A DNA stretch of 64,000 bases. Source: Chiloscyllium plagiosum. Lineage: Eukaryota. The notes below the pieces were generated by a model. That model worked only from the letters and a program-made list of their open reading frames with translations, did no database searches and had not been told where the DNA came from. A program made the translations under genes and the position numbers. This document shows positions 1 through 64,000 of the stretch, piece after piece. Numbering within the stretch: position 1 is the first letter of the stretch; each line of letters starts with the position of its first letter. Location: the NCBI RefSeq assembly GCF_004010195.1, contig NC_057719.1:8242224-8306223 (forward strand). Direction: 5' to 3'.

Positions 1-801
1 GCACTATCAGGGGGTTGGGGGAGTGGGGCAGATGCTGCACTGTCTAGGGGAGGGGGAGATTCTGCATTGTAGGGGGATGAGGGGTTTTGTGCCATGACTC
101 CAAAAGGATGTGAAAGACCTGACTGATCCACATTGAGGATAAGCAAAGGACCTGTCTCGGTCTTCCAGCCAATAGTTTGTAAAATCAAAAGTGAAAACCA
201 CATTCATCTCGTTGCTTATTTATGGCAAGGTGCTGTTCTAACCAGTTGTCATGTTTACCTACTTTAACAATCCACACATTTTAAAGGAATATATTTATTT
301 TACATGCAAAGTAGTTTGGGAGCTGGCTGAGATGATGAGATGCTGTATAAATTCAGGACTATCCTCTTTGAAGGACGTGTTCCATCTCTAAAAGATGCAG
401 CTCCTTTTATTCATGTTTCACAGCAAGCAGCTCTCCCCAGCTTCCCGTGGTTAAGCTTATTTCACAACTGGGAGTGTCGGATACGTGTGAACGTGTATTG
501 GTTAGGGCTCAGTGAGTAGCTGGCTTGGTCCTGATTCAGGGGGCAATGGATTCAAAGCCCACTCAGGAATAGGTCTTTTTCCACCAAGAAATAGGAAATG
601 ACACTTTAGGGAGTGCTGTACTGTCAGGGATGCTGTCTTTTCAGGTTAGGTGTTTAACCGAAATGTCTCTGTTGGACGCATAATGCCCCATAGGATTGTT
701 TGAAAGCAGGATCCAGTGTTATCCCCCCCAGTGTCCTACCAAATATTTACCCCTCCCAATAAACATCACTAAAACAGATTATCATTAGATTATCATACTG
801 A

Positions 802-983
802 TCAGGCAGCATCCAAGGAGCAGGGGAGTTGACATTTTAAGCATTAGCTCTTCAACAGATGAAGAATTGATGCTCGAAATGTCAACTCCCCTTCTCCTCG
901 GATGCTCCCCTGACCTGCTGCGCTTTTCCAGCATCACACTCTCGACTCTGATCTCCAGCATCTGCAGTCCTCACTTTCTCCTG
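802..983. mobile_element. Short inverted-repeat Penelope-derived insertion (degenerate hammerhead family)
   Basis: Arms are reverse-complementary; 12-bp TSD TTATCATACTGA at 790-801 and 984-995. Confidence 0.75.
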
Positions 984-1916
984 TTATCATACTGAGCTTT
1001 GTGGGAGCTTGCGGTGTGTAAATTGGCTTCCGAGATTCCTACATGACCAGTCGCAAAACGCCAGTAATGCCTCTTTGGGAGGTAAGGTAGACAGGCAGAA
1101 GGCTGGGTGAACACAGCAAGCCAGGCAGCATCAGGAGGGGGAGAAGTCAACGTTTTGGGTGTAACCCTTCTTCAGGGTGGGTGTGGGGGGNTGTAGAACT
1201 CAATGTTGAGTCATCTGGGCTGGAAGCTGACTTTGAGCGGGAAAGCATATTGGAAGGCCAGGGGGCTGTGAAAGTCACTACCTAAATGTAAGTTTTTTCC
1301 CACCAAATACGCAATCTGTCATAATTCAAAATGTATTTCTAAGACAAAATCAATTCTGAAATGAAGCAATGGACTTGTCATTTATGTTTTACGTGATAAG
1401 CCTTCTTGTTTGAAAGTGTAAGCTTTGTCAGGGATTTTGACTTTGGTAGCACTGTGCAGTAAATGGACTTGATCAGGAGAAAAGTGTTGGTTAATTTCTT
1501 TCCTCATTCTTGAGAGTCACTGGTGAAACCAAAGTGGACTGTCCCATCCCGAATAGCCCTCAGGATGGAGGTGGTGAAACCTTGTCTCAGATTGATGTGG
1601 TCTTATAATGAGACACACAGGCTGCTCAGTACCCTGTGGTGTTGAGGCTATTGTACACTGAATACCATCTGGATTAATATGCGCCAAATGAGAAAAAAGG
1701 CTGAGATGGTAAAGAACTTGGAGCTTTTAAAATTCATATTGAAACACCGCATTTTTCTGCAGGCTGTAATGGGTTACTCTGATTTTAGACATTTCAAACT
1801 AAGATCATCAGACTCGGTGTTAGCTTCTTAACATCTAATAACCCAATCTCTGGTGAATTAATTTCTTTATATCAAGTGCTACAGAATCTACATTATCACA
1901 GTTAACAAAACTAAAT

Positions 1917-2215
1917 AAGAATCATAGAAGCCCTACAGTGTGGACGCAGGCCATTCGGTCCATCAAATCCACACTGACCCTTCAAAGACCATCTCACCCG
2001 GACCCACATTTCCCATGGCTAATCGACGTAACTTGCACATCCCTGGACATTTTAGCATGGTCAATCCACCTATCCTGTGCACCTTTGGACTGTGGGAGGA
2101 AATCAACACAGGCATGGGGAGAATATGCAAACTCCACACAGACAGTCACCTGAGGTTGGAATCAAATTTGGGTTCCTGGTGCTGTGAAGCAGCATTGCTA
2201 ACCAATGAGCCACTC
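1917..2215 (-). mobile_element. tRNA-derived SINE (HE1/V-SINE-like)
   Basis: Reverse complement of the SINE at 18152-18481, with head, central domain and CR1-like tail. Confidence 0.85.
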
Positions 2216-5200
2216 CCAAATGTTGGTTGAGCAGCTTACAATGGTAGGAAAATAAGATCAAAGAAGAAGATAATAGACTGATTGATCAGATGAAGTTGGT
2301 TAGAGAATGGACGGTAGCTGTCTTTCTCTGCATTTGAACAATAAGGGTGAGGGATTTGAACAAGATGTCTAGGCTGAGACTCCCAATGCAGTGGGAGAAA
2401 GTAAGGACTGCAGATGCTGGGGATCAGAGTCGAGAGTGTGGTGCTGGAAAAGCACAGCACGTCAGGCAGCATCTGAGGAGCAGAAGAATCGATGTTTAGG
2501 GCATAAACCCTTCATCAGGAAACCCAGCACCACCCTCTCAACTCCCAGTGTAGTGCCTGGAGAGATGTTAAACCACCTTCCCACCTGCTGTCTCTCAAAG
2601 ATTGTAAAAGGTTCTAAATGTGGTATTCCAGGGAAAGTAAGTGAATTCCCTCCTTGCAAGATATTTTGGATAATCTTTACTCCTCAGTCATCACCATCAA
2701 TAACTTACCACAGGGCTCCTGGTAAGGGTTTGGGTAGGGGGCTCTTTTATCATGGGGTAGCTTTTGCCCTGCAGTACCACTGTCCCACTCTACACAATAT
2801 ACCCACCACAAGTAAATTGGAAGTACTTGCAGGTTGTTAATCAATAAGGTTTGGCTTGGTTATGACATAACTTTGTTGGTTGTTGGGTTCCCCAGTGGAA
2901 ACATCAAAAACAGGCCCATCAACACTGTCTCACCATTTCTTCTGATCATGGAGCAGGAATAGTATCCATTTCTCCCAAGGCCTCTCTATCCCTCAATCAA
3001 CACCAAACCCAGATCATCTGATCATTATCAGAGTGACCTTTCTGCTAATTTTACACTCCACAAAGTACACTAGAAATCAAACTTCTCGCTGCGATTTCTC
3101 AGCACCACATGGGTGAGTATGCCGGAGATTCTCTGATTTCCTTGGGGACTTGCAAAACTGTCTGGATAGAGAGGTTAGTATTAATGCTGGGATGCAGATT
3201 TTATCCATGGAAGGAGTGGAAATGAGCAGAGGATTCCCTTTTCTTGTTTCAGATTTACCTTCTTAAAATAGAAACGATGGGAGTTCTGTGATAGAGAAGA
3301 TTGTTCTGGATGGGGGTGGAGTTTTCTCCTTTGGACTCCAGCATAATGAAGCTGATAATTTTCTTGGAGCCCATAGTGCTTGAGTGTATGTATGGAGTCG
3401 GTTTTTAATGGATCAGAATTTTGGAAAAAAGAACACATTTTGTTGAAGCTCTTCATTTTTCATTCATCAGGATATTTTGCAAGAATACAAATTCAAGGGG
3501 AAACTAACATTCATATCACCTGAGAGAAGAGTGCTGATTGGTTGACAATTGATAGAGGTGTTGCCATGGATAATGCACCCATTCATGTTGATTGACAGTT
3601 AACAGCCAAGTGCGCTCAAATTTTAAACCAGATAGCTTGACTCTGCTTGGTCAGGGCTTTGCCCTGAGCAGGGAAGCAGCAAATGACATATAATTCCTTG
3701 CACAATCAGGATTATCCAGTAAATGATGTTCAATTTCAAATGTGGGATCTCCATGCTAACTAATTGACAGTTAGAGAGGTAGAGCTATAGATAGTTATAT
3801 ATAGACTATTACTGCGTTGGCAGTATACTTTTGACATTTAACTCCTTTAGATGTTCCAGTAAAGTAGATGACTCAATGCTTTCCTCCACTCCAGCGAAGA
3901 CACTGATTTATAGTTACTACAGAATGCAATCAGCCTGTGTGGGAGCAATTGATGGTAAATGCAGGAGGCGACAGGAGACAGTCGAGTCAGACCTGGAATC
4001 ACAGACTGACTCCATGGTTAACCAAGGGAAGAAAATTACCTTTTGAAATATTTGCTACACAGTATTGGAGCAAAGCTGGTGCTAAAAGTGAAGATAACGA
4101 TTCTGTTCCAAATGTGAATAAACTGCCCTCTCAACATATACATAGTCACTCAATCATGGAGCACCACGCTGTGCAGATACACCTAATGTTGCTGATTTAT
4201 TCTCCATTAATTACTCCTGAAAATGTAATTAAGTGATTCGTTCAACACAGAGACTGGGATCTGATGCTTTTAGCCAAAGGCCCTAGTTTCCATTTATCTG
4301 TGAAAAACCTTTAGTGGCCCATGAAGCAAATTTATTGACTGAACAATGCAGAATATAATTCACAGTCGCACTGTAAGCACATAGTAATTTTATCACAATG
4401 AAAATACTGTTCGATTCCATTCTGTGTGAAGTGAATTGAGACATTGGTGTAAATGGGGTTTTATGATATCCAAGTCCATTATCTTAGCATTTCATTGTTT
4501 TTCTATAAACCAAAGCCTTCACTCATCAGCTGCTTCATTCCATTCAAATACCAAGAAATGGCTAAAAGCACTGGAAACTGCTGAGTCTATGGGCCCTGAC
4601 TGTTACGTTTGGATTGAGCTATAATACATCATACTTCTCTGGTTTAATCTCCAAGCAAAACAGAGACGGTTCTACATTCAGAAAGTTTATTTACATAGCA
4701 TCTTAGAACTTTACAAAACTTTCAATATACATGTATTTATAGGTAGGAGCAGCATGTCTAGTCTCTCTCCAGAGTTTCCTGGGAGCCAGTCAGCAAATCC
4801 ACATACTACCTCCACCCCCAGACTAAAGCAATCAAGCACTGTGCAAGGATCTATGATCAGACAAACTTAATCAGACACCATGCTAGCAACGTCCTAGATG
4901 TAGCACCGAAGACTTGTGGTCACACAACTTGCTGTGCCTCTCACCAAACTGTTCAAGTAAAGCTGTGACACAATGTCGCAGGTATGCTCTGTCTATAAAA
5001 AGCAGGATGAATCATAAGAATTTTTAAATGGCCAATTATACTGAACTTGTTGAAACATGATGTAAAAGAACACCACAAGACAAGGACATTTTTCTTTAAA
5101 AACGTAAATATGTTTCCAGTTCCCTGGAAGGTTGAATTGAGAATCTAGAAGATTTTGCACATGCATTAGCTGTGTTGTCTTTCTATGGCCTCACTAGGAT

Positions 5201-7531
5201 GTGGCATGTGGAATAATGCCAAGATTACATCCCTAATGGTCCTGCTTTTCAACTTTCTACCTGGCTCCCTAATTTCCTGTGCCTGCTGGTAATGATGAGG
5301 TGACAGTGATTTTATTTCACTACATGCGCAGGCACCTCACCTGCATTCACAGGCCAGGATGTTGCTGAGGATTATCGTGGTTCTCCATGAACAGGTGGTG
5401 TAGTGGTATTAACAGCAGACAATGCCCTTTACCTGTATCTGGTATGTCTGAATTCATTAAGGTTCAATCTCAGGAAAAAGGGAGGACTGCAGATGTTGGA
5501 GAATCAGAGTCAAAAAGTGTGGCGCTGGAAAAGCACAGCCGGCCAGGCAGCATTTGAGGTGCAGGAGAGTCAACGTTTCAGGCATAAGCCCTTCATCAGG
5601 AATGTGGATGTGATGAAGGGTTTATGCCCGAAACATCGACTCTCCTATTCTCATTCTCAGCAAACTGTGCAGTGTGGACACCTCTGATAGCTCTCACCCG
5701 AGAAACTGTAAGTGAGGAGGATAGTATGAGATAGGAACAACATCCTCGAAATACAATCTGAGCAGCTCTGTGACGCTGGACTGTGTGCTGTGTGGGTCTG
5801 TTTCCCTGGACACATATTGAGACAAACATTGACTATGCCTGGAGTTCATCAACTTGGTCTGCCTGAAACATGTTGGTCTGCCAGTGTGAAGAGTTGACCT
5901 TGACCGAGTGTTGCAGACTGGTACATTCCAGGGTCGAGGGCTACATGCTGAGGGACGCACTAAGGCCTGGATCAGCTGCCAAGGCACTGTAGGGAACAAT
6001 CACAATCTGAAATCTTTCTGTCAAATATAACAAGGGCCCGTTGAGTTGTTAGACCCCCCTTGTTGCCTCCAAATGAATTTAAATAGTTTCTGCATGAGCA
6101 GCAAATGCCTTAGTTTCACAACTGCAGGAAAGTTCTGAGGAATGTCAAATTCCACTGTGTTAGAATCCCTACAGTGTGAAAGCAGGCCATTCGGCACATC
6201 AAGTGCACACCAACCCAATCCCCATAACTGTTTTAGGACCTTTTGTACAGACTTATAGATCTTTTTTCTGCAAATGGAGCATTTTTTATATCTCGTCAGT
6301 TTTCCCTCTTATTCGTGTTACGTTTTGAGAACAGGTTCCATAGACTTAGCTTTTCACTATAACTGAACTAATTGTGATGCTTAAGGTGACTTAAGGAGCC
6401 AATAGGGTAAACAGGCATGTGCCATTTGCTCTGGAGAGAGTAGAGTCCAGAACAAGGAGGTTATAAACTTAACACAAGAGCTAGTCCATTCAGGGGAGAT
6501 GTTAGATACAAAAGGTAATGGAGATCTGGATCTCTGTCCCTCAGATAGAGGCTAGGAGTCAATTTGAAACTGAGACTGATAGATTTTTATTCAACAAGGG
6601 TCATAGAACCAAGTGGATGGAAGGATATTAGTTAGAATTTAGATAGATTTAGAGAGATTTTTAGGTAGATTCTTCTGATTTTTATTAGATATGGGTCATA
6701 GAACTAAGCGGTTGGGATAGAAGGATGTTGGATAGAATTCTGATATATATCAGCTATTATGTAATTCAGTGGCAGTACAATCTCAGTATTCACATGGTCT
6801 TCAGTGTTCAACAGTTCCGACTTGGATCACAGGATTTTCTGTTCAATGATCTCATCAGGGACAAGCAATGATGTTTTGATGCCAACAATCACAAAGTTGC
6901 TTGAGAAGGCATTCTTGCTCTTGACTGTGAAGATATGATAACTTATAAGTTCTGGGAAAAAGAAAATGTACTGTGAAGCAACAAGGGAATTAAAAAGGAA
7001 TTGGTCTGAAATACTAACTCTCCTGAGATACTACCTTTCCTACTGAGCTTCTCCACCTTTATTTATTTATTCTTCTATGAGATTTTCTGCATCTGCATTT
7101 AGCTTTTGGCTTATACTGCACAGTCTTATGTGAGGGAAATCATGTCTCACAAACGTCATTGAGTTTTTTGAGGAAGTAACCCAGAAGTTTAATGAGGCCA
7201 GAGCTGTAGATGTTGTTTACATGGACATGGCTTTACATAGTAAAGCCTTTGACAAGATTCGGCATGGTAGACTAATCAGCAAAATTAGATCACTAGGATT
7301 CAGTGAACTTGCCAACTGGATACAAAATTGGCTTTATGAAAGTGGAGGGTTGTGTTTTGGACTGGAGGCCTGTTACCCAGTAGTGTTCTATAGGGATCGG
7401 AACTGGGTCCATATTTGTTTGTCATTTATATAAATGATTTAAATGAGAATATAGGAGACATGATCAGTAAGTTTATGGATGACACCAAAATTGGTAGTGT
7501 AGTAGACAGTGAAGAAGGTTAGCTAAGATTA

Positions 7532-7683
7532 GGAGATGCCGGTGTTGGACTAGGGTGTACAAAGTTAAAAATCATACAACACCAAACTATAGTTCAACAG
7601 GTTTAACTGGAAGCACTAGCTTTCGGAGCGCTGCTCCTTCATCAGGTGGTTGGACTATAGCCTGGTGTTGTGTGATTTTTAAC
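7532..7683 (-). mobile_element. Short Penelope-derived insertion carrying a minimal hammerhead ribozyme
   Basis: 13-bp TSD TTAGCTAAGATTA at 7519-7531 and 7684-7696; partially inverted ends; hammerhead core inside. Confidence 0.8.
7614..7648 (-). ncRNA. Minimal type I hammerhead ribozyme (intact core)
   Basis: Minus strand reads CAC-CUGAUGA-A-GGAGC agc GCUCC-GAAA-GC-UA-GUG: helix I CAC/GUG, 5-bp helix II, palindromic AGCU in place of helix III, CUA cleavage triplet. Confidence 0.75.
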
Positions 7684-8448
7684 TTAGCTAAGATTACAAT
7701 GGGATCTTGATCAATTGGGTCAATGGGCTGAGGAGTGGCAGATGGAGTTTAATTTTGATACATGTGAGGTATTGCATTTTGGTAAAACCAACAAGGGCAG
7801 TACTTACATAATTAAGAGTTGGACCTTTGAGTAGTGTTGTAGAACAGAGAGACCTAGGTGTTTAGGTACATAATTCTTTGAAGTTTACATTACAGGTAGA
7901 TATGGTGGATAAGAAGGTGTTTAGCATGCTTGCCTTCATTGCTCAGACCTTTGAGTACAGGAGTTGGGATGTCATGTTGAGATTGTACAAGACATTGGTG
8001 AGGCCTGTTCTGTTCTGGTCGCCATGTTATAGGAAAGATATTATGAAGCTGGAGAGGGTTCAGGAGAGATTTACCAGGATGTTGCTGGGAATGGAGGGTT
8101 TGAGTTATAAGAAGAGGCTGAATCGGATAAGACTTTTTTCACTGGAGCATAGGAGGTTAAGGGGTGACCTTAGAGAAGTTTATAAAACCATGAGGAGTAT
8201 AGATGAGGTGAATGGCAGGTGTCTTTTTCCAAGGACAGGGGATTTCAAGACAAGGGGGCATATTTTTAAGATGAGAGGAGAAAGATTTTAAAAAGACATG
8301 AGGGGCAACCTTTTTACACAGAGAGTGGTTTCAGTGTGGAATAACCTTTCAGAGGAAGTAGTGTATGTGGGTGCAATTACGACATTTAAAAGACATTTGA
8401 ATAAATACATGAATATGAAAAGTTTGGAGGGACATGGGTCAAATGCAG

Positions 8449-10233
8449 TGTCATGCACCAGGCCAGACCCCTCAAAATATTTTAATAACGTAGCCTAGAC
8501 CCTAAGTGGGTGCTCCAGATGTGGTGTCACTGGTAAAACTGCTTGGCTTTAAGCAAAACACAGTTTATTTAAACATTGTGTTAACAGTTACTCCCAGTGC
8601 TATGAGCCAGTGAGGGCAGGAATAGGAAGACAGAGCAGGTGAATGCATGACTGAGGAGCTGGTGTATGGGAGAAGGATTCACATTTTTGGATCATTGGAA
8701 TCTCTTTTGGGGTAGAAGTGACCTGTACAAGAAGGACGGATTNNNNNNNNNNNNNNNNNNNNNNNNNNNNNNNNNNNNNNNNNNNNNNNNNNNNNNNNNN
8801 NNNNNNNNNNNNNNNNNNNNNNNNNNNNNNNNNNNNNNNNNNNNNNNNNNNNNNNNNNNNNNNNNNNNNNNNNNNNNNNNNNNNNNNNNNNNNNNNNNNN
8901 NNNNNNNNNNNNNNNNNNNNNNNNNNNNNNNNNNNNNNNNNNNNNNNNNNNNNNNNNNNNNNNNNNNNNNNNNNNNNNNNNNNNNNNNNNNNNNNNNNNN
9001 NNNNNNNNNNNNNNNNNNNNNNNNNNNNNNNNNNNNNNNNNNNNNNNNNNNNNNNNNNNNNNNNNNNNNNNNNNNNNNNNNNNNNNNNNNNNNNNNNNNN
9101 NNNNNNNNNNNNNNNNNNNNNNNNNNNNNNNNNNNNNNNNNNNNNNNNNNNNNNNNNNNNNNNNNNNNNNNNNNNNNNNNNNNNNNNNNNNNNNNNNNNN
9201 NNNNNNNNNNNNNNNNNNNNNNNNNNNNNNNNNNNNNNNNNNNNNNNNNNNNNNNNNNNNNNNNNNNNNNNNNNNNNNNNNNNNNNNNNNNNNNNNNNNN
9301 NNNNNNNNNNNNNNNNNNNNNNNNNNNNNNNNNNNNNNNNNNNNNNNNNNNNNNNNNNNNNNNNNNNNNNNNNNNNNNNNNNNNNNNNNNNNNNNNNNNN
9401 NNNNNNNNNNNNNNNNNNNNNNNNNNNNNNNNNNNNNNNNNNNNNNNNNNNNNAGGTTTACAAAATTATGAGGGGCATGGATAGGATAAATAGACAAAGT
9501 CTTTTCCCTGGGGTCGGGGAGTCCAGTGGGCATGGGTTTAGGGTGAGAGGGGAAAGATATAAAAGAGACCTAAGGGGCAACTTTTTCACGCAGAGGGTAG
9601 TACGTGTATGGAATGAGCTGCCAGAGAATGTGGTGGAGGCTGGTACAATTGCAACATTTAAAAGGCATTTGGATGGGTATATGAATAGGAAGGGTTTGGA
9701 GGGATATGGGCCGGGTGCTGACAGGTGGGACTAGATTGGGTTGGGATATCTGGTCAGCATGGACGGGTTGGACCGAAGGGTCTGTTTCCATGCTGTACAT
9801 CTCTATGATTCTATGACTCTATACAAAGAAAGAAAGAGGAAATTAGAATAACCTATTGGAAAACTGGACTGAATAATAGATGTAGTACCCATTATTATTC
9901 CAATATAGTAACATCCCATAAACACATCCATTGGCAAAAAGTTAATTCAGACCCAGGTTCTTGCATTCAACATCAAGAGAGATTTCAGAGAAGGTCACAG
10001 TTAGGAATCAGTTACTGAAACTCTGCAACCCTTCTGGGTCCCAAACAGCTCCTCTGCTACAGCTGAAAAAAAAACAAGGGCTGATCTGGGCTAACTGGCC
10101 ACTGCCCTTCCATTGTTGTATCTGTTTTATAAAAACCTAAAGGCCTCTTAAACTATAGACTTCAGCTTCCTCCAGTAGGCACTTCAGCACCTCTGCCTTT
10201 TCCACCTCTCTTGAAGAAAGACAGAACAACACA
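8449..10233 (-). mobile_element. Probable solo LTR inserted in CR1, itself interrupted by another CR1
   Basis: TGT...ACA termini; 4-bp TSD GCAG (8445-8448 and 10234-10237); host CR1 tail is continuous across it; minus-strand AATAAA near the left end (~8564-8569). Confidence 0.6.
8585..9822 (+). mobile_element. CR1 LINE (ORF1 esterase fragment, gap, 3' end)
   Basis: LRSWCMGEGFTFLDHWNLFWGRSDLYKKDG resembles the CR1 ORF1 SGNH-esterase C-terminus; after the N-gap, VYKIMRGMDR...FFTQRVVRVWNELP and the tail. Confidence 0.75.
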
Positions 10234-10559
10234 GCAGACAGGTGAGACTATTTTAATTTGGAATTATGGTCAACATGAACATGTTGGACCGAAGGGTCTG
10301 TTTCTGTGCTGTATGACTCTGACTCTATTGGCCAGCTCTGTGTTTACTCCATGACTCCATTTACCAAATGGAATAACTATATCCATCCCATCCACTTTTG
10401 AAGTCTCTAATATTCAATTTTGACATTCCTGCTGAGTTCCTGATTTTTTTTTAATCAGCCTGATCAGAGATGAGAAAGCTCCTTGCTAATGAAACTTAGG
10501 TTTTTTTAGCTTATCTGGAACTCTGACTCATCAATAACCTTGTGCAAGTCTTTTAAAAA

Positions 10560-10888
10560 TAGAATCCCGACAGTGTTGAAACAAGCCCTTCGGCCCAACA
10601 AATCCACACTGACTCTCTGAAGAGTAACCCACCCAAAACCTTTCCTTTACCCTCTTGCCCTACATTTACCCCTAACTAACACACCCCTGAACACGACAGG
10701 CAATTTAACGTGGCCAATTCACTTGACCTGCACATTTTTGGATTGTGGGAGGAAACCAGAGCAAACCTACACAGACACGGGGAGAAGGTGCAAACTCCAC
10801 ACAGACAGTCACCCAAGGCTGGAATCGAACCTGGATCCCTGGCGCTGTGAGGCAGCAGTGCTAGTCACTGAGCCACCATGTCGCCCAC
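10560..10888 (-). mobile_element. tRNA-derived SINE (HE1/V-SINE-like)
   Basis: Reverse complement match to 18152-18481. Confidence 0.85.
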
Positions 10889-12722
10889 ATGGTGATTTCC
10901 TTCGGGTCCCTTTCCCCAGTGGGCTGGTTCAAAAATTCCCTGCTGGCTTACAAGTCTAACTACGGCTTCTCCAACAAGCTCCAGTCAACCATCTTCACTC
11001 CTCAGTCTGAATGACAGTACAGTGCAGGGCCCAGTACATAACGCACTGTTATCATCCAGCACTGCAATTCTCTCCCTCAAGCAATCCATCAGTTTTAATT
11101 TGACTGCCTGTGCTCTGTTGGAGTTGAGACAGGCATTGGAGATTGCAACAAGAATAGCTTTGAGCTTGTGTCTTATGTACCGTTCAACCAGATGATGGGA
11201 CACAGGGCCCCCTGTAAAAACGAGGCAGACTGAAGAAAGGAGAATGTTACTTACAGATTGTGGCAAATTCCCTTCATTTGTTTATTGGGAAATGTGCCAA
11301 CACAGCCGGTTAGAATTGCTGCAAGCCGCATGGGAAACAGTTACAAGATATCTGTCTCCTTCTCTCACTGACTCCTGCTCAACCAGTGAAAAAAACCCTG
11401 CTTCCATCTGCTGGGAGAGAGGTTAGAACACAGAAGACAATCCAAACCTTAATGTTAGACATACGTTGTTTTATGATTGATGCTCGAAAGCACTTCTTTC
11501 CGCAAAGGGGACCAGAAATCTGAAACTCTCTCTCCCCCCCTAAAAGCTGCTGAGGTCACTGGGTGGAGGGAGGGGAGAAATTGCAAATTGGATCCATTTT
11601 TGTCAGGCGAGGAATGAAAGGTTATGGAATCCGAGCAAGTATACCATTAAGCATTACATTCAACGAGGAACTATTTGCTTGATGGAAAATGCTTGAGGGG
11701 CTGAATGGCCTCTATCAGTTGACAATGTGATTGGGCGCTTAACCTCCACTTCTCATGATTTCACAGACTGTGTTGGACGTAAAAGGATCCCTCTGTTGTT
11801 GAGTTGGAGACAGGGATTTTGCCCTTGATCCCGTTAGCCTGCAAACTCTGTGGATGTGTTCAGTTGAAATGTCATCAAACTTTGAACACTAAACTGTTAG
11901 AAAGCAAATATTTAATTGACAAATTTATAGGAAATGGCCAAAAAGAAAGTGGTGACAGTGGTGGAGACGATGGGAACGGGTGAGGGACAGGGTTTGAGGA
12001 AGGATTTTTCACATTTAGCCTGCAAACCTACTAATTGCAGTCTCTAGATGTTCGATGGAACCCCAACCCCCCCCAAAACCCAACAGTCATTCGGGGGGAA
12101 AAAAACAGAAAGTGCTGGAAAAACTCGGCAGGTCTGTGAGCAGCTGTGGAGAGAAAAACAGAGTTAACATCTAATGATGCTTCTTCAGGACATTCTGACT
12201 GGAAACATTAACTCTGTTTCTCTCTCCACGGATGCTGGCAGACCTGCTGAGTTTCTCCAGCATTTTCTGTTTTTGTTTCAGACCTTCACCCTCTACAGTT
12301 CTTTGTTTTATATAAGTTATTGAGGGAGAGAGTTTGATTTGTATGACCCTGCTTCCCAACATCACCCTGAGCCGTAATTTCAAGCTTGTTCTCCTTTGAT
12401 CTGGACTCCTTACAGTGCCTCCCATTATCTACCCTTCAAATTCTTTGACCATCTTAAACACTTCAATTTGATGATCCCTTAAACTGTACAAGCCTAGTCC
12501 ATGTAGTCTGCCATCATAAATTACATGCTTTGATCCTGATATCATACTGGTGAGTTTACACTATCCTGTCTAACATGAATATATCCTTTCTCGTGTCAAT
12601 GCCTGAAGCTAAATAGATCTCCAAATACTCAATGAACAAAGCTCTGTGCAATTTGTTGAACAGAGAATCTAAAAGCTTCAGGATGCTACTTGCAAGCCTG
12701 TCAACCTCAGGATCATTTTTTT

Positions 12723-13860
12723 TTTAGATTCAATTGCCTACAGAATGGAAACAGGCCCTTCAGCCCAACAAGTCACATTTGGATACAGAATTGGTTCAAA
12801 GGTAGAAGACAAAGGTGGAGGATTGTTTTTCAGACTGGAGACCTGTGACCAGTGGAGTGCCACAAGGATCGGTGCTGGGCCCTCTACTTTTTGTCATTTA
12901 ACATAAATGATTTGGATGCGAGCATAAGAGGTACAGTTAGTAAGTTTGCAGATGACACCAAAATTGGAAGTGTAGTGGACAGCGAAGAGGGTTACCTCAG
13001 ATTACAACAGGATCTGGACCAGATGGGCCAATGGGCTGAGAAGTGGCAGATGGAATTTAATTCATAGAACATAGAACATAGAAATTTTGGGAAAGGCAGA
13101 TCAGGACAGGACTTATATACTTGATGGTAAGGTCCTGGGGGAGTGTTGCTGAACAAAGAGACCTTGGAGTGCAGGTTCATAGCTCCTTGAAAGTNNNNNN
13201 NNNNNNNNNNNNNNNNNNNNNNNNNNNNNNNNNNNNNNNNNNNNGTCGGGGAGTCCAGAACTAGAGGGCATAGGTTTAGGGTGAGAGGGGAAAGATATAA
13301 AAGAGACCTAAGGGGCAACATTTTCATGCAGAGGGTGGTACGTGTATGGAATGAGCTGCCAGAGGAAGTGGTGGAGACTAGCACAATTGCAACATTTAAA
13401 AGGCATTTGGATGGGTATATGAATAGGAAGGGTTTGGAGGGATATGGGCTGGGTGCTGGCAGGTGGGACTAGATTGGGTTGGGATATCTGGTCAGCATGG
13501 ATGGTTTGGACCGAAGGGTCTGCTTCTATGTTGTACATCTCTATGACTCTATAAGTCCACACTGACCCTCCGAACAGTAACCCATCCAGACCTATCCCCC
13601 TACTCTATATTAACCCCTGACTAATGCACCTAACATTATGGGCAATTTAGCATGGTCAATTCACCCTAACCTGCATGCAATTTAGCATGGTCAATTCACC
13701 CTAACCTGCATACCTTTGGATTGTGGGAGGAAACTGGAGCACCCGGAGGAAACCCACACAGACACGGGGAGAATGTGCAAACTCCACACAGACAGTCGCC
13801 TGAGGCGGGAATTGAACCCAGGTCCTTGGCGCTGTGAGGCAGTGGTGCTAACCACTGAGT
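12723..13860 (-). mobile_element. SINE (minus) split by a CR1 3' fragment (plus, ~12779-13552)
   Basis: SINE tail at 12723-12778 and body at 13553-13860; the intervening sequence has FADDTKIG and the CR1 tail. Confidence 0.8.
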
Positions 13861-14739
13861 CAAATAAAGGTCTGGATTTTGACATTAGCTCCACAATTTA
13901 TAAAATGTGCAGGTGACAGACACCCCCTCTTGGGAGCAGCCTTCATTGATGCTCCTTATGTTAAACTTTTCACAGACTGATTCACACTCAGAAACATAGG
14001 AGCTGGAGTAGGCTATTCAGCCCCTCAGGCCTGCTCCACTATTCAATAGGACCACGGCTGATCATCCAACTCAGTCCCCATACCCTTTGGTGCCTTCAGC
14101 TGTAAGAGCTGTATCCGATTCCACCTTGAAAACATTCAATGTTTTGGCCTTTAATCCCTTTTCGTGACAGAGAATTCCGCAGGCGCACGACTCCCTGGGT
14201 GAAGACAGTTTGGTTTGTCTTCTTCCTTAAACCAGGACCCCTGGTTTCTGGACTCCCCAGTCACCAGAACATCCTAGGAACGTTGCAATGCTGTTGGAGC
14301 GGTGACAGTTTACTGTTATAATCTCAGGGCTTTTGATCCAGAGACCAATGTAATAATCTGAGGGCCTGGGTTCAATTCCTGCTGTGGCAAATGGTCAAAT
14401 TTGGATCCAAAAAAATCTGGGATTAAGAATCTAATGAAGACCATCAAGCCATTGTTAAAAAGAACCAAAACTACCTTCTTTACCCAGTCAGGCCTACATG
14501 TCACTCCAGGCCCACACCAGTGTGGCTGACTCTCAAATGCCTTTTGGGCAATTGGAAAAGGCAATAAATACCAGTGACCAGTGCCACCTCATGCTGTGAA
14601 TAAATCAAATCTTTATTGTGTTTAAACCCATTCAAACTTTATGTTTCTGTGAGATCTCCCCCACCCCCATTCTTCTTAACCACGTCGTCTCTCTTCATAT
14701 ATCAGACCTTCCACCCTAGGGAGCATTCAGGTAAGCCGG

Positions 14740-16282
14740 GTACAGTGTATCAGACTGACTCACACCCATGTAATGTCTCTCAGACTGACACACATGGGTA
14801 CAGTCCCTCAGACTGACTCACACCTGGATACAGTCCCTCAGACTGACTCACACCCAGGCATAGTCTCTCAGACTGACACACACCTGGATACAGTCCCTCA
14901 AACTGACTCACACCCAGGCACAGTCTCTCAGACTGACTCATACCCAGGCACAGTCCCTCAGACTGACTCACACCCAGGCAAAGTCTCTCAGACTGATTCA
15001 CACCCAGGCACAGTCTCTCAGACTGATTCACACCCAGGCACAGTCTCTCAGACTGACAAACACCTGGATACAGTCTCTCAGACTGACTCACACCCAGGTA
15101 CAGTCCCTCAGACTGACTCATACCCAGACACAGTCTCTTAGACTGACTCACACCCAGGCACAGTCCCTCAGACTGATTCATACCCAGGCACAGTCCCTCA
15201 GACTGACTCACACCCAGGCACAGTCTCTCAGACTGATTCACACCCAGGCACAGTCTCTCAGACTGACACACACCTGGATACAGTCTCTCAGACTGACTCA
15301 CACCCAGGTACAGTCTCTCAGACTGACTCATACCCAGACACAGTCTCTCAGACTGACTCATACCCAGGCACAGTCCCTCAGACTGACTCACACCCAGGCA
15401 CAGTCTCTCAGACCGATTCACACATGAGTACAGTCCCTCAGACTGACTCATACCCAGGCACAGTCTCTCAGACTGACTCACACCTGGATACAGACCCTCA
15501 GACTGACTCACACCCAGGCACAGTCCCTCAGACTGACTCACACCCAGGCACAGTCCCTCAGACTGACTCACACCCAGGCACAGTCTCTCAGACTGACTCA
15601 CACCCAGGTACAGTTCCATAAAAGACAATAGGTGCAGGAGTAGGCCATTTTGCCCTTCGAGCCAGCACCACCATTCAATATGATCATGGCTGATAATCCA
15701 CAATCAGTATCCTGTTCCTGCCTTATCCCCATAACCCTTGATTCCACTATCCTTAAGAGCTCTATCAGTCTCTTTCTTGAAAGTATCCAGAGACTTGGCC
15801 TCCACTGCCCTCTGGGGCAGAGCATTCCCTACACCCGCCACTCTCTGGGTGAAGAAGTTTCTCCTCAACTCTGTTCTAAGTGGCCTACCCTTATTTTAAA
15901 CTGTGTCTTCTGGTTCAGGACTCACCCATCAGCGGAAACATGTTTCCTGCCTCCAGAGTGTCCAATCCTTTAATAATCTTATACGCCTCAATCAGATCCC
16001 CTCTCAGCCTTCTAAACTCAAGGGTCTACAAGCCCAGTCACTCCAATCTTTTAGCGTAAGATAGTCCTGCCATTCTGGGAATTGACCGCCGACTGACTCA
16101 TACCTGGGTACAGTCCCTTAGACTGACTCACACCCAGGCACAGTGTCTCAGACTGACTCACACCCAGGTACAGTCTCTCAGACTGACTCACACCCAGGTA
16201 CAGTCTATCAGACTGACTCACACCCAGGTACAGTCTCTCAGACTGACTCACACCCAGGTACAGTCCCTCAGACTGATTCACA
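14740..16282. repeat. 30-bp minisatellite array 1 (CAGACTGACTCACACCCAGGCACAGTCYCT), interrupted at ~15618-16089 by a reverse LINE 3' fragment
   Basis: Clear 30-nt periodicity; about 29 + 6 units estimated from length. Confidence 0.95.
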
Positions 16283-16593
16283 CTGTTGAAAGCAGTTTCC
16301 CTGGCTGGTGTAAATAAGGTTTGCAATGACAGATAATTGGGATTATACCTTAGTTGATTACTTAAGCGATGTTGCTGCTGGAGTGCTTTTCCAGGGTCAT
16401 AAATCTGAATGGCAGTGGGTTTGGAGTCGGGGAATGAGTGGTATGCAGTAAGGGAGGACCAGTGGGGGTCTGGAAATGTTGAGCACATACGGGAGACAGA
16501 CAGTGAGCAGGCGACAATATCCGTGTTTTACACTACAATACCTCCCCTTAGCCAATCGATAACGACTGCCTATTGTCAACATCTGTGTTCTTT

Positions 16594-16895
16594 GGGCTGC
16601 ATGGTGGCTCAGTAGTTAACACTGCTGCCTCACCACACCAGGGACTTGCCTCGGGTGACTGTGTGGCGTTTGCTCATTCTCCCCGTGTCTGCGTGGGTTT
16701 CCTCCCACAGTCCAAAGATGTGCAAGTTGAGGTGGATTGGCCATGCTAAATTGCCCATTAATGTCGAGGCATGTGCAGGCTAGGTGGGTTAGCCATGAGA
16801 AATGCAGGATTATGGGGTGAGTCTGGGTGGGATGCCCTTTGGAGGGTCACTGGATGGCCCGAATGACCTGCTTTTACACTGTTGGCATTCTATGA
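16594..16895 (+). mobile_element. tRNA-derived SINE
   Basis: tggctcagtag A-box-like head, central ccccgtgtctgcgtgggtttcctccc domain. Confidence 0.8.
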
Positions 16896-16939
16896 CTGTT
16901 TACATGTAAATAAAAGGCAACTGGGTGACAGGATACCAG

Positions 16940-17270
16940 TCGAGAGGATGGTATTGGGAAAGCACAGCAGGTCAGGCAGTGTCCGAGGAGCAGGCAAATC
17001 GACATTTCAAGCATAAGCCGGACATTTCCTGATAAAGGGCTTATGACCGAAACGTCGATTCTCCTGCTCCTCGGATGCTGCCTGACCTGCTGTGCGTTTC
17101 CAGCACCACACTCTCGACTCTGATCTCCAGCATCTGCAGACCTCACGTTCGCCTGACAGGATAGCAGCCTCTAGATTAGAGTGGTGCTGGAAAAGCACAG
17201 CAGGCCAGGCAGCATCCAAGGAGCAGGAAAATCGACGTTTCGGGCAAAAGCCCTTCATCGGGAATGAGGA
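16940..17270. mobile_element. Cluster of three alternating-orientation Penelope terminal-repeat arms with hammerhead motifs
   Basis: cctgataaagggcttatgaccgaaacgtcgatt on plus; reverse copies on either side. Confidence 0.75.
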
Positions 17271-18151
17271 TACCAGCATTTGTGGAGTTATTTGACTCCT
17301 GGTGGGAAGCACTCCCTGTTCTTCTCCACACTTTGTCCTCCATGATTCACCAGGGACTGATAACAAATCAGGATACTTGGAAAGTATATGTTTGATTTTG
17401 TTGCGAAAGAGGGCTTGATGCCAATCCATAAACATCCACATGTGGACCGATGCCCAAGGCAAGCAGCCAGAGTGAGAGAGAGCTCGAGAGAGAGAGAGAG
17501 AGACATCCAGCCAGAAACCACACAGTGAATCTGTTTCACTGTACTTCTCTGCTGAGAATTGTGGGATTTTAAAAAAATCCACTGGGTGGGAATATTACCT
17601 GTGTGGCATCAATATGGAGGAATTCTGTACCTCTTAGTCATGAGATCAGCAATGATTGTATTAAATGGAAGAGCAGGCTGAAGGGGCTGAATGACTCCTC
17701 CTGCTGCTGGTTCTTATTGTCCTTCTGTGGGTCATACTGGACTGGGATGTGATAAGGACTGGATCATCAATTTTGAGTGATGTTGGGTTGAAGGACTGAT
17801 ATTGACCCAGAATATCAGGGTGGCCGGGGATCGTTTTAGCCCAGCGTTGACACGTTATGGAAAGATGGCTCCTCTGACAGTGCCACGACATACTTCCACC
17901 ACCCCCCTCTCCGTACCTTCTTTGACAAAAAAATCCCAACTTCCCGCTGAGGATCCCTTCTCCCGCCTCCAACCTGCCTCCTCCACTTGGTCACCCTCCC
18001 CCATGCTGATCTTGTACCCGCCCTGGACCTCTTCATTGCAGACTGCCGATGTGACATTGGGCGCCTCAATTTCTCCACCCCCCTCACCCACTCCAACCTC
18101 ACCCCCTCCGAACATACAGTGCTGTACTCTCTCCGCACCAACCCCCAGTTT

Positions 18152-18481
18152 TGGGCGGCACGGTGGCACAGTGGTTAGCACTGCTGCCTCACAGCGCCAG
18201 AGACCCGGGTTCAATTCCCGCCTCAGGTGACTGACTGTGTGGAGTTTGCACATTCTCCCCGTGTCTGCGTGGGTTTCCTCCGGGTGCTCCGGTTTCCTCC
18301 CACAGTCCAAAGATGTGCAGGTCAGGTGAATTGGCCAAGCTAAATTGCCCGTAGTGTTAGGTAAAAGGGGTAAGTGTAGGGGAATGGGTGGGTTGCGCTT
18401 CGGCGGGTCGGTGTGGACTTGTTGGGCCGAAGGGCCTGTTTCCACACTGTAAGTAATCTAATCTAATCTAATCTAATCTAA
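18152..18481 (+). mobile_element. Full-length tRNA-derived SINE (HE1/V-SINE-like)
   Basis: A box TGGCACAGTGG, B box GGTTCAATTCC, conserved central domain, tail ttgggccgaagggcctgtttccacactgt similar to CR1 3' ends in this window, (AATCT)n terminus. Confidence 0.9.
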
Positions 18482-18878
18482 ACCTGCTGATAAAGGTGGG
18501 GTGATGGTAGTCTGGAGGACGGACCTCTGTCGCAGAGACCAAACACCAACTCTCCAACACCACCTCCTGCCTCCCCCTTGCCCACGACCCCACTGTGACC
18601 CATTATGCCAAAATCACTCGTTCTGTCCATGCCCTCATTGCCTCTGGTGATCTCCCTTCCACTGGCACCAAACTCATAGACCCCTAGCCCTGCACTGCCC
18701 GGTCCTATTTGCTCCCTCGGATCCACAAGCCCAACTACCTCGACTAACCCATCGTCTCTGCATCCTCCCGCCCCAGCGAACTCATCTCATCCTACCTCGA
18801 CTCCATCCTTTCCCCCCTTGGTTCAGCCATTTCCCACCTAGATCCACGACACCAACCACGCCCTCCATCGCTTCAATA

Positions 18879-19205
18879 AGGGTGGCACGGTGGCTCAGTG
18901 GTTAGCACTGCTACCTCACAGCGCCATGGACCTGGGTTCAATTCCTGGCTTGGGCAACTGTCTGTGTGGAGTTTGCATGTTCTCCCCGTGTCTGCATGGG
19001 TTTTCTCCGGGTGCTCCGGTTTCCTCCCACAGTCCAAAGATGTGCAGGTCAGGTGAATTGGCCATGCTAAAATTGCCCGTGGTGTTAGGTGAAGGGGTAA
19101 ATGTAGGGGAATGGGTCTGGGTGGGTTGCTCTTCGGCGGATCGGTGTGGACTTGTTGGGCCGAAGGGCCTATTTCCACACTGTAGGGAATCTAGTCTAAT
19201 CTAAA
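18879..19205 (+). mobile_element. Full-length tRNA-derived SINE
   Basis: Same family as 18152-18481. Confidence 0.9.
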
Positions 19206-22200
19206 CTTCCAGTTCCCCGGCCCCCAGTGCTTTATCTTCACTATGGATGTGCAGTCCTTATACACATCCACACCCCATAAGCACGGCCTCCAGGCTCTCC
19301 ACTTCTTCCTCTCCAACAGACCCATCCAGTCCCCGTCCACCAATACCCTCCTCTGCTTTGCCGAACTGGTCCTCACCCTCAACAACTTTTCCTTTAACTT
19401 CTCCCATTTCCTCCAAATCCAGGGGGTGACCATAGGCACCTGGATGGGCCCCCCAGCTACACCTGCCTTTGTCGGCTATGTTGACTGTATCACATTGATG
19501 ACTGCGTCCTGCACTCAGGCTGAACTGGAGCAGTTTATCAACTTCACCCACAACTTCCACCGCACCCTCAAATTCCCTTGGTCCATCTCGGGCAGCTCCC
19601 TCCCCTTCCTTGACCTCACCATTTCCATCTCCGGCAACAGTCTCCAGACTAACGTTTACTACAAGCTCCAGACTCTCAAAACTACCTGGACTACAGCTCC
19701 TCCCACCCAGTGTGCAGCAAGAACTCCATCCCGTTTTCCCAATTCCTCCGCCTCCACTGCATCTGCTCGAATGAGGAGACATTCCACTCGTGAGCATCCC
19801 AGAAGTCAACCTATTTCGAACAACATGTTTTTTCTCCCTTTGCCATCCAGACAGCCCTCAGCCACACCGCCTCCAATCTCCATTTCACTACTCTAAAACA
19901 CCTCTCCAAACGCAATAAAGGCAGAGTCCCCTTGCCCTCACCTACCACCCCACCAATCCCTGCATACAACGCATCATCCTTAAACACTTCCGCCAACTCC
20001 AACTAGACCCCACCATCAAGAACGCCTTCCCTTCCCCACCCCTCTCTGCCTTCCGTGAGGACCATTCCCTTCGACAGTCCTTGGTTTGCACCACTCTCCC
20101 CACCAACATCCCTGAACCCCCAGGTACCTTCCCCTACAACCAGAGAAGATGCAAACCTTGCCAGGTACACCCCCCTCTCACCTCCATCCAGGGCCCCAAA
20201 AAGCCCTTCCAGGTGAGACACTGCTTCACCTGCCTCTCCTCCAGCCTAGTTTACTGCATCAGGTGCTGCCGATGTGGTCTTCGGGGAGACCAAACATAAA
20301 CTTAGGGAACGGCTTGCCGAGCATCTCAGTCACCTCCCAGTCACCGCCCATTTCAATTCCCCTTCCCATTCCCTTTCCGAAATGACCATCCTTGGCCTCC
20401 TCCATTGCTACAGCGAATCAGACTACAAATTGGAGGAACAACACCTCATCTGCTGCCCACAGCCTGGAGGACTCAACATTGAGTTCTCCAATTTCAAATA
20501 ACCTCCCTCCCCATCCCCCAACTCCCTTCCCAGCCCCTCCCCCTCACTGCCACTCCTCCCTGCCACCAACCGGATCCATTCCTCCCATTGACCAACCAGG
20601 TTGTACCCTCTATCTATCTTCACCTATCCCCACTTCATCACCCTGCCCTCGCCACCCCCTTTATCTGCAGCTCCCCTCCACACCCACAACCAGACCTGAG
20701 GAAAGGTTATGCCTGAAACATTGACTTCTGCACCTCCTGACGCTGCCTGGTTCTTCCTGCCTGCCTACCCCTGACAATGCAGCCCTCACCCAGTACCGCA
20801 CTGCAAGTGTCAGCCTGCATGTTCTACACATGTCTCTGAGGCAGGACAGAACCCTTGAGTCTAGAGTGTGGGGAGGCTTTACACTGATGTACCTAGAAAC
20901 CAGGGCCAGCTACAGGCCAATCGGCCCCTTCCAGCCTGCTGCAGCATTCAATCTGATCGTGGCTGGTCATCCAACACTGTGCCCTGTTCCCGACTTCTCC
21001 CCATATCCTTTGAACCCTTTACCCTAAGAACTGTGTCTAACTCCTTCTCAAAAACATTCAATGTTTTGGTGACCACCTTTGATGCTCCACACTTGCCTCC
21101 ACCAACTATTACAACGCGTCAACTGCTTTCTGTGGAGGAGAATTCTGAAGGCTCCCCACTCTCTGGGGGAAGAAATCTCTCTTCATCTCAGTTTTAAATA
21201 GGCTTACCCTGTATCCTTAGACTGTGACTCCTGATTCAAGACTCTCTGGCCATTGGAAACATCCTTCCTGCATTTCCCCTCTCTAGTGCTGTTCGAAAGT
21301 TAGAAATTCCCATGAGATTTCCCCACTCATTCTGCTAAACTCTAACCAATCCAGTCTCTCTTCATACATTACTCCTGCCATTTCTAAACAGTTTATACCA
21401 CCTTTACTCTTTTCGCCATTAAATGGTACGGTCAGCATGATCTAACCCGATCAAAGGCAGAGATTCCATAGGGTGGAGATGGTGAATGATGGGTTACCCT
21501 GTGGGTCTCAGGCAAGAGGAGAAGGTTGAGAAGGAGAGTCCTTCAGTTGGTACAGGAATTGAACCTAGTTTGGTGACAGCAGTCACTAGCTGTCCAGCCA
21601 GCTGAGCTAACCAACCCCATTTTGTGTATGTAAAGTGCTTGAACACTTTAGCAGTGACTGCCACAGTATTAGGGTAAATCAGGTTGCATCATTAACTGGT
21701 GAAAAGCACTGGAAAATCCCCAGGGAGACTTGGAAAACCTTTTCCCCCTTCCCCACTGACCGCGCCCCCCCAACCCATACCCAAGGGAAAAGCTTTAGGG
21801 GTCAGAGGGGCATTGTGGTCTGCGCCTCTCAGGATAGACAGGACAGGAGAAAGCATCAAAGCCCATGCACCAGTATATAACTGGTTCCTTCAAATTGCCC
21901 CATATTGTTATATCCATTCATGGGACATGGGCATCATTTATTACCCATCCCTAGTTGCCCTTGAGAAGGTGGGGGTGAGCTGCCTTCTTGAAGCGCTGCA
22001 GTCCACCTGCTGTAGATTGACCCACAATGCCCTGAGGGAGGCAGTTTCAGGATTCTGACCCAGTGACAGTGAAGGGATGGCGATATATTTCCAAGCCAGG
22101 ATGGTGAGTGGCTTGGAAGGGAACTTGCAGGAGATGGTGTCCTTTGTCCTTCTAGTTTTGGAGAGTGCTATTTTGAAGAGCCCTGGTGAATAGCTTCGAG

Positions 22201-22869
22201 ATGGTACACACTGCTTCTACTGAGCATCGATGGCGAAGGGAGTGGATGTTTGTGGATGTGTGCCCATCAAGTGGGCTGCTTTGTCCTGGATGGTTGAATG
22301 TTCTTGGGGCTGCATCCATGCAGGCAAATGGGGTGTATTCCACCCCACTCCTGACTTGTGCCTTGTAGATGTTGGACAGGCTTTGGGGAAGGCTATCTCC
22401 AACCAACTGGATTTAAGACTCAGAATTTCATTTCAATAGCACCTTTCGCAACCTTGGTCATCATGAAACACCTCCCAATCAGCGAGTACATCGAGCATGT
22501 GGTCGCTGTTTGACTGTGGGGAGACAAGGCAGTTTATTGTGCGCACAGCAAGATCCCACAAATCACACTGTGCTAATTAGCCAGTCAATCTCTCCAAAGA
22601 TGATGGTTCAAAAGTGAAACAAGTCCGTGAGTCAGTGAGGATGTTGAAAAGGCAGGTTAATGCTTCCTGTGTGTGGTATGTTTGCCATCAGACCAGTAGA
22701 CCTCTCCTTAAAAGCCCCACTGGATCACTTTGGTCTGGAATTCCTTCTGGGATATTCTGAGTGTGGCCGTGGTAGGGTGACAGAAACCTCTGTGGCGTTT
22801 TGTGAAGTCTTCTGCCCCCATTAAACAGAGCTTGTGTGTGGGGGGTGGGATTAGGGTGAAGGGCTCGCG

Positions 22870-22887
22870 TTGTGTGTGTGAGAGAGA

Positions 22888-22919
<32 letters not shown>

Positions 22920-23256
22920 AATTGACAGTGGGTGTGTGTGTGAGAGAGAGAGAACGTATGTGTGTGTGTTTGTGTGTGTGTGAAAGAGAGAGAGAACGTG
23001 TGTGAGTGAGAGTATGTGTGAGAGATATTGACAGTGAGTGCGTGTGAGAGAGTATGTGTGAATGAGACAGATTGTGAGCGAGAGAGTAGAGTGAGAGTGT
23101 GTAAGAGAGATTGAGAGTGGGTGTGTGTGAGAGAGACAGCTTGTATATGTTTTTGTGTGTGTGTGAGAGAAAGAGACTGTGTGGGTGGGAGAGACAGTGT
23201 GTGTGAGAGAGTGTGAGAGAAAGGGAGCGTGTGTGTGTGAGTGTGTGAGAGAGAGA
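22870..23256. repeat. Compound (TG)n/(AG)n low-complexity tract
   Basis: Seen directly. Confidence 0.9.
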
Positions 23257-23570
23257 TAAGGTTAGTGGGTTGGAAGCTGGGCCAAAATGGTTCAAACTGA
23301 CACTCCAGCCAGAAGATGACGAGGTAAGTTTTTTAATAGGTCAGTGAATGAGCACAGGTTAAGTTTGCTCAGTGGGTTTCACAGAAAATAATCTCAGTCT
23401 ATTTGGAGTGACCTCTGCACTAAGTGCATCCAGTTCTTAGAGTTGCAAACTGTGCAGACGGTCAACTTTTTTAAAAAAGACTCATTCTCAGAATTTATGC
23501 AGTGCTGGCGAGAATGACATCGATTGCCTGTTCCTAGTTAGGCTGTTGCACTCTGGGACACAGCAACAGC

Positions 23571-25337
23571 TTCTCAGACTGACTCACATCCAGGTACAGT
23601 CCCACAGACCGACTCACACCCAGATAGAACATAGAACATAGAACAATACAGCACAGAACAGGCCCTTCGGCCCACGATGTTGTGCCGAACTTCTAACCTA
23701 GGACTGACTCACATCCAGGTACAGTCCCACAGACCGACTCACACCCAGATGTAGTTGCACAGACTGACTCATACCAGGGTACAGTTCTACAGACTGACTC
23801 ACACCTGGGTACAGGCCCTCAGACTGACTCACACAAGGGTACAGTCCCACAGACTGACTCACACCCAGGTACAGTCCCTCAGACTGACTCACACCAAGGT
23901 ACAGTTCCACAGACTGACTCACACATGGGTACAGCCCCTCAGATTGACTCACACCCAGGTATAGTCCCTCAGACTGACACACACCCAAGATACAGTCCCT
24001 CAGACTGACTCAAAACCCAGGTACAGTTCCACAAACTGACTCACACCTGAGTACTGTCCCTCAGAATGACTCACACCTGGGTACAGTCTGTCAGACTGAC
24101 TCACACTGGGGTACAGTCTGTCAGACTGACTCACACCTGGGTAGATTCTGTCAGACTGACTCACACTGGGATACAGTCTGTCAGACTGACTCACACTTGG
24201 GTAGATTCTGTCAGACTGACTCACACCTGGGTACAGTCTGTCAGACTGACTCACACCTGGGTACAGTCTGTCAGGCTGACTCACACCTGGGTACAGTCTG
24301 TCAGACTGACTCACACCTGGGTCCAGTCTGTCAGACTGACTCACACCTGGGTACAGTCTGGGTAAAAACAATGACTGCAGATGCTGGAAACCAGATTCTG
24401 GATTAGTGGTGCTGGAAGAGCACAGCAATTCAGGCAGCATCCGAGGAGCAGTAAAATCGATGTTTCGGGCAAAAGCCCTTCATCAGGAATAAAGGCAGTG
24501 AGCCTGAAGCGTGGAGAGATAAGCTAGAGGAGGGTGGGGGTGGGGAGAAAGTAGCATAGAGTACAAGAGGTGAGTGGGATGCCCTGGGGTTGAAGTGTTC
24601 TGAGGCGGAAGATGAGGCGTTCTTCCTCCAGGCGTCTGGTGGTGAGGGAGCGGCGGTGGAGGAGGCCCAGCACCTCCATATCCTCGGCAGAGTGGGAGGG
24701 GGAGTTGAAATGTTGGGCCACGGGGCGGTGTGGTTGATTGGCGTCTCGGCGATGTTCCCTAAAGCGCTCTGCTAGGAGGTGCCCAGTCTCCCCAATGTAG
24801 AGGAGGCCGCATCGGGAGCAACGGATACAATATATGATATTAGTGGATGTGCAGGTAAAAGTTTGATGGATGTGGAAGGCTCCTTTGGGGCCTTGGATAG
24901 AGGTGAGTGAGGAGGTGTGGGCGCAGGTTTTACAGTTCCTGCGGTGGCAGGGGAAGGTGCCAGAATGGGAGGGTGGCTTATAGGGGCGTGGCCCTGACCA
25001 GGTAGTCACGGAGGGAACGGTCTTTGCGGAAGGCGGAAAGGTGTGGGGAGGGAAATATATCCTTGGTGGTGGGGTCTTTTTGGAGGTGGCAGAAATGTCG
25101 GCGGATGATTTGGTTTATGCGAAGGTTGGTAGGGTGGAAGGTGAGCACCAGGGGCGTTCTGTCCTTGTTACGGTTGGAGGGGTGGGGTCTGAGGGCGGAG
25201 GGGCAGGATGTGGACGAGATGTGTTGGAGGGCATCTTTAACCACGTAGGAAGGGAAATTGCGGTCTCTAAAGACCCAAGTCCAGTCTGTCAGACTGACTC
25301 ACACCTGGGTAGAGTTTGTCAGACTGACTCACACCTG
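23571..25337. repeat. 30-bp minisatellite array 2 (same family as array 1), interrupted by a LINE tail (~23624-23700) and a Penelope-like element (~24362-25272)
   Basis: 30-nt periodicity; the distal units are the variant CAGACTGACTCACACCTGGGTACAGTCTGT; the array resumes after the insertion. Confidence 0.95.
24362..25272 (-). mobile_element. 5'-truncated Penelope-like element (GIY-YIG endonuclease + terminal repeat with hammerhead motif)
   Basis: CKTC...NIIYCIRCSRCGLLYIGETGHLLAERFREH...VAQHFN...RRLEEERLIFRLRTLQPQG; reverse of cctgatgaagggcttttgcccgaaacatc at ~24458-24488. Confidence 0.9.
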
Positions 25338-25836
25338 ATTTTCAATTAAATCAAAAAGGCTTTTGGGCCACTATTTTAAAGAACAGAAGGATTCCTGGTC
25401 AATGTTTGTCCCCCAAACAATGAAGAACTGTTCTGGTCATCATCACAGTTTATGATTACATTTCTTCCCTCTCAGATGCTGGAGCAGTCCGTGTCTAAAT
25501 GCAGCAAGATTTTGGTAACCTTCACTCTTGGGCTGGAAGGGAACAAATAAATATTCATGCTACACGAGTGCCCGGCGATAATCATCTCCGACAACAGAGA
25601 ATCTAACCATTATTCTTGACGTTCAATAACATTACCATCACTGAACCACTAAATGATTATTTGGGAACACCGCCAAAAGCAAGTTCTCCCCCAACTACCC
25701 CCTTCCCCCAAACCAAGCCACTCACCATCCTGACTTGGAAATATATCACCGTTCCTTCACTGGCGCTGGGTCAACGTTCTGGAAATCCCACTGTGCAGGC
25801 ATTGTGGATCTATCTACAGCTCAGCAGTCCACCAAG

Positions 25837-25976
25837 GCAGAAGTGAGGACTGTAGATGCTGGAACTCAGAGTCTCGATGAGAGTGGGGCTGGAAAGGCAC
25901 AGCAGGTTAGGCAGCATCCGAGGAGCAGGAAAACCGATGTTTCGGGCAAAAGCCCTTCATCAGGAATTCAGCCCAA
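25837..25976 (-). mobile_element. Short Penelope terminal-repeat insertion
   Basis: 16-bp TSD TCAGCAGTCCACCAAG at 25821-25836 and 25977-25992; hammerhead-like core on minus. Confidence 0.8.
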
Positions 25977-26959
25977 TCAGCAGTCCACCAAGACAGCTCA
26001 TCCCCACCTTCTCAAGGGCAACTAGGGACGGCCAATAAAAGCTGGCCCAGTGAGTGATGGCCACGCCCCATGAGTGGACAAAAGAATTCAACATCTTTTT
26101 GTAACTCCCATTGACCAGGAACTGAATTGAATAGCTATATAAAAACTATGGCCACAAGAGCAGGTCATAGGCGAGGAATTTGGGAGTGCTTAATGATTAA
26201 TGTTGTACTGGGTTAAGAATGTCAAGCAATGGCTTGATTTTTAGGATGGTCCCCTTTCACTAATCCTCCTTTCTATGCCTCAGGTCTCTCTAACGGTCTG
26301 GAGGATATACTGTTAGATATTCTTAACAAGTATCTTGTCTTACGTAACCCGGTATAGTTTATTGCAATAATAGCAATAGGCACACTTAACATTAACTAGT
26401 TAGGGACAATTACATCTACCAGACACCACATACGTCATATCCATTGACAGACTGTGTTGCATCATGACCTTGGCTGCATCTGATGCAATCCTCCCAGCAA
26501 CCCTTTCAGAATCATTCCCTCATCTAAAAATAACTCACCTCCTGACTCCCCAGAGCCTGCCCACCATTACTAGGCACACGTTAGGAGTGTGATGGATTAC
26601 TCCCCACGTGTCTGGATGAGTGCAGTTCCAATGACATGCAAGAAGCTGGATTTCATCCAGGACAAAGCAGCCTGGTTGATTGGCACCTTATCCACGATAC
26701 CTTCGATACCACCACACGGTGGCATAAATGTGTACCCATCAGCAAGATTCAATACAGAATTCATTAGGACTCCCTTATAAGCACCTTCTGAAACCCTCAC
26801 CTCTACCAGTTAGGAGGAGGAGAGCAGATACACCATCTCCAATTTCCTCTCCAAGTCACACTCCATCCTGTCTTGCAAATATATTGCCATTCCTTCACTA
26901 TCACTTGGTCAGAAAGCTAGAACTCCCTGCTGAAGGGCATCAGCTTGATCTCTGGGTTC

Positions 26960-27425
26960 AGCAACCATTTACCAGGATGCTGCCCAGAACAGAGAGTTTG
27001 ACTATAAGGAGAGGCTGGATGGGCTGGGACTTTTTCACTCGAGCATAGGGGTACGAGGGGCTGAACTTTTCGAGATTTATAAAATCAGGAGGTGCATAGA
27101 TAAGGTGAATAGCAAGTCTCTTTTCCCCTAGAGTGTGGGATTTCAAGACTAGGGGATATATTTTTAAGGTGAGAGCAGAAAGATTTTAAAAAGATATGAG
27201 TGACAGACAGAGAGGTTCGTGTGTGGAATGAACTGACAGAGGAAGCGGTGACCGCAGGTACCATTACAACATTTAAAAGACATTTGAATAACTTCATGAG
27301 TAGGAAAGGTTTGGAGGGATATGGGCCAATCGCAGGTAGGTGGGGCCAATTTAGTTTGGGAACATGTTCGGCATGGTCTGGTTGGACCGAAGGGTCTGTT
27401 TCCGTGCTGTATGACTCTATGACTG
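26960..27425 (+). mobile_element. CR1 LINE 3' fragment
   Basis: FTRMLP...VWNEL.EE.V.AGTITTFKRHL and tail ending in gactctat repeats. Confidence 0.85.
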
Positions 27426-28499
27426 CTGAGTCCAGGTCTTTTTGACCAGCAGCGATGGAGGATAGCTACAATTGACTCTTCAGGAAAAGAAGATTAACGT
27501 CAAGGTGTAGTTAATTCCGTGAAAGCTCTTGGTTTGGGTTTCATTGGCGGTCAGACGAAATTGCAAAGGCCGTCGGGAACCAGAGTTGGTACATCTGTCT
27601 CCTTGGTGAGGGTGGGGGAATCCTCATGTATAGTCTCCACCCAACACTGTGTGCCATCATCAGGCTGTGAAATCACTAGCCCCTTCAGAGCTGACAGCTT
27701 ATTTACAGCTAATGTCTTTGCTTAAAGTAACGCAGCAGGGAATAGGAGAGTACTCTAGCAATGTGCAGTGGGCTCCTTAATCCCTGGGAAAGTCACCATA
27801 TGCCCATACTGCTTTTCCAGTTACCTTTGACTGAAATTCAACTCTGTGAGTGCCCCCTGCGGAGGACTAATGTAAGAACCTGCTCCTCCTCTGAAGTTTG
27901 CAATCCTCCACCAGCCACTCAGCCCTCCCTCACCCCTCCCCACCTCCTTCAGGGTGTAAGTTCTGTCTGATTGTCCATATACAGGGTTGCACTGCAGTGG
28001 CAATCACTCTCACTGCACGCAGAACCTCTCGGCCAGCAAAGGTGCCATAATATTCAGTCTGTGTGTGTGTGTGTGTGTAGCTCTCTCCAGACCCATCCCA
28101 TCAGCACTGTAGGCTAATGGCCTGCTGGTTAGCACATGGGAGGCTGTGGGAGCTTGCTGTGCGTGAATTGGCTGATGGATGGTGCTCCTTGCCTTACAGC
28201 AGTGGGACACGCCGGTATGTGCCTCCATTTGGCCTTCAAGCCTTCGCCAATGTTGTTAGGGCTTTGCAGGCGCCATACAAATGCACGCCCTTCCTTTTTT
28301 CACTGATGAAACTTTGACCGTAAAGTTCCCGGAGCAGACTCAAAACAAAACTCAGACTGAACTCTCTCTCTCTCTCTCTCTGTGTGAGTATCTATTACTT
28401 CCACATTTTTCCAACAACAAACGACATTGAAGCTTCGGGTAATCCTGTTTTTTTTTGGAATACAATCTGCGTTCGGTTTTTTTTTGAAACACCAAGTTG

Positions 28500-28570
28500 A
28501 CTCTTTTCCAAAGCGAGCAGCTCACGTGAAGATTTTTCCGGGAGATTAGCCGGGCTCTGTGTATATATGG
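28500..28570 (+). promoter_or_regulatory. Core promoter of the deiodinase gene: palindrome TCACGTGA (28522-28529) and TATA box (TATATA 28562-28567)
   Basis: Motifs seen directly ~400 bp upstream of the ATG and followed by a purine-rich leader. The TSS (~28590-28600) is inferred from TATA spacing only. Confidence 0.65.
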
Positions 28571-28702
28571 ACGGCACTCCAGCAGCTCCTACAGACTCTG
28601 GGACTCGTCTCAAGGGAGCAGCGTCTGCAAACTGGGGGAGAGAGAGAGAGGAGAGATAGAGAGGGGCAGGACAAATATATAGAGAGAGGGGGGGCAGGAG
28701 AG

Positions 28703-28714
28703 ATGGAAATTTAG
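28703..28714 (+). promoter_or_regulatory. uORF1 (ATG GAA ATT TAG; M-E-I-stop)
   Basis: gagATGG strong Kozak context, within the predicted 5' UTR. Confidence 0.6.
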
Positions 28715-28793
28715 AGAGAGAGAGGCAGGAGCGATAGGAGAGAGAGCTGGAGAGTAACATTGGCCAAGCTGAAACAAGAGTTTTAAACGAGTG

Positions 28794-28802
28794 ATGGAAT
28801 AG
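28794..28802 (+). promoter_or_regulatory. uORF2 (ATG GAA TAG; M-E-stop)
   Basis: gtgATGG strong Kozak context, within the predicted 5' UTR. Confidence 0.6.
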
Positions 28803-28969
28803 TTTTCCCAGCATTTTGAAAAGTGTAAGAGCGTCCACCTGGGGGAGAAAAAGACAGCTACAGACCCCAGGGTCTCCTTTCTGCTCTCTCTCCCCCAATT
28901 CCCAGCACTAACCCCTCCTCCCCATAGAGGTAGAGGAGGGTGGTGGGAGGGGAAGGGGAAGGGGCAGGG

Positions 28970-29821
28970 ATGGGTTTGCGCAGTGTTGACCTCCTCATCA
29001 AGCTGCAGATCCTGCCGGGTTTCTTCTCCAGCTGCCTGTTCCTGGCCGTGTACGATTCGGTGGTACTGCTGAAGCAGGCAGTGTCCCGCCTGAGCGGTCC
29101 AGCAGCTGGAGATGGAGTGCCCCGCATGCTGACGGTGGAGGGGATGCAGACGGTGTGGAGGAGCTTCCTGCTGGATGCCGCCAAGCCGGTGAGGCCGGGG
29201 GGCCAGGCCCCCAACCCCCGGGTGGTGAGGCTGGGCGAGCGGCAAGGTGAGGCGGAGCGGCTGCAGAGGGTGGGAGGCCTGGCGGAGTGCCGCCTGCTGG
29301 ATTTTGCCAGCCCTGGGCGACCCTTGGTGGTCAACTTCGGCTCGGCCACCTGACCCCCCTTCGTGGCCAGCCTGCCAGCTTTCTGCCGCACGGCGGAGGA
29401 GTACCAGGCTGGCGCTGACTTCCTGCTGGTCTACATCGATGAAGCTCACCCCTCAGACGGCTGGGCTGCCACCTCGCCCTTCCAGCTGCCCCGTCATCGC
29501 ACCCTGGCCGAGAGGTGTTCCGCCGCTAGCCTCCTCCTCCGGCACTTCCCGGTGCCCCCCCAGTGCCCGGTGGTAGCCGACTGCATGGACAACGAAAGCA
29601 ACGTGGCGTACGGCGTCTCCTTCGAGAGGTTCTGCATCGTGCAGGACCAGAAGATTGTGTACTTGGGGGGCAAGGGGCCCTTCTTCTACAGCCTGGCAGG
29701 GGTCAGGGCATGGCTTGAGCAACACCGTCTGAAACAGGGGGCAAAGGTTGGCAGCGATGCCCCCCACGACCTCCCGGCTCCCATTCCAGCTGCTACCCAC
29801 AGCCCTCAACTGGACGTATAA
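28970..29821 (+). CDS. dio2: Type II iodothyronine deiodinase-like selenoprotein, single coding exon, 283 aa, Sec (TGA) at 29351-29353
   Basis: ORFs 28940..29353 and 29363..29821 are in the same frame and joined by TGA-CCC-CCC-TTC. Joined protein: MGLRSVDLLIKLQILPGFFSSCLFLAVYDSVVLLK...RPLVVNFGSAT-U-PPF...DFLLVYIDEAHPSDGW...AYGVSFER...QKIVYLGGKGPFFY. These are D2-type motifs (N-terminus resembles D2 MGILSVDLL..LQILP.FFS.CLFLA.YDSV.LLK; Ala two residues before Sec where D1/D3 have Cys). ATG in strong context gggATGG. No frameshift or other internal stop. Ortholog versus paralog is unresolved, so read the symbol as dio2-like. Confidence 0.95.
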
Positions 29822-30499
29822 CATCCTGGGAGTGATCTGAAGAAGAATCACTGAAGATATCCAACACCAATGAAGCCATTTCAGCCATTACCAGATGCCA
29901 ACCATTCACCACCATGTCCTTCTCTCCTTAGATGCTGCTGAGCTTCTCTCCGCCTGATTCCGATGTCCGGCCAAAGCCACCGTGTTTTGCTTTGTTTCCC
30001 CTGTGCCTGGCAGTGCTTCCAGTCGCTCCTCTGCCCAGTTCAATGGGCAGACCTATCACTGCCAAGGGGCACCGAACACTGGGCCATAAATACCAACATA
30101 TTCTGGCAGCTTTCGCAACCCGAGATTAAATTTTGTGTTTTACGAAAAGCATCAAGACAAGCAAGAGAACCTTACCCCCTCGCCCGCCTTCAGGTTACAC
30201 AAAAGCCACGTTAAAAACCACCATGAGCGGTCTCTTTCCAAGTGATTAAAAAGACTGAATTGAACAAGAAAGTCTTTCTTCTGGACAGAGACTGTTTTGT
30301 TTAATTACCGTGGGACTGCTTTCAAAATATCCTCCAGGTTTTCCATGTTGATTTTATGTTTAGAAAGTAATTTATTTGTTTTAGTTGAATTCTGTAGCGC
30401 TCTCAAATGTTTGCAGGTCTAACTCAGTTCTTTTGCCATCGTTCTCTGTGCGTTTTCATCAGTGTGCAGAAAATTGCATGTTACATCAGCTTCGTCCTG

Positions 30500-30650
30500 T
30501 CTTATAGTTCAGAAGAGGAGTCCAGAAGGACTCGAAACATTTAACTTTGTCTGTCTGTCTGTCTCTCTCTCTCTCTCCACAGATGCTGCCAGACCTGTTG
30601 AGTTTCTCTCTGTGTTTGCTTTCGTTTTCCAGCACCTGTGGAATTCTGCC
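30500..30650 (+). mobile_element. Degenerate Penelope-derived short element with hammerhead relic (30506-30546) inside the deiodinase 3' UTR
   Basis: AGTT-CAGAAGA-G-GAGTCC agaa GGACTC-GAAACATTT-AACT, then ...ctctccacagatgctgccagacctg.tgagtttctc..., matching other copies at ~37528-37660 and ~48605-48740. Confidence 0.75.
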
Positions 30651-30714
30651 TCTCTGTTCTAAGTTATTGAGTTCCTGGGTCCACCTGCAGCAACCGATGA
30701 GGCCAGGCTGGGGA

Positions 30715-30802
30715 GGGAGTGCGTGTGCAGAATGAAGATAACTGACCAAAGAGTCCTGCACTCAGTCAGTATTCGGAAGAGGAAGCAGCACTGCCCACTC
30801 CC
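30715..30802 (+). promoter_or_regulatory. SECIS element (type II) in the 3' UTR of the deiodinase gene
   Basis: ATGA at 30732-30735; helix II GATAACTGAC / GTCAGTATTC; unpaired AAA at 30748-30750; apical mini-stem GAGT/ACTC; GGAA at 30775-30778 completes the GA/GA core; lower stem GGGAGTG (30715-30721) / CACTCCC (30796-30802). Lies between the stop codon and the poly(A) signal. Confidence 0.9.
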
Positions 30803-30918
30803 ATTGTGGAAGAATGTGGAAGGAGTCTGACTGTCTGCCTTGGAATTATTTATATAGATAGATAGATAGATAGAATCAACTTGTGGTGCTATGCAGTGTG
30901 CACTTTTATCTGTGTTAT

Positions 30919-30924
30919 AATAAA
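30919..30924 (+). terminator. Polyadenylation signal AATAAA of the deiodinase gene
   Basis: AATAAA ~120 nt after the SECIS, followed by GT/T-rich sequence (ggttttgtagctgacttgttt). Confidence 0.75.
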
Positions 30925-31397
30925 AGGTTTTGTAGCTGACTTGTTTCCGTGATGCTTTATTTAATTGTACAACAATAACTGAGGGACCCTGCCTCTGACC
31001 TGGAAGGTGGGCTCCAAAGATGTCCTCACCCATCCTGTCAGATTGGTTACATATATTTGTAATGGGTGTCTGGTTATGTTGCAGTGGTAGCTGACTTCTT
31101 TTGCATCTGTGTTTGGTTATTTAATTGAACAATGATTGAGGATCCCTTGTGGTGCTGTGGTAGTGTCCCTACCTCTGAGCCATAAGGCCCACATTCAAGT
31201 CCCACCTGGTCCAGAGGTGTGCATTAACATCTCTGAATAAGTACTTTAGGAAATATCTGTGTTAATAATTGTCCCAAAGCCACTCTGCAGTTAATGAATT
31301 ACTTTCTAAACGCTTAGTCAGTGACACTGCCATGTGACAAAGAGCAAGATTTAGTTTTTGTTTCAAAGTGATATTGATTGGGAATAAATATTGGCTA

Positions 31398-34032
31398 CTC
31401 AGCAAATGGGGGATGATCTCTCCTGCTTTCCTTTGAGACACGCCTCGGGCGAGCGTTGCTGCTCACCCACCTGTCGCTGCTTACTAGCTGAATAGGAAAT
31501 AACCAACCCCCGAGCATAGGCTTTAGCTGTTTCCCAAAGAATGGATGGGCTACTGGCTGAGTCTGAGTTAATATCTAAAAAAGCCCTGAGCTCAGTAAAA
31601 AAGAATTCAATAAACTTGTTATCCTTAAGGATGAAGGGGTCCAGTCGCCAGTGCCTTGAGCCTACCACTGTATCCTTATTCTTAACCATTAAATACACTA
31701 GGGTGTGATCAGAAATAGCCATTATGCCAATTGTACATGACATCTCCGAGCTCAGATGTGCTGCGGGAGTCAGAAAAAGATCAATCCTGGTATGGCATTT
31801 ATGTGGGTTCGAAAAGAACATGAAGTCCCTGCCAGTTGGGTGAAGGTGCCTCCAAACATCTACCAACCCCAATTCAGCACATGAATTCCTTAATCGTTTA
31901 GATCGCAAAGAAGATATCAGTGGGCCTTCAGGCAATCTGTCTCCCGTAGGGTCTATGAAACAATTGAAATCCTCTCCAATGATGATTTGTTGAGATACAA
32001 GGTTAACCAGTCTAGAAAGTGCGTCTGTCAAGAATTTAAGGGGGTGGGATGGGGGACAGGAAACATTTAAGATCCCGTATTCTTCCCCATGTATCAAAGC
32101 TTTAAGGATTACAAATCTCCTGTGTGTGTCTTTAATGCACTCTAAAAACTTAAATGAGAGATTCTTTCTAACTAGAATGGCCACCCCTCGAGTCCTCGTA
32201 TTGAAAGATGAAAAATAAACCCAGTCATACCCATTCTGTTGCAGCTTCAAATGTTCTGCATCATCCAGTTGTGTTTCTTGTAATAAGGCAAGATCCATCC
32301 TCTCCCTTTTAAGGCTGGAGAATACCTTCTTCCTCTTGACAGGTGAATGACTCTTCTTAATATTCTAGGTGCACCATTAGCCATGACCTTCCATAGCACC
32401 ACCTAGAGTCCAGAGAGGAAGAACCCAAACTGCAGATTGCTGAGCTTTAATGCAAAAGAATCTACAAAACCCAAAAACTACACAGACTAAAATAACTACA
32501 GCCAACAAATCTACAAAACTTACAAAATCTATGTACAGCAAAAACAGAAACACAAAAAATTGTCAAAGGCACTGATTGGAGGAACCATCCCGACCGCCCT
32601 CTCAAATCCTACCAACTCGGGTCATACCACATACACCAACCGCCGTCTCAACTCCGACCAACCCGGGTCGTGCCACATACACCAACCGCCGTCTCAACTC
32701 CGACCAACCCGGGTCATACCACATACACCAACCACCCTCTCAACTCCTACCAACTCGGGTCGTACCACATGCACCAACCACCCTCTCAACTCCTACCAAC
32801 TCGGGTCATACCACATACACCAACCACCCAGTAGAGAAAAAAACAAACACCCAAAGCAAGGTTTGTAATATAAACAAGTAATCTAAAAATAACCATGTTA
32901 CCCATCCCTTAACATAAGTTAAAAATTAAAGATAAATACTCTATCCATCCCGGACATCATTTCACGCAACTTATTACCAGAAAGGAGACTCCACCAAGTC
33001 CTTTTTAAAAAAGATTAAACGTGAACAGCTCTGTCCTATTCGGCCATTCAACTTAAGTCAATGTGACCACAAAGTTCTTCATTTTTTCTGGCGAGTCGAA
33101 CAAATGGATGAATCCGTTATGATTAATCGGAAGCACTACTGGATATCTTAAAGAATACGGGATCCCATGCTCTCTCAATCTCCTCTTGACACCGTCGTAG
33201 GACTTCCTTCTCCGGACCACTGCCGCCAAGAAGTCTTGAAAAAACATGATCCTGGAGCTGCCACATACCAACGCCCTCAGGTCCCTCCCCTGGGTTTGAG
33301 AGGCTTCCATGACCTTCTGCTTGTCTTTATAATGATGGAACCTCACCAGGACAGGACGTGGGCACTGCTCCATGCCTGGCCTTCATGCCACGATCCGATG
33401 GGCTCTTTCAATTGTTATCCTTCCCTTCTCAACCTCCAAACCAAGGAACTCCAGGAACCACTTCTCAAAGAACTCCACCGGCCACTCACCTTCTGTCCTG
33501 TCCAGTATGCCAACAAAGCGCAGGTTCTTTCTCCTGCCCCTGTTTTCGGGATCGTTTACCAGATCCAACAGACCCTGGTCCTGTGTTTCCAGAGCTTCAA
33601 TCCGGCTCTTGGAGGAGTCAGTCTATGCATCTTCCCCACCAGCCTGGCGCTTGAGCTCATCGGTCCTTTGTCTCAGGTCTTGCACAATAGCATATACAGA
33701 AGCCAGCTTCTCCCTGATTTTTCCTGGATCTGCCTCCCCAGGACCTCACGAGATCTGGCCAGCTCCTCAACGAGGGTCTGGTGAATAAGCGAGCCTGCTG
33801 CTTCAGACGACTGGGCCATGGCCCGGGCCCTGGATGGGCTTCCTCCTTTCGTCCCATTCTCCAGCTGCAAGGACAAAGGTAAGTCAATTTTTTTTCAAGT
33901 TTCTAGCTCTTTTCCTGTGTTTTTACTCGCAATAAAGTGTTTGGGATGGATCCTGGCTCTGTTGGGTCAGTGTTGCAGTGCAGAACCCAGCAAATGAGAT
34001 CCTAACAGGACGCCGCCATCTTGGTTCGCCCC
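31398..34032 (-). mobile_element. L1-clade LINE, 5' portion only (5' end, degenerate ORF1, ORF2 endonuclease)
   Basis: 5' end GGGGCGAACCAAGATGGCGGC; ORF1 motifs ENRGRRKNLRFVGI, IERAHR, PRPVLVRF, IMFFQDF; APE motifs LLQET, RGVAILV, IIGEDFN, DVWR.LHP, TRIDLFL, ISDH. No RT seen. Confidence 0.9.
32593..32830. repeat. 46-bp tandem repeat (~5 copies) in the L1 inter-ORF region
   Basis: Unit aaccgccgtctcaactccgaccaacccgggtcgtgccacatacacc; offset 32641 to 32687 = 46. Confidence 0.9.
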
Positions 34033-34422
34033 TTAAGTCCCTTTTAAACCATTCCCCTTTCACCTTAATCCTATGCCCTCGAGTTTCGGACTCTCCTACC
34101 CTGGGGAAATGACCTTGTCTGTTTACCCTATCCATGCCCCTCCTGGTTTTAATAAGGAGGAACAAGACAGAAGCAAATAAAGTGAATGAGAGTAAAATTA
34201 GAGACTTGATACTCAAAGAGCGGGAAAGGACAATTCGATGGAGAGAACGAGAGAGAGAGTCAAAGTTACTTGAAGGGAAAAGTCTATAGTGATATGGAGA
34301 AAATGATTCCCCAATGAGCCAGATGCCTCTTTTTCTGCTCAATATTCAACATGAGAAGCATAATGGAAAAGTAAGGAAACAGTTTTAGCATTTTAAATTA
34401 TTAAATCCTTGCACTTTAATTG

Positions 34423-35762
34423 TGTTGGCATGGTGGCTCAGCAGTTGGCACTGCTGCCTCACAGTGCCAGGGACCTGGGTTCGATTCCAGCCTCGGGTCT
34501 CTGTCTCTGTGGAGTTTGCATGTTTTCCTTGTCTATGTGAGTTTCTTCCCACAGTCCAAACATGTGCAGGTTAGATGGATTGGCCGTGCTCAATTGCCCA
34601 TAGTGTCCAGGGATGTGTAAGCTAAATGAATTATGGTCCTGATACGGTCTCCTCTACATTGGGGAGACAGAATGCCTACTTGCAGAGTGCTTCAGAGAAC
34701 ATCTCGGGGACACCTGCACCAACCGACCCCACCGCCCCGTGGTCAAACACTTCAACTCCCCATCCCACTCTGCCGAGGACATGCAGGTGCTGGGCCTCCA
34801 CCACCGCCACTCCTTAACCACCCGACGCCTGGAGGAAGAATGCCTCATCTTCTGCCTCGGGATCCTCCAACTCCATGGCATCAATGTGGATTTCACCAGT
34901 TTCCTCATTTCCTCTTCCCCCACCTTATCCCAGTTCCAACCTTCCAGCCCAGCACCGCCCACATGACCTGGGTCACCTCTCAATTTTCCTTCCCACCTAT
35001 CCAGTCCACCCTCCCCTTTGACAATCATCATTGTCCCCACCTCCATCTACCTGTCACATTCCCAGCTAACTTCCCCCCAACCGTGCCCCCTCCCATTTAT
35101 CTCACCACCCTCTCGGCTCACAGCCTCATTCCTGATGAAAGGCTTTTGCCCGAAATGTCCATTCTCCTGTTCCTCGGATGCTGCCTGACCGGCTGTGCTT
35201 TTCCAGCATCACACTCTTCGACTTTCATTTCCAGCATCTGCATTCCTCACTTTTGCCAAGCTAAATAGAGTCATAGAGTCATAGAGATGTACATCATGGA
35301 AACAGACCTTTCGGTCCAACCCATCCATGTGGACAGATATCCCAACCCAATGTAGTCCCACCTGCCAGCACCCGGCCCATATCCCTCCAAATCTTAAATG
35401 TTGCAATTGTACCAGCCTCCACCACTTCATCTGGCAGCTCATTCCATACACGTACCTACCTCTGTGTGAAAAGGTTGCCTCTTAGGTGTCTTTTATATCT
35501 TTCCCCTCTCACCCTAAACCTATGCTCTCTAGTTCTGGACTCCCCCACCTCAGGGAAAAGACTTTGCCTATTTATCCTATCCATGCCCCTCATAATTTTG
35601 TAAACCTCAATAAGGTCACCCCTTAGCCTCTGATGCTCCAGGGAAAAATGGATCCGCCATGGGAAATGCAGGGTTAGGGGGATGGGGTGGGTCTGGGTGG
35701 GATCCTCTTCGGAGCGTCAGTGCAGGTTTTGTGGCCTGCTTCCACACTGTAGGGTTCTATGA
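34423..35762 (+). mobile_element. SINE split by a Penelope GIY-YIG fragment (34628-35257, +) and a CR1 3' fragment (~35267-35648, -)
   Basis: TSD AAGCTAAAT at 34619-34627 and 35258-35266 flanks the Penelope piece (HFNSPSHSAEDMQVLGL...RRLEEE); the SINE tail resumes at ~35655. Confidence 0.8.
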
Positions 35763-38208
35763 TAATTATACATAGGAGTAATGCACTTCAGTTACAATTG
35801 TTCGCTTTCTGGATCTTCACGGTAGCGTTTGGCATCAGGACCATGAATCAACTCCTTAAATAGCTCCATACGCTATGAAATAGCAGCTGTAATTACCATT
35901 CATGCCTATTGAGGGCATATACCCAGCAAATCCTTGACTCTCACTGGGAGATTGATGGCAAACTCCTTGGTTTTTCCAAGGCCCATGAAGAACGATGTGA
36001 ATTGTCCAGCCATTTGTAAAGGTTCACCACTCGGGACTGTGTCCTTCCATTGTATGTCACCTTCCCTGTTGCTGTTCCAACCGTGGTAAGCTTATGTTTT
36101 GCCTGGAATCAGATTCAAGGAAGGATGTTCTTGGATGTGAATGACCAGCCGGTTGCCTGTTTCATGGGGCAGACTGGGGGCCAAGAGTATGATGGTGACC
36201 TCCTGTGATGGAGCTGTGTTTAACCTGGCCTGTCCCTTTAAGGTTGCTGACAGCAGCAGATAATTGGTTTCAAAAGCGACATCCTGGTAATTGTAACTGG
36301 CTTAAATTTCGAGCTCCAAGAGAAGGGGGTCTGTGAACAAATTAATTGGGTTTCTTTTTTCTCCCTAAGCTCCCTTTGGAACTGTACCAAGGTGTGACAG
36401 GCAGGATCTCTGGAGTGTGGTGGATACCTGTTAGACAGGAGGCAGAATGGCTCAAATAAAGAATGGTAAAGTATACGTAAGAAAAAGAGAGAGAGGAAAA
36501 AATTGGATGAAATGTGACACTACGGGATTCTGTGGCAATGTCCACTCTGAGAAAAAGAACAGGAAATGACATCACCATAGGAAATTACATCACCACAGGA
36601 AATGACATCACCAAGCCAACGAAACCAAAACATATAAATGGACAGCAGGAATCATCAGCAGTGCTTCGTCTGGAGGCTCACTGAAGATGTTACCTAGCGT
36701 GGTGATGAAACATCTGAAAATGAACCTTTCAGCTCAGTGAGCAAACCTACATCCAGAACCTCAACTTGAGCTACAAACCTTCTCAAAACTCGCTAGTGTC
36801 CACTTTGTTTGTCTAGGATAAACTACAATCTGACCCAAATAGTTCAGCATGTGTTGATTACCAAGTGGAGTGATTTGTGTAGACCGCAGCAAAACCCGAA
36901 TGCAGCGACAAAGTCGTGGGATTTAAGTCTGACCCATTGACAGTGTCACCAAGTCTATCCTTCTGAGTAAAAGAGTTCCTAAGGCACTCCACCAATGTTT
37001 GGCGTAGAAGGAGACAAAGTTTGGGAAATGCTTTTATTTTATTCACTTGTGAGATGAGGCTGCCAGTGTGTACTGCCCGTTCCCAGTTTCCCTTCAGAAG
37101 GTGGTACTGAGCTGTCTCTCTGAACGGCTGTAGGCCACCCACTGTAGATGCTGTTCATTAGGGAATTCCAAAACTTTGACCCAGTAGAACTTCCGAAACT
37201 GGTATCGATGGAGAAAAGTTTGGTTCCCTCATGTACACAGACCTTCATTTATATTGCACCCTTTCACAACCTTAGATCTTTGCACTCATTGGAAGTTCTT
37301 GCTAAAATCGAGTCCCAGTTATGAAGTACTATAAACAGTAGGTCAATATGTACACAGCAAGCTCCCACAGACAGCAATGTGACAACAGATCACCTGTTTA
37401 AGTGACAGAAACAGACATTGCTGGAGAAACTTGACAGGCCTGGTGAGGTCTGCTGAGAGAAAGTGAAGATAACATTTGGAGCCCAATGATACTTCATCAG
37501 AATTTCCGAAGAAGGGCTACAGATAAAAAGTTCTGAAGAAGGGTCACTGGATCTGAAACATTAACTCTGTTTCTCTCTCCACAGATGGTGCCAGACCTGC
37601 TGAGTTTTTCTAGCAATTTCTGTTTTTGTTTCAGATTGCCAGCATCTGCATTTCTTTGCTGTAGTTTTACGTTCTAGTGACATTGGTTCAGAGAGACATG
37701 GTGGGCAGGTTATTGGATATAATGCCCTGTGCTTTCTTTTAGAAACAGTGCCATCTTTTACAGTCAGCTGAGAGGGCAGTAGGGACCACTGTTTAACGTC
37801 TCATCTGAAAGAGGACACATCTGACAGTGCAACACTCTCTGAAAACATTCAGTAAAGTGCCCATAGGGGGTTGTTGTACAAAAGTAGGTTTATGGGTTAT
37901 AGGCTGCACATTAGCATGGTTTGAGCATTAGTTAATGGACAGGGTAGTGTAGATTTAGATTTAGATAACTTACAGTGTGGAAACAGGCCCTTTGGCCCAA
38001 CAAATCCACACCGACCCTCCAACGAGCAACCAAACCAGACCAATTCCCCTGCGTTTATTCCTTCACCTAACACTACGGGTAATTTAGCATGGCCAATTCA
38101 CCTAACCTGCACATTTTTGGACTGTGGGAGGAAACCGGAGCACCCAGAGGAAACCCACGCAAGGGTCATTTTTGGGATGTAAGTAGTGGAGTAATACAAG
38201 AATGCATG

Positions 38209-39872
38209 CAAGGTTTGTGAAGGTTTGTAGCTCAGGTTGAGGTTTAGGGTGTAGGTTTGCTCGCTGAGCTGTAGGTTTGATATCCAGATGTTTCATTACC
38301 TGGCTAGGTAACATCATCAGTGGCGACCTCCAAGTGAAGCGAAGCTGTTGTCTCCTGCTTTCTGTTTATGTGTTTGTCCTGGATGGGGTTCCTGGGGTTT
38401 GTGGTGATGTCATTTCCNNNNNNNNNNNNNNNNNNNNNNNNNNNNNNNNNNNNNNNNNNNNNNNNNNNNNNNNNNNNNNNNNNNNNNNNNNNNNNNNNNN
38501 NNNNNNNNNNNNNNNNNNNNNNNNNNNNNNNNNNNNNNNNNNNNNNNNNNNNNNNNNNNNNNNNNNNNNNNNNNNNNNNNNNNNNNNNNNNNNNNNNNNN
38601 NNNNNNNNNNNNNNNNNNNNNNNNNNNNNNNNNNNNNNNNNNNNNNNNNNNNNNNNNNNNNNNNNNNNNNNNNNNNNNNNNNNNNNNNNNNNNNNNNNNN
38701 NNNNNNNNNNNNNNNNNNNNNNNNNNNNNNNNNNNNNNNNNNNNNNNNNNNNNNNNNNNNNNNNNNNNNNNNNNNNNNNNNNNNNNNNNNNNNNNNNNNN
38801 NNNNNNNNNNNNNNNNNNNNNNNNNNNNNNNNNNNNNNNNNNNNNNNNNNNNNNNNNNNNNNNNNNNNNNNNNNNNNNNNNNNNNNNNNNNNNNNNNNNN
38901 NNNNNNNNNNNNNNNNNNNNNNNNNNNNNNNNNNNNNNNNNNNNNNNNNNNNNNNNNNNNNNNNNNNNNNNNNNNNNNNNNNNNNNNNNNNNNNNNNNNN
39001 NNNNNNNNNNNNNNNNNNNNNNNNNNNNNNNNNNNNNNNNNNNNNNNNNNNNNNNNNNNNNNNNNNNNNNNNNNNNNNNNNNNNNNNNNNNNNNNNNNNN
39101 NNNNNNNNNNNNNNNNNNNNNNNNNNNNNNNNNNNNNNNNNNNNNNNNNNNNNNNNNNNNNNNNNNNNNNNNNNNNNNNNNNNNNNNNNNNNNNNNNNNN
39201 NNNNNNNNNNNNNNNNNNNNNNNNNNNNNNNNNNNNNNNNNNNNNNNNNNNNNNNNNNNNNNNNNNNNNNNNNNNNNNNNNNNNNNNNNNNNNNNNNNNN
39301 NNNNNNNNNNNNNNNNNNNNNNNNNNNNNNNNNNNNNNNNNNNNNNNNNNNNNNNNNNNNNNNNNNNNNNNNNNNNNGGGTGTGCCGTTGGTTTGTTTGT
39401 AGATTATGTTGTTGAAGGTGAAGTGGGTGGTGAGGCACAGGTCCACTAGCTTCATGATGTTTTCGCTCAGAATGTGATTGATGGTGGTTGGGGTGGGTGT
39501 GATGGCCTCTTCTAAAAGTGTAGTAAGTGTTTCCTTTGCCAGGTCGATGTTGATGGAGGTGAACAGTGCTGTTACGTCGAATGAAATCATTGTTTAGCCT
39601 GGGCCAGAGAATTCCTAGAGGCCTGGCACTCCAACCACAACGCCATAAACAAACACATAGATCTAGATGCCATCTATCAATCCCTCAGAAAATGAACAGG
39701 AAATGACATCACCACAAACCCCAGGAACCCCATCCAGGACAAACATATAAATAGAAAGCAGGAGACAACAGCTTCGCTTCACTGGGAGGTCGCCACTGAT
39801 GATGTTACCTAGCCGGGTAATGAAATGTCTGGATATCAAACCTACAGCTCAGCGAGCAAACCTACACCCTAA
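38209..39872 (-). mobile_element. Penelope-like element (second family) with inverted terminal repeats; interior mostly gap
   Basis: RT motif MISFDVTALFTSINIDLA...LCLTTHFTFNNIIYKQTNGTP; 13-bp TSD ACAAGAATGCATG at 38196-38208 and 39873-39885; hammerhead motifs at 38284-38323 (-) and 39793-39832 (+). Confidence 0.85.
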
Positions 39873-39994
39873 ACAAGAATGCATGTTCAGTTATTTACAA
39901 ACGATGCCAATGAGATAAATGAGAGGACTGTTCTAATGTATCCAAGGTTGGTGATGACACAAAACTGGTTGGGACAGTGAGCTGTGAGAAAGCC

Positions 39995-40048
<54 letters not shown>

Positions 40049-40685
40049 CACAGGGAGATATCAATAAGATGGATGAATAGGCAAGAATGTGACACGTGGA
40101 ATGTAGTAACAGGGAGCTGTGACAAAATCCACTTTGGAAGGAGGTGGAGAAAACCACAAAATGTTTATATCAAGGGAGAGACTGGGAGTTGCTAACATTC
40201 AATGGGACTTGGATGTCCTAGCAGGTGAAGCATGTCTATTTAGCAAACAGGTCAAAGAGAAAATAAGGAAACGCAAAGATTTGTTGGTTTTAATGAGCTG
40301 GGGATTGCATTGTGAAAGCTGATTTAAGGGCATTAGTCAGAGTACACCTGGTCTTGCAAATTCACTTTCCTTGCTGTTTGCAGTTCACTGAAGGGAAGCC
40401 ACATTGCTCAGGCAGCATGCATTGTTGTAGGCTGGTGTCATAGACAATGTCAGTGGAGGCTCCAATTATTTTACATCTCAAGGCCGGCTCAGAATCTCTC
40501 CCACTCTTCCCAGGGGCTGCAAGCACTGATGAGTTCATTTCCAGCCTGTCTGGTCACATTGTGAATGCCCCATCCTTGACCAGCAATTCCTGGGGTGAGG
40601 CTCAAAACCAGACCTTCTAGTTTCGAGGCAGGGCCACATAACACCTCCTTTGGTCTCCATAGGAGCCTCAAGAAAACTATACTTA

Positions 40686-40907
40686 GCAGGTTTTGAGAAG
40701 ATTTATAGCTCAGGTTGAAGTTCTGGATGTAGGTTTGCTCGCTGAGCTGGAAGGTTCTTTTTCAGACGTTTCGTCGCAATACTAGGTAACATCTTCAGTG
40801 ACCTTCCAGACGAAGCTTCCATCTGGAGGCTCACTGATAATGTTACCTAGTATGGTGACGAAACATCTGAAAATGAACTTTCCAGCTCAGTGAGCAAACC
40901 TGTACCT
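40686..40907. mobile_element. Palindromic Penelope-derived mini-insertion, hammerhead motif in each arm
   Basis: 13-bp TSD AAAACTATACTTA at 40673-40685 and 40908-40920; minus arm UCA-CUGAAGA-U-GUUAC...GCGAC-GAAAC-GUC-UGA. Confidence 0.8.
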
Positions 40908-41044
40908 AAAACTATACTTACTTTAGACAGAGTGCAATGAAGTGTTCTTGAGATGAGAGGATTATCATCTTGGGAGGGATTAAACTAACTAAGCCTATAT
41001 TCCCTGAATCCTGGACATCCAGAGGTAATCTTGGACAGTCTAGG

Positions 41045-42765
41045 GGTGTTGGCAAAGAGGGGGCAGATGTAGGAAAGTGTGAGGTTATACACTTTGGTCG
41101 GAAGTGGTTTAGACTATTTTCTAAACTAGGCAAGTCTTCGGAGATCTGATGCACAAAATGGTTTGGGAATCCTAGTTCAGGATTCTCAAAGGTTAAAATA
41201 CAGGTTCAGTTGGCAGTTAGGAAAATAAATGCAATGTCAGCATTATTTGAAAATTGCTAGAGCACAAAGGCAGAGATGTGCTGCTGAGGCTGTATTTGGT
41301 CGCATTTGGAATATTGTGAACAGTTTTGGGCCCAGTATTTGAGGAAGGATGCGTGCATTGGAGTTGGTCCAGAGGAGGTTTACAAGAGTGATCCCAGGGA
41401 TGATGGGCTTGTCAACATGAGGAGCAGCTGAGTCTGTACTTGATGGAGTTGGAGGGATGATTGAAACTTACAGAGTATTGTGAGGCCTGGATGGAGTGTA
41501 TGTGGAGAGAATGCTTCCACTAGTGGGAGAGACTAGGACTCAAGGGCACAGCCTCAGGTTAAAGAGAGGACCCTTTAGACCTGAGTTAAGGAAGAATTTC
41601 TTCAGCTAGAGGGCAGTGAATTTCTGGAACAGAAGACTGTGGAGGCAAGTCATTGAGCATATTTAAGACAGAGATAGGTAGGTTCTTGATTAGTCAGGGG
41701 GTCAAGGATAATGGGGAAAAGGCAGCAGAATGGGGTTGAGAAATATATCAGCCATGATCGAATGGCAGAACAGACTCAATGGGCAGAATGGCCTAATCCT
41801 GCTCCTATATCTCCTGGTCTTATCTCATTGAAGTAAATAAGCATTCCTGCATGGTTTGGATGCTCGGAACTGGTTGGGGAGTCTAAACTATTGGGCATAA
41901 GGCTAAAGGATCAGCCTTACAACTGATAACTTTGGATCTTTGGAGTCCTCACCTGAGGGTGCAGCTCACAGATCCTTGAAAGTGAAGAAGGCTTTGGGTG
42001 CACTCGCCTTTATTGGTCAGTGCATTGAGTATAGGGGTTGGGAGGTCATGTTGCGGCTGGACATGACATTGGCTAGGCCGCTATTGGAATATTGTGTACA
42101 ATTCTGGTCTAGAGTGATGCTGGAAAAACACAGCAGGTCAGGCAGCATCCGAGGAGCAGGAAAATCGATGTTTCGGGGAAAAGCCTTTCATCAGGAATCT
42201 CCAGCATCCGCAGTTCCCACTTCTGCCTATAATTCTTGTCCCCCTGCCCTCGGAAGGATGTTGTGAAATTTGAAAGGGCTCCGAAAAGATTTACAAGGAT
42301 GTTGCCAGGGTTGGAGGATTTGAGCTATAGGGAGAGACTGAAAAGGCTGGGGCTGTTTTCCCTGGAGCGTCGGAGGCTGAGTGGTAATCTTATAGAGGTT
42401 TACAAAATTATGAGGGGCATGGATAGGATAAATAGGCAAGGTTTTTTTCCCAGGATAGCGGAGTCCAAAACTACAGGATATAGGCTTAGGGTGAGGGGGT
42501 AAGATATTAAAGGGACCAAAGGAACAATGTTTTAACACAGAGAGTGATGTGTGTATGGAATGAGCTGTCAGAGGAAGTGGTGGAGGTTGGTACAATTGCA
42601 ACATTTAAAAGGCACCTGGATGAGAATGTGAAGAGGAAGGGTTTAGAGGGATATGGGCCAAGTGCTGACAAATGGCATAGATTGAGTTAATCTGGTCGGC
42701 ATGGATGAGTTGGACTGAATGGTCTGTTTCTGTGCTGTACGTTTCTATGATTCTATAACTCTATC
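41045..42765 (+). mobile_element. Two CR1-clade 3' fragments, the second interrupted by a short Penelope repeat (~42108-42228)
   Basis: LEYCVQFWS, KRFTRMLPGLEDLSYRERLKRLGLFSLERRRL motifs and tails. Confidence 0.8.
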
Positions 42766-44729
42766 TCAGAAATCAGTCTGGTGCCCAGTCATTGACTTTA
42801 ATCAAGATCAAATTTGAGATATTGAGGGATATGTGAATGGAAGAGTTGTTATCCAACTAAACAGTGAAACAAGCTCAAAGAGTTGAATAGCGTATTCCAG
42901 CTCCTCTGAATGACTGATATGTTTTCTATTTAAAGTGGAGATTGTCTCTGAACAGCACCACCTGGTGGTGAAGTGCCATTAGTGTCCATCTGTCCCATGA
43001 CCATCAATCATTCACTGAGTGAAGGTATGGTGACCTCTCATATTCCAGGGAGTGAGGGGGTTAATCTTCCATTGCTTTGCAGCTAACATCAGAGATTTCA
43101 CAGCTATGAAGCTGACTTTGGAAGATTTTTTTCACAATCAAGTACCACAAATGTGGAATTCTATTCCCAGAAAGGGTGTGGATGGTGTAGAGATGTTGGC
43201 TTTCAGATCTGGAATTGACGGATTTTTGTTGGGGTAAGGATGTTTTAAATATTCATTCAAGGGATATGGGTGTTGCTGGTTGTGCCAGCATTTATTGCCC
43301 ATCCCCAAGGGGCAGATTAGAGTCAACCACATTGCTGTGAGTCTGGAGTCACATGTAGGTCAGACCAGGTAAGGTTTCCTTACCTAAAGAGTATCAGTAG
43401 TCCAGTTTGGTTTTCCCTAACAATGCTGGCCTGGTCTTCATTACTTTGATTTTACACGATTCAAATTTCACCAAATGCTATGGGCAGCATTTGAGCCCTG
43501 ATCCCCAGAACGCCACCTGTGTCCCTGTATTAGTAGTCTCGTGATTGTATCACTTTGCTGAGAGTGTTAGAAGTGAAAAGGGGATAAATGGCATTGAGGT
43601 ACAGGTCAGCTGTGATTTTATTGGTAAGTGGAGCAGGCTCAAGGGGCTGAATGGCCTCCTCCTATTCCACTGTCTCAAGCTCCATGTCTTAGGTTTGGCT
43701 TCCCTATGGAAGTGGGAAGATCCCCCCATAAAAGCCCCCTTTCCAAACTTTGCCAAACACCAGCTCGGCTTCCCACAAGACTGCAGGGGATTACTGGGAG
43801 CAGGAAGCTTGAAGCCAGAGAGTGATTTGAAGTGGAGATGAAAATTTTACAAAATTGATGCCCACCAGGGAATGAGGAGCAAGAAATGAAATGGACTGAT
43901 ACAAGGGACCAAAATTTAAAACATGCAAAAGAGATTTGTCAATCCATGAAACACAAAGCAATATCAAGTCACACCATGGAAAGTTTTAACTATTTTGAAC
44001 ATCTTTCTTCAGTTCCACTTCAGTTGTTAGTTCTAGCGAAGGGTGTAATGCTTCCTAGCCGAGTGAAATCAATCGAGTGAGACATATCGATCACAGCTTT
44101 GGTCTTCTACCCTTGAGTCAGCTTATCTACAACACACAGGAGTAAACAGGAGGCAAGGCGTCCATCAAACAGGCTCCTGTCTCTGCAGCAGTGTCTACTC
44201 TCAGGATTTCGGCTGCTCTTGCTCACTCAGGAAAACTTTCACTCCCATCAAAAAGTTCGACAACACACATTTCAGGCCAAGGTAGACAATAGCCTGACGG
44301 TATTATCACTTGCCTATTAATCCAGAGACACCATTTTGGGGACCTGGGTTTAAATCCTACCATCGCACGTAGAATCATACAGCACAAAACAGATCCTTTG
44401 ACCCAAGTAGTCCATGCTGACCATAATCCCAAACTAAACTAGTCCCACCTATTTGTCCTTGGCTCATCTCCCTCCAAATATTTCTCATTCATGTGCCTAT
44501 CTAAACATTGTAATTGTACCCATATCCACTTCCATGGTGGAATTTGAATTCAATAAGAAAATCTGGAATGAAGAGCTAATTATTTGCTGAGGGAAGTCCA
44601 TCTGGTTCACTTTAGGGGAGGCAATCTGCTGTCTTTACCCGGTCTGGTGTACATGTGACTCCAGACACACAGCCATGTGGTTGACTTTTCCCCCTGAGCC
44701 AGTGACACTTGTGAATAAATGTTTTTAGA

Positions 44730-45950
44730 ATAGAACATTGAACATTACAGCGCAATACAGGCCCTTCAGCCCTCAATGTTGCGTTGACCTGTGGAATTAG
44801 CAGGCAGGGCGTTCCACATCCTTACTACTCTCTGAGTAAAGAACCTACCTCTGACATCTGTCCTATATCTATCACCCCTCAATTTAAAGCTATGTCCCCT
44901 CTTGCTAGCCATCACCATCCGAGGAAAAAGGCTCTCACTGTCCACCCTATCTAACCCTCTGATTATCTTTTATGTCTCAATTAAGTCAACTCTCAACCTT
45001 CTTCTCTCTAACAAAAACAGCCTCAAGTCCCTCAGCCTTTCTTTGTAAGACCTTCCCTCCATACCAGGCAACATCCTAGTAAATCTCCGCTGAACTCTCT
45101 CCAAAGCTTCCACATCCTCCCTATAATGCAATGACCAGAACTGTACACAATACTCCAAGTGTGGCCCCACCAGAGCTATGTACAGCTGCAGCATGACCTC
45201 ATGGTTCTGAAACTCAATTCCTATAACAATAAAAGCTAACATACTGTGTGCCTTTTTAACAACCTTATCAATCTAGGTAGCAACTTTGAGGGATCTATGT
45301 ACCTGGACACCGAGATCAATCTCTTCATCCACACTATCAAGAACCTTACCATTAGCTCAGTACTCTGTATTCCTGTTAATCCTTCCAAAGTGAATCACCT
45401 TCCATTTTTCTGCATTAAACACTATTTGCCACCACACAGCCCAGATCTGCAGCTTATCTATGTCCCTCTGTAACCAACAACATTCTTTGTCACTATCCAC
45501 AATTCCACCGACCTTAGTGTCATCCGCAAATTTGCTAACCCATCCTTCTGCACTCTCATCTAGTAACTGAACTCCAAGACGAATGTTTCCTATCAGCTAG
45601 CCAATTTCTGATCCAAACTGCAAAATCACCCTGAATCCTGTGTGTCCGTATTTTGTGCAATAGCCTACTGTGGGGAGCTTTATCAAATGCAGCAGGTCAG
45701 GCAACATCCAAGGAGCAGGAGAATCGATGTTTCGGGCATCAGTCCTTCTTCAGGAAGGGCTCATGCCCGAAACGTCGATTCTCCTGCTTCTTGGATGCTG
45801 CCTGACCTGCTGCGCTTTTCCAGCAACACATTTTCAGCTCTGATCTCCAGCATCTGCAGTCCTCACTTTCTCCTCGAACTTTATCAAACGCCTTACTGAA
45901 ATCCATATCCACCACTTCAATTGCTTTACCCTCATCCACCTGTTTAGTCA
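44730..45950 (-). mobile_element. CR1 LINE fragment with a nested inverted Penelope repeat (~45690-45878)
   Basis: HLEYCVQFWS...VQRRFTRML and DFSKAFDKV; TSD ctttatcaaa at 45678-45687 and 45879-45888. Confidence 0.8.
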
Positions 45951-46639
45951 CCTTTTAAAAAATGTATCACCGGCTCCCACACGAGTTACCAGAGCCTGAG
46001 GGGGGAAGGCACGTGAATGAGGCAGAGCATTGGGGATGTGATGCAGTGGAATCCCAGCATAGATCATACTTCGGGAATTCTGAAAGACAACAGAGCTGAC
46101 TACCAGGGAAAGTGTAAAACTGAGCAAAAACAAAAGCAGAGATTGCTGGAAAAGCTCAGCAGGTTTGGCAGCAAAAGCTTTATCTGCAAACAAAATGACT
46201 GGGTTTCCAATTGACTGTCACTTCACCACCCCACCCTGTTCCCTGGCCAACATCTCTGTCTCAGGCTTGCTGCAGTGCTCCAGTGTGACTCAGCACAAGC
46301 TGGAAGAACAGGACCTCATTTTCCATTTAGGAACTCTACCGTCTCCTGACCTCAATATCGAGTTCAATAACTTTTGTGCTTGAGCTCTCCCATGTCCTTA
46401 CCCCAAACCTCACACATACCAAGCCTTGTTAATACATAACCTCCAATACACACAATCCATTGTTAGCCACTAATAGTTCACATTAACAGCTATTCACCCT
46501 CTTAGCCAGATCGCTATCCACTCCTTTGTCTGTCCAACTGTTCTTCTCTCTCTTTGGACTCTATCCCCATCTATCATCTACTCCTTACTCCCTCTCCCAA
46601 CCCTATCTTCTGCATATAAACCATCCCCTGAGCCATCCC

Positions 46640-48578
46640 TCCCTGAGCCTAACTTCGGTTGTGGGTAAAGTGTTGGAAAAAGTTATAAGAGATAGGATTT
46701 ATAATCATCGAGAAAGGAATAAGTTGATTAGATTCCCTACACTGTGGAAACAGGCCCTTTGGCCCAACCAGTCCACACCGACCCTCCGAAGAGTAACCCA
46801 CCCAGACCCAATTACCCCCTGACTAATGCACCTAACACTATGGGCAATTTAGCATGGCCAATTCACCTCACCCACACATCTTTGGACTGTGGGAGGAAAC
46901 TCACACAGATATGGGGAGAATGTGCAAACTCCACACAGACAGTTGCCTGAGGCTGGAATTGAACCTGGGACCCTGGTGCTGTGAGGCAGCAGTGTACCCA
47001 TTGAGCCACCATGTATTAAGTCTTGAAAAGGGTAAGTCGTGCCTCATAAACCTTCCTGAGTTCTATGAGAAGATGACCAAACAGGTGTAAAGCAGTTGAG
47101 GTGGTATATATGGATTTCAGTAAAGCATTTGATAAGGTTCCCTACGGAAGGCTATTGCAGAAAATAGGTATAAACAAGGACTGCAGATGCTGGAAACCAG
47201 AGTCGAGATCAGAGTGGTGCTGGTAAAGCACAGCAGGTCAGGCAGCATCTGAGGAGCAGGAAAATTGACGTTTCGGGCAAAAGCCCTTCATCAGGAATAG
47301 AGGCAGGGTGCCTGCAGAGTGGAGAGATAAATGATGGCGGGGGGGGGANNNNNNNNNNNNNNNNNNNNNNNNNNCCTGCAGGCTCCCTCCTGCCTCTATT
47401 CCTGATGAAGGGCTTTTGCCCGAAACGTCGATTTTCCTGCTCCTCGGATGCTGCCTGACCTGCTGTGCTTTTCCAGCACCACTCTAATCTATTGCAGAAA
47501 ATGTAGAGGCATGGGATTGAGGGTGATTTAGTGGTTTGGATCAGAAATTGGCTAGCTGAAAGAAGACAGAGGTTGGTGGTTGATGTAGTTCAGTTACTAG
47601 TGGTGTACCGCAAGGATCTGTTTTGGGGCCACTGCTGTGGGTAATTTTTATAAATGACCTGGTTGAGGGCGTGGAAGGCTGGTTTAGTAAATTTGTGGAT
47701 GACACTAAGGTCGGTGGATAGTGCTGAAGGATGTTGTAGGTTACAGAAGGGAATAGATAATTTGCAGAGATGGGCTGAGATGTAGCAAATGGAGTTTAAT
47801 GTTGGAAAGTATGAAGTGATTCACTTTGGAAGGAGTAACAGGAATACAGAGTACTGGGCTAATGGTAGGATTCTTGGTAGTGTAGATGAGCAGGGAGATC
47901 TCGATGTCCAGGTACATAGATCCCTGAAAGCTGTCACCCGGGTTGGTTGGGCAGTTAAGAAGGCATACGGTGTGTTAGCTTTTATTAGTAGAGGGATTGA
48001 GTTTCAGAACCATGAGGTCCTGCTGCAGCTGTACAAAACTCTGGTGCGGCCGCACTTGGAGTATTGCATACAGTTCTGGTCACCGCATTATAGGAAGGAT
48101 GTGGAGGCTTTGGAAACGGTTCAGAGGAGATTTACCAGGATGTTACCTGGTATGGAGGGAAGGTCTTACAAGGAAAGAGTGAGGGACTTGAGGCTGTTTT
48201 CATTGGAGAGAAGAAGGTTGAGAGTTGACTTAATTGAAACATATAAGATAAACAGAGGGTTAGATAGGGTGGACAGTGAGAGCCTTTTTCCTCGGATGGT
48301 GATGGCGAGCACGAGGGGACATAGCTTTAAATTGAGGGGTGATAGATATTGGACAGATGTCAGAAGTAGGTTCTTTACTCAGAGAGTAGTAAGGATGTGG
48401 AATGCACTGCCTGCAACAGTAGTAGATTCGCCAACTTTATGGGCATTTAAATGGTCATTGGATAGACATATGGATGATAATGGAATAGTGTAGGTTAGAT
48501 GGGCTTTAGATTGGTTCCACAGGTTGGTGCAACATCGAGGGCTGAAGGGCCTGTACTGCGCTGTAATGTTCTATGTTC
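46640..48578 (+). mobile_element. CR1 LINE RT-to-tail, with nested SINE (~46728-47012, -) and inverted Penelope repeat (47166-47488)
   Basis: [21 protein letters not shown], 234-aa ORF 47789-48493; 14-bp TSD CTATTGCAGAAAAT at 47152-47165 and 47489-47502. Confidence 0.9.
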
Positions 48579-49667
48579 TAAACTGACATTTTCCTAACTA
48601 CCATCAGTTTAAGGAAGGGTCATCTGACCCAAACGTTAACTCTGATTTCTCTCTGCAGATGCTACCAGACCCGCTGAGCTTTTCCAGCAATTTCTGTTTT
48701 TGTTTCCGATTTCCAGCATCTGCAGTTCTTTCAGTTTTTACTGGAGTGTAAAACTGGCCCATTGCTACATTACTACTTGGCTTACATCACCAGCTGTGAC
48801 CAATTGCACACCCAGCCTCAAACGATGCATTTTCATTCCAACTTTGGTATAACATAACTTTCCTTTTCCATCCCCCGACTCCTTTCCCAGCCCCTCCCCC
48901 TCCCTTCCACTCCTCCCTGCCACCAACCATTTCCATTCGTCCCATTGACCAACCAGGTCGTACCCTCTACCTGTCTTCACCTATCCCCACTTCACCACCC
49001 TGTCCCGGCCACCCCCTTTATCTGCAGCTCGCCCTACACCCACCCCCAGTCCTGAAGAAGGATTACACCTGAAATGTTGACTTCTCCACCTCCTGATGCT
49101 GCCTGCCTTGCTGTGTTCCTCCAGCCTCCTGTCTGTCCCTCCTGATGCTGCCTGACTTGCTGTGTTCCTCCAGACTCCTGCCTGTTCCTCCTGATGCTGC
49201 CTGGCTTGCTGTGTTCCTCCAGCCTCCTGCCTGTCCCTCCTGATGCTGCCTGGCTTACTGTGCTCCCCCAGCCTCCTCCTTGTCTCCCTTGGATTCTAGC
49301 ATCTACAGTTTTTTTAAGTCTCTGACATTGTAAAAGCAATTTGGGTTCTGCTTGAAGTTGTCTGTCACTATGATTTGCCAAGGAACAGTGAAAATTGACC
49401 AAGGAATTAATATTTTAATTAATGGAAAACACATTTGAAAATATTAATGCTTTAGCTTGGAAAGTGAATGTACAGAACTGAGAACAATCTCAAGGAGTCT
49501 TGTCACATCAGATGACATTAAACCAAGACCCAATCAGGACTCTCAAGAGAATGTTAACAATCCCATCACACACTTTTTAAAGCAGATTAGAGTGTGTCGT
49601 GACTAATGCTCATACATTACAAAAAAAATGGATTCTCCCTCTGAGGGGAAATGTCTGTAAAGACCAA

Positions 49668-49875
49668 CACAAAGGAATCTCGATTATCCGGCATTCAATT
49701 ATCCCAATCTTGGATTATTCTGCAAGATCGCAAGGTCCCAATGCTTGGCTAAACGATATTATCCAGCATTCGATTATCCGGAATTCAATTAACCAAACGC
49801 AATTGTGCCCCCCCCCCCACACACACACACACACACACACACACAAGTCGATTGGATAACTGAGCTTCCTCTGTG
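49668..49875. mobile_element. Possible MITE (pogo/Tigger-like terminal inverted repeats)
   Basis: cacaaaggaatctcgattatcc versus reverse complement cacagaggaagctcagttatcc; internal cgattatcc subrepeats; no clean TA TSD. Confidence 0.45.
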
Positions 49876-50267
49876 CTTGGCAATGATCATGCTGGACTTC
49901 TTTTTGTAGTACACAGGGTAAGTCAGACTGAAGAAGGGTCACTGGACGTGAAATGTTAAGTCTATTTCTCTCTTCACAGTTTCTGCCAGACCTGCTGAAT
50001 TTCTCCAGCAATTTTGTTTGTTGGAGGTCGGATCAGTACGTGTCATTTGCCAGTTTTACTTATTTTCCTCCTGGGGTCTGGTTGGTGTCACATTGCTGTC
50101 TGTGGGTGCTTGCTGTGTACAAATTTGCTGCTTGTTTCCTACATCAGTGACTGTTTTCTGCAAATTCTCTGAGGCATTCTGAGGTTGTGAAAGTCACAAC
50201 AGGTTTCCCTTTACTCCATAAGGAGATAACAGGATTAAAACATAAAAAAATGCAGGGGAAGCCAAAG

Positions 50268-50497
50268 AGGGGAGTGATGGCTCAGTGGTTAGCACTGCTG
50301 CCTCACAGCACCAGGGTCCCAGGTTCGATTCCACCCTTGGGTGACTGTCTGTGTAGGTTTCCTTTGGGTGCTCTGGTTTCCTCCCACTGGTTAGGTGGGT
50401 TAGCCTTGGGAAATGCACGGTTACAGGGATCAGGTGGCTCTGGGTGGGATGCTCGTCGATGGGCCAAATGGCCTGCCTCCACATTGTACTGATGCTA
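50268..50497 (+). mobile_element. tRNA-derived SINE (internally deleted)
   Basis: A box tggctcagtgg, B box ggttcgattcc. Confidence 0.8.
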
Positions 50498-51102
50498 TGG
50501 AAGGCTGGATTTTACACATCTCCTCCCCCACCACACCTTGCCCTCAGCACATTTGAAATCAGGATTGGGGGGAAGGCAAGGGCTCATAAAATTCAGAGTG
50601 TGGAATTCTAGTGTGTCTTGACGATAGTGAGGACTGCAGATGCTGGAAAGCCAGTGTTGATAAAGTGTGGAGTTGGAAAAAGCACAGGTCAGGCAGTGCC
50701 AGAGGAGCAAAAGCAGGAGCGATTGACGTTCCAGGTCAGGACCTTTCATCAGGACTGGCCTACAGAACAATTCCTGATGAAAGGTTCCGAACTGAAACGT
50801 CGACTCTCATACTGCTTGATCTGCTGTGCTTTTTCCTTGTGTGTCACCCACTCCATTAATCCAGCGGTCAGTCAAGTGATGTCTGCTGACCAGGAGCACC
50901 CCAGAGAATGGTAATGTCCCAGAGAATGGCCTGAAACTTGAAAGAGAAGCCCCGACTTCTCAGACTCAGCTCCTCTTTTACCAGTGAGTAAAAACATTCC
51001 CACTGAGCCTGAAAATATCATGGTGATCTTCAAAGAGCCAAAAGTAGACTGAATAGTTTCTCTGCTAATCACGAGTATGCACTTTCAGCTAAAAGATACA
51101 AA

Positions 51103-54100
51103 CATAAGACCATAAGACATAGGAGTGGAAGTAAGGCCATTTGGCCCATCGAGTCCACTCTGTCATTTAATCATGGCTGATGAGCATTTCAACGCCACTT
51201 ACCCACACCCTCCCCATATCCCTTAATTCCTTGCGAGATTAAGAATTTATCAATCTCTGCCTTGAAGATATTTAATGTCCCGGCCTCCATTGCTCTCCGT
51301 AGCAATGAATTCCACAGGCCCCCACACTCTGGCTGAAGAAACATCTCCTTATTTCCGTTCTAAATTGACTCCCTCTAATTCTAAGGCTGTGCCTACAGCT
51401 CCTAGTCTCCCCGACTAACATAAACAAATTCCCAGTGTCCACTCTTTCTAAGCCACGCATTATCTTGTAAATTTCTATTAGATCGCCCCCCAACCTTCTA
51501 AACTCTAATGAATACGATCCCAGGATCCTCAGCCATTCATCATATGTTAGACCTACCGTGTGAATCTCCACTGGACACGCTCCAGTGCCAGTATGTCCTT
51601 CCTGAGGTGTAGGGCCCAAAATTCTAAATGGGGCCTAACTTGAGCTTTGTGTAGTCTCAGAAGCACATCGCTGCTTTTATATTCCAACCCTCTTGAGATA
51701 AATGACAACATTACATTTGGTGTTTTCACCACGGACTCAACCTGCAAATCAACCTTTAAAGAATCTTGGATTAGCACTCCCAGGTCCCTTTATGAACTTC
51801 AGCTTTATGAATTTTCCCACCGTTTTGAAAATAGTCCATGCCTGTATTCTTTTTTCCAAAGTACAAGACCTTGCATTTGCATACATTGAATTTCATCAGC
51901 CATTTTCTGGACCATTCTCCTAAACTGTCTAAATCTTTCTGCAGCCTCCCCACCTCCTCAGTACTTTCTGCCTGTCCACCTAACTTCATATCACTGGCAA
52001 ACTTTACCAGAATGCCATCAGTTCCTTCATCCAGATCATTAATATATAAAATGAACAGCTGCGGCCCCAACACTGAACCCTGCAGGACAACACTTGTCAC
52101 TGGCTGTCATTCCGAAAAAGAACCTTTTATCCCAACTCTTTGCCTCTGTCATACAGCCAATCCTCAGTCCATGCCAGTAGCTCATCTTGAGCACCATGGG
52201 CCCTCACCTTACTCAGCAGCCTCCCATGAGGCACCTTATCAAATGCCTTTTAGAAGTCTAGGTAGATAACATCCACCGGGTTTCCCTGGTCTGATCTACT
52301 TGTTACATCTTCAAAGAATTCTAACAGGTTTGTCAGGCATGACCTTCCCTTACTAAATCCATGCCGACTTGTTATAATCCAACCCTGCACTTCCAAGAAT
52401 TTAGAAAACTCATCCTTAACAATGGATTCTAGAATTTTACCAACAACCGAGATTAGGCTAATTGGCCTATAATTTTCCATCTTTTGTCTTGATCAATGGG
52501 GGTTACAACAGCGATCTTCCAATCATCTGGGATTTTCCCTGACTCCAGTGATTTTTGAAAGATCAGTCAGCGCCTCTGCTCTTTCCTCAGCCACCTCCCT
52601 CAGAACTCTAGGATGTGGCCCATCAGGGTCAGGAGATTTATCAGTTTTAGACCTTTTAGCTTTTCTAGCACTTCCTGTTTTGTAATGGCTACTATATTCA
52701 ACACTGCCCCCTGATTCTCCTTAATTGTTGGGATATTACTCATGTGAAGACTAACACAAAGTACTTATTAGCTTCTTCAGCTATATCCTTATCTCCCATC
52801 ACTAGCCTTCCAGCATCAATGTGGGGCAGCCCAATGTCTACTTTTGCCTCTTGTTTCTTTACTATTGTTTCTAATATTACTGGCTAGCTTAGCTTCATAT
52901 TTGATCCTCTCCTTCTTTATTTCTCTCTTTGTTATCCTGTTTGTTTTTGTAGTCTTCCTAATCTTCTGAGTTCCCAGTGCTCTTGGCCATTTTATAGGCT
53001 CTCTCTTTTTCTGTGATACATTTCCTGACTTCCTTTCTCAGCCACGGCTGTCTAACCACCTCCCCCCCCACCAACCCCCAAATACTCTTTGTTTTCTTTG
53101 GGATGAACCTCTGTACTGTGTCCTCAATTACATCCAGAAACTCCTGCCATTGTTGCTCTACTGTCTTCCCCACTAGGCTCTGTACATAACTCCCACTATG
53201 GTTTTTTTGCCTTTGTGGTTCCTCAACTCCACCCACACAGACTCCACATCATCTGACCCTGTGTCATTCACTGCCATAGATTTAATTTCATTCTTAACTA
53301 ACAAGGTAACCCTGCCCTCTCTGCCAACCACCCTGTCTTTTTGATAAGTTGTTAATCCTTGGATGTTTAACTGCCAGTCCTGACCCCCTGCAACCATGTC
53401 TCTGTGATGCCTACCACATCATAATCATTCATGATGACTTGTGGCATTAATTCATCCAACTTTGTTACGAATACTACAAGTATTCAGGTAAAGTGCCTTA
53501 ATGCTAACTTTCTTATCATTATTAGAGATATTGGAAATTATAGGATGTCCGAAGTTATCCTCCCTTTTTGCTGCCTTCCTAGTCTGCCTCGAGCTTAAAC
53601 CCACCTGCACACCTGCTGTCCTGCTGCTTATCTTTCCATGTAACTCCATACTCCCTGTCACTTTCGCTGTCCCTTCTCCCCGACTCAGAAGTTTAAAGTC
53701 CCAGTGACCACCCTATTTATCCTTTTCGCTAGAACCCTGGTTCCAGATCGGTTCAGGTGGAGACCGTCCCATCGGTACAGATCCCCCCATGAAATGGAAT
53801 CCCTCTTTCCCACACCAATGCCTGAGCTACGTGTTTACTTCCTTAACTTTCTTATCCCTATGCCAATTGGCGCATAGCTCAGGCAGTAATCCGGGGATTA
53901 TGACCCTTGAGGACCTGTTCTTCAATTTCCTTCCGAGTGTTTGATAATCCCTAAACAGGTCCTCTACACTAGCTTTGCCTATGTTGTTAGTCCCGAGGTG
54001 GACCACAACAACTGGATCCTCCCCTTCCTGCTCCAATATCATTTCAAGCCGGTCGGAGATGTCCTGCGCCCTGGCACTGGGCAGGCAACACAGGGACTCC

Positions 54101-54150
54101 TGATCCAACTTGCATAGGATACTATCTGTCCCCCTAATTATAGAATCCCC
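51103..54150 (-). mobile_element. Near-full-span, degenerate CR1 LINE (ORF1 esterase, ORF2 endonuclease and RT, tail)
   Basis: ORF1 PVVVVHLGTNNIGK; EN LYLNTCSIRNK and VWVELRN..GVMYR; RT NYRPISLISVVGKILE, QGSVLGPQLFILYINDL; tail repeat cataagac. Frameshifted and internally deleted. Confidence 0.9.
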
Positions 54151-54204
54151 GATAACAACAACAAATAGTACTGCAACAACGTGCAGTGATATGATTAGAT
54201 AATA

Positions 54205-54776
54205 TAGTCATAAGATGGAAACAGACCCTTTGGTCCAACCCGTCCAACCAGATATCACAACCTAATCTAGTCCCGCTTACCAGCATTTGGCCCATATCCC
54301 TCCAAACCCGTCCTATTCATATACCCATCCAGATGCCTTTTAAATGTTGTAATTGTACCAGCCTCCACCACTTCCTCTGGCAGCTCATTCCATACACGTA
54401 CCGCCCTCTAAGTGAAAAAAGTTCCCCTTAGGTTCCTTTTGAATCTTTCCCCTCTCACCCAAAACCTATGCTCTCTAGTTCTGGACTCACCCAACTCAGG
54501 GAAACAACTTTGTCTATTTACCCTATCCATGCCCCTCATGATTTTATAAACCTCTATAAGGTCACCCCTCAGCCTCCGATACTCCAGGGAGAACAGCCCC
54601 AGCCTATTCAGCCTCTCCCTGTAGCTCAGATCCTCCAACCCTGGCAACGTCCTTATCAATTTTTTCCGAACCATTTCAAGTTTCACAACATCCTTCCTAT
54701 AGGAGGGAGACCAGAATTGCACACAATATTCCAAAAGTGACCTAACCAAAGTCCAGTACAGCCACAACATGACCAC
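54205..54776 (-). mobile_element. CR1 LINE 3' fragment
   Basis: LEYCVQFWSPSYRKDV...LRGDLIEVYKIMRG. Confidence 0.85.
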
Positions 54777-55144
54777 CAGTCAGGTGTACTAATATGGAAT
54801 GTGCGCTGTTGAGTAGCAGTGGGATGAGTATGTGTGTAATCTTATGATTACGAGTTATTATTTGTAGAAACCAATCTTTAAAAGCTTGCTATCTGCACAA
54901 CTCGTATACAACTAGAATAATGGTTTGAGTTGTCGCCATTTTGGGATATGTACATCTCCCATGCATGCATGGATAAATGTTTAAACAAAGGAACCTGAGT
55001 CTCGTTTGGTCTAAGAGGAAATAACGTGTTCAAATCACTATTTCAATCTCAATCTTCAAAAAAGGAGGCAAATAGTAACTGGGAGGGCATGGCATTGCCC
55101 TGAACTATTGGCATAATTCCTAGCAAGGTTACTGCTTTATATCT

Positions 55145-56495
55145 CAGGCTGCATTTGCTCCCAGGAGGACCAGTTCCAATACCGTATAACCCAGATGGCC
55201 TCCTTCTTCAAAGACCGCAATTTCCCCCCAGACGTGATCGATGATGCTCTCCACCCCATCTCCTCCACTTCCCGCTCCTCCGACCTTGAGCCCCGCCCCT
55301 CTAATCGCCACCAGGACAAAACCCCACCGGTCTTCACCTACCACCCCACCAACCTCCATATATAGCGTATCATCCGTCGTCATTTCCGCCACCTCCAAAC
55401 GGACCCCACCACCAGGGATATATTTTCCCCCCCTCCCCTACCAGCACTCTGAAAAGACCACTCCCTCTGTGACTCCCTCGTTTGGTCCANNNNNNNNNNN
55501 NNNNNNNNNNNNNNNNNNNNNNNNNNNNNNNNNNNNNNNNNNNNNNNNNNNNNNNNNNNNNNNNNNNNNNNNNNNNNNNNNNNNNNNNNNNNNNNNNNNN
55601 NNNNNNNNNNNNNNNNNNNNNNNNNNNNNNNNNNNNNNNNNNNNNNNNNNNNNNNNNNNNNNNNNNNNNNNNNNNNNNNNNNNNNNNNNNNNNNNNNNNN
55701 NNNNNNNNNNNNNNNNNNNNNNNNNNNNNNNNNNNNNNNNNNNNNNNNNNNNNNNNNNNNNNNNNNNNNNNNNNNNNNNNNNNNNNNNNNNNNNNNNNNN
55801 NNNNNNNNNNNNNNNNNNNNNNNNNNNNNNNNNNNNNNNNNNNNNNNNNNNNNNNNNNNNNNNNNNNNNNNNNNNNNNNNNNNNNNNNNNNNNNNNNNNN
55901 NNNNNNNNNNNNNNNNNNNNNNNNNNNNNNNNNNNNNNNNNNNNNNNNNNNNNNNNNNNNNNNNNNNNNNNNNNNNNNNNNNNNNNNNNNNNNNNNNNNN
56001 NNNNNNNNNNNNNNNNNNNNNNNNNNNNNNNNNNNNNNNNNNNNNNNNNNNNNNNNNNNNNNNNNNNNNNNNNNNNNNNNNNNNNNNNNNNNNNNNNNNN
56101 NNNNNNNNNNNNNNNNNNNNNNNNNNNNNNNNNNNNNNNNNNNNNNNNNNNNNNNNNNNNNNNNNNNNNNNNNNNNNNNNNNNNNNNNNNNNNNNNNNNN
56201 NNNNNNNNNNNNNNNNNNNNNNNNNNNNNNNNNNNNNNNNNNNNNNNNNNNNNNNNNNNNNNNNNNNNNNNNNNNNNNNNNNNNCACTCCGGCCTATCAC
56301 CCTCACCTTGACCTCCTTCCACCTATCCCATTTCCAACGTCCCTCCCCCAAGTCCCCCCTCCCTACCTTTTATCTTAGCCTGCTGGATATACTTTCCTCA
56401 TTCCTGAAGAAGGGTGTATGCCTGAAACGTTGATTCTCCTGCTCCTTGGATGCTGCCTGACCTGCTGCGCTTTTCCAGCAACACATTTTCTGCAG
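55145..56495 (+). mobile_element. Penelope-like fragment spanning a gap
   Basis: Homologous to 24362-25272 and 19800-20760; terminal cctgaagaagggtgtatgcctgaaacgttgatt motif at ~56403-56435. Confidence 0.8.
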
Positions 56496-57769
56496 TGCTT
56501 CTGACATTAGAACAGTGAACACATATCAACAATTGATATGTTGATCGGCTGTCACACGTTTTGGGGTATCCTAGTGTTGAGCACCACTCTAGAAATACAA
56601 TTCCTTTGTTAAATACTATCAACTGAAGCTGGTGTAAAGGTTGCGATGGTGGGGTTTGTGCCAGTGGGGTGGAAGAAGGGTGAGGGAGGTGGGTATGTGC
56701 AAGGGGAAGAGTTTGGGAGTGATTGGAAACAGGAGGTCAGAGGAAGGGTTCAGGGGCTTTGGCAGTGAGGAAGAGGTTGGAGGGCACGGGGTGAGATAGC
56801 ATGGGCCAGCAACATTTATCATCTTCATGTGGAGGGAGTAGGAAGCGGGTTAAAAGTCCCTTTAAGAGCCGTTGCTTAGGCCACGAGTCAGCCCTTTGCA
56901 GCAGTCACAACTGGACTCTGTTCTTCCCTATGTAGATGCTCACTAGCCTGTTGATCCTTTACACTACAGCCTTGTCCATAAGGTCATTTACCCTCCATCC
57001 CTCACATTTGTGTTCAGCCCTGGGTCACGTTCTTCATTATTCAAGTCTGCCCAGACAGACAGGCAGGGGAGAGAGAGAGAGAGAGAGAGATAAAGTGTGG
57101 TCTGACCCTGAATCCTTCACTACATTACTGATGCCTTGTCCCATCTTGCCTTAGCTGTAAAACTGTTAACAGGCCCACACAGCAAGACTGATGAGGCTGC
57201 TAGTCAACAGAATGGTCAAAATCAAAGCTCTGGAATATGTTCTATGAAGTATGACAGATGATAGATTTCGATTCGGAGCCCAGGTCATGAAGGATTTAAA
57301 CTTTTCAGTTTTGCTTGAAAGATCAGCTCCAGTCTCCAATCGCCCACTTCATTCTCCTTGCAGTCTGAGCTCAGCAGCTTGAGAGAGACTGAGAGACGAG
57401 AGGTTCAGTGTTTTAAAGACACAGCTGCAGAGGCATCCAAGGTGTGACTGGATCTCATGCCCCCTGCCAGAGCCACTCAGAAAGCAGTCAGGGCACGTTG
57501 CGAAAATAAAAACTAGATCAAGCCTTTCCTGCCCCTGCCCCAGACGGCCCAGTTGGCTAGATATCTGGTTTGAGGTGCAGAGTGGTGCCAATAGCATGGG
57601 CCCAGTTACAGCACCAGCTGAGGTTACCATGAGGCACTCAGCTTCTCCCCTCACCTGAGACATCGTGTCTCTCAGGTTAAACCAACACCAGTCATCCCCC
57701 CTAATGAGAGAGCAGGTAAGGTGATGGCAACTTTGCACTTTCTGATCAAATTAACTTAAATTAGATGAT

Positions 57770-58043
57770 GAGATTCCCTACAGCATGGAAACAGGCCCTT
57801 CAGCCCAACCAGTCCATCACTGACCCTCCGAAGAGTAACCCACCCAGACCCAGTTCTCTCTGACTAATGCACACTAAGGGTAATTTAGTATGGCCAATCT
57901 TTGGCCTGTGGGAGGAAACCAGAGCAAACCCACGCAGACACGGGGAAAATGTGCAAACTCCACACAGTCACCCGAGGCTGGAATTGAACTTGGGACCCTG
58001 GTGCTGTGAAGCAGCAGTGCTAATCACTGAGTCACCGTGCCAC
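57770..58043 (-). mobile_element. tRNA-derived SINE
   Basis: Reverse match to the SINE family above. Confidence 0.8.
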
Positions 58044-58559
58044 TCAATGCCAATATGTGACATTTTCCAAATAACACATTAACCTTATCACTCGTGTTCT
58101 AGCTAGTCCTAAAGAAGGGTTAATACCGAAAACATTGACTTCTCCACCTCCTGATGCTGCCTGACTTGCTGTGTTCTTCCAGCCTCCTATTTGTCTACTT
58201 TGGATTCCAGTATCTACAGTGTTTTTGTCTCTAACCTTTATAAAGACTAGATTCTTGTTTCCCTGTGTGGCAACACTGACTGCACAGGAAGAGTAGGACT
58301 GTCTGTCCATTGAGCTTGTTTTACTGTTTAACTGGATCTTGGTTGATATGCGACATGTGTTTATGTTAATCCTCTTGGTATAAGAGACTAGCCATGAATA
58401 CCAAGGTATTGAAGGATTCAACAGACATTTATTACACCTGACTATTATATACAGTTGTCATATTCAGAGGCAGAAAAGTGTCTGGGCTCATGCTAATTTA
58501 TTCAGTTACAGCAGAAGAACGTGCTTCTAATTGCATCTCAAGCTTCATGTGATCCCACT

Positions 58560-59460
58560 TAAGAAGTTAGGAGGTATCATTAATAAATTTGTGGATGACA
58601 CCAAAATTGGTGTTATAGTGGACAGTGAAGAAGGTTACCTAAGATTGCAAAGGGATCTTGATAAATTGGGGCAATGGGCTGAGGAGTGTCAGCCAGAGTT
58701 GAATTTGGATTAAAACGAGGTATTGCACTTTTATTAAATTAACATGAACAAGACTTAAACAGTTAATGCTAGGGCCTTGCATAATGTTGTAGGTTAGACA
58801 GAACTAGGGGTTCAGGTGCATAATTCTTTGAAAGTTGCGTCACACCCAAACAGGGTGGTTAAGAAGGTGTTTAGCATGATTACCTTTATTGCTCAGACCA
58901 TTGAGTGTAGGAGTTGGGATGTCATGTTGAGGTTTGGAGTACTGTGTTGCCCTGCTATAGGAAACATATTATTAAATTGGAGAGAGGTCAGAAAATATTT
59001 ATTAGGATGTTGCCGGGTCTGGAGGGTTTGTGTTATAAAGAGAAACTGGATAGGCTGGGATTTTTCTTCACTGAAGCGTAGGATGCTGATGGGTGACCTC
59101 ATAGAGCTTTATACAATCATGAGAGGCATAGGTAAGGTGGATAGCAAATGTCTTTTCCCTGGGTTAGGGGAGTATAAAACTAGGAGGCATATTTTTAAGG
59201 TGAGAGGAGAAAGATTTAAAAGGGACCTGAGGGGCAACATTTTCACAGAGGGGGTGGTTCGTATGTGGAATGAACTGCTGGAGGAAATGGTAGATGCAGG
59301 TACAATTACAGCATTTAAAAGACACTTGGATAAGTACATGAGTAGGAAAGATTTTGAAGGATATGGGCCAAATGCAGGCAACTGGGATGAGTTTAGTTGG
59401 GAAACTTCATTCGCGTGGATTGGTTGGACCAAAGGGTCTGTTTCAGTGCTGTATGACTCA
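58560..59460 (+). mobile_element. CR1 LINE RT/3' fragment
   Basis: KFVDDTKIG...LQRDLD and the tail. Confidence 0.85.
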
Positions 59461-60234
59461 ATGCAGATACGATGAGCATGTCTCTTAAAGACATAGAGAT
59501 CATGTCTGGTCTGATTACCCGCAATTCCACTTTCCTGCCTTTTCCCTATAGCCCTTGGTTCCCTTACTGATTAAAAATCTATCTATCCCTGCCTTGAATA
59601 TATTTAACAGCTCAGCCTATACAGTCCTCTGAGGCAAAGAATTCCAAAATACACTGGCCTCTGAGAGAGGAAATTCCTCCTCATCTCTGTTGTAACTAGG
59701 CAACTCCTTACTCCGGTTCTAGACTCTCCCACAAGGGGAAACAATCTTTCCACATCTCCCTTGTCAAGTCTCTTACGAATCACATATGTAAGAACAACCT
59801 CCTCATAGTCTTCAAGAGAAAGATGATTCTCCTCAAGATACACGGTGGGGACTTCAGGAACAACACCAGTTCAGCACATGAAAGCTCAAAGTCACAGCCT
59901 CCAGTAAATGAACAACTTGGGTGGTGGGCACCTTTTCTGTACCAGTGTAGGGAAAGAGAAAATCAGGTCCAGGATGCCCTGGTAGTTGGCATGTCTTTCT
60001 TTGCAACATTTCTTCTAGTCCTTTGGAGCGAGATCAAGGGAGTGCTTTCTTTTCTGCAGTCCAAGGGCTGGAGTATTTTGTTATTGGGAATGATTCCCAG
60101 AACATTGAATTGTTTTCATTGCCTCTAAATATTAAAAGCTACATATTCATCCCTGCTTCCTAACGAAGCCCTAATGTTTCAGGATGACAAACAGGATTCT
60201 GTGCTCCATTGAGATCAATGTCATATTTCCTCTG

Positions 60235-61695
60235 AGTGTGGCATCAAGGAGTCCTAGTATTCACTGAGTCCATGGGTATCAGGGGGCGAACTCTCCATTG
60301 TGGGAGTCAGACCTGGCGCATAGAAAAATGGTTTTGGTTGTTGGAGGTCTGTCATCTCAGCTCCAGGACATCCCTGCAGGAGTTCCTCAGTGTTGTGTCC
60401 TAGGCCCAACCATCTTCAGCTGCTCCATCATAAGGTCCGAAGTGGGGATGTTCACCAATGATTGCACAATGCTCAGAGGCATCTATGACTCCTCAGGTAC
60501 CAAAGCAGTCCATGTTCAAATGCAACAAAATCTGGACAGTTTCCAAGCTTGGGTTAACAAGTGGCAAGTAGTATTTATTCCACACAACTGCCAAGCTATG
60601 ACCAACTCTGACAATCTAACCCTTTGGATTTGGTTTGTTCACTAAGCTGGAATGTTCCTTTCCAAACGTTTCATCACCCTACTAGGTAGCATCTTCACTG
60701 GGCCCCTGGGTGAAGTACTGTTGATAATTCCTGCTTTCTATTTGTATGTTTGGTTTTCTTTGGGTTCGTTATGTCATTTTCTGTGGTGACATCAACCCAA
60801 AGAAACCCAAACATACAAATAGAAAGCAGGAATTATCAAAAATGCTTCGTCCGGAGGCTCACTGAAGATGCAAGGGTGATGTAGGGTGATGTAACATCTG
60901 GAAATGAACCTCCCAGCTCAGCGAGCAAACCTATATCCAGAACCTCATCCTGAGGTTCAAATCTTCTCAAAGCTCGCTAAAATCTAACTCTTGCTCTTGA
61001 CATTCAATGGTTTTACCATCACTGATTCCCCTACTGTAAACATCCTGTGGATTATCATTGCCCAGAAATTGAACTGGACTTGCTACATAAATATAATGGT
61101 TCCAATTGCAGGTAAGAGTCTGGGAATCCTACTGAGTAACTCACTTCCTGACTCTCCAAATCCTGCTTATGATCAATAGGATACAAGTCCGAAGTGTGAT
61201 GGAATACTCCCCACTTGCCTGGATGGGTGCAGCTCCAGCAACACTCAAGAAGCTTGACATCCAGGACAAAGCAGCCCATTTGGTTGGCACTACATCCACA
61301 AACATCCACTCTCTCCACCATCAATGGTCAGTAGCAGCAGAGTGTGCTATTTACAAGATGCACTGCAGAAATTCACAGAGGCTCCTTCAACAGCCTCTTC
61401 CAAACCCTCGACCACTTCCATCTTGAAGGACAAGGGCAGCAAATACATGGAACAACACCACCACTTTCAAGATCACCTCCAAACCACTCACCATCTTGTT
61501 TTGGAAATAAATCCATTCTTTCACTGTCGCTGGGTCAAAACCCTGGAATTCCCTCCATAAAGGCATTGTGGGCTTACCTACAGAATGTGGACTGCAGTTG
61601 TTCAAGAATGTAGCTCACCTGAATTACATCTTTCAATTACATCTAGGGCAATAAATGCCTGCCTAACTAGTGAAACCCACACCCCATGAATGAAT
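60235..61695 (+). mobile_element. Older CR1/L2-group LINE 3' portion, with a nested palindromic Penelope repeat (~60621-60980)
   Basis: AGVPQ..VLGPTIF, MEYSPLAW...IQDKAA motifs; short duplication aatctaac at 60613-60620 and 60981-60988. Other copies at ~21915-22390 (-), ~25475-26900 and ~63750-63940. Confidence 0.75.
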
Positions 61696-61696
61696 T

Positions 61697-62346
61697 AAGA
61701 CCATAAGACAAAGAAGCAGAAGTTAGGCCATTCAGCCCATCGAGTCTGCTGTACCATTCAATCATAGTTGATAAATTTCTCAACCCCATCCTACCACCTT
61801 CCCTCTTTAACCCTTGACCCATTGATACTCAAAAACCTATCTATCTCAGTCTTAAATATACTCAATGACCTGGCCTCCTCAGCCTTCTGTGGCAGTGAAT
61901 TCCATAGATTCACTACTCTCTGGCTGAAGATGTTTCTCCTTATCTCTGTTCTAAAAGGTCTTCCCTTCAGTTTAAGGCTGTACCCTTGGGTCCTAGTCTC
62001 TCTTACTAATGGAAGTATCTTCCTAACATGTACTCTATCCAGGCCATTCAGTATTCTGTATGTTTGAGTTAGATACCCCCTCATCCTTCTAAACTCCATC
62101 GAGTATAAATCCAGAGTCCTCGAACGTTCCACATACATTAAGCTTTTCATTCCTGGGACCATTCTTGTGAACCTCCTCTGAACTCACTCCACGGCCAGTA
62201 CATCCTTCCTGAGATATGGGGCCCAAAACTGCACACAATATTCCAAATGTGGTCTGACCAGAGCCTTATAGAGCTTCAGAAGTACATCCCTGCTTTTATA
62301 TTCAAATCCTGTCAAAATAAATGCCATCACTGCATTTGCCTTCCTA
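61697..62346 (-). mobile_element. CR1 LINE 3' fragment
   Basis: LYKALVRPHLEYCVQFWAPYLRKDV...FSQRVVNLWNSLP. Confidence 0.85.
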
Positions 62347-64000
62347 ATTAATAAGAAACTTGTGAGTCTCTTTAAAATTGGATGGATTGGGTTCCATCTG
62401 GTACAATGACTTTGATTACAATATATTTCTTTGTGCATTTGCATTCGGTGATATTTCTGTGGGCTGGTTTCTTCCCTGATGCTGTAAATATTTTCAAGTT
62501 AGACTGATTGTTTTTATACTGTGGTCAATGGATAGCTGTTTCCTGCTTACACTGTTATACCAGCCTGCTCTGGTGCTTCTCCAGCCTCCTGCTGGGCTTT
62601 ACCTTTGTTACCTACACAGACCTTGAAGTCTGTCTCTCAGTGCTCCTTGCCCCTGCCATGATTGTCCTATTGCATTTCCCCCACTTCGTGAGTCAGGTCC
62701 CTGGGCTGACCTGGTAGTTTATCCATAACACTGCCCTGCTGCTGGGCTTCAATTCAAGCTCTTACCATCACTTTGTCTCCCATTCTGTGAGTCTGGGCTC
62801 GCCACCACCATGTCATAATGTGAGGTCTAACCTCTAATGCATAAATATTAACGATACCTTTATTAACGATACCTTAAAAAGGACACTCTGTTGCAGAGTT
62901 AAGCCCCAGTTCCATGACGAGCTTGTTTCACATCTGCCCCACTCGCTAGCTTTGGTGTTAAAGAACAGATGTTATTTATTTACAATAATCTTCTCATGTC
63001 GTGGCTGTTATTAATGAGATTAGGTTGTTTCCCCAGCTTTACTTGTTTTAATTGGATTCGAGTTTCTGTAGCAGCTAGGGAAAAGTCTCAACCAATGTCC
63101 CTGGAGAATTAATGTAGGCTTCTCAATGGCAAAGGCAGCCAGGTCACTTCCAAGTTACTGCCTCAATAAATAGTTCCTGATAATTATAATCTCTCAGTTC
63201 AGGTACTTCAGCGCAACGTATACTTCCTCAAGACAACCATGCATGGCCTCCAAACACATTTCTACGCATAGACATAGACAGGATGCTTTGGTTTCTTCCC
63301 ACAGTCCAAAGATGTGCAGATTAGGTAAATTGGCCATGCTAAATTGCCCGTAGTGCTAGGTGCATTAGTCAGAGGGAAGCAGGTCTGGGTGGATTACTTT
63401 TCGGAGGGTTGATGTGGACTGGTTGGACCAAAGGGCCTGTTTCCACACTGTAGGAAATCTAATATATCTTGATGGAAATCCACACTTTTTCAGATGTCTT
63501 CATAACATATTTATATAATGACATAAGAATGAGGAACAGGAGGAGGCCGTTCAGCCCCTCAAGCCTGCTCTACCATTTAATACAATCACGGCTATTCTCA
63601 TCTCAGACTCAGCTCCATTTACTTCCCAGTCTCTGTAACATTTTAACCCATTACTAATTGAGAATCCGTCTATTTCCTCCTTAAATTTACTTAGTGTCCT
63701 AATGTCCACCACACACTGTGACAGTGTGATATCTTGACCATTTCAGAGAAGCAATGCCTCCAAACATTCAATCCCTTCATCACCGATGCTCAGTAGTGTG
63801 TCCTATCTACAAGATGTACTGCATAAATTCATCAAAGATCCTCAGACAGCATGTTCTAAACTCACAAGCACTTCTATCTAGGAAGATAAGGGCAGCAGAC
63901 ACATGGGAACACCATCACCTGCAAGTTCCCCTCCAAGACACCCAATCCCTGCTTTAATTCAACCACTTTTAGTGTAACACTATGACCTCTCATTCTAGAT

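Follow-up and report, generated by a model that had tools for sequence, protein, structure and literature searches.

Induction of DIO2 by TSH through cAMP serves photoperiodic timing in quail, sheep and herring, as described in PMC4104039 and PMC8233318, and the CRE of DIO2 is the cis end-point of that pathway. A CRE in the proximal promoter and induction through the TSH receptor and cAMP are reported for human DIO2 (PMC10160551), control through a CRE is likewise reported for herring DIO2 (PMC8233318), and the elasmobranch thyroid axis is described as little known (PMC7681243). The 64-kb stretch of Chiloscyllium plagiosum (bamboo shark) DNA analysed here, which we call the window, raises the question of whether sharks share this pathway, and an E-box at the position of the CRE offers a sharp and cheap test of it. 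In our literature search, which did not extend to figures or to most subscription journals, neither the promoter of a shark DIO2 gene nor a shark DIO2 lacking its intron was described; among the figures not covered is the DIO tree of PMC13134290, which may show shark exon structure.

The DIO2 gene of the window

The coding sequence listed in Table 1 specifies a type 2 deiodinase, the selenoenzyme that converts T4 to T3 and thereby activates thyroid hormone. The Pfam family T4_deiodinase (PF00837) matches residues 5-252 with an E value of 1.7e-85, and the protein carries the SAT-U-PPF motif together with a DIO2-type N-terminus. Against mouse Dio2 it scores 224.8 bits, against Dio3 158.8 bits, and it has SAT before the Sec residue as Dio2 does, whereas Dio3 has SCT; an identity as DIO3 is ruled out by both observations. 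In its N-terminal half, the protein has 97% identity with Chiloscyllium punctatum chiPu_0007781, 88% with a whale-shark protein and 69-72% with Scyliorhinus torazame scyTo_0007720; in its C-terminal half, it has 65-70% identity with a protein of Callorhinchus. The window thus comes from a bamboo shark near to, but distinct from, the source of the C. punctatum record. The models chiPu_0007781 (127 aa) and scyTo_0007720 (125 aa) end at the Sec codon, which is the usual misannotation of selenoproteins. The window protein extends about 30 residues past the usual DIO2 end (29729-29821) to a TAA stop codon, and the shark-like fragments P0119 and P0120 and Callorhinchus P0123 end much earlier than it does.

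Table 1. Positions of the DIO2 gene and of known or putative elements around it (window coordinates)
Feature	Position	Strand	Remarks
CRE-like TAACGTCA with CGTCA half-site, then TTCCGTGAA	27495..27523	+	about 1.1 kb upstream
GTAATCCTGT, contains TAATCC	28439..28448	+	similar word in herring at about -218
CTCTTTTCCAA	28501..28511	+	named in the first-pass annotation; 10 nt upstream of the 8-mer; putative element
E-box 8-mer TCACGTGA	28522..28529	.	perfect 8-bp palindrome with canonical CACGTG at 28523-28528
Anchor AGATTAGCC	28543..28551	+	reads AGATAAGCC in both teleosts; 13 nt after the 8-mer (herring 13, L001 12)
TATA-like box TATATAT	28562..28568	+	aligns roughly with TATAAT in L001; putative function
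Predicted 5' UTR	28588..28969	+	GA-rich; two upstream ORFs of 2-3 codons; start at about 28588-28592
Single-exon DIO2 CDS	28970..29821	+	283 aa, intact; Sec codon TGA 29351-29353 (codon 128)
SECIS candidate	30708..30802	+	ATGAA core at 30732, AAA bulge 11 nt later, extra mini-helix, GGAA core, outer helix
Poly(A) signal AATAAA	30919..30924	+	X17 and X19 contigs cease matching at 30932 and 30923

The SECIS candidate was identified with a pattern search of our own and with folds. Its fold is only modestly stable (z -1.64), and Rfam gave no SECIS match at E values up to 10. None of the metagenome loci retrieved for the promoter comparison below contained a SECIS with which to compare it. The distance from the UGA codon to this element is about 1.4 kb; for mammalian Dio2 a distance of roughly 5 kb, far longer than that of the shark, is given in PMC3316567.

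Part of the stretch is contained in 20 of 24 sequencing runs, none of them recorded as RNA, and four runs (X14, X17, X19 and X21) were compared with it. Contigs of X14, X17 and X19 span the coding sequence without a joint and appear to trace a transcript that reaches from about 28.6 kb to 30.93 kb, although the labelling of runs as RNA is guesswork and contigs mark neither a start nor an end. The raw single-cell run X21, of which about 2% was sampled, contributed a single uninformative read, at a GA repeat. Among the coding differences listed for X17, 9 of 13 fall at third codon positions by hand count. On the open frame and the predominance of third-position changes we reject a pseudogene, and the DIO2 gene looks alive.

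The promoter module and its teleost counterparts

The promoter pieces named in the first-pass annotation were all located in the window. As that annotation had said, the 8-mer differs from a CRE by two symmetric base changes, at positions 2 and 7, with the ACGT core unchanged; it lies 448 nt upstream of the DIO2 ATG. Taken alone, its presence is at chance level, since the window holds one copy of TCACGTGA and shuffled sequences hold a mean of 0.43 copies, with at least one copy in 39 of 100 shuffles. CACGTG occurs four times in the window. The CpG of the 8-mer has been retained in a window with a CpG observed/expected ratio of 0.28, but the ratio local to the site is 0.33-0.6, so this survival is weak evidence. 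The state of the 8-mer could be read in this genome and in X14 only, the X14 contig having the same 8-mer and 0 differences across 28438-28661. The contig of X17 (about 2.5% diverged) that covers the site has 9 differences in 201 nt and is compatible with either state of the 8-mer. No full or half CRE is present in 27800-28969, that is, within 1.17 kb of the ATG.

For comparison we had the promoters of two teleosts. A metagenome scan yielded 65 loci (278 kb), two of which, L001 and L002, contain DIO2 exon 1. The teleost locus L001 includes 534 nt of upstream sequence with a perfect CRE and, 12 nt on, AGATAAGCC; the upstream sequence of L002 is too short for a promoter comparison. The second promoter is that of herring DIO2, mapped by 5' RACE, which has a CRE at -66 and AGATAAGCC 13 nt later (PMC8233318, Suppl. 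Fig. 4). We derived a two-part motif from L001 (a CRE with up to two mismatches, a spacer of 12-13 nt, and AGATAAGCC with up to one mismatch) and searched both strands of the window with it. A single match was observed, at 28522 with a spacing of 13. In Markov simulations a match arose in 14 of 150 (mean 0.093 per window, 0.0008 per kb), a null figure that is somewhat kind because the mismatch limits were chosen with the window known. Among the 65 fetched loci, only L001 itself matches.

The sequence 3' of the 8-mer was then compared with L001, leaving the 8-mer out. These 25 nt are outscored by 302 of 122,576 window positions (p ~0.0025), and in a control anchored on ACGT, 3 of 150 sites score as high, the real site included. 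The flank 5' of the 8-mer gives no significant alignment to L001 (p 0.19-0.43). The herring promoter aligns by eye and ungapped with 28510-28554 at 28 of 45 positions (binomial p 1e-5 to 2e-4, with bounds picked after inspection). The 8-mer is identical to herring at 6 of 8 positions and its flanks at 22 of 37, so that conservation of the core does not clearly exceed that of its surroundings. When the upstream region was compared with the 65 metagenome loci by blastn or local alignment without an anchor, the module was missed; only the anchored tests detected it. No relative was found among the viral contigs searched, one short, chance-like match (L066) was the only hit in the bacterial genomes searched, and a bacterial promoter scan, irrelevant here, was empty.

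Because the motif derived from L001 matches only at 28522 and the herring promoter aligns without gaps, we conclude that the E-box very probably sits at the site orthologous to the CRE of teleost DIO2. The claim that this is a DIO2 proximal promoter is thus borne out by the anchored alignment to L001 and herring. One correction concerns the mammalian context that the annotation gave as matching the flanks: CTCTTTTCCAA, its 5' piece, is not adjacent to the 8-mer, and since 10 nt separate the two it is out of register with that context.

The module shares with both teleost promoters an ACGT-core dyad, AGAT(A/T)AGCC 12-13 nt downstream and an AT-rich or TATA-like box, and with the herring promoter also, if the projected shark start is right, the distance from dyad to start. 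The shark differs in having TCACGTGA where the teleosts have TGACGTCA and in its form of the anchor, and its dyad is 448 nt from the ATG compared with 228 nt in L001. Compared by description rather than by alignment, the human and mammalian promoter belongs to the same gene and is reported to have a proximal CRE, which the shark lacks. The anchor is the sole AGAT(A/T)AGCC in the window on either strand. It contains AGATAA, which we take to be a GATA-type word, in both teleosts, and AGATTA in the shark, whose reverse strand reads TAATCT, presumably a K50-homeodomain word. This difference is possibly a second site change beside the 8-mer.

Projected without gaps, the start site determined in herring by RACE falls on 28588, about 26 nt past the TATA-like box, and we place the likely shark start there. 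The depth of the X17 contig is 4.85 over 28400-28601 and about 29 from 28651, and X19 has no contig before 28633, although a start site cannot be read from contigs. In X14, the contig extends from 28438, upstream of the 8-mer, across that site, so some transcripts may start further upstream if X14 is RNA. The GA-rich stretch of the 5' UTR at 28630-28760 varies in length among X14, X17 and X19, and the very short upstream ORFs lie at 28703 and 28794.

Two more distant upstream words were also compared with herring. The TAATCC within GTAATCCTGT is presumably a K50 homeodomain site, but the word GTAATCC that shark and herring have in common is too weak to count, with a match somewhere in the window in 25 of 100 shuffles. 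The other is the CRE-like site at 27495, followed by TTCCGTGAA, which we take to be STAT-like. This pattern, defined post hoc, has one match in the window and none in 100 shuffles. Herring has a distal CRE at -287 with TTCCGTTGAA 9 nt later (PMC8233318, Suppl. Fig. 4, read by eye), of which the module at 27495 is possibly the counterpart, giving the two promoters a possible second likeness. The distal site may keep some cAMP or cytokine input, and because it is a variant CRE with a CGTCA half-site, a loss of cAMP control is uncertain.

What an E-box in place of a CRE would do

CREB requires a TGACG half-site. E-boxes flanked by T and A suit USF, MiT/TFE, DEC1/2 and CLOCK:BMAL1 and disfavour MYC/MAX, which we rejected as the first candidate factor for its preference against a 5' T. 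In the arrangement that we propose, the module would run from the ACGT-core dyad through 13 nt to AGAT(T/A)AGCC, the TATA-like box and the start site. The teleost and mammalian dyad, a CRE, would allow TSH, cAMP and CREB to induce DIO2. In the shark, two symmetric differences around the same ACGT core would make the dyad an E-box for bHLH dimers (USF, MiT/TFE, DEC1/2 or CLOCK:BMAL1), and CREB binding would be lost because no TGACG half-site remains. The expected outcome is basal transcription, or transcription linked to the clock or to stress, with proximal cAMP induction weak or absent. A smooth path between the two states could lead through a one-step intermediate that is half CRE and half E-box. 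Judged from the sequence, we lean slightly towards a functional exchange of a bZIP site for a bHLH site in the core promoter of bamboo shark DIO2, at the old locus of the gene. Like the targets of CLOCK:BMAL1, DEC1/2, USF and MiT/TFE, the shark promoter has CACGTG with T/A flanks near the start; it differs from them in that the site is single, without a tandem partner, and in its outer flanks, which are C and A and do not complete GTCACGTGAC.

The competing explanation is that the 8-mer is a decayed CRE without function, a palindrome by luck, and that cAMP control was lost or shifted to the distal TAACGTCA. A CRE has 252 two-change variants, of which 12 are palindromes and one, the shark 8-mer, holds CACGTG. 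If a CRE decayed evenly, CACGTG would be reached with a probability of about 0.002 and any new perfect palindrome with one of about 1-1.5%; the calculation was set up after the result had been seen. These figures favour a selected dyad site over decay, as do the retained CpG and the retention of the adjacent anchor motif and its spacing, but a new palindrome does arise in that small share of decay outcomes, the 8-mer alone is at chance level, shark DIO2 proteins sit on long branches, and a distal CRE-like site is available at 27495. Weighing both sides, we consider decay rather unlikely.

If the E-box is functional, circadian control is only one option among the possible bHLH inputs. A second E-box-like element 6 bp from the 8-mer is absent, the nearest other CANNTG words being at 28278 and 28836, and 27800-28969 contains no D-box or RORE pattern. 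Tandem E-boxes are reported to be required for cell-autonomous rhythm (PMC2254435). BMAL1 is reported to bind the mouse Dio2 promoter (PMC12620852), so bHLH input to Dio2 has a precedent, and retinal Dio2 is reported to oscillate (PMC12620852, PMC6585523). That clock factors are the main users of the shark E-box is possible, if doubtful.

Orthology, the missing intron and the direction of change

In the shark, the coding sequence continues without interruption at 29188/29189, exactly where teleosts have an intron after ...KQ. The intron is present at this position in L001 and in L002, where it is 1548 nt long. In an alignment of 20 rows picked from 120 listed matches, the Q whose codon forms the splice donor is found in 15 of 15 other rows and is absent from four named shark rows and from one row that groups with them. 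The absence of the donor Q from these rows hints that other sharks lack the intron as well.

A tree of the N-terminal half (28 rows with a cnidarian outgroup and no DIO1 or DIO3 rows) places the four named sharks in one group with support of 91/83. In a tree of the C-terminal half (22 rows, likewise without DIO1 or DIO3), the window, Callorhinchus and two more rows fall outside the bony-vertebrate group (87/98) and are unresolved among themselves. Chondrichthyan DIO2 branches are long, and those of the carpet sharks are the longest. A search with the window protein returned one gene per named shark among the best 120 of 145 matches. Likewise, a search with coelacanth DIO2 returned, as named shark matches, the same genes only among the best 120 of 214. 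No named shark appears among the 116 matches of a search with the full-length protein.

The absence of the intron, together with an identity of only about 60% to bony-vertebrate DIO2, would fit a duplicate or retrocopy, with an intron-bearing, CRE-driven DIO2 elsewhere in the genome and the E-box marking sub-functionalisation of a paralogue; DIO2 duplicates are reported in salmonids and lampreys (PMC13134290). What speaks against this is the promoter itself. A retrocopy would not carry sequence from upstream of the start, and the promoter module is homologous to that of an intron-bearing DIO2 upstream of the expected start, so the gene is not a promoterless retrocopy. This result supports the proposal of the first-pass annotation that the gene kept its ancestral promoter rather than arising as a retrocopy. 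In addition, no A run, as a remnant of an A-tail, follows the poly(A) signal after 30924, the coelacanth query brings up no further shark gene among its best 120 matches, and the portion of PMC13134290 available to us reports no chondrichthyan DIO2 duplicate. We thus regard a duplicate or retrocopy as very unlikely. The gene is most likely the shark DIO2 orthologue at its old locus and not a "DIO2-like" extra copy.

The usual DIO2 locus lies between NRXN3 and CEP128/TSHR. In the 220 of 257 non-repeat ORFs searched (28.2-31.1 kb left out) we found no host gene domains, the matches being to retroelement domains together with one weak match below the cut-off. The rest of the window is rich in repeats, with 43% self-matching or N. 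An L1/Tx1-like retroelement fragment occupies 31399-33900 on the minus strand, about 0.5 kb past the poly(A) signal, with an endonuclease domain at E 1.6e-12, and other LINE fragments lie at 51774-52492 and 53830-54207.

All vertebrate selenoprotein genes except Dio3 and SPS2b are stated to be multi-exon in PMC3316567. The shark gene is an exception to that statement and may represent a third kind of intronless vertebrate selenoprotein gene. With DIO3 and the placental SPS2b, as described in PMC3316567, it shares a single coding exon, an in-frame UGA and a 3' SECIS candidate. It differs from them in that its sequence is that of DIO2 and, unlike the SPS2b retrogene, in that it keeps a promoter homologous to that of intron-bearing DIO2. 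Most intronless predictions are pseudogenes according to PMC13134290, and intronless genes like shark DIO2 risk being filed as such.

The statement that the CRE was "replaced" by an E-box holds in one part: the E-box does sit at the CRE position of two teleost promoters. The direction of change in that statement was an assumption, with no outgroup to fix it, because every example of the CRE considered here (L001, herring and human) comes from bony vertebrates and sharks are their sister group. For the same reasons, the E-box could be the older state, either chondrichthyan-wide or ancestral to jawed vertebrates, with the CRE having arisen in bony vertebrates. The single exon might then be old too, as the pattern of the donor Q and the intronless Dio3 genes (PMC3316567) would allow; sharks may have lost the intron, or bony vertebrates may have gained it. 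The long chondrichthyan branches, the carpet-shark branches most of all, favour a derived change instead, and we consider an older E-box quite unlikely. Because of these branches, the shark state is probably derived and the CRE the older of the two.

An exchange of CRE for E-box would be a clean case of a change in factor class, bZIP versus bHLH, at one orthologous site, and shark DIO2 may answer to different signals than DIO2 of bony fishes does. Sharks and bony vertebrates separated more than 400 million years ago. In the widest reading, cartilaginous fishes as a group would run a single-exon DIO2 from a bHLH E-box set directly by the clock or by USF/MiT factors, and, when sharks and bony vertebrates diverged, two substitutions in a single promoter site would have made or broken the TSH-cAMP-CRE-DIO2 switch that times seasonal breeding in birds, mammals and teleosts. 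We consider this unlikely.

The metagenome scan also brought up deiodinases from other animals. Three loci (L035, L044 and L052) encode invertebrate deiodinases with an in-frame TGA in unbroken frames and may be transcripts, and in several of the coral-like loci within L003-L017 a perfect CRE precedes the matched region by about 720-800 nt.

Follow-up and report, generated by a model that had tools for sequence, protein, structure and literature searches.

The window analyzed here, a 64,000-nucleotide stretch of the Chiloscyllium plagiosum genome (C10:8,242,224-8,306,223 of the assembly), carries a gene of the deiodinase 2 (DIO2) type whose coding sequence runs without an intron. The question raised by this locus is whether the gene is a deiodinase paralog that had gone unrecognized, possibly an ohnolog, as the initial annotation proposed, or whether it is the DIO2 gene of the shark itself. 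We consider it very probable that the locus is the shark's one and only DIO2, at its native position and most likely functional; the orthology is drawn from the tree, from synteny, and from single-copy status. Judged by its sequence, the gene is best described not as a new deiodinase but as an ordinary single-copy shark DIO2 ortholog of compact, intron-free structure.

The coding frame and its family

Translation of the window yielded one open frame, which runs, as the initial annotation had described it, uninterrupted from ATG 28970 through TGA 29351 to TAA 29821 with the deiodinase motifs kept. Three features of this region are used below.

28970..29821, + strand: single-exon DIO2 coding sequence, 283 codons plus TAA (translation, Pfam, alignment, tree)
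29351..29353, + strand: TGA, predicted to be read as selenocysteine, residue 128, GSAT-U-PPF (translation; alignment with solved DIO2 and DIO3)
29741..29818, + strand: extra C-terminal tail of ~26 residues (alignment and translation)

The 283 codons are closed by the TAA at 29819-29821, and the sole internal stop of the frame is the TGA of codon 128, which lies within ...VVNFGSAT-U-PPF. This in-frame UGA has the D2-type context G-S-A-T-U-P-P-F and falls in the same alignment column as the selenocysteine (Sec) of DIO2 in other species; it also aligns with the Sec/Cys position of the solved DIO2 and DIO3 structures. The protein matched the Pfam family T4_deiodinase (PF00837, thioredoxin-fold) with an E-value of 1.7e-85, residues 5-252 aligning with profile positions 2-236 of 237. 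Assignment of the protein to the D2 type was upheld: among solved structures the closest were DIO2 (9h48, 224.8 bits) and DIO3 (4tr3, 158.8 bits), the Sec context is SAT-U-PPF, and the sequence fell within the DIO2 clade (discussed later). The coding sequence has a GC content of 0.65, rising to 0.80 at third codon positions (GC3).

In addition to the Pfam family and the SAT-U-PPF context, the window protein shares with vertebrate DIO2 (9h48 and the proteins of teleosts, amphibians, and mammals) a conserved hydrophobic anchor at the N-terminus, of the form MGLxSVDLLIxLQILPGFFS..., and the motifs EAHPSDGW, CMDN, and GGKGPF (GGKGPFFY in its longer form), all of which were present in the alignment. 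Two differences from tetrapod and other DIO2 sequences lie at the C-terminus, where the window frame lacks a second in-frame TGA and carries the tail GAKVGSDAPHDLPAPIPAATHSPQLDV, extending ~26 residues beyond the ends of the other proteins. The second in-frame UGA of tetrapod DIO2, also near the C-terminus, shows as W in read-through ORFs (e.g., P0002).

Several partial sequences were available for comparison with the window protein.

Chiloscyllium punctatum chiPu_0007781 (P0232): 127 aa, ending ...GSAT; 97% identity to the window protein
EukProt model P0246: 90 aa; 88% identity
Scyliorhinus torazame scyTo_0007720 (P0240): 125 aa (123 aligned); 72% identity
Callorhinchus C-terminal fragment: 118 aa; 66% identity

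The C. punctatum and S. torazame models are N-terminal halves of the same gene (97% and 72% over 127 and 123 residues, respectively), but they differ from the window frame in stopping at the residue before Sec. That gene callers would truncate such a gene at its TGA had been anticipated, and these two public models, of 127 and 125 aa, end exactly so. A full 283-residue shark DIO2 model, together with its candidate SECIS, can now be drawn up; the public annotations of related sharks end at the Sec codon.

Deiodinase genes in the assembly

The genome searched was a 3.56-Gb assembly of 101,977 contigs, and the counts that follow refer to the best-scoring candidates in assembled sequence. A six-frame protein search of the whole genome returned four matches among 13 scored candidates: the window locus, one D3-type locus, and two D1-type exons on contig C11, the latter matching the window protein only at E-values of 1e-6 to 1e-7. 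With the Pfam profile, 10 of 14 candidates matched, and all of these lay at the DIO2, DIO3, or DIO1 loci, in a tandem D1-like neighbor, or on a 1-kb D1-like scrap. Neither search had a further dio2-type sequence, intron-bearing or intronless, among its scored candidates.

The D3-type locus, at C10:35.86 Mb, resembles the window gene in having a single-exon, intronless coding sequence, in lying on the same contig, and in having a SECIS close to its stop codon. It differs in its SCT-U-PPF context, in its identity to the window protein (48%), and in belonging to a separate clade. The D1-type deiodinase is a multi-exon gene at C11:66,764,042-66,768,712. A second set of D1-like exons lies ~26 kb downstream (C11:66,790,442-66,794,936), with one TGA and four TAA codons in its first-exon match, and further D1-like exons were seen on a 1-kb scrap contig (C1074:34-1003); the second set and the scrap could represent a tandem duplicate, a pseudogene, or a haplotig.

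A 2026 survey that includes nine cartilaginous fishes reports DIO2 from all vertebrate lineages and names extra copies only for salmonids and lampreys (PMC13134290). The trees in its supplement have labels for species of Chiloscyllium and Hemiscyllium (PMC13134290).

Chromosomal neighborhood

Domain searches of the contig around the window placed the gene in the following order.

C10 7.49 Mb, + strand: large ORF with Stonin2_N and Adap_comp_sub domains
C10 7.63-7.67 Mb, + strand: exons of the TFIIA large subunit
C10 8.27 Mb, + strand: DIO2 (this locus)
C10 8.73-10.47 Mb, - strand: five Laminin_G exons (alpha-neurexin)

From its domains, we identified the minus-strand Laminin_G gene as an alpha-neurexin, a call that holds at the level of the class and not specifically for NRXN3; its outermost exon encodes a signal peptide, LNS1, and an EGF domain, and matched neurexin-1-alpha with 285 bits. 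A second TFIIA gene and a second large LamG array are present on C9, which carries no deiodinase. The gene order on human chromosome 14 is STON2-GTF2A1-DIO2-NRXN3, in the same relative orientation as in the shark, with DIO3 on that chromosome as well; the D3-type gene of the shark is likewise on the contig that carries DIO2. Set against this human order, the sequence places the window gene in the native DIO2 neighborhood, and the chromosomal neighbors can be added to what it appears to share with vertebrate DIO2.

The initial annotation had also pointed to CEP128 and TSHR as neighbors, and neither was located in the block between the TFIIA gene and DIO2, where the stretch scanned holds 13,361 N. 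ORF and GPCR-motif scans found no TSH-receptor exon in C10:7,668,001-7,868,000, directly after the TFIIA gene and comprising those 13,361 N. In the corresponding Pfam searches for TSHR, PF12369 gave no match, and none of the 127 matches to PF13306 was near the DIO2 locus. These negative results do not indicate that the receptor gene is absent.

Phylogenetic placement and divergence

A protein search with the window sequence returned 134 proteins at E ≤ 0.001 among 4019 candidates. The higher-scoring matches that were named by type were called deiodinase 2 or type II; many others were named just "iodothyronine deiodinase", and weak cnidarian matches followed. Identity to full-length named DIO2 proteins was 55-62%. 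The best full-length match reached only 62% because shark DIO2 models, which end at the Sec codon, fell under the length filter.

The maximum-likelihood tree comprised 32 rows, with the N-terminal-only fragments P0232, P0240, P0246, and P0282 left out and no vertebrate DIO1 protein included. DIO2 formed one clade (support 100/99) and DIO3 a separate one (93/96). Within DIO2, the window gene grouped with two Logan fragments of chondrichthyan type and with Callorhinchus (84/69), and this group was sister to bony-vertebrate DIO2 (90/88). By its sequence relationships, this pattern is that expected of an ortholog and not of an old paralog. The end branch of the window gene measured 0.17. Consistent with this grouping, the alignment revealed a signature common to chondrichthyan DIO2 in which the loop after GW is four residues shorter than in bony-vertebrate DIO2 and is followed by FQLxRHR.

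We also considered a special acceleration of the window gene and rejected it, other chondrichthyan DIO2 being as distant from bony-vertebrate DIO2. Identity to bony-vertebrate DIO2 was 56-67% for the window protein and 59-69% for catshark and chimaera, and the DIO3 of the same genome has 50-64% identity to most named bony-vertebrate DIO3. Since catshark and chimaera DIO2 and the same-genome DIO3 have diverged similarly, no special acceleration need be assigned to the window gene.

The coding intron of bony-vertebrate DIO2

The feature that sets the shark gene most plainly apart from bony-vertebrate DIO2 is the absence of a coding intron at AYKQ|VKLG, a departure in gene structure only.

29183..29194, + strand: K72-P73|V74-R75, equivalent of the phase-0 intron of bony-vertebrate DIO2 (AYKQ|VKLG), read through (sequence and alignment)

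The segment LLDAAKP-VRPGGQAPN (~29168-29215) is colinear with bony-vertebrate LLDAYKQ|VKLGGEAPN, with neither insertion nor gap in the alignment. The point equivalent to the junction lies between nucleotides 29188 and 29189, and the frame is continuous across it, so that a split into two coding exons is not found here. The statement that vertebrate DIO2 has a single coding intron near LLDAYKQ|VKLG agrees with the ORFs of other species. Nine of them (P0069, P0072, P0073, P0075, P0076, P0078, P0080, P0086, and P0090) begin with unrelated residues and meet DIO2 exactly at Q|VKLG. A gar model, P0068, has unrelated residues between AYKQ and VKLG, which we read as a retained intron.

In the same genome, the first coding exon of DIO1 reads through the homologous stretch (...GDDAFKGYPAPNTRV...). 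Given this read-through and the intronless state of DIO3, the AYKQ|VKLG intron has so far been seen only in bony-vertebrate DIO2, and this restriction leaves room for the view that sharks display the primitive state. We suggest, tentatively and with some doubt, that shark DIO2, being intron-free, may have kept the gene's original state, the intron of bony-vertebrate DIO2 then having been gained. If the intron is missing from chimaeras, rays, and cyclostomes too, the ancestor of DIO2 and DIO3 would have had none, and the intron of bony-vertebrate DIO2 would be a dated gain on the osteichthyan stem, an event of a kind that is very rare in vertebrates. As an alternative to gain, the intron may have been lost precisely in sharks, for instance in place by recombination with a cDNA. 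The option already raised in the initial annotation, absence of the intron at the native locus, fits both the synteny and the single-copy data, under which (i) gain in bony vertebrates and (ii) loss in place are both possible.

We found no description of shark dio2 exon structure in the literature searched; the figures of the 2026 survey mark introns graphically, and its Fig. 4 and Fig. S4 may already give those of chondrichthyan DIO2 (PMC13134290). According to a 2012 survey of selenoproteomes, all Dio3 genes are intronless, and the other vertebrate selenoprotein genes except SPS2b are multi-exon (PMC3316567). The intron-free shark DIO2 is an exception to this rule.

Untranslated regions and candidate SECIS

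Beyond the coding sequence, four features were placed on the + strand.

28438..28969, + strand: minimum 5' UTR, colinear and intron-free, with GA/CT microsatellites and two TATA-like words (organism B contig)
29822..30945, + strand: probable short 3' UTR, end approximate (organism C and A contigs; SINE-like repeats follow)
30724..30789, + strand: candidate SECIS of the form with an extra mini-helix; extended stem ~30709-30803 (Rfam SECIS_1, 16.8 bits; fold)
30919..30924, + strand: AATAAA, candidate polyadenylation signal (sequence)

The initial annotation had listed a TATA element, a SECIS, and a polyadenylation signal. The AATAAA is present. The TATA-like words are present as well, at 28562-28568 and 28676-28681 upstream of the ATG, but neither is shown to act as a promoter because the organism B contig already begins at 28438. 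The SECIS stands as a candidate, with a score of 16.8 bits.

The candidate at 30724-30789 (+), which scored 16.8 bits (gathering score 35), was the only match to SECIS_1 in 29822-31100. The E-value was 1 in a search of 211 nt and 6.1 in one of 1279 nt over all 4227 Rfam families, which amounts to ~1e-3 for one family (6.1/4227). The putative element has AUGA at 30732-30735, an unpaired AAA at 30748-30750, and GA at 30776-30777. In the predicted fold, a long helix I leads to an internal loop formed by AUGA and GA, followed by helix II, which has 8 bp and two mismatches inside it, then by a bulge of AAA and, at the apex, by a mini-helix of 4 bp; the minimum-energy fold was no more stable than those of shuffled sequences (z -1.06). 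Strict SECIS pattern scans missed this candidate because of the two mismatches in helix II. Rfam returned no SECIS match at gathering thresholds over the whole window, nor at E ≤ 10 over 27000-45000. The SECIS of DIO3 in the same genome scored 32.1 bits with the same model, likewise under 35, indicating that SECIS_1 under-scores real elements here; the DIO2 candidate is still the weaker of the two.

The Sec codon is a further likeness to vertebrate DIO2, and a SECIS in the 3' UTR would be another if the candidate is real; at ~1.4 kb from the UGA, the shark candidate differs in its spacing from the SECIS of mammalian Dio2. For the 3' UTR of mammalian Dio2, the 2012 survey gives an average length of 5174 nt; among the mammalian selenoproteins, whose UGA-to-SECIS distances span 207-5207 nt overall, Dio2 has on average the longest (PMC3316567).

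We propose that DIO2 would be transcribed here as a compact, intron-free mRNA of ~2.5 kb, and that its UGA codon 128 would be recoded to selenocysteine by way of the candidate SECIS hairpin, ~0.9 kb past the stop codon. The product, by analogy with its family, would be a membrane-anchored thioredoxin-fold enzyme that takes outer-ring iodine off T4, giving T3. For selenocysteine insertion, enzyme activity, and transcript ends alike, we infer these properties from family membership. If the predicted function is real, DIO2 works with a SECIS near the stop codon, and not ~5 kb away.

The 5' UTR microsatellite, which is GA-rich (28630-28760), varies in length between organisms, with ~140 extra letters in the organism B contig. 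Directly after the polyadenylation signal, at 30880-31300, lie SINE-like, partly duplicated segments.

Coverage in sequencing data

Contig sets of RNA-like character from three related organisms (A-C), whose RNA status is a guess, and one raw single-cell RNA run were aligned on 25000-38000. An organism B contig of 2290 nt (depth 34) aligned colinearly over 28438-28661 and 28651-30537, with three substitutions and with all listed indels (28638, 28735, 30021, and 30441) outside the coding sequence. Organism C contigs covered 29138-30205, 30176-30538, and 30587-30923. An organism A contig covered 30587-30825 with no difference from the window, and coverage of the coding sequence in that organism was near zero. 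In the flanking unique bins (27604-28037 and 35850-36283) depth was 0 in organism B and 0.36 and 2.75, respectively, in organism C, and repeats reached thousands. In organisms B and C, the confinement of coverage to ~28438-30923 is more in keeping with transcripts than with genomic reads, the RNA status of the contigs being guessed. Contig ends coincide with microsatellites or adjoining repeats, that of organism C falling at 30923. Over the SECIS region (bin 30642-31075) organism B had zero coverage. The single-cell run contributed 0 reads at the locus and is no valid test of expression.

The stretch, or part of it, is contained in 20 sequencing runs from organisms A-C, none of them on record as RNA. 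Half or more of the sampled words are kept in 16 of these runs, and 12 runs of organism A (X1-X12, from three studies) contain 78-94% of the words. From this word content it follows that the stretch and its flanks form one continuous piece of genomic DNA.

Alternative explanations

Three other accounts of the locus were weighed. An ancient extra DIO2 paralog, kept as an ohnolog in cartilaginous fish beside the canonical dio2, would explain why identity to full-length named DIO2 proteins is just 55-62% and why the gene structure is unlike that of all described dio2 genes. The genome searches found no other dio2-type locus in assembled sequence; moreover, the window gene itself occupies the stonin-2/TFIIA/neurexin block, and the paralogous copies on C9 are without a deiodinase. 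The tree joins the gene to chimaera DIO2, in keeping with the species tree, and the DIO2 of catshark and chimaera has diverged to the same degree from its bony-vertebrate counterpart, so that the modest identity is no mark of this gene in particular. We regard this account as the least likely of all those considered. The proposal of an unrecognized paralog therefore does not stand: the locus is the sole dio2-type locus found, its neighborhood is canonical, and it behaves in the tree as a chondrichthyan DIO2 ortholog. The initial annotation had itself stated that its proposal would fall if the gene proved to be the genome's only dio2, at the canonical locus, with shark dio2 already known to be intronless; the first part is the result that genome search and synteny returned, and the second was met in none of the papers searched.

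A processed retrogene, inserted elsewhere and replacing a lost parent, would account for a coding sequence that is both intron-free and GC-rich (GC3 0.80), and it has a precedent. In placental mammals, according to the two surveys, the parent gene gave way to the intronless SEPHS2b (PMC3316567, PMC13134290). Like the window gene, SEPHS2b is a selenoprotein gene that, in one lineage, exists only as an intronless copy; SEPHS2b, however, was retrotransposed to a new place, with both copies present in marsupials, whereas DIO2 here is native (PMC3316567, PMC13134290). The gene keeps both its native block and, with respect to the stonin-2, TFIIA, and neurexin genes, its native orientation, and the colinear organism B contig also takes in 530 nt or more of sequence before the ATG; these two observations make a retrocopy that landed elsewhere unlikely. 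In addition, no second dio2-type sequence survives in the genome as a remnant of a parent, there is no A-run after 30924, and there is no target-site duplication, the only direct repeats flanking the gene being of microsatellite type; the last two absences weigh little, since old insertions lose both. The earlier view that a simple retrocopy is disfavored thus agrees with the native block and with the lack of a poly(A) remnant or target-site duplication, and we consider this account very unlikely. A retrocopy re-inserted in its own locus is indistinguishable from cDNA-mediated intron loss.

It is slightly more doubtful still that the locus is a pseudogene, decaying or silent, or that cDNA gave rise to an artefact in the assembly. 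The 0 reads of the single-cell RNA run and the low SECIS score could be taken to favor a pseudogene or artefact of this kind. They are opposed by a 283-codon frame that is intact, with a TGA only at the Sec position, by the 97% identity of the first 127 residues to C. punctatum, and by an organism B contig with only three substitutions and with indels outside the coding sequence. An artefact is further opposed by the presence of the stretch as genomic DNA with its flanks, at least half of the words being kept in 16 of 20 runs. We therefore retain the reading of the locus as the shark's single, native DIO2.

Other features of the window

Repeats of several kinds occupy other parts of the window. 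A 321-aa open frame at 31399-32364 (-) is apparently a retroelement, with repeat-type coverage and many mismatches. Runs of N at ~8740-9450, 13200-13260, 38420-39400, and 55490-56290 (2543 N in all, none near the gene) represent assembly gaps or withheld stretches in repeat-rich sequence. Two tandem arrays with a unit of ~30 nt (14680-16530 and 23978-24479) are open in several frames on both strands (SQTDSHPGTV / GVSQSERLCL-type) and look like minisatellites. Finally, a near-perfect hairpin of ~45 bp at 40771-40861 (-) matched the plant family MIR5649 with 43.8 bits, against a gathering score of 100, and most probably represents a palindromic repeat element, not a microRNA.

Follow-up and report, generated by a model that had tools for sequence, protein, structure and literature searches.

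A predicted type 2 SECIS element within the 3′ UTR of a DIO2-type deiodinase gene with an unbroken coding sequence in Chiloscyllium plagiosum

The window, by which the whole stretch of 64,000 nucleotides is meant, carries a deiodinase frame with one in-frame TGA and, downstream of it, a hairpin resembling a selenocysteine (Sec) insertion sequence (SECIS), which raises the question of whether this TGA is read as Sec, whether the hairpin is the signal for it and which deiodinase the gene codes for. Judging by its sequence and position, the hairpin is very probably the ordinary Sec signal of the shark type 2 deiodinase, and it is likely to function as a eukaryotic type 2 SECIS within the 3′ UTR of a cartilaginous-fish DIO2 ortholog. 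The gene features considered are as follows:

28970..29821, + strand: uninterrupted coding sequence (CDS) for a type 2 iodothyronine deiodinase, with a length of 283 aa when TGA is taken as Sec
29186..29191, + strand: codons 73-74 (Pro/Val), the site of the coding intron in bony-vertebrate DIO2, with no intron here
29351..29353, + strand: in-frame TGA, codon 128, at the catalytic Sec position (FGSAT-U-PPF)
29822..30924, + strand: presumptive 3′ UTR of ~1.1 kb, from the stop codon to AATAAA, covered in parts by contig pieces of three runs
30919-30924, + strand: AATAAA, probable polyadenylation signal, 140 nt past the 3′ core of the SECIS

The TGA at 29351 is the sole in-frame TGA of the 283-codon frame starting with ATG 28970, and it aligns with the catalytic residue of mouse Dio2 (9h48). 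The encoded protein scores 286 bits with the Pfam T4_deiodinase profile and 224.8 bits against mouse Dio2 (9h48) versus 158.8 bits against Dio3 (4tr3). The catalytic site FGSATUPPF has Ala at the proximal position and Pro-Pro after Sec, both listed as DIO2 features in the sections of PMC11592359 cited here, and the residues U128, H160, C199, F218-E219-R220, K228 and K235 align with the catalytic and substrate residues of mouse Dio2. The same sections assign the equivalents of H160, C199 and F218-E219-R220 to the Dio2 active site and those of K228 and K235 to ubiquitination. The three-residue insertion before the distal Cys is present (HFPVPPQC199), as is the Gly-Lys motif (GGK235) together with both ubiquitination lysines, K228 and K235 (K234 and K241 in mouse). 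The N-terminal Dio2 insertion (destruction loop) has a near-equal length and does not keep the EK[TI][AV] motif, which is also missing from the bird-cluster protein. At the 3′ end of the frame there is a Pro/Ala-rich tail (29738-29821, + strand) extending ~27 aa beyond the usual end of DIO2 and absent in Callorhinchus milii and the two closest relatives.

The half of the protein preceding the TGA is 97% identical to that of Chiloscyllium punctatum, 88% to that of Rhincodon typus and 69% to that of Scyliorhinus torazame, and the half following it is 70-80% identical to the closest relatives. Trees were built from rows hand-picked from ~400 stored proteins, with DIO1-like and DIO3-like outgroups labelled by us from motifs. 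The tree of post-UGA halves, with 27 rows, places the window protein inside a 17-row DIO2 clade supported at 100/97, within which it groups with C. milii and two further proteins on a branch with 89/75 that is not starred; the N-terminal tree (21 rows) is unresolved, with one of its 18 branches starred. The D2 ancestry proposed in the first-pass annotation is thus borne out by the protein, both through its preference for Dio2 over Dio3 and through its place in the DIO2 clade, and it is on the protein that this ancestry rests, the SECIS itself, with the supposed likeness of its letters to the mammalian DIO2 SECIS put forward at first pass, being no evidence of it here.

The two coding exons expected of DIO2 are not found, the CDS being continuous in genomic DNA. 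According to PMC3316567, in the part cited, all selenoprotein genes of vertebrates apart from Dio3 and SPS2b are multi-exon; dio2 is likewise given as multi-exon and dio3 as intronless in vertebrates (PMC8143656), and pig DIO2 has two coding exons (PMC11167750). The unbroken shark DIO2 CDS is an exception to this multi-exon rule as far as the coding region is concerned. The position of the bony-vertebrate intron, after the YKQ codon, was deduced from read-through products among the database proteins. Gln occupies the junction codon in 207 of 217 DIO2-type N-terminal halves; of these 207 relatives, 151 stay in frame past the junction codon, whereas the other 56 either diverge or end there, 46 of the 56 continuing with Val, as would be expected of a GT donor that is read through. 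The 10 sequences without Gln are the window protein, those of three named sharks and of two lampreys, three proteins from a single cluster and one other protein. This pattern, drawn from non-independent rows and giving neither the gene structure of those species nor the choice between gain and loss, seems compatible with a splice constraint that outside bony vertebrates was lifted or is absent.

Also absent is the third of the insertions specific to Dio2, which is located at the loop-D tip. The loop-D segment consists of 9 residues in the window protein, P0217, P0218, C. milii and one invertebrate-like protein, that is, four residues fewer than the 13 found in 124 of the 146 motif-bearing proteins (10 residues occur in three, 11 in nine, 12 in three and 14 in two). 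Loop-D length varies within DIO2, frogs having shorter, intermediate loops, so the insertion is typical of DIO2 rather than strictly defining. It has been linked to substrate positioning in Dio2 (PMC11592359, in the part cited), and the chondrichthyan loop-D, being four residues short, lacks the insertion so linked.

It is possible, if somewhat doubtful, that cartilaginous-fish DIO2 represents the ancestral DIO2/DIO3 state, with an intronless CDS, a compact UTR with a near SECIS and a short DIO1/DIO3-like loop-D. On this view both the DIO2 intron and the loop-D insertion would have been acquired on the bony-vertebrate stem, and the intron would have fixed the junction Gln, a point supported by the Gln in 207 of the 217 halves. 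Were this so, shark D2 could serve as a natural intermediate in which to test the traits of an outer-ring, short-lived enzyme, and the locus would record one of the rare intron gains in vertebrate genes that can be dated. A literature search covering few subscription journals returned no paper devoted to shark dio2 gene structure, and the parts of PMC7681243 cited here contain nothing on this structure; public annotations, or the intron-marked Fig. 4/S4 of PMC13134290, may already show the shark intron pattern.

An intronless CDS combined with a short 3′ UTR would also be found if the SECIS works and the gene is a retro-derived copy of DIO2, either replacing an intron-bearing parent or existing beside it. 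Such an origin would agree with the protein identity of only ~62% to bird-cluster DIO2 and with the GC3 of 0.80 in the CDS versus mostly 0.42-0.50 GC in the window, as well as with the statement in PMC13134290, as far as cited here, that intronless predictions of selenoproteins are for the most part pseudogenes and that retrotransposition gave rise to SEPHS2b, SEPHS2b being an intronless retrocopy that replaced SEPHS2a in placentals (PMC3316567, PMC13134290). It is nevertheless rather improbable, given that no second, conventional DIO2 appears for the named chondrichthyans among the protein matches listed (120 of 134, 99 of 99 and 120 of 143), where the 99 N-terminal matches include one DIO2-type cluster per named shark, that C. 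milii belongs to the same short-loop lineage and that the AATAAA is not followed by an A-run in the genomic sequence. In the sections cited of the survey PMC13134290, the dataset of which includes nine chondrichthyan genomes, DIO2 duplicates are reported only in salmonids and lampreys, and a chondrichthyan duplicate goes unmentioned. Based on these copy counts and on the survey, the gene is likely to be the DIO2 ortholog of the shark. In bony vertebrates DIO2 has NRXN3 and CEP128 among its neighbours. In pig it is linked to TSHR (PMC11167750).

The gene was compared with contigs of three sequencing runs (X1, X2 and X6), which are guessed to be of RNA origin and cannot reveal transcript ends. 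The X2 contig pieces cover 28438-30537, and five X6 pieces cover 28748-30923, one of them ending at 30923, inside AATAAA, which fits a 1.1-kb UTR, a contig end not being the same as a transcript end. The X1 contig covers 30587-30825, including the SECIS core, without differences from the window. The microsatellite at 30539-30586 is bridged by no contig piece, although pieces cover both the CDS and the SECIS, and no splice joint within the gene is listed among the contigs of the three runs. Apart from repeats, the pieces of X1, X2 and X6 fall within 28438-30923. One related contig extends over the SECIS; across 337 nt it differs by 6 substitutions and by 12 gap letters, most of them at places not listed. 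The raw-read RNA run X15, sampled at ~2%, gave 58 partial reads, nearly all on the repeat at 31146-31239, and is uninformative on expression.

The distance from the stop codon TAA (29819-29821) to the SECIS core is 910 nt, in agreement with the ~0.9 kb read at first pass, and the distance from the Sec TGA is 1378 nt. A eukaryotic SECIS is expected in the 3′ UTR of the same mRNA, more than 51-111 nt after the in-frame UGA, and 1378 nt exceeds this minimum; it is an ordinary distance within the mammalian range of 207-5207 nt given in the cited part of PMC3316567. The UTR had been described as compact compared with mammals, and so it is, with 1.1 kb against an average of 5174 nt for mammalian Dio2 (PMC3316567). 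A second AATAAA is located at 31383. Two acceptor-like sites occur in the 3′ UTR (29905-29945 and 30535-30600, + strand), each followed by ATGCTGC, the second one lying after a (TCTG)n(TC)n microsatellite, 150 nt ahead of the SECIS core. A 3′ UTR intron with its acceptor-like end at 30582, comparable to that of zebrafish dio3b, was considered and is unsupported, as no joint is listed and unspliced contigs reach the microsatellite.

Several features are located upstream of the CDS. A G-quadruplex-type motif with several G3-G4 runs (28938-28974, + strand) ends across the DIO2 start codon; the X6 contigs break at this motif, which could affect translation initiation. An acceptor-like sequence at 28907-28928 (+ strand), consisting of a CTAAC branch-point-like element, a pyrimidine tract and TAG, is situated just before the ATG, making a 5′ UTR intron possible, with no joint listed in the four runs. 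Three upstream ATG frames (28567-28659, 28703-28714 and 28794-28802, + strand) of 30, 3 and 2 codons lie within the region covered by the X2 contig, and mammalian DIO2 is known for its uORFs. The stretch 28523-28567 (+ strand) contains a CACGTG E-box 39 bases before TATATA, resembling the CRE-plus-TATA layout of the mammalian DIO2 promoter; the X2 contig begins upstream of it, at 28438.

The remainder of the window is rich in repeats. These include satellite-like tandem arrays at 14680-16527 and 23978-25349 that give rise to long repetitive open frames, a short high-copy repeat at 31146-31239, probably a SINE fragment, which attracts most reads and contigs, a 321-aa open frame on the - strand (31399-32364) resembling by eye a LINE endonuclease domain, and many decayed LINE-like fragments across the window. 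A six-frame Pfam scan of bases 1-14702 detected reverse-transcriptase fragments only.

The SECIS letters quoted in the first-pass annotation are identical at every letter to positions 30723-30778 of the + strand. The parts of the putative element are:

30715..30802, + strand: predicted type 2 SECIS including possible helix I, assigned from pattern fit, folding and a weak Rfam alignment
30715-30728 with 30788-30802, + strand: possible helix I
30732..30778, + strand: SECIS from core to core, with AUGAA, helix II, AAA bulge, 4-bp apical stem and GGAA
30732, + strand: pre-core A
30733-30736, + strand: 5′ core UGAA
30737-30746 pairing with 30765-30774, + strand: helix II
30747-30750, + strand: unpaired C-AAA (AAA at 30748-30750)
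30751-30754 with 30760-30763, + strand: apical stem enclosing a 5-nt loop
30775-30778, + strand: 3′ core GGAA

The core UGAA/GGAA fits the UGAN/KGAW rule given in PMC3753652 (in the part cited), and from its letters the quartet is predicted to form non-canonical tandem G.A pairs. Helix II consists of 8 Watson-Crick pairs out of 10, pairs 3 and 4 being neighbouring mismatches (U.U and A.A), which is within the type 2 definition of ~10 pairs with no more than two mismatches. The AAA is located 11 nt past AUGAA, type 2 elements having an unpaired AA at 11-13 nt, and the apical mini-helix (helix III) is present with 4 pairs, the probability of which is 0.71-0.97 in all but one of the 14 folding contexts. 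In these 13 contexts, pair probabilities of 0.7-0.99 hold for the apical stem together with the six upper pairs of helix II; in the one other context another fold displaced the whole hairpin. The two lowest pairs of helix II vary with folding context (0.07-0.86). The long helix I closing at 30715/30802 reaches 0.84 only in a tight cut-out and 0-0.59 in wider contexts; helix I satisfies the SECISearch pattern, and its register shifts with the context. The folding energy of the SECIS region is not significant (z from -1.8 to +0.6 over five stretches) and was dropped as support for the SECIS on account of these z-scores.

The two adjacent mismatches may make the putative SECIS a moderate or weak one. 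Adjacent mismatches in helix II are penalised by the published SECIS grading, and mismatches in helix 2 are associated with a weak human SECIS, that of Gpx3, which is still functional (PMC2761289, in the part cited). The U three bases before AUGA, described in the same part as one half of a predictor of weak elements, is absent, the base at 30729 being A.

Three of the four SECISearch patterns were re-implemented from the supplement of PMC3753652, and the hairpin satisfies all three, strict, default and loose, being the only strict match within the 3′ UTR. The published grading code, worked by hand, gives 2.0 without and 3.0 with the Covels bonus, which corresponds to grade B, or to grade A should the Covels score reach at least 15. 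The strict pattern matched 14 of 600 shuffled UTRs, three of the 600 with both folding energies equally low, and our own SECIS descriptor matched 37 of 1000 dinucleotide-shuffled UTRs, or 10 of 1000 when the mini-stem was demanded. On both strands of the 64 kb there are 7 strict, 14 default and 24 loose SECISearch matches, and with seven strict matches the pattern alone is unconvincing. One of these strict matches (24371-24417, + strand) is located 4.6 kb upstream of the gene in repeat-like sequence and looks like chance; it has a lower energy than the hairpin at 30733-30778, again marking the pattern alone as weak.

The Rfam model SECIS_1 (RF00031) aligns with 30724-30789 over model positions 1-64 of 64, with 16.8 bits and an E-value of 5.6, as the third by score among six weak Rfam matches in the UTR. 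The covariance-model check suggested at first pass thus yielded no more than a match below threshold: the model aligns from end to end, and the score stays under the gathering cut-off of 35 bits, so the hairpin is not filed as an RF00031 member. No Rfam match at the gathering level was found over the whole 64-kb window, and in a 12-kb Rfam search reporting matches to E 10 the SECIS_1 match to the hairpin was not among the 17 matches. The models ODC_IRES, Plastid-psbA-2 and TUG1_3, as well as miRNA models on purine/pyrimidine runs, found in the UTR and at 24-36 kb, were far under their cut-offs and were taken as chance.

The low Rfam score and the adjacent mismatches, together with the second AATAAA at 31383, could be taken to mean that the hairpin is a SECIS that has decayed or plays a secondary part and that recoding is governed by a different element further downstream, as in the long mammalian UTR. 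This is very unlikely, since functional human elements such as that of Gpx3 also carry helix 2 mismatches (PMC2761289, in the part cited), and since the + strand of 30778-39454 contains no further strict or default match and a single loose one, at 31982, overlapping the endonuclease-like LINE frame of the opposite strand. A Sec-dependent gene needs a SECIS, and the hairpin is the only strict + strand candidate from the stop codon to 39454; it is this context that carries most of the weight in regarding the hairpin as the working SECIS of the gene.

The coding sequence on both sides of the TGA was examined for constraint by comparing contigs of two related runs with the window; the 40 of 90 table rows listed include all but one of the 30 differences shown by the contig that spans 29138-30205, and at least 21 of the differences among these listed rows fall in the CDS. 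Nine of the 10 listed substitutions before the TGA are synonymous, and so are 8 of the 11 after it, versus 4.3 expected (P ~0.02). Among the indel rows listed (12 of 15) none is located in the CDS, and the UTRs do contain indels. The frame stays open for 155 codons after the TGA. The database proteins of C. punctatum and S. torazame stop exactly at the TGA position, and gene callers routinely end proteins at Sec codons (PMC13134290, in the part cited). It can hardly be believed that the locus holds a processed pseudogene, or a gene truncated at TGA 29351, with the hairpin as a remnant or a chance fold, for although chance pattern matches are common (seven strict ones in 64 kb) and in two sharks the annotated protein stops at the TGA, such stops are routine for gene callers, the 155 codons past the TGA keep their identity to relatives, synonymous changes are in excess on both sides of it, and the listed indels spare the CDS. 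The proposal that TGA 29351 is read as Sec through a type 2 SECIS is upheld by the agreement of pattern, position, the UGA at the catalytic site and the coding constraint following it.

According to established SECIS biology (PMC2761289, PMC11167750, in the parts cited), from which SECISBP2 binding, read-through and enzyme activity are predicted for this gene, the UGAA/GGAA quartet on the mRNA would form a tandem sheared G.A kink-turn bound by SECISBP2, which together with eEFSec and Sec-tRNA would recode UGA 29351 as selenocysteine 128. The product would be a 283-aa membrane-anchored outer-ring deiodinase converting T4 to T3.

A SECIS at this place is what a specialist would expect, and the element as such is routine. 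It supports the annotation of the shark gene as one 283-aa selenoprotein, the entries of two sharks stopping at the UGA. The unbroken CDS raises the question of intron gain versus loss, and the short loop-D offers a natural variant for studies of D2 regioselectivity.

Compared with the eukaryotic type 2 (form 2) SECIS, the hairpin is alike in its AUGAN/NGAN quartet matching UGAN/KGAW, its 10-bp helix II with the quartet, AAA 11 nt past the core, extra apical stem and location in the presumptive 3′ UTR. It differs from RF00031 SECIS_1 in scoring 16.8 bits, below 35, with two adjacent mismatches low in helix II, and in having a helix I whose register depends on context. Like mammalian DIO2, the protein possesses Ala instead of Cys at the proximal position, an N-terminal insertion close in length to the long one of Dio2, three extra residues ahead of the distal Cys, a Gly-Lys motif and the two ubiquitination lysines, and like pig DIO2 the gene has a predicted type II SECIS (PMC11167750, in the part cited). 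Unlike pig DIO2 with its two coding exons (PMC11167750), the CDS here is in one piece, and unlike mammalian DIO2, with its 3′ UTR of 5174 nt on average (PMC3316567, in the part cited), the UTR is ~1.1 kb; moreover, there is no second in-frame UGA, the tail is ~27 aa longer, loop-D is four residues shorter and the destruction loop does not preserve the EK[TI][AV] motif. With vertebrate DIO3 the gene shares a CDS without introns and a short loop-D, whereas its protein belongs to the DIO2 clade and has proximal Ala instead of Cys and Gly-Lys instead of Gly-Arg. A parallel in gene structure is SEPHS2b, an intronless working selenoprotein gene where other vertebrates carry introns, with the difference that no intron-bearing parent was seen here in chondrichthyans and that retrotransposition, the known origin of SEPHS2b, is for the shark gene only a possibility.
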